A stretch of 64,000 bases of DNA from Lytechinus pictus. Lineage: Eukaryota. Shown piece after piece: positions 1 through 64,000 of the stretch. The position numbers were made by a program, and so were the translations under genes. Location of the stretch: the NCBI RefSeq assembly GCF_037042905.1, contig NC_087249.1, positions 52,204,001 to 52,268,000 on the forward strand. The letters run 5' to 3'. The notes under the pieces are model-generated. The model saw only the letters and a list, made by a program, of their open reading frames with translations, ran no database searches and was not told the origin of the DNA. How positions within the stretch are numbered: the stretch's first letter is position 1; every line of letters starts with the position of its first letter.

Positions 1-180
1 TCATCCCTCATTGTAATGAGTTCCCTAATTTGCTCAACCTTGCGATCCACATTAGCTACATGTGAGTTGCATTGAACCTTATTCCACTGCCTATTTACCT
101 GTCTAGGGTCCATCATATATTTACTATTCAAGTATTTGATATTCTCTCCAAGCACAGAGAAAGAACCTAACTGACTCATT
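1..180 (-). mobile_element. Fragment of the ORF2 C-terminus of a 5'-truncated non-LTR retrotransposon; runs off the window
   Basis: The minus strand reads MSQLGSFSVLGENIKYLNSKY...VEQIRELITMRD, which resembles the C-terminal motifs of invertebrate LINE ORF2 proteins. Confidence 0.4.
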
Positions 181-399
181 TTTTTATATATACTATAAAG
201 TTATCAGCCTTAAGAGATGACAAGACAAAACCTTTTTATGTGTAACCTTTTTATCAAAAGTCATAATCTTGTTCATTAAATGAGTGAGTATAGGCCTAGT
301 CAATTAATATTTTAGTAGATACAGAGGCCCTATAAAAATATGAAATAAAATTTAAAGATTTATCACTACAAAATAAGAATAAACAAGAATTGGGCTTAC

Positions 400-411
400 C
401 TTTGACATAAC
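400..411 (-). other. Candidate 12-nt microexon
   Basis: Minus strand: ctttttcctttccattttaccacag|GTTATGTCAAAG|gtaagc. Strong acceptor and donor bracket a frame-preserving 12 nt. Confidence 0.5.
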
Positions 412-1048
412 CTGTGGTAAAATGGAAAGGAAAAAGATATATTATGTATTCAACAGATCTATGTAAAAAAAAGAGATAAATCCACTGAGATTATCATATA
501 GCCTCTTACTTCTAAGATTTTTTTTTATTAAACAGGAGCATGCAACAATTCTGATCTGTAAGAAATCAGTATTTACTCCTTTAATTTGGCTTGATAAAAC
601 AGGCATTAAACCATCTAAAATGATATTGACAAATGAAATATTATACAATTACTGCATTTTATGAATTGATATCACAATTCATACCTCATCATTCATGGAT
701 TTATTAGAATTGGCCTAATTGTTAATGTCACTTCAGTTTTAAAATAATTCATATTATTATATACCGGTAGATCTAACTGTTACTAGTGTTAGACATAGAT
801 CTATACCCAGATCTATATCACTGACATAGATTTTAGACCATATGATATATGGTTGGAACTACCCCTTATCGACCACCTAATTTCTAAGCATCGTATCTGC
901 GAAAATATTCATCAGATTAACCCAGTTTTCGTCTCATTTGTGCAGAAAATTGAGCAGATCAGATTCCAATGTTTCCATCGGCGACTCCCGATTCAATTCG
1001 CGTATATATCGGCGAACAATGAATACGACGGTTTTACATTTGCACCCT

Positions 1049-1450
1049 TCTTTTGAAACCGACCACCCGCGATACACTAAGTTTACGGCCGATTCTTGTC
1101 GCGGTGGCGAAATAATTTGACTCTTCCAAATCAGTTCTATGAATGATGTCAACATGCTAAATGATCGTCTCACTACTTCCACTGCGAGCTCCGGCACATG
1201 ATTCGACAATTGACGACGAATATTTGTTCTAAAGCCGTTTCCTATCGAAAAGGGGGCGGGTTCGGGTCTAGTCAAAACAATTTTGATAAATTCTACTAAA
1301 TTTTGTACCTTTTCTCCTTCTTTTTCTCTCGTAAAATCGATTCTTACCGTTCCTATGGACACTGCGCCTACACTCCTGCGTGTATCGTTTGTAATACGCA
1401 ATAATTTTAATGCGCGCAAGGTGGTCGGTTTCAAAAGAGGTGGTCTCACT
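1049..1450. repeat. 19-bp perfect inverted repeat; probably the end of a DNA transposon with subterminal GACCACC repeats
   Basis: TCTTTTGAAACCGACCACC at 1049-1067 and its reverse complement at 1420-1438, followed by ggtggtctcact|ata. Confidence 0.45.
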
Positions 1451-1563
1451 ATATTACTAATAATAATATAGTCTATAGGCCTAGGCCTAGTACTTAATAA
1501 CTTAGACCCTTAGTAAAAATATACTAGAGAATCTACGATTTTGTCTATGTGTATCATACAATT

Positions 1564-1652
1564 TACTGTAAAAATTAACTTAGAATGAGATATTATCTTA
1601 AATTCTTATTCTAAGTTAGATGTTATCTAATTCCAAGTTAATTTTTACAGTA
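1564..1652. mobile_element. Miniature inverted-repeat element (~90 bp)
   Basis: 18-bp TIRs TACTGTAAAAATTAACTT / AAGTTAATTTTTACAGTA. Confidence 0.6.
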
Positions 1653-3759
1653 TTGTTGCATTCAAGAAATAAAAGAATAAACTGAATAATTCTTGATTAA
1701 CCCACCTCCGGGTTCGATTCCAGGGCAACCCAATGAATCGACTTTCCCTCTGCTGCGTCCGACATTATTTCTTGAATTAGTTACGCTTCGCCTTCGATCA
1801 AATCGGGGGGAAAAAGGTGGAATCCAACTGAACACAATATTCCAAAGCCTCTTGGGTTGAGAATGAAGCGAACAGACGTGAAATGGTAGCTTGCGGACAA
1901 AATGAAGTGGACGGAAAGGTGTCACCTTTCAATCTCTGCGGAGATCTAGTATTCTACTTTCTAGAAAATATTGGGTGTGGATCGCATGTATTTGCTACGC
2001 ACGAAATGCATATCATCATGCATATGTGTAGTGTTGAGTTTTGTGTTATGGTAAGCTAATAATGAACATACTCACTATTTCTATTGGTGTCATTTGGACA
2101 AAATACTTACTAATAATGACGGGCAAAGCAAGATTTAAACTAATGAAAATTATTAAGATTATTTTTTGTATGACGTGTTGAATAATGTTAATCACCGGGG
2201 TAATCATTTTTTTATATTATCAACTGTTGAATATGATTTTTAATAGGGATACAACAAGCATTCCATAATCAATTATAACAACTAATAGTAGTCTGTAAGC
2301 ACAGACCGTAAGTTCACAATGCCTTGTCGTGCATAATGCCAGGGCATAATGCCATGGGTTGACACACCCAGGTAATTGCGATAATTGGCAACACCAATCC
2401 ATTGGCGGGATAGATCTCAGAGGCCCGCTCAGAGGGTACCACTATACGTTATACCAGACCAGGCAATTTTTTTAATCTAATACTGTGCACAAGTAAGGGG
2501 CACAAAATAGTGCATATAGGGGGGGGGGGGCCGGGGGCGGCGGGGTAGGTCAGTGGTTCTTACGAGGTAGGTGTCATCAACGGCGGTAAAGCTTGTCCCA
2601 TTATAGATAAACAAGGATGCCCGTTAGTAGCGTAACAGGCGGATTTCACCGGGAAAATAAAAAAACGGGAAAAGGAGAAAAGGGAGGGAAAAGGAAAGGG
2701 AAAATGAAAGGAGGAAAAGGAAAGGGAAAAGTGAAAAGAAAACAAATAATTTTTTTTTAATGAAAAGGGAAGGAAAGCGGGGAAAAAAACGAAATAAGGA
2801 GATTTGAGAAAGAACAAATCATTCCGAAATGGGCCTATGTAATGCAACAGCATGATTAGTAAGAAAGGGAAATAAATTAAAAGATTACAAAATGGCAAAC
2901 AATAGCAGGAAATGAAGGTAGAATGGATTTAGCCAAAAGCTAATTTGGAAAACGAAGAAAAGGGACAAGAAAAAAAAAACCTAATAACACGACCGGGCTA
3001 CCGAGGATTGAAAATAAAGAGCGGGAAGAAAGATGGACTGCATACAGCATATCGTGCTATATAGGCTTGCTAAATTTTATAAGCTACGGGCTCTGCCCCA
3101 GACCCCATGTACGCAGTACGTAGGGGCTCTTCATCTATAACCTTCAAATGGCTCTATAACGCCCCTGTATGGACCCTTCCTACATTAAGACTTACGTTCC
3201 ATCACTGGCGTACAGCGGTACAGGCGGGGGGGGGGGGGGTCTTGGATCCACACCCAAGAGGAAATAAAAGAAATTATAGGAGACAACGTGATGGAATGAA
3301 TGAAAAAATGAAATGTGTTATTTGCTGAATATAATGGGAAAATCTGTCACATAATTAGTATTTTAATTTCAATAGGCATTTTTTTTCCAGCTCACTTTGC
3401 TCGCTGGCGACTTTTTACAAATTTTCCCGCGTTGCTATTTGATTTGATTTTTTTTATTGTTTTCTTCTGCATCCATAACATTCGTATAATTAATTTTTCA
3501 TAACATAATAAACATAATATGCTAGCATTTTTGGCATGAATCATAAATAAAGAGTATTAAAAAGATAATTTCAGACAAAAATGATTAACTATATGATATT
3601 CACAATTTGCAGGAGAAGGATTGTCATCATAAGCAGATTGCTTGAAAAGAATGACAATCCCAAACTTATACTAATTGAATTAATTAATACATTTATAAAG
3701 CAGAATGGGCATACATTTTCAAATACGAAACATGAATTCATGCAATATTTTAGTATGAA

Positions 3760-3875
3760 GATGAAGATGATAAAGCTGAGGGTGACGGTGATATGATGAT
3801 GTTGATGTTGATGATGATGACGATGATGATGATGATGATGAAGGCCATGGAGATGATGGTGGTCATGATGAAGAT
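3760..3875. repeat. (GAT)n microsatellite
   Basis: Imperfect GAT run; it explains the poly-His ORF 3589-3912. Confidence 0.9.
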
Positions 3876-3981
3876 ATTGGTAATGGCTAAATCGAAGGAG
3901 GAATAAATTCACGATAAAAAGGATACGACACAGAAATTTTACTTCAAATATTCTGATAATAACATAGATTTAACGTTTGCC

Positions 3982-6900
3982 TTAAATGAGTGAAGAGACG
4001 AAGATTGTTTTACAAGGCTCTGGTAGAGAGTTCCACAAATCTGGACCATGGTGTCTTATGGATCTCTGCGCAATAAGCAATTTAGGGTTGATTAAATGAA
4101 AATTTGAAGAGTTACCGGTAGGGTAAGAATGAATAGATGTATTCAGAGTATAACAATTGTGGAATGAAGGTGGGAGCATGTTATTTACGTACTTAAACAT
4201 AGGTAGTAAACTTTGAAGAGTATTTATGTCAATTACTGTTAGAGTCTTTAGTTTATGGAATAATGGATTTATGTGTGATAAATATTGGGAATCAGTACAG
4301 ATTCGAATTGTTTTTTTCTGTAATAAGTATATTGTATTAATTTTAGTTTTTGCACATGTTGCTCAAACTATGTTGCAATATGATATATAAGGCAATATTA
4401 ATGAATTGTAGAGTATGACAAGAGTTGTATGTGGAATTATGTTTTTCATTTTGTAAAGTATACCAACGTTTCTAGAAATACTAGTAGTTATACAACGTAC
4501 ATGTTCATTCCAATTTAAATTTTCATCTATTGTGACACCTAAAAACTTTGTTTCTCTTTTCCTTTTGAGAGGAGTATTGTCTATGTTTATATTGTAAGGA
4601 AATTCGTTATCATGTGAGTGTGTATGCTTGAAATATATAAAATTTGTTTTATCTATATTGAGTGAAAGCTTATTACAATTAAACCACAAAGATAGTTTTG
4701 GTAATTCACAGTTAATTATATCTACTAAAGTTTCTAAGCTATTATGTGAACAAAAAATGTTGGTGTCATCTGCAAATAATACATATGATAATAAAGGTGT
4801 TACAGAAGTCAAATCATTGATATATTTTAAAAAAAGCAAGGGGCCTAGGATTGATCCTTGTGGAACTCCGCATTGTATTAACTGAAAATCAGAAGGAATA
4901 TTATTGTGAATTACATATTGTTTTCTATTGGACAAATAACTCTTAAACCAAGATAGTGTAATTCCGCGAATTCCAAAATTTTCAAGTTTTTAAAGTAATA
5001 TCTGGTGGTCAAGAGTGTCAACGGCTTTGCTTAAGTCCATGAATACGCCTATTATATGTTCTTTTTTTGCCATTGCATTTGTAATTTTATCGTATATTTG
5101 TATTAACGCCTGATCAGTCGAATGTCCTTTCCTGAATCCATATTGGTTAAAATTTAGAAAATGAAAAGTATCTAGAAACTTATAAAGTCTATTGTAAATA
5201 ATCTTCTCTAATATTTTGGAAATGCTGGGAAGAAAAGAAATAGGCCTGTAATTTGTTATTTCATGCAGATTATCTTTTTTTAAAACAGGATTTACCTTTG
5301 CAATTTTTAGGGAATCAGGACACATTCCGGTGCTAATCGACAGATTAAAAATATGACACAAAGGAGAGGCAATATAGTGTATGATCTGCTTAAGAAGGAA
5401 AGTACTAATTCTATCAATTCCCTGTGATTTGCTTGATTTGAGATTTTTTGTTATTTCAATTAATTCCTGAACATTTGTTGGGTTAAAGAATAAAGAAGAG
5501 TTAATGGGTGTGGGAAGAAATTTTCCAAAATTTTCATCAGTTCTGTCAAGTTTGTTTGCCAATGAGGGTCCTAAGTTAACAAAAAAGGAATTAAAGGTAT
5601 ATCAGCTACATCTTCTGAATTTATCACAACATCATGAGCTGTGAAATTATCTTTGGGTAATATTTTGGGTTTCTTGCCAATCAAATCTTTTTTTTAGTCT
5701 AAAAAATATATATTTTTAGGACGGGTTGTTTTGTCCTTCACCAAACTGTATATTTTTTATTACTTTGTATTTATTTTGTGAGTATTTCCCTCTCATTTAT
5801 TCATTCTTTTCTCATTTGATTATCTGTATTTATACTTTGTTATTTTGTTATTTGTTGTGTTATCTATTTCTTGAGGGGCCCACATTGTACAAGCATTGCT
5901 TTTTAGTGGGTCCCTCCATTTCCATCTTAATTTAATTTCTATTGAAAAATAGTATATATATTTAAAACCTACAATGTGTTGCCCAAATCGTCTAAGTGTT
6001 TTTTTTTTTTTTCACTACATATGTATAATTAATTTTGTTTGCAACGGATACAAATATTTATGTTTTATATATGGTATACAATTTGTTTTTGTTTGATGGA
6101 AGTGAAATAAATGAATTTGAATTTGAATTTGAAATCATTTATAATCTCCCATGTTGCTTTCATGTTTGATTTGACTTTGTAAAGCTTCTCGGAATAAAAT
6201 AATTTGCGAGAAGCTCGAATTGTATTGGTTAGTCTATTTCTATAAGTTTTGTATTTATTTTTGTTTTGAATAGAAGGGTTCTTTAAAAATGCCTTGTAAA
6301 GTTTATTTCGGGTACGTATGGATCTTAAAATTGCTTTAGAAATCCATGGCATTTTTGCCTTCTTTCTTTTGACCAGTGGTATCAGAGGAAATTTTTTTTC
6401 GTAAAATGTCTGCAATTTATTGTTAAAATTTGTGTATGCAATGTTTGAATTAGACTCATGAAATACATCCAACCATTCTTCAATAGCAAGATCCCTTTTA
6501 AACGATTCAATGTTATTTTGAGATTCTTTTCTATACATTTTCGATTTGAGTATATTTTCTTTTGGAATATCATTATCGCAAAATGAAAAAACCGGCAAAT
6601 GATCCGATTTATCAGATATTAACAATCCACTGGTAATATCTATGTTTAATATATTTGAAAAAAATGTTGTCGATAAGTGTTGATGAATGGCTATCAATTC
6701 TGGTCGGTTTATCTATATGGGGATAATAGCCAAATGAATGCATTGTGTGTAGGAATAAATCATGTTCATTATTTTGGGATAACAGGTTGATGTTAAAATC
6801 ACCCATTAAATATATTTGTTTCTCTTCTTTTCTAATAGTATGAAGGCACGTTTCAAGGTCTTCACAAAATAAATTTGCTTTATCATGAGGGGGTCTATAA

Positions 6901-7400
6901 AATCAATCCAATAATTATATTTTTGCTTTTTGGCTTCGTGATTTCTATGAATAAAGTTTCGCTCTGTTTTAATGATATTTCTGTCCTTACTTTGAATTGC
7001 AAATGTTCACTGATGTAAAATGCTACACCTCCTCCTCTTTGATCTTCCCGGTCACGCCTAATGAGATTATAGTTTTCCAAACTGAATATGTTAGGTGAAG
7101 TATTGTGAAGCCATGTTTCCGTGACACCAATAATGGAAAATTTGAAACTGTTTAAAGTGAAAAGTAATGATTCCAATGACTCAAAATTTTTGTTCAAACT
7201 ACGAGCATTAATATGAAGCAAACTGAATTTATGCTCCATGTCTCTAAATCTAGAAGTAAAATCTTCGGTTGAGTAATAGTTATTATCAGATGATATATTG
7301 TTTGTATTGAAAATAGAAAAAAATGTCCATGTCATTACTCAGGAGGATAATTTGATATTACCAAAAACTTAAGATTATTGGTATGATATGTGATTTGTGT
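3982..7400 (-). mobile_element. Degenerate L2/CR1-group LINE ORF2 (APE endonuclease + reverse transcriptase), frameshifted
   Basis: Collinear fragments: INARSL/GVTETW/RGGGVA (6895-7335), MGDFNINLL...TLIDNIF (6612-6806), PWIS (6065-6697), NYRPIS/QYGFR/DLSKA (4990-5562), GVPQGSILGP/FADDT/KFLGV (4363-4935), C-terminus (3982-4200). Confidence 0.93.
5688..6131 (+). mobile_element. 3' end of a second L2-type element inserted antisense into the first LINE
   Basis: 3'UTR hairpin gaggggcccac...gtgggtccctc, AATAAA and an (AATTTG)n tail. AAATC is duplicated at 5683-5687 and 6132-6136. Removing the insert restores WEIINDLIGKKP. Confidence 0.75.
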
Positions 7401-10079
7401 GTAAATTTTCTGTGTCATAACAGCAAGATGGTGGTAGTAATGGTGATGAGATGAAGAGAGGATGGAGTTTAAAAAAACTAATAAAGGATGAATGTGAAAT
7501 CGAATTTGCTGTTGGTGATTATGATGATGATGATGATGATGATGATGAAAATGATGACAATTTTGTGCCCCCTCAAAATGTTTGGTTCATTACGTAACTG
7601 GGATGAGTAAATGTGTTATGTGAAAACTATATTCTGAATATACCCGCGATTGATTAAAAATAGCGGCAATCTGCGAGGTTTAAAGTGGCTTTGATATCAA
7701 GAAGTTCCGGCGGCTCCGCCCCGGTCCCCAACCGCATAGTACTGCCGTATATGATTATGGAATGGTTGGGCCATGGTCCCAAAAAGTTCTACAACCAAGA
7801 ACAAAAAAAGGAGGAAAGGAGAGCAAAGGAAAAGTATAGGATATGATTAAATTTACTGAATATAATGTCAAAAAATATCTCAAAGTTAGATTCTCATGAA
7901 AAGGTGATTTTTTTTTCTCCCTCGCTTCGCTCGCCCGGTACTTATATTGAGCAGCATTTTAGTACATGAGCGCGCCTCGTTTCTTTTTTTTACTCTTCAC
8001 GCTACTGCCGAAAAGAATCCTGTTCACAGTGGCGTACAGACCAAATTAAAGAAAAGGGAATGGAAAGAGAGAAGGGTTAAATATAATATTCTTTGAATAA
8101 CATGTCAAAATCTATCAGAAAATTTGATTTTTGGAATAAAAATGTCAAAATTTTTGCTTGCTCGCTTCGCTCGCTCGCAACTATTTTTTTTAAAGATAAA
8201 TTCTTCCCGATACGTAATATCTGGCCTTCTAAAAATTGTCGCCTCACAACACCAAATATACGCCTGTTCATATCATGATAATATGACCGGGAAATTTGTG
8301 GCTCTTGCCCCCCCCCCCCTAGCCACCGACCCCTGTTATGCCCCTGATGCCCGTTAGCTAGAGAATATCGGACCACTCGCCCCTTTCTATTTTTATAGCG
8401 AATTGTAAAAATATAAGGCAATTAGTAGGCCTATATATTTTTGTTTAAGAGGTTTATTTTTCTCTAGCAATGTTATTTTTTTTTTCATTTTCATCTATTT
8501 ATTTATTTTCATTATTTATCTATTCATTTCTTTATTTTCATTATTTTTATTTAATTAATTTGATTTATTTTTTTATTCATTTACTTGTTTATTTTGTATT
8601 TTATTCTCATTATTATTATTATTATTTTTTTTTTTTTTGGGGGGGGAGATTTTTGTTTATGTTTGGTGATTACAGAGCGAAACAGCTTAGTGTTGCTTAA
8701 CCCCTGTATACCATTATACCTGCATAAGTTACATAAAGCTATCAGGATGTACCAGCAATCATAATATGGCTTCTTTGTACCTCATCATCATGGCGACCGA
8801 GGCACCTATAAAAAAAAAAAATCTTCTAAATTTCCATATTAAACAATTGGCATATAATTATGTGTAAAGAAAAATACTCTTCTCGTGTGCTTAAGTTTAT
8901 TTTGACTCAAGGTAGACACTGTCACTCAATGGACATCTGTCATCCTTAACGACATCGGATCTAGACTTCATGGGTTCACCGATAATTATGTTATTGCAGA
9001 GTATACGCTAGGTTATTGACCATCAAATACGTCAGAATTTGGATACGAAAATCTAAATAAACCGCTGCTAAATGCGATGTGTCTCCAGTTTAATAAATGA
9101 TGGGGAGAGCTTTTTTAATTTGGAGGTCATGCCCAGCAACGTTTCCACGTCCAAGAGAAAGAAAATGAAAGCAGAAGAAAGGAATGGGGATAAGTTATGA
9201 TGTTGTTTTCTGATTATTTGTCAACATGTAGTATCATAGAATTAGATTTTGCATTTTAAAAAAATAAAAGTTTTTACTCTCTCAAGAGCGCCACGTTGTG
9301 CCCTGTCCCGGTGCTCGCTCATTTTTTTTCTTCTGGGGATCATTACGCCGCTGTTTATAAGAAAAAGAAGAAGAAGAAGAAAAAAAGCACAGAAGAATAT
9401 ACATGTGTAGTGAAGTCGAGTTTCTATGGAGGTAGCCTTAAATGGCGATGTGCGATGCCGCCAGATTCATAAGAAAACTGAAAAGTGATGTAATTTGAAA
9501 ATAGATAATCATGGTGATTTGAAACATTTCCTGTTTCAATTTTTTTATCTGAATAGAAAACATGGAGAGTTAATCATGACCGTATTTTGCATTGTATGCC
9601 ACCAGAAGTGGAAACATTTAAAATAGTCGACATTTCTAGAATCCATAATAATATTTTGACAAACTTCAGAATAATTCCAATGGACAAAAATTGAATTTGT
9701 TATGGGTTGAATATATTAATTTGTAATATTATGTGACATAGTCCATCGCAGGCAAGTAAGTTCAAATTATACTCCAAGAAATATTGCCACATTTTTTTCT
9801 CGCTTGTCCGTGTGAAAATTAGTGACATAATTTATTGATCATATTTTCCTGTCAGAGGCAACTGAAATTTACGGTAATAACAGAAACATATACCCCCCGC
9901 GCCTTTGTAAATAGCCAGTAGGCCTACATATTTTGCGTACAATCACCTGCAAAAAAAATCCATGCCTAACACACCACTTAAGGCATACCCTTCAAATGGC
10001 GAATGTTGTGTTACTCATTCTATTAAAAAATCCTTGGGTAAAATAGTGGATTTCTGCTTCATGCATTATTATACTGTAT

Positions 10080-11605
10080 CATAGGCGGATCCAGGGGGGC
10101 CGAGGAGCCCACCCCCCCCCCCCCCCCCCCATTGGCGGAGCAAAAAAGGGGGGAAAAGGAAAGAATTAAAGGAAAAAAGGAGGGAAAGAGAGGAGAAAAA
10201 AGAAGAGGAGGAAGACGAGTGAATAAAACAAGATGAGGGGAAGACTTGGAAAATAAAAAGAATCTTTCATGCCACTATATAAAATTTTCGCTCGCACTAC
10301 GCGCTCGCATTGCCTGTTAGTTGATTTTCGTATCTTGTTCAATATGGAGCTTAAATATCAAGTTTGGAAATCAATATACAAAACATATTTCACCTCGGAA
10401 ATCGAATTTTCATTATTTTGTGTGATTTACAAATTGATTTTTAAAAAGTGCTCTGTAAAAATGTCAGTTTTTATGGTCTGGATATTAACATTTTCTCGCA
10501 AACTTTGATGTATCAGGTACCTATTATTTTCGTGTATTCCATAAAGTTATCAAAATATCCCTTTTCAGGTCTGATTGTCAAACGTATCAGCTAGCGCTGC
10601 ACGCTCGCATTTTGATAGGCGAGTAATGTATGACTATACTGATTACAACAGTTTATAAAAAAAATCTGGCTCGCGATTTGCGCGCGCATTAATGGTTAAA
10701 AATATATTAACTGATGCATCCTATTCATGATTACAAAAGTGCTTTAAATGTCCAGCATATATTGACTCTTTTTTCAGTCAAAATATCAAATAGTTTAAGC
10801 TCGCGCTTCGCGCTCGCTTTGATTTTCATGTTAAAAGATGTATGTAGAATGCCTATAGATTCTAGGTCTAAATATGAAACACGCGCGTGCATGTTTATTC
10901 AGATACTCAACTTGTTCTCTTTTTAAATCATTATCCAGTTTCAGATCACAATATCAAAAATTTTCTGCTCGCGCTTTGCGCTCGCATTATTGATGCAAGG
11001 GAGATCCCCATTTACTCATCCTTTTCATGATTTACAAAACATGAATAGAGTGTCTCGTTCAGTAGGTCTAAATCTCGAAATTTTCCGTTCGCTCTTCGCG
11101 CTCGAATCAATTGTTTAGTTATATACCTATTCTGTTTAAGTTACAAAAGTGCTTAGAATTTCCGTTCTGTAGGTAAAAATGTCAAAAAATTTCAGCTCGC
11201 GCTCGCATTATTTGATTTTTAAAATATGTAATGTCTTCATGGCTAACTGCAAGCAGTCTTTAACAGGTACCTTTTCTATCAGTTCATTTCTGCACGCGCT
11301 TTGCGTTCGTAGTAATTATTTAGTTGCATACACATCTTTTTTCAGGATAAACATTGCCCAGAATGTTCAAATTTTAGGAGAAAATACATAAAATTTCCAA
11401 AAAAAATTTAGCTCGCGCTTCGCGCTCGCATTAATTAAAAGGATTATGATATTACATATTCATGTTGATTTATAAGAACAAGACTAAGAAGTGACTATTA
11501 GGACTACAGAAACAAAAAAAAAACCATCTTCGAGCGGCCGATCGGGGAAAATATGGCTGAAAAAATTCCGGCCCCCACTATTGGCGAAGGCTGGATCCGC
11601 CCCTG
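10080..11605. mobile_element. Non-autonomous hAT-like element with internal CGCGCTTCGCGCTCGC-motif repeats
   Basis: TIRs CATAGGCGGATCCAG / CTGGATCCGCCCCTG. TGTAT flanks both ends, so only 5 bp of TSD are visible. Confidence 0.75.
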
Positions 11606-11945
11606 TGTATAGTAACCATGGTAACCAATTTGGTATAGTAATCTTTGTCGGACAGTGATATTTCTCCCGTCTTTCATTTTCTGTATCTATCTCTTTTGTT
11701 TACAGAATCACGTGATGCTTTTCTTGTGTTGACAAACCGCTTTGTCGTAGGACAAGACCGGGGGACAAGATGTCTGACCCCCCCTGCTGCCATTCACAAG
11801 GCAAGATTTTGATCAAACATGATACTTATGATCCCAAGTGGTGCATTAACCACAATGACCGACATCTCTGAAATGTTTACATCGAGCTTAGATAGCCAAC
11901 CCTCTGTAGAAAGTACATCCTCGTAAGAAAATAAACCCAATAACC

Positions 11946-12798
11946 CAGGGGCGTCGATCCATTTTTCAGATTGGGGGGGGGGGCAAATCATGAATCAACG
12001 TTCCAAAGGCGCTTGATCACACAAAACAAACAAACTCACACACACACACACATAGGCCTATATATATATATATATATATAATGAAAAAAGAGACATATAT
12101 CTCACTAACAAATTAAAGCGAGCGCGAAGCGCGAGCTGATTTTTTTTAGTATACTGACCTGTAAGCAGGAAAAAAGGTACCTGTTTAGGACTGTTTGCAG
12201 TAACTCATGAGGAGTCATATCTCACTACACAGATAATGCGAGTGCGGAGAGCGAGCTGAAATTTCTTTATATTCTGACCTGAAAGCTTGATATTCTAAGC
12301 ATTTTTGGTACCAATGATTAAGATCAGTATCTAAAAGAACATTAGATGCGAGCGCGAAGCGCAAGCTGAAAATTTTGATATCTCGATCTGAAAAAATTGA
12401 CAGTTTAATGGACGTTTTTAATAAAGAACAATATATATATATCCAACAAAAGATTATTGCAAATCGAAGCGGGAGTTCCTTTTGAGGTCTAGAACTGAAA
12501 ACGGGACACCTATTCTATTCACCTTTTTAATCATGAAAAGTATGGGTTTTTGCTACAGAAATTATATTCCAATCTGAAAAGCGGACAATTTGAGCACGAT
12601 TTTAAATAAAGAACGAGTTGTGTATCTAAATCTCGCTTGATTTCTGTGTAACATTACAATCTTATTCTATTTTTTGCACATGCGGAATTGTTGGGGGGCA
12701 AACATGGGGCAAAACGATATGTTTGCCCCCCCCCCAATATTTTCATTGGTGGGGCGATCGCCCCCCCCCCCCCCCCCCCGCCCGGATCGACGCCTCTG
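11946..12798. mobile_element. Non-autonomous hAT-like element
   Basis: TIRs CAGGGGCGTCGATCC / GGATCGACGCCTCTG; internal GCGAGCGCGAAGCGC repeats. Confidence 0.7.
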
Positions 12799-13148
12799 AT
12801 TATAACCCGACCTTTATTATCAGTCAACCTCGCTATGCCACTCGTCAGGATGTGATGATAATGGTAGGCTCTATAGATAGTCTCTCCATGCAGACAGACC
12901 ATCATTGCGGAGCTATGTCAATTGTAATACAGTGAATGGACAGATGACATGAAAGGATAGCTGCTAGCTGTGTTCGGGTTGCATGCTCGTATTACTTTGA
13001 TGTACACGCATGATATTACAGAATGAGAGTGTTTAACGTATGGCCGAGGCTATCTCATGCAACTCTGGATTTTCTGTTTACGACGCGCAGAGTCGTTTAT
13101 TACTCAACATCCTCAACATTCACTAATTTTACAGAAATTGGTGACAGC

Positions 13149-14120
13149 ATGTCGTCTGATCAAAAGGAACAGAAAACATCGCCAGTTCCGACGAATGAAA
13201 AGGGCGAATATAAAGGGGCTACGACTGCATTTCGCAACTGGATCACGGCCGATGGAGAATTTCAGCCGGAGAAAAGCCGTTATCATCTGTACGTGTCATT
13301 GGCATGCCCGTGGGCTTCCCGAACTCTCGTAACGCGTAAACTAAAGGGACTGGAGGATACCATTGGAGTTACGGTGGTAGATTGGTTGATGGGAGAGAAA
13401 GGATGGTTCTTTTCGAATGATAAACCGAAGACATCACTCGATACAGTCAACAACTGCAAATATATGAGGGAGATTTACGAGCTCGCAAGCCCGGGTTACA
13501 ACGGTCGCGTGTCTGTACCCGTACTTTGGGATAAGAAGAACAGAACCATCGTCAACAATGAATCTGCCGAGATCATGAGGATGTTCAACAAGGAGTTCAA
13601 TGCCTTTTCCGCCACCAAGGAACAAGGAGAATTGGATCTGTGCCCTCCAGATCTGTTGAAAGATATTGATGAGGTTAATTCCTGGATCTATGAGAACATC
13701 AACATTGGAGTTTACAAATGTGGCTTCGCCACCAGTCAGGAAGCTTATGATGATGCTGCTCCTAAACTGTTTGCCGCCCTTGACAGGGCCGAAGAAGTGT
13801 TGTCTAAATCCCGATATCTTTGCGGAGATAGAATGACAGAAGCCGACATTCGACTCTTCACTACTCTCGTCAGGTTCGATACGGTCTACGCCCATCATTT
13901 CAAGTGCAACAAGAAGCGGATCGTTGACTACCCGAATCTTTGGGGTTTCACCAGGGATATCTTCCAGACTCCAGGAGTAAGTGAGACTGTAGATCAAGAA
14001 CACATCCAGAAGCACTACCAAGTGAGCCACGTACACATCAATCCGAATCGCATAGTGGCCATTGGGCCCGACCTGGACTTTAATAGCCCACATGGAAGAG
14101 ACGTAAAATTTTCCAAGTAG
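13149..14120 (+). CDS. Glutathionyl-hydroquinone reductase (GST Xi class, YqjG/ECM4 family), 323 aa; an in-frame upstream ATG at 13023 would add 42 aa
   Basis: RYHLYVSLACPWA active site, VSVPVLWD, IVNNES, GVYKCGFA, TEADIRLFTTLVRFD, HFKCN, IQKHY..SH..INP..IV.IGP. The ORF is uninterrupted. Confidence 0.95.
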   Translation: MSSDQKEQKTSPVPTNEKGEYKGATTAFRNWITADGEFQPEKSRYHLYVSLACPWASRTLVTRKLKGLEDTIGVTVVDWLMGEKGWFFSNDKPKTSLDTVNNCKYMREIYELASPGYNGRVSVPVLWDKKNRTIVNNESAEIMRMFNKEFNAFSATKEQGELDLCPPDLLKDIDEVNSWIYENINIGVYKCGFATSQEAYDDAAPKLFAALDRAEEVLSKSRYLCGDRMTEADIRLFTTLVRFDTVYAHHFKCNKKRIVDYPNLWGFTRDIFQTPGVSETVDQEHIQKHYQVSHVHINPNRIVAIGPDLDFNSPHGRDVKFSK

Positions 14121-14318
14121 ATAGGTCCGAGATAGGTCTACATCTTGAGGATTTTACTGCTATACCCTTATGATTATGCTACCTAGGCTTGACATTGTAC
14201 TAGCTAAAAATCTGTTCATAGCCCTATCTATATATTAAATCAGTTGAAAAGCAGTCTATAATTGTTACCAATTGTTATCTCAAATGTGTGAATTATTTTA
14301 AGAATATTCAATAAAACA

Positions 14319-14674
14319 TTACAAGCGAAACTCGGTGAAAGAATACATAGAATATCTTTTTATCACGACATTGTACAGAAAATAGTGAGCCGTCATTTTA
14401 GGAATCGATTGCTGTCAGTGGCGTACCTAGGATTTTTCACAGGGGGGGCAAAATTGGCCGCCCAAAAATTTGACAAGCAAAAAAAAAAAAAAAAAAAAAA
14501 AGGTCTTCAAAATCTCGTCAGGGGGGGGGCAGAGTGCCCCCCCTGCCCCCCCCGTAGGTACGCTAGTGATTGCTGTTACAAGCGAAACTCGGTGAAAGAA
14601 TACATAGAATATCTTTTTATCACGACATTGTACAGAAAATAGTGAGCCGTCATTTTAGGAATCGATTGCTGTCA
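14319..14674. repeat. 99-bp direct duplication (14319-14417 and 14576-14674) around the MITE
   Basis: Identical ttacaagcgaaactc...cgattgctgtca occurs twice. Confidence 0.9.
14416..14568. mobile_element. hAT MITE with 8-bp TSD
   Basis: TIRs CAGTGGCGTACCTA / TAGGTACGCTAGTG; TSD ATTGCTGT. Confidence 0.85.
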
Positions 14675-15685
14675 TAGATATTATGCATTAACTATTTTTT
14701 TTCATCATTTTTACTTTGAAATTGTAGAATAACGTTCCATCATTAATTCGAAATGTATATTTACTCCGTTGTGAATTGCCTTGACGGTTCTTCCGTTTTT
14801 AAAGGATAGGGCCTATATATACCCTTTTTAATATGAACTCGTTGTTTTTTGTGTTTTCATGGCAATGTTTTTTTTTTCAAAATAGGACTGTGAATGGGGA
14901 AGTTCTACTCGAAGGTTAAATGTATTCTGCTATAGACAACTTTGAATCATTATTAATTTTCTTTTCATCTCACATTACTTGTTAATTTTATCTATTCATT
15001 AGACTATCAATTCACTTAGTTTCAACTCTGCAATTATTCATAGTGATATCTCTTATGACTCTCCAATCTTCAGTGACTCACCCTACCCTATACCAGGGGC
15101 GGTGATGCTGGGGGCGATCATCCCCTTTGATTTTTTTTATACCTCTAAGTATTGATTAAACTAGAACTAGAGGAGAAAGGGGGGAAATTGAATAAGAAAG
15201 AAGAATTTAGGAAAAGACTCTTGGTAATAATCATGTGATTGGAAGGGGGAAAAATTACGCCACATCTTGACCCTTATCAAAATAGTCTAGCACCGCCCCT
15301 GTTTCCAACATAAACCAGACAAATTCATATATCCCTTTCTACCACAAGCAAACAGAGAACATAGAGGCCAGTAGTATTTCATATGTTTTCCCTGTCGATA
15401 TATTTTTACGATAACAGATTCATTCAGGACTATATACATGATATAGGAGTGCCAAACTGCCAATATCGTTTTCATTTCAATTGCGAGAAGGGAAGGTGTT
15501 GTTTTTGTGGTTAATACTTATCATTTCGCATTTCCATTTTAAACGAAAAACTTCCATTCACAAAATGGCTGCCTCCATTGTATTCAACCGTCTCGCTAGT
15601 GCTTTTCAGACAAAAGATTTCTGAACTCTGTAGCAATTTACTCTTTATGGTCGAACTGCATTATTGACTTCAAATATATGCAAAC

Positions 15686-15998
15686 CAGGAGCGTACGCAG
15701 GGGATGGTTACAGGGGTTCAAACCTCCCTTTAATTGTTTTGATACGACCCCCCCCCTAAAATATGTTTGAAGACTTTTTTCTTTTTCTTTTTCTTCTTTT
15801 TTTCTTGTCAAAATGTTTGGTGGTACGAAACGACGTAAAATTTGTGGTGAAGACTTTTTTTTTTGCTTATCAATTCTTTTGGGGGGAATAAACGACCTGA
15901 AGTTGGTGGTAAAGACTTTTTTTCGGGGGGGGGGGGTTGGCAACATTTCATTCAGCTTTAACCCCCCCCCCCTTGTAAAAATCCTGCGTACGCTACTG
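15686..15998. mobile_element. hAT MITE
   Basis: TIRs CAGGAGCGTACGCAGG / CCTGCGTACGCTACTG; TSD ATGCAAAC/ATGCAAGC. Confidence 0.8.
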
Positions 15999-16640
15999 AT
16001 GCAAGCACATGTGTGAATGTGGCGATATTTTATTGAAGCGATTATGAGAATAGGGTATGATTATGATCATACAGAAAATGTAATACTGGAGGGAAAGAGA
16101 GACGGCAGTGAGAGAAAATGGATTAAATTATTTTAAGAGCACCGTGGAGTATAGCAATCAGATTGCCTTTTAGTTGTATTCATAATTTATTTTGTATTCT
16201 TCATTTTTTTAGAGAAAAGTAGAATCAGAAATGTAACTCAAAATAATGTATGTTTAATTGATTGCAACTTTTTGTACAGAATAGATTTGTATTTACTCTT
16301 TATTTTGTGAATGATTGATTTTATATTCTCTGTTACTCGATCCTATTAAAGGCCAAATCCACTCCGACCAAAACTTGATTCGAATAAATATAATAAAATC
16401 AAACAAGCACAACACTTCTTGTAGATTTGATGATGGAGAAGCTCTTTATCATTAATAGTTTTACAATGGCGAGGACCAGTCAATAATGCATAAGACGTGA
16501 AATAAAATTGTTCAAGTTTTTAAGATTAAATTAAAAGAAATATTGTGCGACACCATCAGCCACCTTTTCAGTGTTATACCTGTTTGAGTTTCTTTTCTTG
16601 TCATTCATATCAACGTGTTGTGGTGGATAACGTGCACTCC

Positions 16641-16840
16641 TATCAGTCAAAATGACTAGATCAGTTAGTCGGCTGGGTGCAACTGATATGACTAGTCACA
16701 TTTCTGACGTATATTCTAGTCAGAAATAACTCTGCTCTAGTAAAATACGACTAGAAAATAGTGAAATATGATTAGAATAACAGTTGCACCCAGCTGACTC
16801 GATTAACTAGTCATTTTGACTGATTTGTTTTTTAGAGTGT
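16641..16840. mobile_element. Palindromic MITE
   Basis: atcagtcaaaatgactag...gctgggtgcaactg mirrors cagttgcacccagc...ctagtcattttgactgat. Confidence 0.65.
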
Positions 16841-17226
16841 GGCATGTAATTTACGTATTCACTTCTCCAGTCTCTATAGCTATTGTATTTCTATGATTGA
16901 ATGACCTATACGAGAATAAAGGCCCTACATCTCAATTCATAGTATATAGGTCTATATTAAAATACATTCAAGGAAAAGAAGAGGGAAATAAACTGTAGTC
17001 ATTCTGATGTATTCTTTTATTTGACAGATGGAAAAAAATGTATGAACCAGTAACAGAAAATAAAGCGAGGGCGTGTGGCAAAGGCGAAATGGTTAGCTAA
17101 AGAGGAAGCGGAGAGAGAGAGGGAGGGGGGGTGAGGGGTGTAGAAAGATGCCCCCACCATGCGCAATGTGCAGGGAGAACAAGCTAGGGAGAGGGTGAAA
17201 CGAGGCTAAGTGGATAGAGGGAGGCG

Positions 17227-17712
17227 CAGGGGCGGCGATCCTGGGGGGGGGGCACAGTGCCCCCACTTTTTGATGCACTGAAAAAGTTCCCTTTTTATGC
17301 AAGAAAAATGCCCCTTACGATCACGTTCTGTGCCCGAAGGAGGACCCTTTTTGTGTGAGCAAGTACATGTCCCCTTGCCTTCTTGTAAGTGCCCTTTCTC
17401 GAATCAGTGCCCCTCATGAACGTGTACTGTGCACCTTTCACCTGAGGAGGACCCGTTTTAGGTGTTACCAAGTGCCCTTTCTCGTATAAGTGCTTACATT
17501 TCCCAAAATGCCCCTTCTCAAACGTATTATGTGCCCCTTTCACCTTAGAAGGACCCGTTTTATGTGTGAGCAAGTGCCCCCTTACTTCTTATAGGTGCCC
17601 TTTCTAGTATCAGTGCCCCCTTTTACCCAAGAAAAGTGCCCCTCACGAACATGTTATGTGCCCCTTTCGCCTGAGAAAGACCCGTTTTATATGTTAACGA
17701 GTGCCCCTTTGA
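17227..17712. repeat. hAT-like end followed by a degenerate GTGCCCCTT minisatellite
   Basis: CAGGGGCGGCGATCC terminus, then more than 15 gtgccc(c)tt units. Confidence 0.6.
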
Positions 17713-18942
17713 AACAAGAAAACAATATTTTCATTTTTATGTTTTTTTTTACTTCTGACGAAGAAAAAAACTTGTAAAAACAATCCTACGTGTGTTAAGT
17801 TTCATGAGTCATGTGAGTGGGGTATATAAGCAGTGGCGTACAGATTGGGGGCTCTTGCCACCCCCTAAAAAAAATCACAACCAAGAAAAAAAAATGGAAG
17901 AGAGGAGGGTGAATTATGATGTGTCAATATATATATTACAAAATTGGATTTTCGTTAAAAAATGTCAAAATTTTCGCTCGCTCACAGCTTCTTATAAATT
18001 TTGTGTGATATGACAACATATCCAGCCCCCTCAACATTTTTGGCTCATTACGACGCTGTAGATACGTCATTTTTCTTTGTTTTAAGATGGTTCCGAAGGA
18101 AAAGGTGCCCTGTTTTCCCTGTGCCCCCCCCCCCCCACTTTCAACTTCGCTCCGCCGCCCCTGGGGAGGAGAGAGGAATGATAATGTCGAAATGAGAAAT
18201 TGCAAAGAGCGGGAGAATGGAATAATAAAGAGTGAGACTTTTGGGGGGAAAGCGAAATAGAAGAGGCCAGAGGGTGTGGCGGTATAAATATTAATGATAA
18301 AATCAATAATATTGTATTTTCAATAAATCCTTAATTATAAAAAGATTGTGCTCTTACAGAAGAAACATCTAGCTTGAAAAATTTGTCAAAGTTTGACGGA
18401 AATTTGTCAAGGGATACTGGAACAGACATACCTGAAACCATTTTTCAGGAAGGATACAGTAACAAAATGATAAAAATCTTTCGAGGCCATTCATTTTAGT
18501 ACAAGTTAATAACACAGTGCAGATTCTTTGGTATTGAATGGCTTTCTCATTTCCTGTTGCTAAATTCATTGAAGCATTTTTAAATAATGTTCCACTATCA
18601 CACAATCAATGGTATCTCCTCTACTTCTTTTCCAATAAACTTCAGAGGGCTCTGTATAGCCTAAATATCTCCCAATCTTGTGCATCTAGACTTGGCAGCG
18701 TCCCTCACTTCTTTTCCCTATATGACCCGATTTGACCCTATTTTATAGTAAACACCCACTCGATCGATCGCTAAGCTATAGACTCACATAAATATGAAAA
18801 ATAGTTCAATTTGCTTTTGTATTTTTCAAATGAGAGAATATACCATGGCACATTCTTTCATTTTTCTTACCACTTAAAGACGGATCAATATGTAAATAGA
18901 CTAAGAACAAACTAATATTTACTTATGAGTTATACCCACACA

Positions 18943-20428
18943 CAGTGGCGTACCGTGGGTCACGGCATTGGGGGGGGGGGGGCACCAGCAAAAATTTCGG
19001 GTCACTTAGGGAGCGCGCGAAGCGCGCTCAGTTGTCAGGTATACTGACCTAATAGAGATATTTTAAGGACATGCAGTGCCATTAAACGGATATGTATCTC
19101 ACTGATTAAATAATGCGAGCGCGAGCTGAAAATTTATGATATTCAGAGCTGAAAATGGACATTATAAGCAAATTATTTGTAATCATGATACTTAACTGTC
19201 TCGCTAAACAAACAATGCGAGCGCGAAGCTAAATTTTTGTATATATTGACCCTCAACAAGGAAATTTTAAGGATTATATTTTAGAATCCATTAAGAGTAT
19301 AATTATCTCACCATAGTCATCTAATGCTAGTGCCATCCTTTGCTGATATTGTTAGAATTACATCTAAACACAGTCATGAAGCACCTTTTGTAGTCATGAT
19401 TATCATACGCATCTTACTAATCAAATACTGCAAGCGCAAAAGCGCGAGCTGAAAATTCAGGAAATTTAGACCTGAAGAGGGGCATTCTAAGGCTTGTTTG
19501 TAGGAATTCTCTAAAACCCTACGTATTTGACTAACCAAATGATGCGAGCGCGAAGCGCGAGCTGAAATTTTTGTATATATTGACCCCAAACATGGATATT
19601 TTAAGGACTATAGTTAGGAATCCATTAAGTCAGAGTATACATATCTCACCATAGTCATCTAATGCGAGTGCCAAGCGCTTGCTGATTTTGTTAGAATTAC
19701 ATATAAACACATGAAGCACTTTTTGAAGTCATTATAATCATGATTATCATACGCATCTCATTAATCAAATACTGCGAGCGCGAAGCGCGAGCTGAAAATC
19801 TAGGAAATTCAGATCTGAAGAGGGGCATTCTAAGGCTTGTTTGTAGGAATTCACTTAGACCCTACGTATTTCACTAACCAAATGATTTTTTGATATTTAG
19901 ATCAGAAAAATGACATTTTAAGGACTGATTTTAGGAGTTCACGAAGAGCAGAAATCTCACCAATCCACTAATGCGAACGTTAGCACGGACATGAAATGTT
20001 TTATATTAAGACCTTAAAATAGGGCAATCACTTTCATTAGTCACAAAAAAGAAGAATGTGTCACTACTTAAAACAATAACTCTAATTGCGAGGAAATATA
20101 TTATTTTGTTGTATATTGATTTGAAAACGGGAGGCTTTAGTACAGCAGGTTTATATATCTCGTTAAACAGTCTATGCGAGCACCAGGAACAATGAAGACA
20201 CAATTAAGCAAATAATGTTTCATAAAGTTATGAAAAAATGCTTCTTATGTTATATAACATAATATAATATAACACTATAATGAACAACAATTTCTTCTTT
20301 CCCCACTACGTTTCTCTTCCTTTTCCCTCTTTTTCTCCTTTTCCCCGTTTTTTTTTTTTTTTTTTTTGCCAGCCGATTGGGGGGGGGCACGTGCCCCCCC
20401 ATGCCCCCCCCCCGTAGTTACGCCACTG
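18943..20428. mobile_element. Non-autonomous hAT element with 8-bp TSD and an internal tandem duplication
   Basis: TIRs CAGTGGCGTA / TACGCCACTG; TSD CCCACACA; ~340-bp internal duplication; GCGCGAAGCGCGAGC motifs. Confidence 0.88.
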
Positions 20429-20926
20429 CCCACACAACATGAAAACCATTTGACATTGTACATCTCCAACCAATTTCCGTTTCATACTGAGGTATTTTAT
20501 TCTTTAGCAATTCCATTCTTAACGTTTCAAATTCATTTCAAATTCCGTATAAAAATAATTATTGAAAGAGATCCGGGCCCGCTGCAAGCAAAAAAAAAAA
20601 AAAAAAACCTTTGTGGCAACAATCTAATTTCAAACCTTCTTGCAATACCACCCAATGGCAACTATCATGGTAATTATGTTCAATAGCAAATCACAATCAA
20701 GGATTCCGTTATTAATGTTATCAAATACTAATCATACACCAATTTTATATAAACAACATGTCCCCTAGATGGCTTATCTGAAACAGTAACGTAACGTTAG
20801 TAATATGTGTGCACTTTGAATTTGACAGTACAATGATATCAATGGATGGAATGTACAAATATTTTATTTGCACCATCAGTTCTGATAGAGGTCTACTCGG
20901 GTGTACATGCATATCGATTCGTCCTG

Positions 20927-21064
20927 GGGAGCATTTCATCAACATTTTCGTCCGACAAGTTGTCAGATCTTACAACTTTCCTTGATAATGATTGGCTGAG
21001 AGTCACCGTTACCATAGTAGCTGTCGGATAAAACGTCCGACAAGTCCTTTCATGAAACGCTCCC
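20927..21064. mobile_element. PIF/Harbinger-like MITE
   Basis: TIRs GGGAGCATTTCAT / ATGAAACGCTCCC; 3-bp TSD CTG. Confidence 0.65.
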
Positions 21065-21873
21065 CTGATATTGGACATTTGTTTCAAAGTTGCAGAATCA
21101 TCGTGCATGTGATAATGAATATGATTAAAGGCATTATTCACTTTAACCTCTATTTTGGAGGCGGTTTAAACGACGCAAGTATAATATTTATATTATAGTA
21201 TCTTTTACCTTCGGAAACAAAATAAACAACAAATATTTCAATGTAATGCATTCAATGGAATCAATGCAATAATAGACTCACACTAAACAAGATCTTTTCA
21301 AATTCTAGATTTTAAACACATAACTAATGACGATATAGTGCCCCGTTGTATAAATAATAATGATAATAATAATGATAATAATAATTACAATAATAATAAT
21401 AGTAAATTTATAATATCAAGGTAACTTTGACATCCAATAGTAATTTCCATGGTTACTATACAACGCACAGCATCATATAAAGATCAAATATTAAAAGCTA
21501 TACACTGCTGATAGAGTAGACATTATACTCTTCAATTCATATAAGTGTGCCAGTCTAAATTTCAGAATGAGACTTGTTTTACATTAAAGGCTATCTTCTC
21601 CTTGCGATCCTATAAATCATGTTGGTATTATAACTTCATTATTATCTTTATTATGATATAAAATGTATGACATGATTATATAGAAACATAACTATGTTTT
21701 TTAAACAAAAATCGAACACCAAGTATATACATCATATAGCAAATAAGTCTCTTATTGAATGATCAAAATGTCTGTAAGTACTGTCACCATTAATTAAGTC
21801 TGATCATGGTCTGCACTTTTGAAGACAATCTCAAGATGATAAAGTACAAACATTATGTGAAAACGTGCTCGAC

Positions 21874-21979
21874 CTATTTCTGGAATTGGACATCTCTGCC
21901 GTGAGGACTATTGAAGTCAATATCTGGACCGATGGCCACAATGCGATGTGGGTTGATGCTATTATGGCTCACTTGGTAG
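21874..21979 (-). pseudogene. Detached C-terminal coding segment of GHR paralogue 2
   Basis: YQVSHNSINPHRIVAIGPDIDFNSPHGRDVQFQK* matches the C-terminus of paralogue 1. Confidence 0.9.
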
Positions 21980-24900
21980 TAGACAAGACCAATATGGGGA
22001 GAACTTGAGTTTAAGGAGCATTTTGGGGTAAAAGTTGGGAACCGGTCTATTTCACCTAATTTGAATGTGCTGAATCTGATAAGATCGGTTCCCAAGCCAA
22101 TTTTTCATGTTTTGACCACCTAATTTGCATTTAAAAAATGGCTGCCAAATTGATAATTTATAATCTTATTTCTACACTATTCTTTTATAAGAATCGCTTT
22201 CACCGATATGGATACTGCAAAATCCTGCATACTGAACATGTACCATTCGGGAAAATTTGTTATTTCTGTTTCCAGCTAATTATTTATGCAAATTTATGCA
22301 TATTTTGCAATATTATGCTATAATTTGATAATTACACTTAAAATGTTTATTATTTTGGGTACAAATAGCATTTGTATCATTGTGATAATTGTTTGGCCCT
22401 TAAATATATAATACTCGGTCAATTTTATATGTATTTTATTGTTCTTTGATATTTATTTTGTGTTCTTGTATTTTCTGCCATTTGCTTTGTATATGTTTGA
22501 TATGAGATCTTTAAAAAATAATATCAATGGCAGACAAATTTTAAGCTTCAATGATAGAATCATTTGATAAACTTCTTTGCCACAACTGTTAATTGTACTC
22601 AGGAACAAATACACACACATGCTCACACACCCACACCTGTATAAAGAAAGTAATATACTTGCAAGGTATATTAGACATGCCCAATATGAAAACATTGATG
22701 CTGATCCTATAATCAATTACCAAATTCAATGAACCCGTAAGAAAAGAAGAGTTAGAAGTTGGAAAACCTGTAATCATGCTGAACTTAAATTTCTTGAAAT
22801 TTAAGTTATTTAGTTTTTTATAACAGATCTAATAATCAATTTAACGTATGATTTACGCAGTGCAATTTATTAATCGGATATAAGTAGCAGTACATCCTTG
22901 TAGCAAAATTATATCTTTGATTCAGCTCCATCAGAACTGCGACCATGGCAGTTAACCAAAGAACAATTTGTAAGAAATGCAAAGGGTCTGTATTACTGGA
23001 TCGCTTACTAATTTTTTTGGTCATTACTGATTTATTTATTTATTTATTTGGCAACGATACATTTTTCCCAAGTCAACCATCAAAGTGATAACTGAAAACC
23101 ACAGCTTCTATCCAGTCCTTGCCTAGGAAGATTCTTTGACGAACGATACTGAATACAGAAGAGGAAATGATAAAAAAACATGCGGCTAAACATAGATTAA
23201 CTCCATGGTAAAAACATGGGGAAAACAAGGTTTCCAGCCCAGTCCCTGCCCAATGCAGAACTAATTTTCACAGTGTGTCCTATGGTTAAAAAGTGCTAGA
23301 AATGCCTGTTGAAGGTAAACCAACATGGAGACAGTTGCAGAAATCCGGTCTAGAGGTTATCCGGTCATGGATGATATTTTCCGCACCACCGCATGTAAGA
23401 CAATGTCTGATCTCAGCAATTCTGTGGAGGAGGTAAATATGTAGATTGGCAGACATGTGATGTGTGTTTCTTCATGCTCATTGTTATATCAAAGACTACG
23501 CCAAGAGATCTAGCCTTGCATACTGAGATATGTAGCTTCCTCACCTATTAATACTGGAGTTGTAGTCATAATAATTACGCATATATGGAGATGACAAAAC
23601 AAGATACTTCGCTTTTTACTGTTAAGCTCCAGGAAGTTGACCTTCATCCAACATCGAATCCTCAATGGCAGCACCAACAACAGCAGCAGCTGCACGAACC
23701 TCTGTATCTTTAACTTTAAAATCAAAAGTGAGGTATAAAGCTGGATGTCATCAGCATAGAAGTGTATACCAAGACCATGTTGCCACATTATAGAGCCAAG
23801 AGGAGTGATGTACAGTTTGAAGAACAAGGGACAAGGACAGACTCCCAAGGAACTCCATATCAAAGGGTAGTCACAGGAGACTGCATACCAGTGATGAATA
23901 CAGCTTCATACAGCTCTATTGGCAAGGTAAGAGGAAACCTGCCATTGGAGTGCAGAATCATCAATTCCAAAACAGACTGTCAGTCTCCCAAGAAGAATGA
24001 CATGTTCAGGTATCAAAACCGGTTAACAAGTCAAACATAACTTAGGCAACTGCTTTCCTCATAGAAAGATAAATCCTGGCTCTACAATCGAAGAAATTCT
24101 CGACCTAGACTTTGATGGTGATATCTCAGACTCGCATGCAGCCTATCAGAGCTGGGTAAGCTATTGGATGCTGTTGGGTTTAATACCGATCAAAAGAAGT
24201 GGATTAATAATCACCTGCAGGAACGCCAAACATGCCAGGAACCCACCATCCTCTGAAATATATCTTCGTTATCAATTTGAAATAGTCTATCTTATGAAGA
24301 TATGAAGATGTGTGAATATTAGAAGTTCGATAAACGGCCTAGAAGACATTAGGCAATTCACTGTGGTATTGAAAAGGTGCACTTCGAGCATTTTAACACC
24401 TGGAACAACAACTGGTTAGACAGCAGATTCTCTCTCAAGACAAAAATTTAGGTTTTGTTTATGGATTTGTGACATGAGAATCGGACATATCTCATGAACA
24501 CAAACACGATGACTTCGATACGAACTGCCTCCGCAGAATACTTGTACTAAATTGGTTTGATTTCAACAATTAGAGATGACTTTTATAATATGATGCTGCC
24601 CTATCAATCAAGCTTTCCAATGGAACACCAAATCGATGATAACTGACATTGATCATTCAACACCCGCCGCCTAAGGTAAAGGTGTATATCAAGCTGGGGG
24701 AAGCTGGATGCCTCTAAGTTAGATGAAGCGGCAATCCTAGATAGGTTAGGTGCAGTACTGCATTGGAAAAAATATATTATGGAGATACACATGTAATCCG
24801 TTAATGAAATCCAATGATAAAAAAATTGTTATTAAAATGATATCCAGTGACTTATTCGTTGTGGAACTTTAGAACATCACAGTCTGGCTTTTAAAACACG

Positions 24901-26064
24901 GAAAACGGTCTAATTGGTAGGCAAAATAAAAAATTTGATGAATTATATGTGGGTTCAGTTCTGATTTTTTTTTCAAAATTGGGACAATTTGACAAGCGTA
25001 ATGGAGAGAAACACAGGACATCTCATTTTCAGCAGACTGTTTTCACTTCATTTTGCTGAAGAAAAACACTAAATATATATACATGTATGAGTGATCAGAT
25101 TCTGTTGGTCAGGAACATAACTACTCCAAAGGATATTAAATGCAACTGATTGACTATTAGGAGTTGAGAATTACAGTACTATTATGATTCAAATTTAATA
25201 ATTCATCATCTAAAATTGTGAATATGAATAAATTGATTGATATCATAATTCAAGATACCATTTTATAATAAAAATTTTAGCAATTAATAGTGACATTCCC
25301 TTGAATACAGATAGGTTCATGAAATTCGTTGGATCTCCACCAGTGTGCTTTTAAATGGGAAAGCCCTCCGTGCAGGAGTTTACCTTTGTACGCAGATGTG
25401 GGTGTGGGAGTGGGTGCATCTGTTTATGCCCATGGATATATGCGAATAAAAAATTTAAAAAAGTGATTACATAATTAAATCATTGAAGATTATTATTTTC
25501 TGCCATTGATAATCAATAATTTGACAGATCCCATAACAAAACATGTACAAAACAAAAGGTACAAAATACAAAGAAATACATAAGAAATTCAAAAACAATA
25601 ATATACATTATTATTCACTGTGATATCATATTCTAAGGGCCGTACAATTATTTATAATGATTTAAATGCTATTTGTACCAAAAATATAAACATTTGAGCT
25701 GAAATTATCAAATTATAGCATAATGATCCAAAATATGCATAAATTTGCATAATTAATTAGCCGCAAACAAAAATAACAAGTTTTCCCGAAAGGTACACGT
25801 GCGTATGCAGGATTTTGCAGTATTCATGTCTGTGAAAGCGAATATGATTAAAGAACATTGTCGAAATAATATTCTGAATTGTCAATTTGGCAGCCATTTT
25901 GTATATGCAAATTAGGTGGTCAAAACATGAGAAATTAGCTTGGGAACCGATCTTATCAGATTCAGCATATATGAATTGTGTGAAATAGTCCAGTTCCCAA
26001 CTTTTACCCCAAAATGCTTCTTAAAATTTATATAGGCCTCTTTTTCCAGAATGTGTCTAGTCTA
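21980..26064. mobile_element. Non-autonomous long-TIR DNA transposon, Academ-like, inserted in GHR paralogue 2
   Basis: Termini TAGAC...GTCTA; imperfect TIRs of ~500 bp; 3-bp TSD TAG (21977-21979, 26065-26067). The superfamily is inferred from the termini and TSD only. Confidence 0.75.
23400..24800 (-). mobile_element. Highly decayed L2-type LINE fragment inside the Academ-like element
   Basis: PLFFKLYITPLGSIMWQHGLGIHFYADDIQLY...WMKVNFLELN, an RT YADD region. Boundaries are approximate. Confidence 0.7.
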
Positions 26065-26939
26065 TAGTGCTTCTGGATGTGTTCTTGATCTACAGTCTCA
26101 CTTACTCCTGGAGTCTGGTAGATATCCCTGGTGAAACCCCAAAGATTCGGGTAGTCAACGATCCGCTTCTTGTTACACTTGAAATGGTGGGCGTAGACCG
26201 TATCGAACCTTATGAGAGTGGTGAAGAGTCGAATGTCGGCTTCTGTCATCTTATCTCCACAAAGGTAACGGGATTTAGACAGCACTTCTTCGGCTCTATC
26301 AAGGGCGGCAAAGAGCTTGACGGCAGCTTCATCGTAAGCTTCCTGACTTGTTGCAAACCCGCATCGGTAAACACCATTGTTGATGTTCTCGTAGATCCAG
26401 GAGTTGATTTCATCAATATCTTTCAAAAGATCTGGAGAGCAGAGATCCAATTCTTGTTGTTCCTTGGTGGTCGAGAAGGAATTGAATTCATTGTTGAGCA
26501 TGCGTATGATTTCAGAGGACTCGTTGTTGACGATGGTCTTGTTTTTCTTATCCCACAGGACTGGCACCGACACACGTCCCGAGTAGTCAGGGCTAGCCAT
26601 TTCATAAACTTCCCTCAAACATTTACAGTTGTTCACAGTATCGAGTGACGTCTTTGGTTTATCTTCAGAGAAAAACCACCCTTTATCTCCGAGCAACCAG
26701 TCCACCACAGTGACTCCAATGACATCCTCCAGTCCCTTCAGTTTGCGGTAGATCAGTGTACGGTGGGCCCACGGGCAGGCGAGGGAAACGTAGAGGTGGT
26801 AGCGGCCCGACTCCGGCTGAAATTCCCCGTCGGCTGTTATCCAGTTTCGGAACACCGATGCATGGCGTTTAAATTCACCTTTCTTGGTTACACTGTCTTT
26901 CCATGAAGGTTCCACCTTCTGTCTCTTCGCAGAAGACAT
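26028..26939 (-). CDS. Glutathionyl-hydroquinone reductase paralogue 2, truncated by the transposon insertion at 26064 (reads through to RLDTFWKKRPI*)
   Basis: Canonical CPWAHR and NNGVYR motifs; collinear with paralogue 1 up to IQKHY. Confidence 0.88.
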   Translation of the reverse strand: MSSAKRQKVEPSWKDSVTKKGEFKRHASVFRNWITADGEFQPESGRYHLYVSLACPWAHRTLIYRKLKGLEDVIGVTVVDWLLGDKGWFFSEDKPKTSLDTVNNCKCLREVYEMASPDYSGRVSVPVLWDKKNKTIVNNESSEIIRMLNNEFNSFSTTKEQQELDLCSPDLLKDIDEINSWIYENINNGVYRCGFATSQEAYDEAAVKLFAALDRAEEVLSKSRYLCGDKMTEADIRLFTTLIRFDTVYAHHFKCNKKRIVDYPNLWGFTRDIYQTPGVSETVDQEHIQKHYRLDTFWKKRPI

Positions 26940-28769
26940 TTTTTAAATCTTATTCGAGATTTTTTCTTGTTTCGTTAAGTTATTAGACTATCGCATGCAG
27001 GACGAGTGGATCCAACTTTGCTTGGGGCATCGAAATCACATGTACAGTACAGATAATGAACATAAACGTACCATACCAGGGCAGTGTGCATGAGCAAACA
27101 ACTGTGAAGAATGATTCAGCAATATTTACCTCCGCTCCCCCAACCCCTGAATGATGGAAGGGAGTCGGGGCATCAGTGCAACAATACATCGTTCGAGGAT
27201 TGGAACGCTTGTTCGAGCGGGATGGAGGGGGGGGGGGGGGGCTTGACAATATCCCAACTGCGCCTCAATAAAGATTGTCCACTACAGCTAAATGTTACTT
27301 GTTTGTTGTTACCAACAACAGAGAAATCACAAAAATGCAATTCTAAGTTATTAAAAACTGGCTGAGAGACTAAGGTAGTTGTCATCGGTACAAATTCTAT
27401 TGAAATGTATGGCATCAATGGGGGAGCATGCCTATGGGGGATACATTCCCAAATAAGAGATATATATATACATGTATACTACATGCATGCAATAACCAAT
27501 ATTGTAAGTTTGTATATTAGAAGCCTGAAGTTTTAGACTACGAAACAGAAGCTCAACAGAGTCGCGTGCGACCTCCAGGGTGACCTTGTACGAGGTCAGA
27601 TTCTGTCTGCGGTCGGTCGGTCTTTATCCCAAATAAATATGTTTTCGCCATGTCCTCACCAGGTGAACTCTTGCTTGACCATTTGACGTCATTGCTCGTT
27701 CTTCTCGCTCATCCCTACTATTATAATCGTACGGATTATTATTATAATTTTTTGTTTGTTTGGGGGGAGGGGTGGGGGTATACGTACATTATATTACCAC
27801 CCCATTTTTGGTATTCATAGACAGTATGTTATCTTGAAGCGGGTTTATTGATGGTCATTTTTAATGATCGTGACATAAATTACTGAACTACAGTTGGGTA
27901 TGATGACCAAATAACATGCTAGAACTATAGTCAGAATTCTGAATGGTGCCTCGGATGGTGCCCAAATCATATTTTCACTGGGTGTATCTTATGAGAGACT
28001 ATTATCATAACTCCGATATTAATCCTAGTTTGCTCGACTTTAAAAAGTTGCTTTCAGTCATCTCAAATAATGTGTAGAAAATGAGTGAGTATACAAATTA
28101 AAGTCTAATCATAGGAAGCTGTTATACTGGCCGAGGAAACGGTGGTGTTCCTTTAAATCCTTGTCAGGAGTAACTATGAGAATGGGCGAAGGGACTTCTG
28201 GGTACCTTCTGCAAATCAATTTGGGGCATTGCAAACCACAATATAAACCTGCAAAACAGTGGAAATGGTTAAAATAAAGATGGGTTGAACAAATAATATT
28301 TTAAATTGGTATAATACCACATGATTGAGAGCATATTTCGGTAGAAATTTTTAATGTTCTATATCAGGTATGGGTATGACAGGGGGAGGGGGATTTATTC
28401 GAATAATAATTGCTTATACGCATTATTATGTAAATGAAAAGAAGAAATTACGAACTGACGGAGACGAACCTGATTAATCTGTAACATTCAGGGCTTTTGC
28501 AACGAAATCGATTCACATTGTAAATATTTTATTTTTATGTTAAATCTTTCTTATCTAATAAAAAATAGTTCAGAAAATATGGGAAATAATAATATCCAAA
28601 CTTTTAAGTATATAGTGTCATTAGTATCATAGGTCTATAATTTTCTTAAAGTGTGCAGTAGGCCTATTATTATGCAAACCATTCCTCTCCTCCCTCAAAT
28701 ATGGTGCTCGGATACTGGATTTTCGACAGTTTATTTATTATTTCATTATCGAGTTTTGACTAACCATAT

Positions 28770-28892
28770 AATGATAATAATAATAATGATTATAATAATA
28801 TAAATAATAATGATAACAATATATGATAATAATAATAAAAATAACATAATAATAATAATAATAACAATGATAACGATAATAACGATAATAAT
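28770..28892. repeat. (AAT)n microsatellite
   Basis: Imperfect AAT/GAT/AAC run. Confidence 0.85.
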
Positions 28893-29211
28893 ATATGGTT
28901 TGTATAGCACACCTGCTGTGTTAGGTGTTCAAGGCGCTTCTATATTATATACCCTATATTCATAGGGTATATACTTTTTTTTTGGTGTACAAATCATCTT
29001 ACTTGAATATTCATTATTTACTATTTTAAAAAAAATCTGAAACCCAGGCAGATCACCACAGGCCCGGACCACAGGCAAGCAAGGAGTTGTTTACAACGCC
29101 TATTATCGGCTGTAACAGCCCATACACGAGCGCATAGCATGACGTGTTTTGACGTTCAAAACAAAGGCCGTGTTCATGATCTCTCCACGTGCTGGTAACT
29201 ATGGTGGCCCT

Positions 29212-29663
29212 TATGGTGGCCCTGAAGGGACATCGCAAATATAGACCAAATCGCGAATATTCACGACGAAATTCACGACATCGTGAATTTCGTCGCCAAT
29301 TTCGTCGCGAATTATTCACGACGAAATTCACGACGTCGTGAATTTCGTCGCCAATTTCGTCGTGAATTTGTTTTGCTTGCCTGGGCGGTATGCGGGTTGA
29401 AACCAATTCGTCTGCTGCTAATTCCTCCACTGCAGGGTCGATACATTCATTCAGTCTAATGCAATTCTGTCCATTAACTTTTCGCCTAACAACCATATGG
29501 TCCAATAACCATTTGGTCCAGTCATCACTTCGTCTAATCACCAGTTCGTCGATGACCATTTCGTCTCATAACTAGTTGGTCTAATTGGTCGTGAATTTCG
29601 TCACCAATTTCGTCGTGAATATTCGCGATTTGGTCTATTCGATGTCCCTTCAGGGCCACCATA
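29212..29663. mobile_element. MITE with ~60-bp TIRs and internal TTCACGACG/CGTCGTGAA palindromic repeats
   Basis: TATGGTGGCCCTGAAGGGACATCG...CGATGTCCCTTCAGGGCCACCATA. The first 12 bp are tandemly duplicated at 29200-29211. Confidence 0.75.
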
Positions 29664-30094
29664 TATTTTGTGGACACTGGACAGTATGTTATGATCTCAT
29701 TTTAAGGCAGGGTAAGTTCACTTCTGTGCACCTTCCATGCTAGAATATATATATTATGACTTTGGCCTATTATCGTGATGCATGTTATTCGATTTTGTAA
29801 TTTTATTTTACTCATCAATTCGGTTACAGGGGATTACAGGTGTGAATATGAATATTGTGTGTTTTTACACGAGTGGATATATATACGGTAGTACATGCAG
29901 CAAAATAGTCCAATGACTGCGTGACGTATTATGTTGATTTCCGTTACTCCTATACTCGTATAGGCCTATTTCTATAGTTTGTATAAGATTTGTATTTTTC
30001 TTTTTTTACACACTCAGTGCAGCTTTAGTTTTCGTACATTGATATCATATCTCTGTATCAGTATATTGCGTTTTTTTTTAATTCTGCTCCTCTA

Positions 30095-33000
30095 ATGAGA
30101 AGTAATAGTAATCTTTGTCATAACTGTTGTAAACTACAATCAATTGGAGTCAATGCATTATGTGTTCCTTGCAGTTCAGAAATATTCCCTTTTAATCATT
30201 ATCAAGATGATGATGAATTTATATTGTCTGTATTTACTTTTTTTCATTTAGAAAAAAATATTAATGAAGAAAAATATAACTCTTTATCTGTTAACCCTCT
30301 TAGTCTAAATGATATTGGGAATGACTTGAATACATTACAATTCTCACTTGATGATAATGATGTAATAAATGATCCCTGTACGTATATGTTTTCTGATGAT
30401 TTCGTCCAAAAATATAAATCTACTCCTCAAACTTTTTCAATACTACATGTCAATTCAAGGAGCCTGGTTCGTAACTATGATGAATTACAACTTCTACTCA
30501 ATTCATTAAAGGGATGGTCCGGGCTGAAAATATTTATATCTTAATACATAGAGTAGAATTCACTGAGCAAAATGCCGAAAATTTCATCAAAATCGGATAA
30601 CAAATAATAAAGTTATTGAAGTTTAAAGTTTTGCAATATTTTGTGAAAACAGTCGTCATGAATATTCATTAGGTGGGCTGATGATGTCACATCTCCACTT
30701 TCCGTTCTCTTATGGTATTACATAAAATCATATTTTTTTCATTATTTCATACTTGTGTGAATAATATGTCTCCCTTATAAGGAAATAAGTTGCATCAATA
30801 AATATCTAATGCACTAAATCAGTTGTCATTTCAATTTTTCTAGTTCTTGGAGGAAAAAATTTGAATAAACCTCATTTCATATAATAAAATACAAAAGAAC
30901 AAGTGGAGATGTGACATCATCAGCCCACCTAATGAATATTCATGACGACTGTTTTCCCCAAATATTGCTAAACTTTAAAATTCAATAACTTTGTTATTTG
31001 TTATCCGATTTTGATGAAATTTTGACATTGTGCTCAGTGAATTATACTCTATTTATTAAGCTATAAATACTTTCAGCCCGGACCATCCCTTTAAATTATA
31101 GGTTTACAATTATTGGAATTTCTGAAACTTGGTTTCGTAGCAATATTCTACTTCATATGTTTGAAATCGATGGATACTCACTTGTCCATATAGATAGACT
31201 TAATAAACACGGAGGAGGAGTAGCTTTATATATTAGAGACGATATTGAATATAATTTATGTTCTGATATATCTTTTAGCCGTGATCATTGTGACACTCTC
31301 TTTATTGAAATTCAACAACCCAAAAAGAAAGCAATTATTATTGGATGTGTTTACAGAGTACCTAATACTGATATTGCCATGTTTGAAGAAACACTCTCAA
31401 GTATTTTTGTCAATATTAATCCACATAATAAAGAAATATATGTTAGGTGATTTCAATATCAATTTACTAAATTATGATATCAATTATAAAACTAGTCATT
31501 TTTGGATACTCTGTTTTCATATGGTTTATTTCCATCTATTACTAAACCAACACGGGTAACTAGACATTCTGCAACTTTGATTGAAAACATTTTTACCAAT
31601 TGTATTCATATGCATAAAAACTGTGGGATAATATATTCCGATATCTCAGATAATTTCCCGATTTTTTGTTTGAAAGATGAATTACCAATTTCTATTAATC
31701 CACCTTCTTGTACAAAATCACGCGTTATTACAAATGAGAAAATTAACTTATTTAAAAGTAAACTACACTTGATTGACTGGTCAGTCATTTACTGTCAAAC
31801 AGATGTTAATATATCTTATGAACTATTCATTCATAAACTTAGTCATTTATATTTCGAATGTTTTCCACTTGTAAAGAGGAAAGTCCGTAACAAATACGAT
31901 AAGCCTTGGATCACAAACGGTATTAGCAAATCTATTAAGAAAAAACATAAACTTTACTGTCGTTATCTAAAGAAGGCTGACATTTTTAAATCGTGATAAA
32001 TATGTTAGGTACAAGAATATTTTAACTGGTATCATTCGTCAACGTAAAAAATATATTATGAAAACTTATTTAAAAACGTGAAAGGTAACATGAAAAAAAC
32101 TTGGTCCGTAATAAACAAGCTCCTGGGTAAGAGAAAAAAGTCAATACCTTCTCATATGTACTACAATCAAACCAAAATATTGGGTAGGGGGTAAAGCTTC
32201 TATTGCTGAAGCATTCAATAATTATTTTGTTGATATCGGTAAGATTACACAAGAAAGGATACCCATTTCCTCGTCTCATTTTCATGACTATTTATTCAAC
32301 CGTGTACCAATTTCACTATTCTTTAACCCAACTTCCCATACCGAAATACTTAATGTTCTCTCTTCCATGAAATCATCTGTCTCACCAGGTTCAGACTGCA
32401 TTGCAGCACATGTTATTAAGGCATGTATCCATTCTATTATTAACCCACTTTGCTTTATATTCAATGAATCAATGTCGCAAGGCACTGTTCTTGATAAACT
32501 TAAGACTGCTATGATAGTACCCATTTACAAAAAGGGTGATAAGCATGACATCATTAATTATAGACCTATTGCCCTTTTATCTTTCTTTTCAAAAATGCTA
32601 GAAAAAATCATTTATACGCGGCTTTTCAAATTCCTCTCGTCCAATGACATATTAATACCACAACAATTTTGATTTAGAAAAGATTTTTCTACAGAACTTG
32701 GTGTATTAAATTTAATAAACATTATATCACAAGCAATCGATGATAGCAACTATTGTCTTAGTGTATTTATGGACCTCTCAAAGGCATTTGACACCATCGA
32801 TCATCACATTTTGATAAGTAAATTAGAAAACTATGGTGTTAGAGGGGTTCCATTACAGTGGTTCACCAGTTATTTGATACATAGAAGGCAACAAGTGGTG
32901 GTCGATGGTGTCAAATCTAATCTAAGTTATATATCTTGTGGAATTCCTCAGGGGTCTGTGTTAGGCCCCCTTCTCTTTCTTTTATATATAAATGATATAA

Positions 33001-34080
33001 TTAATTGCTCCTCAGTTTTACGATTTTCATTATTTGCTGATGATACCACTGTTACACTTACTCACAAAAAATTAATGATCTTATATCATCAGCAAATGAT
33101 GAATTGGATAAACTACCTAAATGGTTCGTTTGTAATAAACTGCTCTTGAATTCTGAGAAGACCAAGTATATAATTTTTTGAGGGAGAGGTAAGACGGTCC
33201 CTCTGAATATTACTAATCTTATTATTGGTGGTAATGTTATCTCTAAAGTTGACAGTATCCAATTTTTAGGTGTCTTTTTAAATGAATATCTTTCTTGGAA
33301 ACCCCATCTCAACTCAGTTTGTACTAAAATATCAAGATCTATCGGGGTTCTCTGCAGACTTAGACTTTTTATGCCTCAGACTATGTTGACTACTTTATAT
33401 AACAGTATTATTCTCCCACACTTAAACTACTGTAATATTGTCTGGGGGCACACATTTAAAACTCACTTAGATAAGTTATGCATTCTACAAAAGAAAGCAA
33501 TCCGAATTATATGTAATGCTGCATTTAATAGTCACTCCAAACCGCTATTTACCCAATTAAACATTTTACAATTAAATAGCTTAATATCATTGAATTCTCT
33601 TGTTTTCATGTACAAGTTCCACACTAAAATTTTACCTCCTACCTTAAGAGATATTTTTGCTCCAAATTCATCAGTTCATACTTACAATACTCGTCAATGT
33701 GATCTCATTCGTCTCCCCCAAGTTCGAACTTCTGTCGTTTCTAATTCTTTTAAAATGACTTTCCCTAAATTATGGAATAAACTTCCCAATGACATTAAAA
33801 ACAGCTCCACTATTACTAGATTTAAAAAGTTATGCAGGGCAATGTTAACCTCTTAACCTTATGAAATTACCAATTTTTTTTTTGGCTGCATGAGTGTGTT
33901 ATTATGTTTGTGTTTTTGATAATTGTTGATATATATGTTACCTGGTGGCCCCTTTTATAAGCCTTGCTTCTCCGGGGTCACCTTACCATCATTGTAATTT
34001 CCCTTCATTGTTGTTAATTTGTTTGTATTGTTTTTGTATTTGATGGTTAACAATAAATTGAATTGAATTGAATTGAATTT
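30095..34080 (+). mobile_element. Near-full-length ORF2 and 3'UTR of an L2/CR1-group LINE, frameshifted
   Basis: Cys-rich start, VNSRSL, GISETW, LGDFNI, NYRPIA, DLSKAFD, GIPQGSVLGP, FADDT; 3' hairpin, AATAAA and an (AATTG)n tail. Confidence 0.93.
30510..31090. mobile_element. Kolobok-like MITE inserted in the LINE endonuclease region
   Basis: TTAA TSD; AGGGATGGTCCGGGCTGAAA TIRs extending ~200 bp. Excision restores LLNSLNYRFTIIGISETW. Confidence 0.85.
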
Positions 34081-34093
34081 CTCTGTCCGAGTG

Positions 34094-34445
34094 AGGGGGG
34101 GGGGGGCACTTACATTGACGGCTGGATACCATGCACGACCAAAAAAAAACACGTAAAAAGGATGTCTTTTTCAAGATAGGGCACGTTACGTTTCTAACGA
34201 AATCAGGGTGTCAAAAATAATGTTGGAAAAATGGGTATTAATTTTGCTAGGAAAGCTACGTGTTTAAAGTCAAATTTGCGAGGGTAATAAAAAGACTACA
34301 AATTTTTATAAAGGATTTTTGCCCCAACAGTCAATACTTGTTAAGGGGTGCATTTTCAGAATATTGAAAATACTTGTTTAGTGTGCTTTTCGAGACTCCA
34401 TGGTCGCGCATAGTATCCATTCGTCAATGGAAGTGCCCCCCCCCC
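34094..34445. mobile_element. MITE with poly-G/poly-C termini
   Basis: GGGGCACTTACATTGACG...GGATACCATGCACGACC mirrors GGTCGCGCATAGTATCC...CGTCAATGGAAGTGCCCC. Confidence 0.65.
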
Positions 34446-35104
34446 TTCGTGTACTATGTCATGCCTATCATGTTACTCGGCCATTCCATTAATTGTGACA
34501 TTTACACAAAATTTCAATGTCTTAATGTCAATTACTTGAAAATCGTATACTGTGGACTTGTATTTCCTATTTATTTCTACCAAAGTATTGATAATACACA
34601 TGTCCAGCAAAAAATTGAATAATTTACACTCATTTTTGTAGAAGATATTTCAATTTGTTTGTTGTGACTCGCGTGACGCGACACAATGAGATTCTTGACC
34701 TTACTGTATTTGTCTGTAATTTCCTCGCAAGCAGGGGTGGCGGAACCGGGGTCAGGGGGGGGGGGGCGGGGCACTTGCCCCCTCCCCCAAAAATCCAATA
34801 GGAAAAACCAATTTTTTTTTTTTAAATGGAAAGTGCCTTTCTGTTATTGCGTAATTTGTCTTAAAAAATATTGACCTGACAAAAGTCTCATTTTCAGGAG
34901 AGAAAATATGACATTTGTACAGTGGTGAACACAAAATTAGGGGTACTTGTTTTGGGTTCCAATAGACCTTAAAGGGCTATTTTCGTGAAGAATTTGTCAT
35001 TTCCAGGGCCTCTAAGTATAACAGTGTTTGAACCACTGACAGAGTCACCCTGGTAAAATAAGACGTAATAAATGAATAAATAAATAAATGAAAATAAATT
35101 TCCA

Positions 35105-35810
35105 TTTTTGTGTCTCCTGCATAGCAGAATGAGACTACATGTATATAGGCGCCGCTTTCCGACGGCGGCCTCAACAACAAATCTTAACCGAAGGTTAAGT
35201 TTTTGAAATGACAGCATTGACCTAGTTCATGAAACTTGGCCATAAGGTTAATCAATAAACAACATCGTGCCCGAATTTCAGGTCACATGACCAAGGTCAA
35301 AGGTCATTTAGGGCAATGAACTTAGACCATGTTAGGGGAATCAATAATATCGTAATCTTAACCTAAGGTTAAGTTTTTGAAATGTCATCACAACTTACAA
35401 AGTATATAAACATAGTTCATTAAACTTACACATAAAGATAATGAAGTATTACTGAATACCCTGCTTGAGTTTCAGGTCACAAGACCAAGGTCAAAGGTCA
35501 TTTAAGGTCGATGAACTTTGGCCATGTTGTAGGTAATTGTTAAATTGCCATCATAACTTTGAAGGTTTATGGATTTAGTTAATGAAATATGGACATTGGG
35601 GTAATCCAGTATCATTGCTCATCTTGCACAAGTCGTAGGTCACTTGATCAAGGTCAAATGTCATTTAGGGTCAATGAACGTAGTATTTTTAATGTTATTA
35701 TAAATGGTGTTTTTTGTGAATAATTATTTTATAGTCATTTCCAAAGTCAGCACTGCTGCTATATTGAATCGCGTAATGCAGGCGAAACTGCCAAAGGCGC
35801 TCCACTTGTT
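35105..35810 (+). mobile_element. Non-autonomous Helentron/DINE-like element, copy 1
   Basis: Starts in a T-run; subterminal inverted repeat (tctcctgca/tgcaggcga); ends ...ccacttgtt; internal AGGTCA-rich tandem units; homologous to 44136-45480. Confidence 0.7.
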
Positions 35811-36062
35811 ATTTACTTACTTCATTAAATGCGAAACTTGAAATGTGTTTGTTAATAACATCAGACTTTTTACGAATACATCCAATAATATGGATGGATG
35901 ATCCCCCTCCCAACCCCCCCCCCCCCACATTCGACAATGGTGGATTTGCCCCAGAACATCATACCGTACGTATTCGGCTTTTTTAGAGATAAATATGAAA
36001 TGAATAATAATATTAATGATTATTTGTATTTCATTGTCTTTTCTTCAACTTTCAGGGGAGCA

Positions 36063-37400
36063 ATGGATGTCAATGAGATCGTCTCTAGTTTCGAATACAA
36101 TGATATTTCCTTTGTAAGGTTTGAGCAAACGGACCTGTACGGCGTCGCCAGGTCCAAGACGATTCCTGCCCAACACTTCAAGCATAAAGCTGTGAATGGA
36201 CTCAACTTCTACCTCGGTCACCTCGGCTATGATCCTCAAGCTGGATTTGTAGAGGACAGTGCCTATACTGCAGCGGCAGGGCAATGTGATGCTGTATGTT
36301 TCCCAGACCTTGAAACTTACCAAAAGCTACCATGGAGCAAGAGGACTGCTCGGATTCTGATCGAGCCAACGTACAAGGGAAAGTTAGTTGAAGCCCATCC
36401 GAGGGTGGTGGCAAGGAGACAACTGGAGAAGCTGAAGGAGATGGGATATTCGCTTCTGTCAGCTCACGAGCACGAGTTCTATCTGGTGGAGAAGGAATCT
36501 CGGAAACCCATTGATGACGTTGTCAACATCCGGTCTACGATTCGGCTGGCTGCTTGTGAAGATATAGTGTACACCTTTTTGGATGGATTGATAGGTGCTG
36601 GTGTTGATATGGAATGCGCAGAGACCGAGTACGGCCCTGGGCAAATTGAGATCTCATACAGACCAGCGTTTGGGATTCGAGCAGCGGACAACGCTCATAC
36701 TTACAAGACAGGAATTAAGGAGATGGCTCTCAAGAATGGCTACATGGCAACCTTCATGTCCAAACCATTCCCCAACAGGAGCGGATCAGCTTGTCATTTC
36801 TGCCATTCCTTGTGGGACATCCCAGGTGAGACACCTCTACTCTACGATGCCGACCGTCCTACAGGGATTACATCCGTTGGTGAACATTGGATTGCGGGTC
36901 TCCTCGAGCACACCCCTGCAATCTCTTTGCTTATGGCACCGACTATCAACTGTCTAAAGCGATATCTCCCAAACTCCTTTGCACCATCCAATGCAACGTG
37001 GGGCATAGACAATCGCACGTGCGCTTTTCGAGTAAAACTGAATGGTAAAGAAGGTACCTATATCGAGAATCGATTAGGGGCCAGTGGTTGCAATCCTTAC
37101 ATCGCCTTAGCTGCTACCGTGGCTGCAGGAATGGATGGTATCAACAGGAAACTACCATTGCCACCCTGTGTGAAAGAAACCGGAAATGCCTACAACCTTG
37201 AGGACATCCCACCTGGTACTGCGAACGTTCCAACCGATATGGAAGAAGCCATGAGAACCCTCCAAGCAGACGATATCATTACTTCGGCTCTTGGGAAAGA
37301 GTTCATAGAATGCTTCCTTGCTGCAAAGAGACATGAAGTTCTTCTACAAGAAAAGAATGATGAAAATTGGGAACAAGATCTCTTCTTTGAATACATGTAG
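36063..37400 (+). CDS. Lengsin-like GSI-fold glutamine-synthetase-family protein, 445 aa; possibly a gamma-glutamyl-amine ligase
   Basis: FVRFEQTDLYGVARSKTIP (lengsin-like), EHEFY, ETEYGPGQIEI, ATFMSKP, SGSACHFCHSLW, WGIDNRT..RV, IENR, NPY. The acceptor ttttcttcaactttcag at 36055 places the start at ATG 36063 rather than 35898. Confidence 0.92.
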   Translation: MDVNEIVSSFEYNDISFVRFEQTDLYGVARSKTIPAQHFKHKAVNGLNFYLGHLGYDPQAGFVEDSAYTAAAGQCDAVCFPDLETYQKLPWSKRTARILIEPTYKGKLVEAHPRVVARRQLEKLKEMGYSLLSAHEHEFYLVEKESRKPIDDVVNIRSTIRLAACEDIVYTFLDGLIGAGVDMECAETEYGPGQIEISYRPAFGIRAADNAHTYKTGIKEMALKNGYMATFMSKPFPNRSGSACHFCHSLWDIPGETPLLYDADRPTGITSVGEHWIAGLLEHTPAISLLMAPTINCLKRYLPNSFAPSNATWGIDNRTCAFRVKLNGKEGTYIENRLGASGCNPYIALAATVAAGMDGINRKLPLPPCVKETGNAYNLEDIPPGTANVPTDMEEAMRTLQADDIITSALGKEFIECFLAAKRHEVLLQEKNDENWEQDLFFEYM

Positions 37401-37714
37401 AGCTGAGATAAGATCATAAAAATGTAGGCGCAATATAATATTAATAACTATCATTCCTTAATTGGGATCTGATAAGTGGTGATTAGGTCTATGAGTGTAG
37501 ACTCTGTGAGCGATAAATGTACATATTTAGAATTTTGTTTATCTTTCAAAAATGTATCGATATGCATGTAATTGACATTTATAAGACAGGGATCTTTACC
37601 TTGCTATCAGAATTCATCTTATGAAAATACTTGTTACCCACCTATGCATCGTAATGTTTACCACAGGGTCTTTTTCCTGTGGATAATTAGCATTATAATT
37701 GTTTAGATCCTATT

Positions 37715-37830
37715 TACCTCTCCCCCCCCCCTCTCTCCCCCTCTCTCTCTCTCTCTCTCTCTCCACCTCACATCCTCTCTCTTTCTTTCTTGCCATGTCT
37801 GCCTTTCTGACGGATCTCTCTCTTCTCTGT
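37715..37830. repeat. CT-rich microsatellite
   Basis: (CT)n and polypyrimidine tract. Confidence 0.8.
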
Positions 37831-38941
37831 CTCTTCTCCTCCAGTCACTTAGTGTTCCGATCTTCCCCTTTCATTTACCGTCAGATAGGACTGGTAAGCA
37901 ATATACAGTACAGTATTCAGTTCTAACTCGGTTTTTATGCCTATAAGAAAACGGGTTCTCTTTCTCCCTTCATCTTTCTATGTAACTTCAGTAGAAAAAA
38001 ATGATCTCAGCACAAATTTTGTATAGATTAAAATGATCTTTATTATAATTGAGGAATAAATTCCTAGTTATGGTTGTTTATTAATATTTTGAAAATGATA
38101 TAGGTATACAGTATAGTATTCATTTCTAACTCTGTTTTTATACCTATTAGAAATCGGGTTGTCGAAAGTGTGTGCACAGTATTATCTTCATGGTGAATTA
38201 AGAAGAGGTGGTAGGTTATAACAGCTCATTCAATAAAGAACACAGACAAGGTAAGAAGTTACACTTCCGGTCTTCAAATCGATAAATTTCTCAGAACAGC
38301 AGTACTGTACATCTTCTTGGACAAGAACAAAGCGGCAAAAATATATTTGCAGTATGTTTTTAGTTAAAAAAAAACATTCAAATAATGTTCTACTAATATA
38401 ATTGAAGAATGTATTCCTTGTATAAAGACAGGCTATAGCTATACAAGCTATATCTTTGAAGTAGGCCTATAATGTCTTAAAACCTAAGTATATAGGCCTA
38501 ATTATGTTGCATTATGAATTGTAGAGCGGTTTAAACTGGGTGACCCACGAAGAACACTTGCGCCTTACAGCGCTTTCTGTGCGGTAATTCTGCTGCGGTG
38601 TTATCATGGTTATAGTGGCTGATTTTGATAGTGACTTGTTAGGGCTGACAACACCGCCACTAACTTTTTCCCATCAGAGTACGCATGCGCGTGGACTAAT
38701 AAGTAAACGTAAAGTTCGGAATTAACCAGTTCTAAGTTAACCATAGCGTTAGTCGGCATTAGACAGGTCCAGATTTGAGATAAAGTTAATGCCCTAGCCT
38801 AGGCTAGCCCTATCATATAGCCTAGCATTTTGTCTTGTAAATTGGATAAGTGTTTAAGAATTGGATCTAGATATAAATCTAAGCCTAAAGCCTATATAAG
38901 GGTACCGGTAATTTGAGGGTGCTGATTCAATCATGGTAACG

Positions 38942-39601
38942 TATGGAAGCTTAAAAGTGCCACCCAGATGTTCAAATAACCATCTCGTCATGTCTACATC
39001 TCTTAGGGAAAAGGATAAGATGACGAGATCTCGGATCTCGTCATGTCTACATCCCGTAGAAGAGATGATCAGATTGCAAGATCTTGGATCTCGTCATGTC
39101 TACATCTTTTAGAAGAGATGATCAGATGGCAAGATCTTGGATCTCGTCATGTCTACCTCTTTTAGAAGAGATAATCAGATCTCAATAATTATCTTGGATC
39201 CGAGATCTTACCATCTGATCATCTCTCCCACAACATGTAGACATGACGAGATCCAAAATCATATCATCTGATCATCTCTCCCATAGGATGTAGACAGACG
39301 AGATCCAAGATCTTGCCATCTGATCATCTCTCACACAGGATGTAGACATGACGAGATCCAAGATCTTGTCATCTGATCATCTCTCACACGGGATGTAGAC
39401 ATGACGAGATCTAAGAGCTTATCATATGATCATTTCTTCCACGGGATGTAGACATGACGAGATCCAAGATCTTGCCATCTGATCATCTCTCACACGGGAT
39501 GTAGACATGACAATATCTAAGATCTTATCCTTTTCCCTAAGAGATGTAAACATGACGAGATGATTATCTGAACATCTGGGTGGCACTTGTAAGCTTCCAT
39601 A
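38942..39601. mobile_element. Foldback-type element with inverted arrays of 53-bp units
   Basis: ~80-bp TIRs TATGGAAGCTT...AAGCTTCCATA; repeated GATCTCGTCATGTCTACATC units, inverted in the right arm; flanks GTAACG/GCAACG. Confidence 0.8.
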
Positions 39602-41080
39602 GCAACGTAAACGCTAACGACCACAAATGTGTACTCTTATTCCGAAGACGCAAGTCATGAATATTCATATTGGGGTTCGGAACTGCGGTGGAAACAATAA
39701 TTTTAAGTCATTACGTATTGAAGTTAATGACGTCTTGAATTAGTGATGTATCAAATTGAACAAATCTTAGTTAAAATAAGTAAAACGTCTTTAGAGTATG
39801 TGGGCCAATCAGAAAGCATATTATATTGAAAGAAATTGGGTAAATTAATGCAAACAACTTATGGCAACCCTCTTGTAAATGATAAACAGTAAAAGAAAAG
39901 AAAATAAGATGATAATATTCTCTCATTGTCATTTCTTGCACTATATATATATATATGCTTAATGAGTATATTTAATCCATCCATCAATCGCTCAATAAAG
40001 ATATAACAGTACAGGCTGATCTTCGAATGATCTTTACAGTGCGTAATACAATATTCATACTTATCCAAAAACAAACATATTTTCTAGATTTAAAAAGAAG
40101 CTTTCATTGTATCAGACGACTTTTTGTTCGAAGCACTTAGCACTGAACCCGAGACCCCAAACTTATCACTATCTACTATAGGCTGGTGTTTTCCGATTAA
40201 ATGGGGGGGGGGGGCTTTACTGAGCTAGAAGATTATTTTCCATCGGCGGCAGATAGGCCTACAATCAGAAAAGGTATGTAACTCCGTAAATCAGGGACAG
40301 CCTTTTTATGTTAAAAAATCCAAATTTCGAGACAATATGCTTTCATCTTGTGCCTCAATTTCTTTGATCTGATAACCCTTTATCAAAATGGTATCGTGAT
40401 CTAGTTAACTTTTTAAAATCTGACATTCTACGACAATGGATGTCCGTAATGCGAAGGACTTGCTTGAAAGTATTTTCGGTCTGACCAAGAGCCGCGATGT
40501 CACGATCTTGCCTTAAGACCTGTTTGCAATACAGGGGCGGATCCAGCTTTCATCAATCGAGGGGGGGGGGGGAGCGAAGGGCGGGAAAGTTTTTCAGCCA
40601 TATTTTCCCCTATCGGCCGCCGCTGAAAGCTTATTTTTCTAGTTCATTATATGGGGTATCCTAACTAAAGTCTTAAGTTTTAAATATACCCAGTTGTTGT
40701 GTCTCCAGGCGGTATGTGTCGGAGCAATCGATTTTAGACAGCCATTTTGGAAAAGTTAACATGCAAAGTTTAATCAATTTTTTATAGAAAGTGTTAGGAA
40801 AAAGGCCCATTATAAAGAACAAAATTGACGAAGATTATTTATTGAATTCATTTTTTTCTTGCGTAATCTAAAGACAAAAAGACCGGGCAAAAAGAAGACT
40901 CCAAAACTGTAGTGTCCGGACACCGTACGACACCCCCCCCCCCCCATCCTACCACCGGCGTAAATCCAAGCAGAGGACGGGGCGGTGAACCTATTGTTGG
41001 GGGGAGTGGTGATCTATTGAATGATGATCCACTCGAATGGTATCGCTTCACGGATTTACGTCAGTGCATCCTACATCTAA

Positions 41081-41510
41081 AGCCCCCATCACACTTATTC
41101 GGAATCAGCAGGAATCAAGCAGAAGCTGGAAAGAAAAAATATTCAAAAAATCTAGAAATTTTTGGGAGGAACTTATGAATTCACCAACTGGAGTTGAAAT
41201 TCAGTAAATTGACCAGGTGTATCATCATACACTAGTCAAAATGAACCGCAATGGAGTCAGATTGATAATTCGTGCTACGTTCTTGGACATTCTATGGGCA
41301 TTCTAAATATCCTGACTGCATTCTGAGTGCATTCGAAATATTTTTTGTCATTTCTTTTGGCCGTCCCGAAGGTTTTGGTCATGTTCAAAACATTCGAGGG
41401 ATATTTTCGAACGGTGTTCGGAGTAGATTTAAATGACCAACTGATGGTCAAACAATAGTCCTTTCATTCAGGCCAATTCTGCTTGATTCGGAATAAGTGT
41501 GATGGGGGCT
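41081..41510. mobile_element. PIF/Harbinger MITE
   Basis: TIRs AGCCCCCATCACACTTATTC / GAATAAGTGTGATGGGGGCT; TAA/TTA flanks. Confidence 0.8.
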
Positions 41511-41858
41511 TTAGCGTTATTCTTATCTCATATTTATATTGCGCATGCGAGAGAACGAACGAGGTCTGCACAACCTCGATGCGCTCCAGTTAACTCGTAT
41601 AGTTAGACGCCTTTCGGTCTGAGGTTCGGATCAAGCTCTGCTTTAATGTTTTTCCGTGAACGCCAGTTTTGTACCGCGGAATTATAATACGTTGAACAGG
41701 AAGGTTATTCGCTATCTTGTGGACAGCATGCTATCAATATCATCTGATTTTAATGCTGGGTAAGTTAATGCATCTTCCATTCTAGAATCATTGACTTTGG
41801 CCTATTGGGCATGATAATGATGCCTGCATACGATTTTGTATGACTGATGAGTGACGTA

Positions 41859-41956
41859 CAGGTGGTTGGTCAGACGTCCCGGATTTTAGGGGACAGTCCT
41901 CTGCCTCACCAATTTGTCCCGCGTTCCGAATATGGCTCTGTCCGCGCATCCCGCGC
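41859..41956 (+). mobile_element. Probable hAT terminus fragment fused to the GS-like pseudogene
   Basis: caggtggttggtcagacgtcccgga...gggacagtcc with GTCCC subterminal repeats. Confidence 0.4.
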
Positions 41957-42855
41957 CGGAAACCCATTGATGATGTTTCAACATCCGGTCTACGATTCGG
42001 CTGGCTGCTTGTGAAGATATAGTGTACACCTTTTTGGATGGATTGATAGGTGCTGGTGTTGATATGGAATGCGCAGAGACCGAGTACGGCCCAGGGCAAA
42101 TTGCGATGTCCTACAGACCAGCGTTTGAGATTCGAGCAACGGACAACGCTCATACTTACAAGACAGGAATTAAGGAGATGGCTATCAAGAATGGCTTCAT
42201 GGCAACCTTCATGTCCAAGCCATTCCCCAACAGGAGTGGATCAGCTTGTCATTTCTGTCATTCATTGTGGGACATCCCAGGTGAGACACCTCTACTCTAC
42301 GATGCCGACCGTCCTAAAGGGCTAACATCCGTTGGTGAACATTGGGTTGCGGGTCTCCTCGAGCACACTCCTGCAATCTCTTTGCTTATGGCACCGACTA
42401 TCAACTGCCTAAAGCGATATCTCCCAAACTCCTTTGCACCATCCAATGCAACGTGGGGCATAGACAATTGCACGTGCGCTTTCCGAGTAATACTGAATGG
42501 TAAAGAAGGTACCTATATCGAGAATCAATTATGGGCCAGTGGTTGCAATCCTTACATCTCCTTAGCTGCTACCGTTGCTGCAGGAATGGATGGTATCAAA
42601 AGGAAGCTTCCATTGCCACCCAGTGTCAAAGAAACCGGAAATGCCTACAACCTTGAGGACATCCCACCTGGTACTGCAAACGTTCCAACCGATATGGAAG
42701 AAGCCATGAGAACCCTCCAAGCAGACGATGTCATTACTTCGGCTATTGGGAAAGAGTTTATAGAATGCTTCCTTGCTGCAAAGAGACATGAAATTCTTCT
42801 ACAAGAAAAGAATGAAGAAAATAGGGAACAAGATCTCTTCTTTGAATACATGTAG
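41957..42855 (+). pseudogene. 5'-truncated tandem duplicate of the lengsin-like gene
   Basis: Homology starts at cggaaacccattgatga; 1-bp deletion near 41977; substitutions GQIEI->GQIAM, DNRT->DNCT, IENR->IENQ; 3'UTR homology continues to ~43160. Confidence 0.88.
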
Positions 42856-43400
42856 AGCTGAGATAAGATCATAAATACTTTAGGCGCAGTGATTTATGTT
42901 ATACGTGGTACTCAGATTGGTATATCATTCCCTTAATTTGATCTGTGATCAGTTCTATGAGTGTGGACTCTCTGAGAGATTTATGGATACATATTTATTT
43001 TTTATCTTTCAATAAATGTATCGATATAATGACATTTATTAAGACAGTGACATTTACCTCGCCACAGTACTCAGGATTTATATTTTATGAAAATACTACA
43101 TTGTGATTTTTACCACAGGGTCATTTTCCAATTGATTAGGTTATTTCCTATTTACCTCTTATTCAAGGTAGTATGCATCTCGCCATGTCGAAATATATTT
43201 TTGTTCAATCTATTTTCTTTTATTAATTTGATTCGGTGAGATAATAAATGTGGTCCTGTCTACTAACAATAATTATTTAGATTAAGTCGCCGTAATGACA
43301 TAAGTATCTTTACAAGTCGATAAATTAAGGATAATAATATTCCGCATTTATATAGCGCTTAACACGTCGGGACGACATCTCTAAGTGCTTTACAGATATA

Positions 43401-46400
43401 TTTCATTTCATTTCGTTTATTTCCATTTTCAACAATTACAGTTTATTTTGTACATTTTAACATACAAATAACAAAACATATTTCAAGTATTCCTGTACAA
43501 AAATTATATTCAATATTATTACATATCAGGTTGGAAATGGAGGAGGCTGCTAAAAAGCGGAGCTTGTAGAGTGCAGCCTCCTAATAAATATTCTTGTAGT
43601 TGCATAACATATAAAAATTAAAATAACAACTAGAGCATGAACCAGTTAAATTAAAAGGAAATAGGGGAAATTAAAATAGAAAAGGAAATAAAAAAAAGAG
43701 AGATTAAAGGTCTCCAGAATCCAGCCCCAGCACTCACAGACGGACCTCGTTGATCAACAGGAAAACGAAAGAGATGGAAAAGCGTACGTGACATGATAAT
43801 CATGTTTGATTTAAAAAAAATACAAGAGTTTGAGTGATGAAGAGTTAAATTCAATGGTTATCTTGGAGAAATTTTTTAAACTTATATTTGAAAGAATTAA
43901 GGCTTGGTGATTCTTTGATGTTTTTATTAATAGTTCCCCAGAGTCTAGGGCCTTCAAAAGTAAAAATAGATTTTGCAAGGATGGTCCGGGGTAGTGGTAA
44001 GTGGAATTCATCTGATTGACGTGTGGGATATTTGTGAAGAGTTTTGTTTTTGTTAAATGAAGAATTAAATATGAATGGTAACATATTATTGTTTAACTGA
44101 TACATGAATTGACCTAAGTTATATTGGTACAGTGTTTTTGTATCGCCTGCATAGCAGAGCGAGACTATAGGCGCCGCTTTTCCGACGGCGGCGGCGGCGG
44201 CGGCGGCGGCGTCAACATCAAATCTTAACCTAAGGTTAAGTTTTTGAAATGACATCATAACTTAGAAAGTATATGGACCTAGTTCATGAAACTTGGACAT
44301 AAGGTTAATCAAGTATTACTGAATATCCTGCCTGAGTTTCAGGTCACATGACCAAGGTCAAAGGTCATTTAGGGTCAATGAACTTAGACCATGTTGGGAA
44401 AATTATTTTCAAAATCTTAACCGAAGGTTAAGTTTTGGAAATGACATCATAACTTAAAAAGTATATGGACCTAGTTCATGAAACTTGGGCATAAGGTTAA
44501 TCAAGTATTAGTGAACATCCTGCTCGAGTTTCAGGTCACGTGACCAAGGTCAAAGGTCATTTAGGGTCAATGAACTTTGGTCAAGTTGGGGGTATTTGTT
44601 GAATTACTATCATAACTTTGAAAATTTATGGATCTAGTCCATGAAACTTAGACATAAGGTTAATCAAGTATTAGTGAACATCCTGCCTGAGTTTCAGGTC
44701 ACATGACCAAGGTCAAAGGTCATTTAGGGTCAATGAACTTTGGCCAAGTTTGGGGGTATTTGTTGAATTACCATCATAACTTTGAAAATTTATGGATTTA
44801 GTTCATGAAACCTGGACATTAGGTTAATCAAGTACCACTGAATATCCTGTGCGAGTTTCAGGTCACATGACCATGGTCAATGGTCATTTAAGGTCAATGA
44901 ACTTTGGCCGTGTTGGGGGTATATGTTAAATTACCATCCTAGCTCTGAAAGTTTATGGATCTAGTTCATAAAACTTGGACATAAGAGTAATCAAGTATCA
45001 CTGAACATCTTGTACGAGTTTCAGGTCACATGACCATGGTCAAAGGTCATTAAAGGTCAATGAACTTTGGCCGTGTTGGGGGTATTTGTTGAATTACCAT
45101 CCTAACTGTGAAAGTTTATGGATCTAGTTCATAAAACTTGGGATATAAGAGTAATCAAGCATCACTGAACATCCCCTGTGAGTTTCAGGTCACAAAACCA
45201 AGTCAAAGGTCAATAAACTTAGGCCATGTTGGGGTAATTGTTGAAGTGCCATCATAACTTTGAAAGTTTATGGATAGAGTGAATGAAATGTGGACATGGG
45301 TGTAGTTGACAGTCTTAAGTCTCCGTTCAAATGTCATTTATGGTCAATGAACGTGGTATTATGTCATAATATGAATGATGTTTTTGTGAATGATTATTTT
45401 ATAGTAGTTTTCAAAGTTAGCACTGCTGCTATATTAAATTGCGTAATGCAGGCGAGACTGCCAGAGGCGTTCCACTTGTTATTTTTAGAATGTTATTGTT
45501 AAAAACAACTCATCTGTGTGAGATCTCCAGGACAAGTTGAAAATAACACGCAATGCCTTCTTTTGTAAAAGTAATATTCTATCAAGGTAGGTTGAGTGTG
45601 TATTTCCCCAAACAATTGCTCCATAATTTAAATATGGTAAAATTAATGTTGAATAAAGCATTTTTAGGGAGGAAGTTGGAAGAAAAAACTTAACTTTGTA
45701 TATAACACCAATATTGCGTGAAATTGTATGACATATAAAGTCAATGTGTGTTTTCCAAGATAATTTGTTGTCTATTATGAGACCTAAAAATTTTGTTGTA
45801 GTAACAACTTCAATGTCTTTATTGTCCAATTTGATATGAAATGGCAATTGTTCTAAAGAATTGCTAAAAAGCATGCATTTCGTTTTTTGTACATTAATTG
45901 ACAATTTGTTAGCCCTAATCCATTGTACCAATTTATCCAGTTCAGTGTTCAGTACATTTATTAAAATATCGGGGTTAGGATGAGAGTATAGTACATTTGA
46001 ATCATCTGCAAAAAGGACATAAGATAATATTTCAGAGGAGTTCTGGATGTCATTTATATAGATTATAAATAAAAGAGGGCCCAGGAGGCTGCCTTGGGGA
46101 ACACCCCAGTTAACATTTTGTAGAGAAGAATTTTTTTTCATTTATGCTTACGAATTGTTTACGATTTACGAGGTAGTTTCTGAACCACTCCAAGGCCTTC
46201 CCACGAACTCCGTAATTTTCAAGTTTGTAGAGCAGTATTTCATGATTTATAGTGTCAAAGGCCTTGGAGAGGTCCAGAAAAACACCTATTGTATGTTCAA
46301 AGTTGTCAATAGCTTTTGTGATTTTGTCAATAAATGAGAGAGTGGCATGAGATGTTTTTGGCGAAATCCAAATTGAAAATCAGAGATTATATTATATTTA

Positions 46401-47170
46401 TTCAAAAAATTTAATAATCTTGTGTAGATCACCCTTTCCATAACTTTAGACAAAGTAGGTAATAAAGCTATCGGTCTATAGTTACATACATTAATCTTTT
46501 CTCCTTTTTTGTGCACTGGTATTATCTTTGATATTTTCATATTGTCAGGCGCGACGCCATTACTTAAAGAAAGGTTGAATATGTATACTAATGGATCAAC
46601 AATATATTCTATAACATTCTTTAATAAAATATTGTCAATACCATCGTGACCACAGCTTTTTTTGTTTTTTAAGTTGTTCACTATATCTATTATTTCATTT
46701 CTATGTACTGGTACTAAAAATAAAGAATTAGGGTTTGGTTGGTGAATGAAATCCGTAATTTTTTTTTGTGTTAATGGTATATTGTCTGCAAGACTTTTTC
46801 CAATTTGTGTAAAGTATTGATTAAATATATCAGCTATACGAAAAGAATCATGAATTTCAACATTATTGTGCTTTATTGTTTTTATGCGTGCTTTTGTGCT
46901 TTGTTTATTTATGGCAGTGTTTATTGTTTTCCATGTTTTATTGATGTCGTGTTTGAAACGAATTAATTGATTTGTGAAATATTTCCGTTTTTCACTCCGC
47001 AATAATTTAGTGAGGGTATTTTTATATGTAGTATATTTACGATGTGACTTTTCTGAGCGATTAATTTTATCGGCATAGTATAAGTTATTTTTGCGATTTA
47101 TTGATCGTAATATTGATTTCGATATCCAAGGAAGTCTTGGACTCTTTTTATAATTATTACATTTACTGAC
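43401..47170 (-). mobile_element. 5'-truncated L2/CR1-group LINE, interrupted by a Helentron-like element
   Basis: PWIS...NYRPIA...QFGFR (46286-47170), GVPQGSLLGP/FADDS (45485-46141), C-terminus (43851-44135), (GAAAT)n tail at ~43401. Confidence 0.92.
44136..45480 (+). mobile_element. Non-autonomous Helentron/DINE-like element, copy 2, with ~162-bp tandem units
   Basis: Inserted in a T-run with no TSD; the LINE reads ILKI|KTLYQ across it. Subterminal inverted repeat TCGCCTGCA/TGCAGGCGA; (GGC)n near the 5' end. Confidence 0.78.
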
Positions 47171-48081
47171 CAATGGTACATTATTATTACCCCAGTCATC
47201 GGATCCTTGCATGCCCGCATACAATGCATGCACCTTCTCCTCTCCCTGGGGAGCATTCCAACAAGAGTTCCAAGACTCAATTGCTAGGCATACTACATAT
47301 AGTCTTTCGCATCCTACCGGGTACCCATTTAACACCTGGGTGGAGAGTGGCAAAATTGTGGATTGACGCCTTGCCAAAGGACGCTAGACCATAGTGGGAT
47401 TCGAACACACGACCCTCAGTCCTTTTATTTTAATTTTTTTATATAATTGTGCAATATCAACAGTCTTTGTGCAGTATATAGGCCTATATTATTTTTCGAA
47501 TTCGTCTTCGACCTCTTTCATATCCCTTCTTTTTGTTTATCTCCATTTTTTTTCTTTCTCTCCAACTCTCTCCCCTCCCTCTCTCTCTCTTTCTTTATTT
47601 CTTTCTTCCTTTCTTTCTTTCTATCTTTATTTCTGCTTTTTATCTTTCCTTCATATCAATAAACGAATATAGGTGTGTTTTTTGGCTATAGAAAGATATT
47701 AAATTACAGAGTGTGGGAGTGGAAACGATGGGAAACATAATTCAGAGAATTGAAAGTAGGATGAAGATGTTAATAGAGAAGGTCGGAGGGATGGAAAAGA
47801 TATCTAAGCATGCGACGGAGATCGGATTAATTAGTTCGTTTTAATAAAAGCAGAAAAAAATTGAAAAAAAAAGATTTTATTAAAAATCCGTCAAATAATA
47901 ACGGAATTATGATTTTTTTTAAGTTTTTGTTTTTTATACAAGCAGTTCATCCATCTTTCGTGTCGTGTGATATAGATATCATAAAATGCAATTTTCTTTA
48001 TTGAAAGGGATTTTATTTGTGGGGTGATTCTTATTTAGACAAATCGTTTTATATCCCCTTCTATAAAAAGAAAAGTATATA

Positions 48082-49071
48082 CAGTGCGTATCAAAAAAAA
48101 GTTAACACTTAGAAAAATTCCTGTAAAATTATACATTTGTAATGTCCTGAATATTTTTCCATATTTTAACATTGGTACTGATCCAATTAAGCAAATGACG
48201 ATATAACTGTCGAAAAATATTTCCGCTTGAGTAAGCACCACTTACTTTTGAAAAGTTAGTGAAAATGATTTGCGCAGAACTTTGAAATAGTTATGCGAAT
48301 AAAAGTAGACCTTAATCATGAAGAACACGTGGAATTTAAATAGCAAAATTGATTTGAAGATATCTTTTACATTTTTAAACTTGTTTCCTTGCCCAAAACT
48401 CTTCGAAGAGTGCATTGCGCCCCACCCACTGCCCCACACACCGAGGCCATCGTGACGATATTTGCTTTACACTGAGCTGTGATTTACATGAAATGGCTTA
48501 GGCTTGATTTTCATTTTGTTAATCATTGTCAAGCTTTGGAAAAGTGTGGAGAAACAAGTATTAAATGGAAAATGAAATGTAAACCCACTTTAAATGATAA
48601 AAACTTAGTGAAAAAATGCTGGAGATGTCTGATATAACCTTTTTTTTCCCGATTCAGTTATGTCCTCAGATCCAGCTGGCACAAAAAGGGTAAATGTTGT
48701 GCTTACTAAGTGTTAAAATTTCAATTTGGGTGGCAAAATTGTTACAAAATGCTTGAATGTATCCTTTTTTATTTCAATCGACTAAAAGTGCAAGGGAAAT
48801 GTATGAGAAATGTTTCGCAGGGTAAGTTTGATTTCGCCCTTTCCCCTTGACACAGCGTGAAAACGAGCATTTCTGCGCAAACAGATTTCTGCGAGCTTTA
48901 CAAAAATTGACAGTGCTCACTCAAGTGTAACATTCTGCCAAAACTTTTACTTTCATTGAATAGATGAGACCCAAACCCAAGATTATATGTGAAAAAATTA
49001 CCTACATGTTGTATATTTTTTTAATTCCCAGGGCTTTTTCAAAGCGTAACCTTTTTTTTTGATACGCACTG
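48082..49071. mobile_element. Tc1/mariner-type non-autonomous element
   Basis: TA|CAGTGCGTATCAAAAAAAA...TTTTTTGATACGCACTG|TA. Confidence 0.88.
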
Positions 49072-49095
49072 TATATATATATATATATATATATA

Positions 49096-49286
49096 TTTAT
49101 CCACATTGTGCTGCACTCGACCCAGGTGAGGTGAATGGGTAACCGGCAGGATTAAGTCCTTGAATGCATGAGCGCTGAAAGGCAGCTCGAGCTATAAAGC
49201 CGGGGTATAATAATAATAACAACGCGCCTCGGAATAGAATATTTTTAGATAGATGGCGCTATATAAATGCCTATTATTATTATTAT
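49096..49286 (+). mobile_element. 5'-truncated SINE with an L2-like tail
   Basis: gctgcactcgacccaggtgaggtgaatgggta...gcgctatataaatgcc(tat)n. Confidence 0.65.
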
Positions 49287-50588
49287 ATATTTATTCATCA
49301 GTGTTCCATTCAACGAAAAATGAATGTCTGCTCGCATATGACGTCACAAAATAAGGACAAACAATACAAAAATAATAATTATCTTGTTCTTTGATGGATT
49401 TTCATCAAACCTTCACCTATATTTTTTCTATAATTCTTCAGCTTTGATTGAACCAACTTATCGTTTGGAGTGAACTTTCCCATTAAGATGTGTCAGAAAG
49501 GGTTGTATTAGAGAGGGGATAGAGGCTAGAGATAGGTAGAAAAATAGAAAGCTAGGGGAGAAATGAAATTCTTGCCACAGGGTACCCATCTGGGGTGCAT
49601 GTGGAGATTAGAGAGTATAATGTTTCAAGCACTACAGATGGGGAGAAGGGCTTGGGGTAGTCTGCTGTGCAAACCCTTCACTCGAATTAAGGGTCTGAAT
49701 GTGCAGCCTATTAATACCTTATGTACTGAAGGCCTGAATTGATACAGCAAGTTTTGGATGTGGTAGTCTTTGCGTGGAGACCCACTTGTTGATCAAAGTT
49801 TCAATCAGGGTCTGTGCCTGCAGACTAAGCTTGGGGCCATGGACCCTCCAAAAGTTTTACGACCACGAAAAAAAGGAAAGGGTGAGATATAATATAATTT
49901 TTCTTAATTTTATGTCAAATCACGAAATAACATTTTTTAACGTCAAAGTTTGTTGGATATTTTGCCCCGCGTTCACCATGTCTGGGGCCCTCCCAAAGAT
50001 GGCCCATTCCGTCACTGGCTATAAATCATTCGAAACACAGACCTTCACGTTCATACATAGATGGCAGATTAATCCTCTCTCTAGAAGTGTGGTTTTTCTC
50101 CCATCATCAATCTTAATTTATCATGTCAACCATAATATAGTTGATAACCGATATTTCATTCTTTCAAAAATAGGGCCGACTCGATCAATAAATAATATTG
50201 AAACAAATGTTTTTTTTTCAATTGATCGTGAAAAGGCCCTTCTTTGAAAGGATACTTTTTCGGCATATAATTTCTCAATGACTATAAATATTTTCAATGT
50301 CTCTTAATCTACCAAAAGAAATTGAAATATATTCACCCTTCCTTTCATTTCAAAAGGGAGACCGTTTCACAAACAACGCACTCTTTGAATAGATCAAGGG
50401 TTTACAAAAAGTTAACGTTTCAAATTTATTAATAGTAAGCTGCCCGCCGTATGCCTTTTTAATCTGTTCTCATACAATTCCAGTGTCACGACCCGCGAGT
50501 TATACGGACATAGGATTCAAGAGATTTTCCTTTTCTAACTTCTGGGGTTTATCAATAGAAACCATCATTATGACTCAGAACTTATTAC

Positions 50589-51005
50589 CCCGGGGGGGGG
50601 GGGGCAGTCAAATATATCGTTGTACACACGCGTGACCAAAAAAAAACGCGTGTAAAGTTTTTTTGTTCAGTTTTGGACGCGGGCGGCGCGCGCACTATAA
50701 GGGTATCAAAAACACCGATTTTCAAAAAAGGGGTAGTTTTGACAAACTGGTCAATGGTCAATCGCAGGGTCAAACGTATTTAGGGTATGTTTTTTCCCAA
50801 AGCTTTTTTTTAAGACTAGCCAAACGTGTTTAGGGTATGTTTTTCCCCCAAGCTTTTTACCCGGGGACATATTCTGACGACAACTTGTTTAGGGGCCAAA
50901 ATTTGTAAATAAAGCCCGAGAAAAACTCGTTTAGGAGGTGTTTGGAAATAATTTTAACACGCGTCTGTCATGTCTGTACAGCAATACATTTGACTGCCCC
51001 CCGGG
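50589..51005. mobile_element. MITE with CCCGGG termini and 8-bp TSD
   Basis: CCCGGGG..GCAGTCAAAT / ATTTGACTGCCCCCCGGG; TSD CTTATTAC. Confidence 0.8.
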
Positions 51006-51010
51006 CTTAT

Positions 51011-51268
51011 TACACTCTAAAAATATTGGGTAGAAATGCTCCATGAGGGTAATTATGTGTCCAATCAACATTGGTCATTTCTTTTGGGCATTTTTCAGTT
51101 ATCAAATGTGATGAAAATTTTGCCTATTCTAAAGTAATTGCTGCTTATTTTTTAACCTTACTGGACAATATGCTTCCAGCAATGGGTAAAATACTGCCCC
51201 CAATTGGTTGGACACATAATTACCCTCGTGCTGGTTATAATTTTACCCAATACTTTTTTTACAGTGTA
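51011..51268. mobile_element. MITE with TACACT...AGTGTA ends
   Basis: tacactctaaaaatattgggta / tacccaatacttttttacagtgta; internal inverted repeat gagggtaattatgtgtccaa. Confidence 0.75.
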
Positions 51269-52507
51269 GTGGTATAATCTCAAAACATATCAACATTAAG
51301 TGATATTCCTATACCGGAAGTTACCACATCAATTTTTTTGACATTTACTTTGGCATCTGCCATTGGGCATTTTCACGGTAACTGACGTTACACGGCACAA
51401 TTTTACACACTTCCCATTGTGTGTATGATTATCTCTAAAACAACAAATGATGGGAGTTTGCTTAAAAGCAATAATTTGTTGTTTTAGAGATAATCATACA
51501 CACAATGAAAAGTATATAAAATTTGTTTAATCTGTAATTGATACCCACGTCCTGTTTATATAATGACAATTTAGCACTACAGATTCATGACGTATACGAA
51601 CCCACAAATGTTTCGCTGCGGACATAACGTTACGGACGTTTCATTATTTTTTCTTACTTTGACATCCTAACGTTAATTTTAGAGACAAACATAATTTTGA
51701 AAACGAATATGGGTATAGTCAATAATTTTTGGTAAATTCTGAACTATGAAAACACATTGAAATCAATTCGTCAGAATTGGTAATTGTAGAGTAACACTTT
51801 GTTTTCGAGAAAAAAAATAATATGCAAGAACGTGCATTATATGCCTTAATAGGCTTCACCGTGTACTCAAATACCACTCAGATCTATTCTATGTTGTGGT
51901 ATGGATCCTAAATCTTTCACTACAGTTCATGTATTTTAACAGTTTTTACACATTTATGATTTCAAAAAAGGGAAACAGTTTCCTTGGAAATGTCTTTTTA
52001 GGGGGAAATATAAAATGACCTATCCTTCCATTCTACTATCAAGTATCATCATATCATCAAATCAAATCATAACTTCATTTATAGTATACTTGTATTTAAT
52101 TAAAGTCATCTATAAACCGATTTAGTATTGGTGTAGTCATTAGGATATAAGGGTTCAGGACCCACATCCCAGTCCATCACCGGCCAACAGAAAAAAAACT
52201 ATGCACTACCTGACATACTCTCTTTTATATCGTTTCTGCACAGCGTAATAACTTTCGACAAATATAGTGTACATTTTGAAGAAGTAATATATCACCGATG
52301 CATTGTAAAAGCTTAATATCTATATATAAATCAAACAAGATGAACACTCCTCTTCTCTAAACTACTTTATATGCCCTCTTGCTAATTATTTTCCCGACAT
52401 TTTTTTAATTCACACTTTAATCACGTTAAACCACGATTGATTAAAGGATATGAAAAAAGTACATCTCGTCACATAATTATCATCAGGCTATATAATTTTA
52501 TATCAAT

Positions 52508-54220
52508 TTACTTATTTTCTTCTAAATTTCCTTTTTGCTGCTCACAAGTTGCATCTGGTTCATTACCACCAGCGGCATATTCTTCTCGATGCTCGATGAC
52601 CTCAACGTCAATGTTATGGCACGGTGTCGTATTCGTTTCCGTCTTGATGGCACCATCAATGATGAGGGACCCATGGTGGTTCAATGTTGATCTCAAGCTG
52701 TCGATGTCGACATGGTCAGGTAAGGCTATGATGTGGCGGAGGATGCGGCTCGTTTGGACTCGAGGATCGTGGTGGTCGTGTCGAAACTCGACATGGAGAT
52801 CCCTATCGCCATGAAGCTGCACGTTGATGATGACGTCGTCTGGCTTGAAGCCTGGTTTGAGAGGAACCGTGACATGGAACTTGGTTGCGTCGGTTCCGAA
52901 GCTGACCTCTCCACAGCGATGTCCATCTTCCTGACTCTGAGGATGATGACGATGATGATCTTGATGGTGACGAGATGAAGCTGCGCCATCCGGTGAATCG
53001 TAATCGTCGTGGTGGTCGACGTGGGATTCATGATGGTGGACATAGAAAGCGCCCTGGCGATGCAAGCCATGGTGCTGGTGGTGATCAGGATGGGAGGCAT
53101 GGTGGGCGTGGCTCCTATCCAAGCCAGCATGGTGATGGGTGTGAGTTGGCATCTCATCAATGTTGACCGCTTCCTTGTCGAAATGATGACGATGAGTATG
53201 GATATGATAATGAGAGACATATCCAGTGTGGTCCTTCTGGTAGAGGTGATGCGGATCCATATGATAGATATTTCTACCAGTTGTCCCAACCATCCATGGA
53301 TGCAGGTGTTGGTAGGGATAGTGAGATGCGTGCCCGTGGTGATAGAGAGGTGTAAGAGGATATGCCATATCGGGATTCAACACGTGATGAGAGGTGTAGA
53401 AGGGGTGGTAATGATGGGTGATAAGGTTGGGATGGGTTGGGCTTGGATGATGAGAGGAATCATGGTGACTTGGATAAACCCCCGGCTGGTGATGAGGGGA
53501 GTAGAGATGGTGGTTAGAGTGGTGGTAAGGGTGCATATTGGTTGGATGATGCAGATAGCTGGTTGTCCCTCCCTCGTGTTCTGGAAAACCTCTAAGATGG
53601 GCGTGGTCGTGTGGAGTGGTAGCTGCTTGATACACAGGAACTGAGCTTGAGTGGGATGCAGTTGGATGGTAGGAATGGATATCGGGATGGTGATCCAACG
53701 GTGCGTCATGATGTTGAGGTGGGTCATGGTGGGGTGCAGAATGACCATGCTGAAGGTGAGACGACGGATGAGGGTGGCCGGCGGGAGGAGGAGGAGGTAC
53801 AGCGTTACCATGGGGATGAGATGGATCCAGGGGATGATTTTGCGGATGTGGATGAGGAGGAGCAATACCATGGACTTGAATGTCATGCTGAGGATGTATC
53901 ACCGGTAGGTGCGGATGATCGGGGATGACCCGATGCTGCATTAGACTAATCTCACCTTCCCTGATGGGATGAGGGTCATGGTGAGGCGAGAAATGACCTA
54001 CAGCTCCAGCATGTGGTCTTCCTCCTGCAACAGGTCCATGCCTTGCCAGAGGATGAGGTGACATGCCATGATGATCTTGATGATTAGTTCCTCCAGTGGT
54101 TCGGGGATGGTGAGCTTGAGCTGGATGGCTGTATGCCCCTTCATGATGAGAAGCACCAAGTTCATGCCGAAAGTCGTAGCCCGGATCTCGGCGAGATGTT
54201 GGGATCCAGCGTACAGGCAT
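52508..54220 (-). CDS. His/Pro-rich protein with a C-terminal alpha-crystallin (small HSP) domain, 570 aa, single exon
   Basis: KFHVTVPLKPGFKPDDVIINV...SRILRHIIALPDHVDIDSLRSTLNHHGSLIIDG followed by an IxV motif (IDVEV). The ~435-aa N-terminus is about one-quarter His. First ATG at 54220. Confidence 0.85.
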   Translation of the reverse strand: MPVRWIPTSRRDPGYDFRHELGASHHEGAYSHPAQAHHPRTTGGTNHQDHHGMSPHPLARHGPVAGGRPHAGAVGHFSPHHDPHPIREGEISLMQHRVIPDHPHLPVIHPQHDIQVHGIAPPHPHPQNHPLDPSHPHGNAVPPPPPAGHPHPSSHLQHGHSAPHHDPPQHHDAPLDHHPDIHSYHPTASHSSSVPVYQAATTPHDHAHLRGFPEHEGGTTSYLHHPTNMHPYHHSNHHLYSPHHQPGVYPSHHDSSHHPSPTHPNLITHHYHPFYTSHHVLNPDMAYPLTPLYHHGHASHYPYQHLHPWMVGTTGRNIYHMDPHHLYQKDHTGYVSHYHIHTHRHHFDKEAVNIDEMPTHTHHHAGLDRSHAHHASHPDHHQHHGLHRQGAFYVHHHESHVDHHDDYDSPDGAASSRHHQDHHRHHPQSQEDGHRCGEVSFGTDATKFHVTVPLKPGFKPDDVIINVQLHGDRDLHVEFRHDHHDPRVQTSRILRHIIALPDHVDIDSLRSTLNHHGSLIIDGAIKTETNTTPCHNIDVEVIEHREEYAAGGNEPDATCEQQKGNLEENK

Positions 54221-54308
54221 GATCAATTCTTATTTGATGTTTGTGTAGTATACTGTTCTGCCTTATGAAACCAGTCGATTTGTTTGGCGGAAAATGAAAT
54301 TGCAGCTT

Positions 54309-54373
54309 CTTTTATACATCTTAGTGATATGCACAGGGCAAAATGGGAATCGGTGACAAGCCTGGATGCGCAC
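54309..54373 (-). promoter_or_regulatory. TATA box and a metal-response-element core upstream of the His-rich sHSP
   Basis: TATAAAAG on the minus strand at 54309-54316; TGCGCAC (TGCRCNC) at 54367-54373. Confidence 0.35.
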
Positions 54374-56353
54374 AAACAAAAGCCGATGCAAAATCCCAGA
54401 AATATAGAATTCAAAGAGAAAAAACAGCTAATTAAACGGGAAAATAAGGAGAGAGATGGAAAGAAGAGAGAGAGAGAGAGATTGAATTCATTGTCATTCT
54501 TTGTAATGGATACACCTCTGAAAATGACGGATTGTGTAAATATTGCGCCTTTTAAATCATTTTGGTTGGCACGGTAAGTACACATTATGACTCTCGATTT
54601 CTTTCTCTGTTAGATAGACCAATATAAGCAATAAAAGGCAAAACAGTATGGTGTAGAGATACTTCATGTCACTCGTGAGTGTGCTTGTTGTGATGAATCG
54701 CCCGCATTTTGAACCCTCCAAGATCTATCATCCTATTTGTTGTGACTTGTGACAGATGTCATAAGAGGACCGCCTCCACCTCTCCCTTACGTTTATTTTG
54801 CCTGATGACAAACTAAACACAAACATGACAAAAGTGCATGCATGTTAATAAAATCATTCATATCGATATTAAATTCTACTGAATACCAGAAACAATAAGC
54901 TCCTCTGGAGGAGCAGTCTTGCTGGATTTTTTGAAATCCCACCAAGATTGTATCAAAACGATACGTTCTTCGTACTTTAAATTGGCATTAACAACGGCGT
55001 CGCCGACGACGACAACAACATTTGAACAATAAGGATGAGAGATGCAGAATTTGCATGAGACATAATCTTTGTCTTTCCGTTGATGGCCACAAACAAACTT
55101 GATTATTATGGCATGTACATTATGTTTAAACGTAATTATACATGATTGCAAATCGATAGTCTTATTCCAGTGCATGGTTTTCTTGGCATTCTTTATATTT
55201 TACATCAATATCATTGAGCCCGCATAGATGAATTTATTCCATAATAATGGAATGTCATTATTCAGTATTAGAGATAGGCCTATCTGCATTTCATGAAACG
55301 TCCGCCCTTTGAAATTTCAGAGTTTCATTGCTCTGCGTGGGGAGGAATATCTTCCTCCTGGTATATACATTTCTTCTCCTCTGTTTTGCGAGTTAAAGAT
55401 ATGCACTGTCGCTAAATTGTTTGTAATCAAATCTGATCTTTGCAAGGGAAGTAATCAATATATCTTTGAGAATACCCGTTTCTCGGGCCCTTTTCATGGC
55501 AAATAAATTGATAAAACGCTTAAGCTTCCGCGCTTTGCGCGGGGTTATTATTATTTTAATTTCCTCCATTGCCTTTTTTGTGCGTTCACAATCACTTTTG
55601 AAAGCAAGGTTCATGAAAACGAGGTTCAAAAGCACAATATAGTCAACTGAATTGGAGCTGATATAGGTACTAGAGACAAGAGAGACGGCTCCTTTTCATT
55701 TTAATTTATGAAACACCAAAAGCTTCGCGCTTCGCGCGGGAGGGGGAAACTCCCCCCCCCCTGCACCCACCCCCTAGGTGCTTATAAAATATTTTGAAAT
55801 ATATGTTTATATGATCCAATATCTTATTTTGAGATTGGGTTAACTTTGAAAAATAATTATTGTTTTGTATAGTATCCTCTTCCTATGGGTATATAAGGTT
55901 GTGTGTTTGTTTGTTTTATTTCCTCCTGCATTCATAAATGATAACAAACTTTCAAAATATACCATGTACGAAATAATTGATAACATAGTTAAACAGATAT
56001 TTAAAGTAATTTTCAAAATTCAAATGAAATTTCATAATCACTACTGTAAGCCTCCATGATCATAATCAACAGTCATCGTATATTGTCAACATATGTTATT
56101 GGTCACCTTGCTTGCCGAATTCGTTTGTTTTCAAAACCAATCCCATTTTATTTCAATTAGATTCAATTAAATTCTTACGAGCGAGCGCAGAAAGCAGGAG
56201 AAACATATTTTTTTCCTGTAGAATATTTCATTTCAGGTAGCCAATTTAGCATTAAGCTAAAGTCTTCCAGCGGGTACCACCATTACTGGCCATTCCCCAT
56301 TATCATGACAGAAGGTCTTTGGTATGACTATAATTTATAAAGCTGTATAGGTA

Positions 56354-56529
56354 GCCAGTGGGCGTTGTGGCGTGCGCCTGTAATCCAAGCTGTGGGGAAG
56401 TTACAAATTGATGCAGAGGTTCGAGCCCTGGTCACGTCTTTCGGATGGTGACGTTAAAGGTCGGTCCCAGACGTAAATAATCATATCTGATTGATACACG
56501 TCTGACAAAATCTCAAATACACACACACA
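56354..56529 (+). mobile_element. SINE-like element with a 7SL(Alu-domain)-like head, B-box, Deu/Nin-like core fragment and (CA)n tail
   Basis: GGGCGTTGTGGCGTGCGCCTGTAATCCAAGCT; GGTTCGAGCCC; CGTCTTTCGGATGGTGACGTTAAA; (CA)5. Confidence 0.65.
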
Positions 56530-56614
56530 TTGGATCGAACGGTCGTGGGTTGGCGCTCTACCACTGGGCCAATAACTCGATCCCAACACTTTGTTCGACA
56601 TCAAAAAATTGATT

Positions 56615-56925
56615 TGTCGTGTGGTCTAGTGGTTAGAGTATTTGACTAGCTCATGACTGTAAGGTTGTGAGTTCGAATCCCCGCTCTGCCATTGTCTCCA
56701 TTCATTCCAGTTTAGCTTTCTGGAGCTGCAAGAGGAATTATCTCATCAAGTATCCACTTTGACAAAAAGACCCTAGAGTAATTTCTGTCGTCTGTATATG
56801 GTTAGCCACTATGAACATGATTAACCTAGAAATAAAATGTTTCATAGGTAATTGACTATCTACCAGCTTGACATTATACCAGCAAAAAGCTGTACTGTCG
56901 AGTTCCTACGGGAGTAACCATAACA
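56615..56925 (+). mobile_element. tRNA-derived SINE
   Basis: A-box TGGTCTAGTGG and B-box GAGTTCGAATCC; no valid cloverleaf. The 3' boundary is approximate. Confidence 0.6.
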
Positions 56926-58745
56926 GAAGTAGGCTGGCAAAACGAATATCCGATGCTTCACCCCCCCCCCCCATCACAACACAAGACATAAAGGTGTGTG
57001 GTACTTAACTTTGCGGCAATAACAGTAAACAAACTGATCACTGAAAAATCTACATTATTTATAATTTTGGTAAAAATTCGATGAAAAGAATCTCAAGCTA
57101 TTGTTTCATTTTGATAAAACAATAGTATTCATGCCATCATTAAGATGCATTGAGTGAGTTGATATCTCCCCATCTTCTTTTATTTTTCAATTTCAGTAGA
57201 ATCTTCATTATTTTTTTTTCAGATTAGTGAAGGCCTATTGACATTCTTGGAGCAGAAAATTTGAACATCCAAATTCAAATTCGATTTTTAGTTCTAATAG
57301 AAAATAAAGTAATAAAATAATACAAATTAATTTCATACATTTCTAATGATAATCAAAGTGTAAAGTTTACATCTAACACAGAATTTTTTTTGGAAAATTT
57401 ATAATACAGGAATCAGATTAATATGTGCAACGGGAGATTCACTCACAAATAATAATACAAAAGAAAAATATCGGGGATTACGCCATTATAAGTTCATGGC
57501 ATAGGACGCTGAGTAATATATTTTTTTTAATTCTTCCTATATGAAAGTTCAATTGTTTTGCATGTTTTGGTGTTATATTAGTTTAAATCATATCAGGGGC
57601 TGCAGAAGCGGGGGGGGGGGGGGGGGGCGGGGGGGGGGGGGGGCTTTTCCAAATCCGTGTACAAAAACGTGAAAATGACTACTCCTATATCTTTTGCATG
57701 TTCAGACCCGCCCCCCCCCCCCCACTTTGAAAACTTTTCCGTGGCCCCTATTGCTTTTACTTTTCTATTTTCTTTTTACTATCAAAAATTGAATGACATA
57801 CATCTCATTGCAAATGCCCCCCCCCCCGATAATAAATGGTGATTAATTTCATATTCCTCTCTCTTATATGATATCTTCTCCGTTTGCTTTTATTATGCCT
57901 GTAATAAGTGTGTGTATATTTTTGGGGTCAGTTTGCATAATCATGATAAACGGGCGCCCATAGGCTATTGAATTTTCTCATTTCTCACGGGAGGGGGGTA
58001 ATGCCGAGGGTAATTAAATTTAACGAGGCCTCGTGAAAATAAACAACTACATTCTGTGCATATGGAAAATCTCTCAAATCGGCTCTAACAATATATTGAA
58101 AATCTTGTCAGAATGTATACTGAAATATGTCACCCTCATCGCTCTATCATCAGCTCAGCTGAGCTGCGCTGGTATACCATATAGCTAGTTAGTTTCAACT
58201 CAGAACAAAATCAGCCGAATATTCGCCAATAACGTTAACAGCTGGCGCCATTCGCAAGGCCAAGGTAGGATTCTAGGAAGCTCGACAAAGACAAAACGTA
58301 GCCCAAACTGGAATAACTACTCAAAGACAACAAATTTCAAGGTAAGAAAATATATCCTCAGTCAGCTGGTCAGTGTGAGTACCTCGTGGTCAAGAAAATT
58401 AGATATTGTTATTTTATACTATTTTACTGCAAGAATTTGGCCTAGGCCTAGATATGTTAGACTCTAGAGTAGACGTTAATCCCGATTCATTGGCAAAGTT
58501 TTCGTACTGAAATTACCTCGGGTCCCACTCATAGCATTATGTGTGTGCCAATATTTGCGTAATTAGCTCGGCTCATCCTCGCCCTCGGCTCAGCTCAGTC
58601 AGGATCACTCATCGACGTCGATTCAGTAAACAAGGTTATGATTAAGGCCCAGATTACGCCGGGCGTAGCCAGGCGGCTTCTTGAGAGTAAAAATCATTTA
58701 CTAACGTAGGCTTACTCTAAACGAAGCCAGGGAGTCCTTCCTATT

Positions 58746-61700
58746 CACTCTAGGCGACACCGCAATACTTACCCGTGTTAATAAAGTAGGTATGTGACAA
58801 AAAAAATGAAAATCATCAAATATGAATAAATTTGGTATCACTTGAAAGCTCTTAAAAAGACCTTTAAAATGATACCAAGAACTTTAGTTTTCATAAAGAA
58901 ATTATAAAGTTATTCCAGTTTAAGTCGCACATATTCATCCAAATTTGTGGTCATTGTCTTAATGTAAAGTCAATGGAGTACAGAATCGATTTTTGTGACC
59001 ATTTTGTCATTTTTGTGACCATTTTGAACCCAAGTCTTCAACAGGCTCTAACTTCTTTGTTTTTGAGCCCTATGAAGTAATTTAGGTATCAATGGAAAGG
59101 TGAGAGAATACTTAATTGATGTGTATCAATTCATCTAGTAATTTTTCTTATTATGTGTAAAATAATTTCTTCTAATTAATTCTAATTAATTATGCAAATA
59201 ACAGAAAATCACAATTACTTGCCTCTTTTTTTTTGCCAAATGAAGGTGATTATGATAGATAATTCATATAATTTAGTTGGCATCAAAACAGCATCATGTA
59301 GATAATTTCCTAATGAATTTGTCTTAAGTATTGTTTTTGTAATTTCTAATGTATTTCTTTGTTTTTCTGATATAAATTACAAGCTCTTTTTCAACTTAGT
59401 ATTGTAATTTTGTATGTGTTTGTACGGGGGTCCTTTTTTACATAAGAAAAAAAAATATTTTGTACTTTGTATGACCAAATGAAAATATGTGTGTTTTTCT
59501 GATGTATTTTATTGTTTCACCACTTCCTTATGTATTCTATTGTTTCAACAGTTTGTTATAATATGTAGCTTTTGATTTGAGAGACAATGGACATGTGATT
59601 ACATTTTTTGAAAGAATGAGCAGCTGAGTGTAAAATATGTATGTAGAATTGTATGCAATTTATTTCAAGTATCAAGAAGGACGAACATGAAGTTTTAATA
59701 TATTGTATCAGTTGTCAATTTCTTAGATTTGTATACATACATTGTATTACAAAAGCCCTGTTTGAGCTCTCTTTTTAAAGAAAAATAAATTCAAATTATT
59801 AGTCGAATCCAAAAGAAAAGGAAAAGAGTGGTCTATTTCTTTCAAAACAAAGCAAAAAACAACCAGGAAAAATATATAACAAAGCTTTAAACAACAACAA
59901 CAAAACAGACATCAAAGCTCCAAACAAGCACTAAAAACAAGAGAAACAAAAACTTGTACCAATCCCATCCCCATTTTCCAATTCAAAATACAACCCCCAC
60001 CTGCATCCCTAAAAAAAGAAAAGTGAACAAAAAATAAATAGTACAATTAATAATAAACATAAATACAGGACTCAGACCCATCTGGAAATGAAATATTCTT
60101 TCCTCTGAGTTTTCATGTATTTTCTTACAAGAATGAAAAAAAATACAACATAAAATAAACAACATCTAGTTCGTGCATTTGAAAAAAACAAATCAACATC
60201 AACAGAAAAAAAAACACTATAGAATAGATTTTGCATTTTAATTTAATAAGTCAAGTCAACATTAATATTCCACTCCCAAAAGAATCCAGTTTCCAAATGA
60301 TAAAATATGATTCTATAACCTTAGGAGGAAAGAATGTTTTTGTGACAAAATGTATATATTTAAATCAATATCAGAATAACAATCTACGGTAATGACAGAC
60401 ATTTTCAGAAAAAGGTACAATATTATCAAGTGAACAATTTAGATCCAGTTCAATCCAGCATGAACGACTCACTATCGACCACTCCCGTCACCAAGCCCTC
60501 CGCATCGGGTACCGGTAGCTCGACTGCCGAAAGACCGTCGGGAGCCCACCGCATCGGGGAGCTCATCTGGCGAGAGACCGGCTGTGACAAGGGTAGCTCG
60601 CGCCTCTTATATCTGGACTGCTCCAAACGAGAACATTTTTTTTATAGTTTTTTTTTCAATTTAAATACATTTTTAAAAGGTCAAGATACATAATTGGATT
60701 GCAGTTCTACTTACCATTAAAAAATTTCGATCATTTGCGCATCCAAAAATTTGATGAACTTTCAAGCTCCGATATCCACACTTCACAGGCGAGTATCCAC
60801 ATTGAAACTTATATGTACAGAAAGAGCAAGTCTTCAACTGTCTGTATCGAGGCACGAGATTGCATCAACTATGTGCGCATGCGCATGAAACCCCATTTTC
60901 GATGAGCCGCCCAGACAGAGGCGATGCCACTTGCAGCAAACCCGCGCGAAAACCGTGCAGCCAAAACCAGCGTTCGCGATGCGCCCGTATTCACACATAC
61001 CTAAATAAAGTGGGACTCCGCTCACGCGCGTTTGGGCCTCCCTAGCTTAGAACTAAGCACTAATATCACCTTAAAAACTAAATCTACAAGGTATATATAA
61101 TCTATTTTATTTATAGTAATTTGATAATGTTTAAACGGTACTCACCAGTTCTTTTGATGTATTTTCTCCAGAATTCCCACGGATTTGTCCCAAATCTTGC
61201 GACAAACCACGTCGCGGTAGACAGCTGTACATTTTTTTTTATTTATAAATAAAGCGCCCCTTACGATAGTTGTTAACAACGCGGCCAAATCGTTAGGTTT
61301 TTTGCACTGTGTCCAAGGCTTTTTTATTTTGTTTGATTTTTTATTTTTTAATAAATATTTTGTTCAATAGCGATTTTTACGTCAAATATTAAATTTATAT
61401 CACAAAATATTTTTTAATTGTAGAAATATACATAATATTATGCAATAATTTATTCTATATATATTTTATAATAAAATTTATAATTGTTGCGGTCTTTAAA
61501 AAAGGATAGTCGATTGATCAGGTGATGACCACACGTATCACGTGATCTGAAAATCAGCTTCATACCGCTTTGATCGCACTCGACGGTGACCGGACTGACT
61601 GCCAAAAAAAGATCGAAAAATGACTCAAATGTAAGTTTCCCTTTATTTTATTAAATTCAAATTAGGAATAGGAATATATTTAATGGGCAATCTTTTAATA

Positions 61701-61857
61701 AGTGATAAACAAACGAGGACAAAACTCATATTTTGGGAGTAATATCATACTTGGGTGCAGGAAACAGTACGGTTAGAAGTTCTAACCTGTTTTTAATGCA
61801 TTGTCGCCTATGAGGTCCATACATGTTAATGTTTGGACCTCATTGGTACTAGGAGTG
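58746..61857. mobile_element. Unclassified CACTC...GAGTG element, copy A (888 bp once the nested insert is removed)
   Basis: Reverse complement of 61866-62737; flanked by TTCCTATT at 58738-58745 and 61858-61865. Confidence 0.75.
58787..61003. mobile_element. hAT-like non-autonomous element nested in copy A
   Basis: TIRs TAGGTATGTG / CACATACCTA; AATAAAG duplicated at 58780-58786 and 61004-61010. Confidence 0.75.
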
Positions 61858-61865
61858 TTCCTATT

Positions 61866-62737
61866 CACTCCTAGTACCAATGAGGTCCAAACATTGTCAT
61901 TACATGTATGGACCTCATCATAGGCGACATCACTAGTATTTTTGGTTAGAAATCTCTGAGAACAGGATATTTCTATATTATATCACAAGTACAAGCTATA
62001 TTCCTTTCTCTTTATAGTGTAAATGCATCGTTAGCAACAACAAAAAAATGAAAGAAATGAAGGGGAACTTACATTTTCACGGCTTTTTCCTGATTTTCTG
62101 GGCAGTTGCTCTTCACTTCTGACTCGCGATCGAAGCTGATATGAAGATCACGTGATTCGCGTTCTCGTCAGCTGATCGGTTGATTATTCTTTTTGTCAGA
62201 CGTTAATAATATATATTTTATAATGCTAGCATTCATCGCTAATTTAGGTGAAAGAGATTGAAGTTAAACAGCGCCAGGTCGGAATCATAATTATTTTGGA
62301 AGAGTGTATTTATACACTCGATCTCATACCTGACGTAGACGGCGCTATTCAACAAATGCACAATCTTCAATATAAAAGATAAAACAGAAAGAACGCCTTG
62401 AACACAGGCCAAAATGCCTAACGATTTCTCCGCGGCATTAACAACTATCGTAAAGGGCGCTCCATTTATTATTAAAGATGGACGTATAGCTGTCTATGGC
62501 GACAAAATTTGCCGCAAATATTTACGAAGAATTGTGAGAAATGGTCCGAAAATGCAACAAAAGAACCGGTGAGTACCGATTAAACATTATCAATTTATTT
62601 AATAGAACATATTTTATGACTAGAGTTTAACAATGTCTAGATAATATTGCTTAGTTCTAAGCTAGGGCGGCCCAAATGCGCGTGAGTGGAGTCCCAGTTT
62701 ATTAACGCAGGTAAGTATTGGGGTGTCACCTAGAGTG
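61866..62737. mobile_element. Unclassified CACTC...GAGTG element, copy B (872 bp), opposite orientation
   Basis: Flanked by TTCCTATT at 61858-61865 and 62738-62745. Confidence 0.75.
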
Positions 62738-64000
62738 TTCCTATTCATCTGCGTGTACCGCAAAAAACCCTGAAACTTTCGCCCCCGAGATTTCTACTTC
62801 TGTTCTAAAAGATCTAGCTCTAAATCATGTACATGGGATAAAACTTCATTTCCGACATTTCTACGCTCTCGTTATTTTTAAACAAGAATTCATCAAAAAA
62901 ATGAAAAAATATTGTGAAAAGACGGAAGAGACTTGCCCGATGTTTACGCCGCCATCTTGTTTCTTATTGTACTTCCCCAACGTTACGCGACGCGACCGGT
63001 GTTATGCAACAATCCTCTTAGCTCAGCCGCGCTCAGCGAGTGAAGAAGTGATGTATTCTTCGTTAAATATGATGGTTTTAGTGTCATGGCGGAGAAGGAG
63101 GCAACGACAGAGAGAGAGGAGGAAAGAAATGCTATTTGCTCACATTTTGCGAAGGGGGGTTAACAAACGAACAATCACAATTACTGGTAGGGTGTCTGGA
63201 GAAAAAAATTATTTTTCTTATTTCAAGAAAATATCACATTCTATTTGTGAATTTGAAGAGAAATGACCTTCAGACTGACAGAAATGTAACATTTAAAAAA
63301 AAAGTCCAATTATTGGCTGCAAAAAAGAAGAATGAAATTAGGTCAATTTTCAGCATTTCTCTGCCATAGACTGTGTAGTTAAGAAATGGACACACACAAA
63401 TCCAAATTTTTAGCTTCCGAGAGCTGTTATAAATTCATTATTAGTGCCAAAAACGTGTCCATAAAGAGTCCAATAGGATTTTTTATGCTCTTTCTGATGG
63501 TATGATTTTTATAAAGATTTGGAAACCAGATCACAATGAAAAATTGCGACAAAGTGAAAAAAATTGTGCAAAACAGAAATTTCATTTTCCCATAGAAAAC
63601 GCATGGGGAAATGGCAATCTCAACACACACACAAAGAAGGGTTTGCAATTTATCTCTAAATCCTTATTTCAAATAATCCTATTAACTTGTCCTTACTGTC
63701 AAAAGAGGCCCCTGAATTTAATCTTTCCATACATACCAAACAAAAGGTAATAATAAATTCAGATCACATTTTTCTAGCAGCCTGAATTTCCCGAAAAAAT
63801 GTGCCATATTTTCCCCTAAATCAGCCTATTTTATGCTGACACTTTTCAGTGTGGCTTCAGACACCCTATTACTGGAATCTGTACAAAAACGAGCAATGGG
63901 TATAATCAACCCACAATTATCGTATACTGAGGCACTCAAAGAATTAAACTTAGAATTGTTATCCGACCGCAGGAAAATCATGTGTGAAAAGCAATTCCTC

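What the first reader, a model, noticed from the sequence alone, without database searches (positions are those of the whole stretch)
52508..54220. Giant small heat-shock protein with a ~435-aa His-rich N-terminus
Seen: about 106 His in the N-terminal region by my count, in successive Pro-His, Tyr-His and Asp-His blocks. The DNA is not a simple repeat, and there is no signal peptide. A single alpha-crystallin domain with an IxV tail follows, and the position matching alphaB R120 appears to be His. Established: sHSPs are usually 12-43 kDa and oligomerise; His-rich disordered regions bind metals and can phase-separate with pH. Inference: an oligomeric pH- or metal-switched chaperone, condensate or metal buffer. 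An upstream MRE core weakly agrees.
Basis: partly seen in the sequence, partly recalled or inferred. Interest (0 to 1): 0.72.

Follow-up and report, generated by a model that had tools for sequence, protein, structure and literature searches.

The report
Histidine-rich giant small heat-shock protein

Summary
Window 52508-54220 (- strand) is one uninterrupted 570-codon gene of Lytechinus pictus. RefSeq predicts it as XP_054755315.1, 'histidine-rich glycoprotein-like', a name based on composition only.

- **Composition:** residues 1-435 hold exactly 106 His (24%) and no Cys, and are predicted disordered.
- **Domain:** residues ~437-531 are a divergent alpha-crystallin domain. Pfam HSP20 scores only 18.3 bits against a cut-off of 20.8. 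However, an exhaustive phmmer search hits bona fide HSP20 proteins, the AlphaFold model's top 50 PDB matches are all sHSP domains, and a beta6+7 homodimer is modelled.
- **Motifs:** the alphaB-R120 position is His496, and a conserved I-D-V-E-V tail follows.
- **Conservation:** orthologues exist in L. variegatus (89%) and one other, unnamed species (56%). Indels are in frame, dN/dS is 0.30 in both halves, and His content is retained.
- **Transcription:** contigs of one run, probably RNA, cover exactly the stretch from the TATA box to the polyA signal, unspliced. Three other RNA runs show zero reads.
- **Promoter:** the upstream MRE core is not conserved, and there is no proximal HSE.

The arm's calculated net charge flips from +53 to -10 between pH 6.0 and 7.4. 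The pH/metal-switch function remains inference. I class it as a new variant of a known kind.

The parts
52508..54220 (-). Complete single-exon CDS, 570 aa plus stop (64.7 kDa). RefSeq model XP_054755315.1, 'histidine-rich glycoprotein-like'.
   Evidence: 99% identical to the nr L. pictus protein. dN/dS against L. variegatus is 0.30, with all indels in frame.
52916..54220 (-). N-terminal region, aa 1-435: 106 His (24%), 58 Pro, 20 Tyr, 27 Asp, 2 Lys, 0 Cys. Predicted disordered; calculated pI about 7.0. Conserved short islands at aa 76-104, 170-179, 269-278, 343-350, 383-392 and 405-416.
   Evidence: AF2 full-length pLDDT is 25-42 with no secondary structure. The ESM Atlas model has mean pLDDT 0.40.
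52628..52888 (-). Alpha-crystallin domain, aa 445-531 by the Pfam envelope (the conserved block runs aa 437-526). Metazoan type with a long beta6+7 strand.
   Evidence: Pfam HSP20 18.3 bits. phmmer hits to bona fide HSP20 proteins. Sip1 E 9e-4. AF2 core pLDDT 83-90. Foldseek top 50 are all sHSP ACDs.
52733..52735 (-). Codon of His496, the position aligned with alphaB-crystallin R120 / HSP27 R140. It lies in the modelled beta6+7 dimer interface (aa 487-499).
   Evidence: Alignments. Conserved in all orthologues. Interface residues. The numbering against alphaB is from my own knowledge of its sequence.
52598..52612 (-). C-terminal I-D-V-E-V (aa 537-541), an I-x-I/V-type motif inside the conserved island aa 534-546.
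   Evidence: Predicted as a beta strand in the AF2 domain model (fragment residues 108-118).
54311..54316 (-). TATAAA box at -96 from the ATG, inside a proximal promoter block (-115 to -16) that is 92% identical to L. variegatus.
   Evidence: Contig coverage of run X1 stops between 54181 and 54287.
51512..52507 (-). Inferred 3' UTR of about 1 kb. The ATTAAA polyA signal lies at 51526-51531.
   Evidence: signal 976 nt after the stop. X1 contigs end at 51512.
54634..54931 (-). Upstream block (-414 to -711) that is 83-95% identical to L. variegatus, the best-conserved stretch upstream of the proximal promoter. Candidate cis-regulatory module.
   Evidence: Function not tested.
54367..54373 (+). 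Probably not functional.
   Evidence: one match against 0.46 expected per 1.5 kb. Not conserved in L. variegatus.

Best explanation
Shown:
- This is a single-exon, TATA-driven gene that searches find only in sea urchins. It is expressed in some samples and not in others.
- It encodes a 64.7-kDa, highly divergent metazoan-type small heat-shock protein.
- Its C-terminal 135 residues form an alpha-crystallin beta-sandwich. The model pairs two copies through the long beta6+7 strand.
- A conserved I-x-V tail follows, the motif other sHSPs use to build oligomers.
- His496 replaces the interface arginine (alphaB R120).
- The 435-residue N-terminal region is disordered, Cys-free, almost Lys-free and 24% His.

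Inferred:
- The ACD and tail supply dimerisation and oligomerisation.
- The His-rich arm is the regulated, client- or metal-contacting part. With about 106 imidazoles titrating near pH 6-7, its calculated net charge goes from about +53 (pH 6.0) through about +7 (pH 6.8) to about -10 (pH 7.4).
- Small cytosolic pH shifts, or Zn/Cu binding to its HH, HxH and HxxH arrays, would therefore change arm-arm and arm-client interactions. That would switch assembly, holdase/sequestrase activity or condensation.
- It could at the same time act as an oxidation-resistant His-based Zn reservoir, as proposed for HSPB5.
For: Identity as an sHSP relative:
- phmmer of aa 430-570 against 1.84 billion representatives gives 27 hits at E<=1e-3. 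All nine non-orthologous hits tested are strong PF00011 proteins.
- The best solved relative is C. elegans Sip1 (E 9e-4).
- The AF2 domain model has core pLDDT 83-90. Its top 50 Foldseek PDB matches are all sHSP ACDs, with TM by target up to 0.81.
- Homodimer model: score 0.57, best of 3 controls 0.08. That mark was reached by 21 of 30 proteins solved as pairs of one chain and by 0 of 23 solved as single chains. Runs agree in at least 71% of contacts and partner pLDDT is at least 63. The interface is aa 487-499, the beta6+7 strand.

Real gene:
- Orthologues at 89% and 56% identity.
- dN/dS is 0.30 for the arm and 0.29 for the ACD plus tail, with dS 0.12 and only in-frame indels.
- NTR His content is kept at 24%, 24% and 27%.
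- The TATA promoter is conserved.
- X1 contigs at depth about 95-140 span 51512 to about 54200, with none at 54287-55600. These limits match the TATA box and the ATTAAA signal.

Arm properties:
- Disorder.
- Charge titration and motif counts: 29 HH, 20 HxH, 23 HxxH.
- None of the 27 nearest ACD relatives is His-rich; all have at most 4.5% His.

Precedents:
- HSPB5 has 5.1% His, is Cys-free, and binds Zn with high affinity through its disordered NTR (PMC12803927).
- Sip1 is embryo-expressed and its activity is pH-dependent (PMC9800568; PMC9458469, citing Fleckenstein 2015).
- Yeast Hsp42 uses a long disordered NTE for sequestrase activity (PMC9458469).
Against: - No biochemical property was or could be tested here.
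- Pfam HSP20 is below its gathering threshold.
- The ACD sits on a long unresolved branch with no supported sister, so chaperone function may have been lost.
- The interface Arg is replaced by His.
- No HSE lies within about 1 kb of the ATG, and the MRE is not conserved. There is therefore no promoter evidence for heat or metal induction.
- Three RNA runs gave zero reads on the gene in about 8 million sampled reads each.
- X1 is only guessed to be RNA.
- X1 variants are 16 non-synonymous to 7 synonymous, and 22 of the 23 lie in the arm. Much of the arm is therefore constrained by composition rather than by position.
- The apparent preferential conservation of His (82% against 45% for other residues) is partly an alignment effect. 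A locally shuffled control gives 61% and 22%.
- The dimer pass may reflect the model's memory of solved sHSP dimers.
Confidence: 0.55

Rival explanations
1. It is primarily a cytosolic metal store or buffer, a His-based functional analogue of metallothionein. The ACD serves only as an oligomerisation module, and there is no meaningful chaperone activity.
For: - 106 His in dense HH/HxH/HxxH arrays with no Cys in the arm.
- The ACD is highly diverged and has lost the conserved interface Arg.
- The HSPB5 precedent as a conditional Zn reservoir (PMC12803927).
- The bovine alphaA ACD has been solved Zn-bound, and that structure is among the fold matches (3l1e).
Against: - There is no conserved MRE and no promoter evidence for metal induction.
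- The ACD plus tail is as constrained as the arm (dN/dS 0.29), and the I-x-V motif is conserved. This suggests that more than a passive scaffold is selected.
- No metal data exist.
Confidence: 0.2
2. It is a structural or condensate-scaffold protein of one particular cell type that merely reuses an sHSP domain. Precedents, from my own knowledge, are ODF1/HSPB10 in sperm tails and the crystallins in the lens. The His/Tyr/Pro-rich arm would drive coacervation or cross-linking.
For: - On/off expression between samples: depth about 100-140 in X1 against zero reads in X12-X14.
- The His-Tyr-Pro composition of aa 211-340 recalls His/Tyr-rich coacervating proteins of marine invertebrates (my own knowledge).
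- The whole protein is calculated to be close to isoelectric at pH 6.8.
Against: - There is no signal peptide or hydrophobic segment, so it is not a conventionally secreted biomaterial protein.
- There are no tandem repeats of the kind typical of such materials.
- The cell type is unknown.
Confidence: 0.15
3. It is a homologue of vertebrate histidine-rich glycoprotein, as the RefSeq name says.
For: Only the database name and the high His/Pro content.
Against: - Pfam finds no cystatin-type or any other domain besides the weak HSP20 match.
- There is no signal peptide-like segment.
- There is no GHHPH-type tandem repeat.
- The only folded domain is an ACD.
Confidence: 0.01
4. It is a decaying or non-functional low-complexity ORF, with no selected protein product.
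For: - Zero reads in three RNA runs.
- Many non-synonymous variants in the arm.
- Very low structure-prediction confidence.
Against: - A 570-codon open frame is kept in three species, with only in-frame indels and dN/dS 0.30.
- 56% identity is retained to the most distant orthologue, with conserved motif islands.
- The TATA promoter is conserved.
- Transcript-shaped coverage is seen in X1.
Confidence: 0.04

Closest known systems
C. elegans Sip1 (PDB 4ydz/4ye0), the embryo-expressed, pH-regulated sHSP
   Same: - Best solved relative by sequence (E 9e-4) and by fold.
- Metazoan-type ACD.
- Sip1's activity is reported to be pH-dependent and it is expressed mainly in embryos (PMC9458469, PMC9800568). 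That is the same kind of switch proposed here.
   Different: - Sip1 is a normal-sized sHSP; the chain in 4ydz is 159 residues.
- It has a short NTR and keeps Arg at the R120 position.
- Identity to it is only about 26%.
- It has no His-rich arm.
Human HSPB5 / alphaB-crystallin as a Zn-binding sHSP
   Same: - Cys-free, His-enriched, disordered NTR that is required for high-affinity, reversible Zn binding (PMC12803927).
- Same ACD fold, with TM by target up to 0.81.
   Different: - HSPB5 has 9 His in 175 residues (5.1%). This protein has 118 in 570 (20.7%), with 106 in the arm.
- The arm here is 435 residues, several times the length of the whole 175-residue HSPB5.
- R120 is His here.
- The gene is intronless and is found only in sea urchins.
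Yeast Hsp42 and other long-NTE sHSP 'sequestrases'
   Same: A single ACD preceded by an unusually long disordered N-terminal extension that is essential for function (PMC9458469).
   Different: - Hsp42's extension contains a prion-like domain, and the C. elegans sequestrases have aromatic- and Met-rich NTEs (PMC9458469). The arm here is His/Pro/Asp/Tyr-rich.
- There is no sequence relationship outside the ACD.
Other L. pictus ACD proteins
   Same: - The same genome encodes at least four more ACD loci.
- Two of them carry long low-complexity N-terminal regions: 305 aa on C12 and a 394-codon ORF on C3.
- The best single-ACD sequence match is a conventional echinoid-type sHSP of about 168 aa (P0005 and its C7 locus; E 1.3e-10, 34% identity).
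   Different: - None of them is His-rich.
- The tree gives this protein no supported sister, and it sits on a stem of about 1.6 changes per site.
Classical histidine-rich proteins (HRG, HRC, histatin, the CatSper1 N-terminus)
   Same: His clusters that confer pH and metal sensitivity. The CatSper1 N-terminus is a His-rich disordered pH/temperature sensor (PMC13674862).
   Different: - Those proteins contain 9-17% His (PMC13674862, Table 2), against 24% over 435 residues here.
- None carries an ACD.
- HRG is secreted and built on cystatin-like domains (my own knowledge); none was found here.

Membership tests
Small heat-shock proteins (HSP20 / alpha-crystallin domain, PF00011) | Sequence match to the ACD profile above Pfam's gathering score | tested here: not met
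   18.3 bits against a cut-off of 20.8 (E 0.0026). Orthologue P0003 scores 18.8 bits. The PF00011 scan of the own genome did not report this locus.
Small heat-shock proteins (HSP20 / alpha-crystallin domain, PF00011) | Significant sequence similarity to bona fide members | tested here: met
   phmmer against 1.84 billion representatives gave E 1.7e-15, 1.3e-10, 3.7e-09 and so on. All nine non-orthologous hits tested score 42-283 bits on PF00011. PDB Sip1 E 9e-4.
Small heat-shock proteins (HSP20 / alpha-crystallin domain, PF00011) | ACD beta-sandwich fold | tested here: met
   AF2 model mean pLDDT 75, core 83-90, with eight strands. The Foldseek top 50 PDB matches are all sHSP ACDs. This is a predicted, not a solved, structure.
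Small heat-shock proteins (HSP20 / alpha-crystallin domain, PF00011) | Metazoan-type dimer through an antiparallel beta6+7 strand | tested here: met
   In silico only. Score 0.57, best of 3 controls 0.08. The mark was reached by 21 of 30 proteins solved as pairs of one chain and by 0 of 23 solved as single chains. At least 71% of contacts agree between runs and partner pLDDT is at least 63. The interface is aa 487-499. The pass may come from the model's memory of solved sHSP dimers.
Small heat-shock proteins (HSP20 / alpha-crystallin domain, PF00011) | C-terminal I-x-I/V anchoring motif | tested here: met
   I537-D-V539-E-V541 lies in a conserved island, aa 534-546. Binding to the beta4/beta8 groove was not tested.
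Small heat-shock proteins (HSP20 / alpha-crystallin domain, PF00011) | Conserved interface arginine (alphaB R120 / HSP27 R140) | tested here: not met
   His496 occupies the column. Several of the nearest relatives also lack Arg there: N in P0005, Q in P0012, H in P0025 and P0027. The Arg is therefore typical rather than strictly defining.
Small heat-shock proteins (HSP20 / alpha-crystallin domain, PF00011) | Subunit mass of 12-43 kDa | tested here: not met
   64.7 kDa, of which 49.6 kDa is the arm.
Small heat-shock proteins (HSP20 / alpha-crystallin domain, PF00011) | Large dynamic oligomers and ATP-independent holdase activity | not testable with these tools
   Needs SEC-MALS or native MS, and aggregation assays.
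Small heat-shock proteins (HSP20 / alpha-crystallin domain, PF00011) | Heat-shock element in the promoter (common, not defining) | tested here: not met
   No three-pentamer HSE with at least 8 of 9 core bases lies within about 1 kb of the ATG. The only such matches are at -1083 and -1398.
Histidine-rich glycoprotein (the RefSeq name) | Cystatin-like domains, a secretion signal and a GHHPH-type repeat region | tested here: not met
   No Pfam domain other than the weak HSP20 match. No hydrophobic N-terminus. No such repeats in the protein or the DNA. The defining features listed are from my own knowledge of HRG.
Hsp42-type sHSP sequestrases | Long disordered N-terminal extension | tested here: met
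   435 residues, predicted disordered.
Hsp42-type sHSP sequestrases | Prion-like domain, or an aromatic- and Met-rich NTE that drives sequestration (PMC9458469) | tested here: inconclusive
   The arm has 20 Tyr. The whole protein has only 21 Gln, 16 Asn and 8 Met. His dominates the composition. Sequestrase activity cannot be tested here.

The most novel reading that the evidence does not exclude
The protein is a maternal or early-embryo 'pH-meter' sHSP. It would be calculated to be near isoelectric, and so condensation-prone, at the acidic cytosolic pH of the unfertilised sea-urchin egg. The fertilisation alkalinisation (PMC9100012, citing Johnson, Epel and Paul 1976 and Shen and Steinhardt 1978) would then make it strongly anionic. 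This would dissolve the assemblies and release stored clients or Zn as part of metabolic derepression. His496 in the dimer interface would be a second titratable switch. Nothing here shows expression in eggs. The idea rests only on the calculated charge curve (whole protein -0.7 at pH 6.8, -16 to -21 at pH 7.2-7.4), the sample-specific expression and the Sip1 analogy.
Probability: 0.07. Interest if true: 0.85.

Novelty: new variant of a known kind. Interest (0 to 1): 0.55.

Why it matters
- sHSP function is thought to be tuned by the disordered N-terminal region. In 2025 human HSPB5, with only 9 His, was proposed to use that region as a high-affinity, oxidation-proof Zn reservoir (PMC12803927).
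- This sea-urchin protein is a natural extreme of that design. It has 106 His in a 435-residue Cys-free arm, and a His in place of the disease-linked interface arginine (disease link from my own knowledge).
- It offers an experimentally tractable test of three questions. Can His content alone turn an sHSP into a pH- or metal-gated chaperone, condensate or buffer? Which matters, residue position or composition? Can an ACD tolerate a 50-kDa disordered arm?
- L. pictus is a laboratory model species, so knock-outs are a realistic option.
- It also corrects a misleading database name. 'Histidine-rich glycoprotein-like' hides an ACD protein that Pfam thresholds miss.

Tried and rejected
- **Pfam on the whole protein:** only a sub-threshold HSP20 match and nothing in the arm.
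- **ESM Atlas look-alikes for the arm:** no usable feature hit. The structural rows have TM at most 0.19 and are meaningless.
- **Word-based homologue searches** (whole protein, and the ACD region within long proteins): only the same three proteins. No long-armed relative outside them was found. The breadth among sea urchins cannot be judged, because the 50% clusters collapse them.
- **Source of P0003:** no contig look-up was possible, so its species is not established. It is UniParc UPI00022291FC.
- **ACD tree:** unresolved, 15 of 26 inner branches open, bootstrap not settled, no supported sister. I draw no origin from it.
- **Literature:** no paper mentions the accessions or a His-rich sea-urchin sHSP.
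- **Raw RNA reads of X12-X14:** zero on the gene. This is uninformative about where the gene is expressed, and the tissues are coded.
- **HSE scan:** nothing proximal.
- **MRE:** rejected as evidence.
- **Preferential conservation of His positions:** weakened by my shuffle control, 61% by alignment alone. I keep only the claim that His content and several motif islands are conserved.
- **HRG homology:** rejected.
Full report
**1. What is there**

- The window is low-GC DNA (about 29-46% GC in 2-kb windows) with sparse ORFs. It belongs to Lytechinus pictus: the ORF product is 99% identical to nr XP_054755315.1.
- On the - strand, 54220 to 52508 is one open frame of 570 codons plus stop. The ATG at 54220 is the first in the frame, with an in-frame TAA four codons upstream.
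- The predicted protein is 64.7 kDa.

**2. The observation**

- The arm has 58 Pro, 20 Tyr, 27 Asp, only 2 Lys and no Cys.
- Thirty-residue windows show the described succession of Pro-, Tyr- and Asp-flavoured His blocks.
- The DNA is not a repeat. TRF finds four tiny arrays scoring 30-43, and both His codons are used (75 CAT, 43 CAC).
- There is no hydrophobic segment anywhere.

**3. Is the C-terminus an alpha-crystallin domain?**

- Pfam alone would say 'not quite': HSP20 scores 18.3 bits against a gathering score of 20.8. RefSeq's name and the databases' precomputed Pfam field ('-') show that the domain has gone unrecognised.
- An exhaustive phmmer search of residues 430-570 against 1.84 billion representatives found 27 proteins at E<=1e-3. 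After the orthologue, the best E-values were 1.7e-15, 1.3e-10 and 3.7e-09.
- All nine non-orthologous hits that I scanned are strong PF00011 proteins, 42-283 bits.
- The best solved relative by sequence is C. elegans Sip1 (E 9e-4), followed weakly by alphaA-crystallin and HSPB7.
- AlphaFold2 on a 29-sequence alignment gives an eight-strand sandwich with core pLDDT 83-90.
- All 50 top Foldseek PDB matches are sHSP ACDs: Sip1, Hsp27, alphaA (including the Zn-bound form), alphaB, HSPB6 and HSPB7. TM by target reaches 0.81.
- The homodimer test passed. The score was 0.57 and the best of 3 controls 0.08. That mark was reached by 21 of 30 proteins solved as pairs of one chain and by 0 of 23 solved as single chains. 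Runs agree in at least 71% of contacts and partner pLDDT is at least 63. The interface is fragment residues 58-70, which are residues 487-499, the long beta6+7 strand typical of metazoan sHSPs. Because such dimers are solved, this shows likeness, not binding.
- In the alignments, S-R-I-L-R-H-I-I-A-L-P lines up with S-R-E-F-T-R-R-Y-T-L-P of the canonical L. pictus paralogue. His496 therefore occupies the alphaB R120 / HSP27 R140 column (numbering from my own knowledge). It is invariant in the orthologues.
- Several of the nearest relatives also lack Arg there.
- The tail motif I-D-V-E-V (537-541) lies in a conserved island.

**4. Is the gene real?**

- Conservation:
  - Orthologues are L. variegatus XP_041470029.1 (89%, single exon on a chromosome-scale scaffold) and a 566-aa UniParc protein of unestablished species (56%).
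  - Between the two Lytechinus species dS is 0.12.
  - dN/dS is 0.30 for the arm and 0.29 for the ACD plus tail.
  - The three indels are all in frame.
- His content:
  - The arm keeps 24%, 24% and 27% His in the three species.
  - Against the distant orthologue, 82% of arm His and 45% of other residues are retained.
  - My locally shuffled control shows that alignment alone yields 61% and 22%.
  - Real homology extends through the arm, but 'His positions are specially conserved' is only weakly supported.
  - Seven islands in the arm are nearly invariant: aa 76-92, 94-104, 170-179, 269-278, 343-350, 383-392 and 405-416.
- Copy number in the genome:
  - The His-rich gene is single-copy in the own genome.
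  - Four other ACD loci exist, two of them with long but not His-rich N-terminal regions.
- Uniqueness among relatives:
  - None of the 27 nearest ACD relatives exceeds 4.5% His.
  - The ACD tree is unresolved, and the trio sits on a long stem.

**5. Expression and gene structure**

- A TATAAA lies at -96, inside a proximal block that is 92% identical between the two species.
- An ATTAAA signal lies 976 nt after the stop.
- Contigs of run X1 lie on 51512 to about 54200 at summed depth about 95-140, with no joints. Nothing lies on 54287-55600. X1 is from L. pictus, holds 90 million letters of contigs, and its library is not on record, so 'RNA' is a guess.
- These limits match the polyA signal and the TATA box. 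The simplest reading is an unspliced mRNA of about 2.8 kb that includes the whole His-rich part. This is good but not conclusive evidence.
- Three deep rRNA-depleted RNA runs (X12-X14) gave zero reads on the gene in about 8 million sampled reads each. Expression is therefore sample-specific, and the sample identities are coded.
- The X1 haplotypes differ from the reference at 23 coding sites, 7 synonymous and 16 non-synonymous, and 22 of them lie in the arm. This indicates weaker position-specific constraint in the arm.
- No HSE with at least 8 of 9 core bases lies within about 1 kb of the ATG.
- The single MRE core (-153, opposite strand; 0.46 expected by chance per 1.5 kb) is absent from L. 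variegatus.

**6. How it probably works**

- Shown:
  - An ACD with a modelled beta6+7 dimer and an I-x-V tail.
  - A disordered arm: AF2 pLDDT 25-42 with no secondary structure, and ESM Atlas pLDDT 0.40.
- Calculated:
  - With His pKa set to 6.3, the arm's net charge is +53 at pH 6.0, +7.5 at pH 6.8, -0.4 at pH 7.0 and -10 at pH 7.4 (pI 7.0).
  - The whole protein is isoelectric at about pH 6.8.
  - The arm has 29 HH, 20 HxH, 23 HxxH and 26 HxxxH pairs.
- Inferred:
  - The ACD and tail build oligomers.
  - The arm is a titratable, metal-binding element that gates assembly, client holding or sequestration, or condensation. It may also buffer Zn.
- Precedents:
  - HSPB5 binds Zn through its disordered NTR and is proposed as a Cys-free Zn reservoir (PMC12803927).
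  - Sip1 is pH-dependent and embryo-expressed (PMC9458469, PMC9800568).
  - Hsp42 needs its long NTE for sequestration (PMC9458469).
  - The His-rich CatSper1 N-terminus acts as a pH/temperature sensor. Classical His-rich proteins carry 9-17% His (PMC13674862), less than here.

**7. Comparison and verdict**

- It works like an sHSP and belongs to the ACD superfamily by transitive sequence similarity, fold and modelled dimer.
- It fails three customary criteria: the Pfam threshold, the mass range and the interface Arg.
- It is not a histidine-rich glycoprotein.
- The architecture (a single ACD with a very long disordered arm) is known. The extreme His composition is new, as is the R120-position His and, so far as these databases show, the restriction to sea urchins.
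- I file it as a new variant of a known kind. It is of moderate to high interest to the sHSP and metal-homeostasis fields, and its function is still entirely untested.

Noticed in passing
window 13023-14120 (+) and 26028-26939 (-): Two single-ORF (apparently intronless) glutathione S-transferase genes with GST_N_2 and GST_C_2 domains, 365 and 303 aa, about 12 kb apart on opposite strands.
   Followed up: partly
window 35898-37400 (+) and 42022-42855 (+): Two glutamine-synthetase-like ORFs: 500 aa (Gln-synt_C 296 bits) and 277 aa (241 bits, possibly partial). L. variegatus also has a Gln-synt_C gene convergent with the sHSP gene (L001 17121-19825, -), so the neighbourhood is syntenic. An ACD protein next to a lengsin-like protein, both lens-protein families in vertebrates, is a curious coincidence and nothing more for now.
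   Followed up: partly
window 4363-5562 and 45485-47377 (-): Reverse-transcriptase (RVT_1) ORF fragments. These are retroelement remains between the GS-like genes and the sHSP gene, and near the window's start.
   Followed up: partly
window 54634-54931: The upstream block at -414 to -711 is 83-95% identical to L. variegatus. Its best parts exceed what dS of 0.12 would predict for neutral sites. It is a candidate enhancer of the sHSP gene.
   Followed up: no
window 51200-51493: Repeat-like stretch just beyond the gene's 3' end. All four runs lay reads or contigs on it, mostly 95-99% alike and only partly fitting, with X1 depth 440-800. It is probably a dispersed, transcribed repeat.
   Followed up: no
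window about 52407-52415, against L001 about 11.8-12.4 kb: The L. variegatus 3' UTR region carries roughly 500-600 extra bases relative to L. pictus, shown by a long alignment gap. This is probably an insertion in L. variegatus or a deletion in L. pictus.
   Followed up: no
L004 967-1884 (+) = G000 C12; L006 1441-2625 (-) = G000 C3: Two further L. pictus ACD proteins with long low-complexity N-terminal regions. The first is 305 aa and Gln/Ser/Thr/Pro-rich; the second is a 394-codon ORF, Ser/Asp/Glu-rich. Long-armed sHSPs therefore seem to recur in this genome.
   Followed up: partly

What the first reader, a model, noticed from the sequence alone, without database searches (positions are those of the whole stretch)
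58738..62745. Two opposite-facing copies of one element stacked at the same 8-bp site (TTCCTATT three times)
Seen: TTCCTATT-[A]-TTCCTATT-[B]-TTCCTATT, with all three 8-mers in the same direction. A, minus its nested insert, is a diverged reverse complement of B. Both ends start CACTC but otherwise differ, and TAGG(C/T)GACA lies ~5 bp from one end and ~50 bp from the other. The central junction is a perfect 30-bp-arm palindrome around the asymmetric 8-mer, like a recombination site. The empty site (ggagtcc-TTCCTATT-catc) resembles the junction. Inference: a target-site-specific mobile family that re-inserts at its own target. It could be a DDE type with an 8-bp TSD or a Crypton-like tyrosine-recombinase type; opposite orientation favours DDE. 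No enzyme gene is in this window.
Basis: partly seen in the sequence, partly recalled or inferred. Interest (0 to 1): 0.78.

Follow-up and report, generated by a model that had tools for sequence, protein, structure and literature searches.

The report
Two transposons stacked on one target
Two protein-less "cut-and-paste" jumping genes of one sea-urchin family landed, at different times and facing opposite ways, on exactly the same 8-base target; the family is not site-specific, and the arrangement matches one known from the fruit-fly P element.

Summary
In detail: TTCCTATT occurs three times in one direction (58738, 61858, 62738), bracketing element A (58746-61857, with a 2.2-kb foreign insert) and element B (61866-62737, inverted relative to A), around a central palindrome with perfect 30-nt arms.

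The interpretation mostly fails. About 40 other copies carry 8-bp (25) or 9-bp (6) duplications that nearly all differ in sequence. This is an ordinary non-autonomous transposon family with at least 570 copies, not a site-specific one. The flanks belong to a 337-bp host repeat whose uninterrupted copies hold one TTCCTATT, which gives a true empty site.

B is old (5.5% from its consensus) and A is young (97-99% identical to more than 35 copies). So A later entered B's own duplicated octamer.

This is not a single accident. Genome-wide, 19 junctions have two family ends within 30 bp of each other, against about 0.04 expected, with a peak at 8-10 bp.

This parallels the P-element singed-weak allele and the target-restoration model of Linheiro and Bergman (2008).

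Two things stay open. No transposase gene or superfamily was found. Two other loci also show family ends touching TTCCTATT and could not be read. Earlier notes of this scan do not describe this family.

The parts
58662..58737 (+). Left part of the host repeat H, the DNA that was hit
   Evidence: 1174 BLAST candidates at 96-100%, all ending at 58745. It is contiguous with the right part in uninterrupted copies (alignment A1).
58738..58745 (+). Octamer TTCCTATT, copy 1 (outer duplication beside A's L-end)
   Evidence: Uninterrupted H copies carry it only once.
58746..61857 (-). Element A, a young 'A1' subfamily copy. L-end at 58746, R-end at 61857, inverted relative to B.
   Evidence: Ends seen. 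Body 61003-61857 is 97-99% identical to more than 35 other copies, with 868 candidates.
58787..61003 (+). Unrelated 2.2-kb non-coding repeat ('N' family) nested in A. Ends TAGGTATGTG / CACATACCTA.
   Evidence: N-family hits start at query 41-42 and end near 61003 (588-731 candidates, 92-100%). No other copy joins it to A's L-end. The exact duplication (AATAAAG or AATAAAGT) is ambiguous.
61802..61857 (-). A's R-end: tip CACTCCTAG, a hairpin with a stem of about 15 bp, and the 9-mer TAGGCGACA
   Evidence: (pairs I17, I19).
61828..61895 (.). Central palindrome: two R-end tips with perfect 30-nt arms around the octamer
   Evidence: (pair I6), checked by eye.
61858..61865 (+). Octamer TTCCTATT, copy 2 (shared by A and B)
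61866..62737 (+). Element B, an older 872-bp 'B' subfamily copy. R-end at 61866, L-end at 62737.
   Evidence: 920 candidates. 94.5% identical to the consensus of 41 copies, many of which are 99.5-99.9%.
62738..62745 (+). Octamer TTCCTATT, copy 3 (outer duplication beside B's L-end)
62746..62998 (+). Right part of the host repeat H
   Evidence: 2222 BLAST candidates at 93-98%, starting at the octamer.

Best explanation
A and B are two non-autonomous members of one cut-and-paste DNA transposon family. The family has asymmetric ends: R-end CACTCCTAGTACC..., L-end CACTCTAGGCGAC.... An unidentified transposase, acting in trans, makes staggered cuts 8 bp apart, sometimes 9.

Proposed order of events:
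1. B inserted into the single TTCCTATT of a copy of host repeat H and duplicated that octamer.
2. Much later, a young A1 copy inserted in the opposite orientation into the left-hand octamer. It was cut at the same two positions, which produced the third octamer and the R-end/R-end palindrome.
3. An unrelated 2.2-kb element then landed inside A.

The exact re-use is not sequence specificity. New insertions of this family are drawn to the few bases beside, or just inside, a resident end, most often to the resident's own duplication. The likely cause is either transposase bound at the resident end capturing nearby target DNA, or the resident tip completing a preferred target shape.

Shown: the anatomy, the empty site, the variable duplications, the age difference and the genome-wide clustering. 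Inferred: the DDE chemistry and the cause of the attraction.
For: - Variable duplications: 25 copies with 8 bp and 6 with 9 bp, with many different sequences (one 8-mer, GGGCTTGG, recurs at two unrelated loci).
- Empty site: uninterrupted H copies read ..GGGAGTCC TTCCTATT CACCTA.. with one octamer. In nine listed loci the left and right H hits overlap by 6-8 nt, about the length of the octamer.
- Ages: B is 5.5% from its consensus, with 34 private differences. A is 97-99% identical to many copies.
- Independent recurrences. At C16:27565767, GTCAGGGG occurs three times; the older copy has 23 private differences, the younger has 5, and none are shared. At C5:9546970 the second copy used TCGGGCAC, made of 5 bp of the first duplication plus the resident's first 3 bp. 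At C10:29415182 a copy inserted 2 bp inside a resident tip.
- Genome-wide: 19 independent junctions of two outward-facing ends 30 bp or less apart, against 0.01-0.15 expected. Seven have spacers of 8-10 bp (P = 0.0014).
- Precedent: Linheiro and Bergman 2008 (PMC2577343) predict inverted same-site double insertions 8 bp apart. They cite the P-element singed-weak allele.
Against: - No transposase gene is linked to the family, so DDE chemistry is inferred only from the duplications.
- Sites flanking 22 ordinary insertions show no GTG...CAC motif. The 'tip completes the target' version therefore has no general support.
- Spacers from 11 to 27 bp are also common, so the attraction is regional and not limited to the duplication.
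- The order of A and B rests on divergence from relatives, not on an allele that lacks A.
- Reads could not be used.
- Two other loci with family ends on TTCCTATT hint at some sequence preference that this account does not predict.
Confidence: 0.78

Rival explanations
1. Sequence-specific targeting. The octamer in its host-repeat context would be a preferred landing site that is hit again and again, regardless of any resident copy.
For: Family ends abut TTCCTATT at C5:35307537, C5:35310693 and C11:6260628. At C5:35307537 the octamer is followed by CACCTA, the reading of the uninterrupted H copy in L043. The H flanks (..AGGGAGTC C and CAC-CTA) loosely resemble family tips.
Against: - Only these loci, out of roughly 1000-2000 H copies, are occupied.
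- One search finds the canonical junction (octamer followed by CACTC...) only in the window.
- 30 other duplications are unrelated to TTCCTATT and favour G at position 1 (14 of 22), never T.
- Stacks also occur on other octamers.
- H shows no significant similarity to the family ends.
Confidence: 0.12
2. The 4-kb unit is one palindromic (foldback or composite) transposon with L-ends at both outer borders. It would have inserted as a whole, making only the outer octamers.
For: The outer ends form a 45-nt inverted repeat at 87% and are flanked by a direct 8-bp repeat.
Against: - The central spacer equals the flanking duplication. For an imported unit that has a chance of about 1 in 65,536.
- The halves belong to subfamilies of very different age.
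- The R-end/octamer/R-end junction occurs nowhere else in canonical form.
Confidence: 0.03
3. The stack arose by repair or recombination, not by a second integration. Examples: replacement of an earlier resident during gap repair, or ectopic conversion between host-repeat copies.
For: The two halves of the C5:9546970 dimer share 71 derived differences and differ at only 3, so conversion between arms does happen. The inverted octamer at C5:35.31 Mb fits a flip of the centre by arm-to-arm recombination.
Against: Recombination does not create a third flush copy of the octamer. A and B are only about 74% alike, which is poor substrate. The C16 stack has two copies with no shared derived changes.
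Confidence: 0.04
4. Assembly artefact: a false inverted join at a repeat.
For: Palindromic junctions are hard to assemble.
Against: The arms differ strongly beyond 30 nt. The flanks match the two halves of one host repeat exactly at the octamer. Analogous junctions occur at 18 other loci.
Confidence: 0.03

Closest known systems
Drosophila P-element double insertion at singed (singed-weak; Roiha, Rubin and O'Hare 1988, as cited in PMC2577343), with the staggered-cut palindromic target model of Linheiro and Bergman 2008
   Same: Two defective copies of one family in inverted orientation, separated by exactly the 8-bp duplication. Both also show short terminal repeats with internal binding motifs at unequal distances from the two ends, GC-rich targets, and insertion beside pre-existing copies.
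   Different: - This family sits in a sea urchin, and its tips are CAC..., not CATG....
- Duplications are 8 or 9 bp.
- Tandem stacks occur as well as inverted ones.
- No P-type excision scars were found.
- No P-like gene lies near any listed copy.
- The flanks of ordinary targets do not mimic the tips.
Double-Ds and closely linked Ac/Ds pairs in maize (hAT). Source: my own knowledge and PMC7584900.
   Same: 8-bp duplications, local re-insertion that produces paired elements, and pairs that later drive rearrangements.
   Different: Double-Ds is one copy inside another, not two copies flush on one duplication. The hAT target pattern and tip motif are not met here.
IS30-type targeting of its own inverted repeats in bacteria
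   Same: A transposase that prefers the ends of a resident copy as its target, giving abutted ends with a short spacer.
   Different: It is prokaryotic, has a 2-bp spacer and goes through circle or dimer intermediates. No evidence for such intermediates was found here.
Helitron2/Helentron ends (own knowledge)
   Same: Asymmetric ends. One end repeats, further inside and behind a hairpin, a motif found at the tip of the other end.
   Different: Helitrons make no target duplication. This family makes clean 8- or 9-bp duplications, confirmed by an empty site.

Membership tests
Class II cut-and-paste (TIR/DDE-type) transposon, non-autonomous | Copies flanked by a fixed-length duplication whose sequence varies between copies | tested here: met
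   25 copies with 8 bp and 6 with 9 bp, of many different sequences.
Class II cut-and-paste (TIR/DDE-type) transposon, non-autonomous | An empty site with a single copy of the duplicated bases | tested here: met
   Uninterrupted host-repeat copies carry one TTCCTATT.
Class II cut-and-paste (TIR/DDE-type) transposon, non-autonomous | Terminal inverted repeats | tested here: inconclusive
   Only CACTC (plus TAG) is shared at the tips. A 9-mer, TAGGCGACA, is inverted at 5 nt versus about 50 nt from the ends.
Class II cut-and-paste (TIR/DDE-type) transposon, non-autonomous | A related autonomous copy that encodes the transposase | tested here: inconclusive
   None was found. The A, B, C and D types show no coding potential. 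Profile hits do not lie near the listed ends.
Site-specific element (Crypton-like or other tyrosine-recombinase element, or target-specific DDE element) | All copies sit in the same target sequence | tested here: not met
   Flanks differ between nearly all copies.
P superfamily | 7-8-bp duplication and a GC-rich target | tested here: met
   Mostly 8 bp. Duplications are 56% GC, in a window whose 2-kb bins run 29-46% GC. They often start GGC or GTC.
P superfamily | Excision scars that keep 10-20 nt of each end | tested here: not met
   A search for 10 nt of the R-end followed within 30 nt by 8 nt of the L-end found no match.
P superfamily | P-type (THAP / RNase H-like) transposase between family ends | tested here: inconclusive
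   41 PF21787 hits. None is closer than about 13 kb (two weak hits) to any of the 100 listed R-ends, which cover C1 to C3:31 Mb only.
hAT superfamily | 8-bp duplication with the nTnnnnAn pattern and YARNG tips | tested here: not met
   T at position 2 in 6 of 22 and A at position 7 in 8 of 22, both at background level. Tips are CACTC.
hAT superfamily | hAT transposase near family ends | tested here: inconclusive
   62 PF05699 hits, none near the listed ends.
Zisupton / KDZ | 8-bp duplication with a KDZ transposase | tested here: inconclusive
   Zisupton makes 8-bp duplications (PMC12730594). The genome has only one weak KDZ locus, 700 kb from any listed end.
MULE / Mutator | 8-10-bp duplication, G-rich tips, MULE transposase | tested here: inconclusive
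   The 8/9-bp variation fits, but CAC tips do not. None of the 17 PF10551 hits lies in the part of the genome where ends were listed.
Helitron2 / Helentron | No target duplication | tested here: not met
   Clean duplications and an empty site.

The most novel reading that the evidence does not exclude
The family's still unidentified transposase may use a resident end as a landing pad. Integration would be guided to a zone from about 10 bp inside to about 27 bp outside a resident tip, with a mode on the resident's own duplication.

The resulting stacks would then evolve further:
- the centre flips by arm-to-arm recombination (C5:35.31 Mb);
- arms are homogenised into near-perfect palindromes (C5:9546970);
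- tandem stacks grow into arrays (C5:23397730);
- some head-to-head pairs become new foldback elements that move as units (a related palindromic core recurs at four loci).

A tip-like site in the host repeat H would act as a decoy hot spot.
Probability: 0.3. Interest if true: 0.6.

Novelty: new member of a known kind. Interest (0 to 1): 0.38.

Why it matters
This is a natural, datable example outside Drosophila of a same-site double insertion. It comes with a paralogous empty site and genome-wide numbers showing that resident ends attract new copies about a thousand-fold over chance.

Such stacks create long palindromes and tandem pairs. These are known seeds of rearrangement, of foldback elements and of satellite arrays. 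The family could therefore serve as a model for how transposon pile-ups form and evolve.

On the practical side, it removes a false lead: there is no new site-specific recombinase element here.

Tried and rejected
Rejected readings:
- Strict site specificity: flanks vary.
- One palindromic element: halves differ in age and the junction is unique.
- Helitron-like reading of the asymmetric ends: real duplications exist.
- Homology between the host repeat H and the family ends: alignment scores are at shuffle level.
- A coding exon in B (ATG...GT at 62414-62569): the B consensus has a stop codon there.

Hunt for the autonomous copy, all without result:
- The C type (2.5 kb, L045:112-2647) and the D type (over 1.5 kb) hold only low-complexity ORFs.
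- P, KDZ, hAT and MULE profile hits were compared by position with listed ends, with no link.
- P-type excision scars: none.
- Literature search for the tip sequences: nothing relevant.

Steps I could not take:
- Roiha et al. 1988 and Yuan and Wessler 2011 are not held. The singed-weak facts are cited second-hand from PMC2577343.
Full report
**Observation.** The region reads exactly as described. TTCCTATT lies on the + strand at 58738, 61858 and 62738. The octamer itself is not rare (7 in the window, 5.1 expected). What counts is that each copy sits flush against an element end.

Element A spans 58746-61857 and element B spans 61866-62737. A's left end and B's right end are reverse complements over 45 nt (87%). 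The two inner ends form a palindrome whose last 30 nt are perfect.

Both kinds of end begin with CACTC. I call CACTCTAGGCGAC... the L-end and CACTCCTAGTACC... the R-end. The 9-mer TAGGCGACA follows the L-end tip directly. In the R-end it lies about 50 nt in, behind a hairpin with a stem of about 15 bp. No ORF of 70 aa or more lies in A or B, and the insert holds only one of 87 aa.

**The family.** The window belongs to an 812-Mb genome. Earlier notes of this scan call it the sea urchin Lytechinus pictus; I did not verify the species.

B has 920 BLAST candidates. The first 23 nt of the R-end occur 570 times exactly. Several length classes share the ends:
- B type, 877 bp.
- A type, about 880 bp. 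This includes a young 'A1' group with 868 candidates.
- C type, 2.5 kb (L045:112-2647).
- D type, over 1.5 kb.

None shows coding potential.

In 41 B-type copies with flanks, 25 have a perfect 8-bp duplication and 6 a perfect 9-bp one. Their sequences are many and varied; only GGGCTTGG recurs, at two unrelated loci. The family is therefore not site-specific.

There is a mild preference. Duplications are 56% GC, in a window whose 2-kb bins run 29-46% GC. Position 1 is G in 14 of 22 independent sites and never T (P = 3e-6). TTCCTATT does not fit that preference. The hAT pattern nTnnnnAn is absent.

**Empty site.** The DNA on both sides of the stack is itself a repeat, which I call H. It is 337 bp in two parts, 58662-58745 and 62738-62998. 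BLAST candidates number 1174 for the left part and 2222 for the right.

In nine listed loci the left and right hits overlap by 6-8 nt, about the length of the octamer. Two uninterrupted H copies that I hold (L043:2634-2965, L032:2758-3039) were aligned. The L043 copy reads ..GGGAGTCC TTCCTATT CACCTA.. with one octamer. The octamer is therefore a genuine target-site duplication.

H has no significant similarity to the family ends.

**Order of events.**
- B is 94.5% identical to the consensus of its subfamily, whereas many members are 99.5-99.9%. It has 34 private differences even against its closest relatives.
- A's body (61003-61857) is 97-99% identical to more than 35 copies.
- So B is the older resident. 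A entered later, in the opposite orientation, cut at the same two positions of the left-hand octamer.
- The 2.2-kb insert in A belongs to an unrelated family with ends TAGGTATGTG / CACATACCTA and 588-731 candidates. No other copy is joined to A's L-end, so it came last. Its exact duplication is ambiguous, because other copies also match through part of the right-hand AATAAAGT repeat.

**Is stacking a one-off?** No.
- At C16:27565767, GTCAGGGG occurs three times around two copies joined L-end to L-end. One copy has 23 private differences, the other 5, and none are shared.
- At C5:9546970 a second copy used the target TCGGGCAC. That is five bases of the first duplication plus the first three bases of the resident R-end. 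This reading reproduces all three junctions without a mismatch. Its two arms share 71 derived differences and differ at only 3. They are either sister copies or have been homogenised.
- At C10:29415182 an A-type copy sits in the 8-mer GCCTAGAG, 2 bp inside the tip of a C-type copy. Two C-type copies there are in tandem, 8 bp apart.

A degenerate pattern for any two outward-facing ends 0-30 bp apart finds 17 sites. With two mismatches allowed it finds a few more. That gives 19 independent junctions, against 0.01-0.15 expected for 1200-4000 randomly placed ends.

Spacers in inverted pairs are 5, 8, 8, 9, 9, 13, 15 and 20 bp. Spacers in tandem pairs are 0, 9, 9, 10, 18, 19, 21, 23, 24, 24 and 27 bp. 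Seven of the 19 fall at 8-10 bp (P = 0.0014). New copies are thus drawn to the neighbourhood of a resident end, with a mode on the resident's own duplication.

**Mechanism.**
- Shown: staggered 8- or 9-bp target cuts, two sequential integrations, and end-proximal clustering.
- Inferred: a DDE transposase acting in trans, and the cause of the attraction.

Two causes are plausible. Transposase bound to the resident end could capture nearby target DNA. Alternatively, the model of Linheiro and Bergman (PMC2577343) could apply. In that model the tips of an inserted element restore the destroyed target motif, so the site stays a hot spot. It predicts inverted double insertions exactly 8 bp apart, as in the P-element singed-weak allele.

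The second cause lacks general support here. The flanks of 22 ordinary targets show no GTG...CAC pattern.

**Superfamily.** Unresolved.
- P-like features: 8-bp duplications, GC-rich targets often starting GGC or GTC, and unequal spacing of an internal motif at the two ends.
- Against P: no scars keeping both tips were found. None of the 41 P-type hits lies closer than about 13 kb (two weak hits) to the 100 R-ends that the tool listed, which cover C1 to C3:31 Mb only.
- hAT (62 hits), KDZ/Zisupton (one weak locus) and MULE (17 hits, none in the listed part of the genome) gave no link either.
- Merlin elements of this genome have GG tips according to earlier notes, which I did not check.

**Unexplained.** Family ends touch the same octamer elsewhere.
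- At C5:35310693 the sequence runs R-end, C plus TTCCTATT, R-end.
- 3158 bp away on the other strand (C5:35307537) it runs L-end, TTCCTATT, CACCTA. That is how the right part begins in the uninterrupted H copy of L043.
- At C11:6260628 a C-type L-end is followed by TTCCTATT.

The first two fit a second stack in another H copy, made with a 9-bp cut, whose centre was later flipped by recombination between the inverted arms. The partner junctions are not canonical, however. I left that step out. They leave room for a moderate hot spot at this site of H.

**Verdict.** Site specificity is refuted. The stack is a sea-urchin counterpart of a known P-element phenomenon, found in an uncharacterised non-autonomous family. 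The quantitative evidence that resident ends attract new insertions is useful. Interest is moderate.

Noticed in passing
window 58662-58745 + 62738-62998; L043:2634-2965; L032:2758-3039: Host repeat H is about 337 bp with 1000-2200 candidates. It exists in at least two variants just after the octamer (CATCTGCG... and CACCTACA...). It is often found as adjacent inverted pairs, for example at C18:20262648-20263125 and C1:12040144-12040616. Its nature (SINE or MITE) was not determined.
   Followed up: partly
window 58787-61003: The 2.2-kb non-coding 'N' family has ends TAGGTATGTG / CACATACCTA. The window copy lacks about 250 bp that other copies have between query positions 1454 and 1455. Other copies also match 4-11 nt past the apparent right end, so its duplication (7 or 8 bp, AATAAAG or AATAAAGT) is ambiguous.
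   Followed up: partly
G000 C5:35307537-35310747 and C11:6260628: These are further places where family ends abut TTCCTATT. At C5 the two octamers point in opposite directions, 3158 bp apart. This may be a second stack in another H copy with a flipped centre.
   Followed up: partly
L032 (C5:9546110-9547868): A 1.76-kb near-perfect palindrome made of two copies that differ at 3 positions and share 71 derived changes, with a 5-nt centre.
   Followed up: yes
L025/L026 (C6:7042524-7045417); L038/L039 (C5:23396868-23399523): Tandem arrays of family copies. One has three B copies with 132-bp spacers and hybrid flanks, which fits unequal crossing-over between two nearby insertions. The other has at least four A-type copies with a period of 888 bp and a 10-nt spacer.
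   Followed up: partly
G000 C2:53926593, C25:978991, C3:27957873, C6:20519961: A different repeat has a core made of two R-end-like tips (CACTCCTAGTAACAAT, one mismatch from this family) facing outward around a 16-21-nt centre. It may be a head-to-head pair that now spreads as one unit.
   Followed up: no
G000 C2:61159836-62485189: Eleven exact R-ends, all on the + strand, lie within 1.3 Mb. This looks like a duplicated or arrayed region.
   Followed up: no
L017 about 1491-1510; L036 about 2385-2400: Short tip duplications: a 10-nt repeat of the L-end tip (GCCTAGAGTG / CCCTAGAGTG) and a 6-nt repeat inside an R-end tip. A similar case at C10:29415182 turned out to be an insertion 2 bp inside a tip. 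These two remain unexplained.
   Followed up: partly
L010 (C16:24407545-24409298); L023 (C10:29411926-29412802): B-type copies nested inside another B copy (duplication GTATAAAT) and inside a C-type copy (9-bp duplication GAAAAGACC).
   Followed up: yes
window 63088-63186: A possible first exon just right of H: ATG GCG GAG AAG... running to a GT donor. The GCCGCCATCTTG motif upstream lies inside H, so it is not a unique promoter.
   Followed up: no
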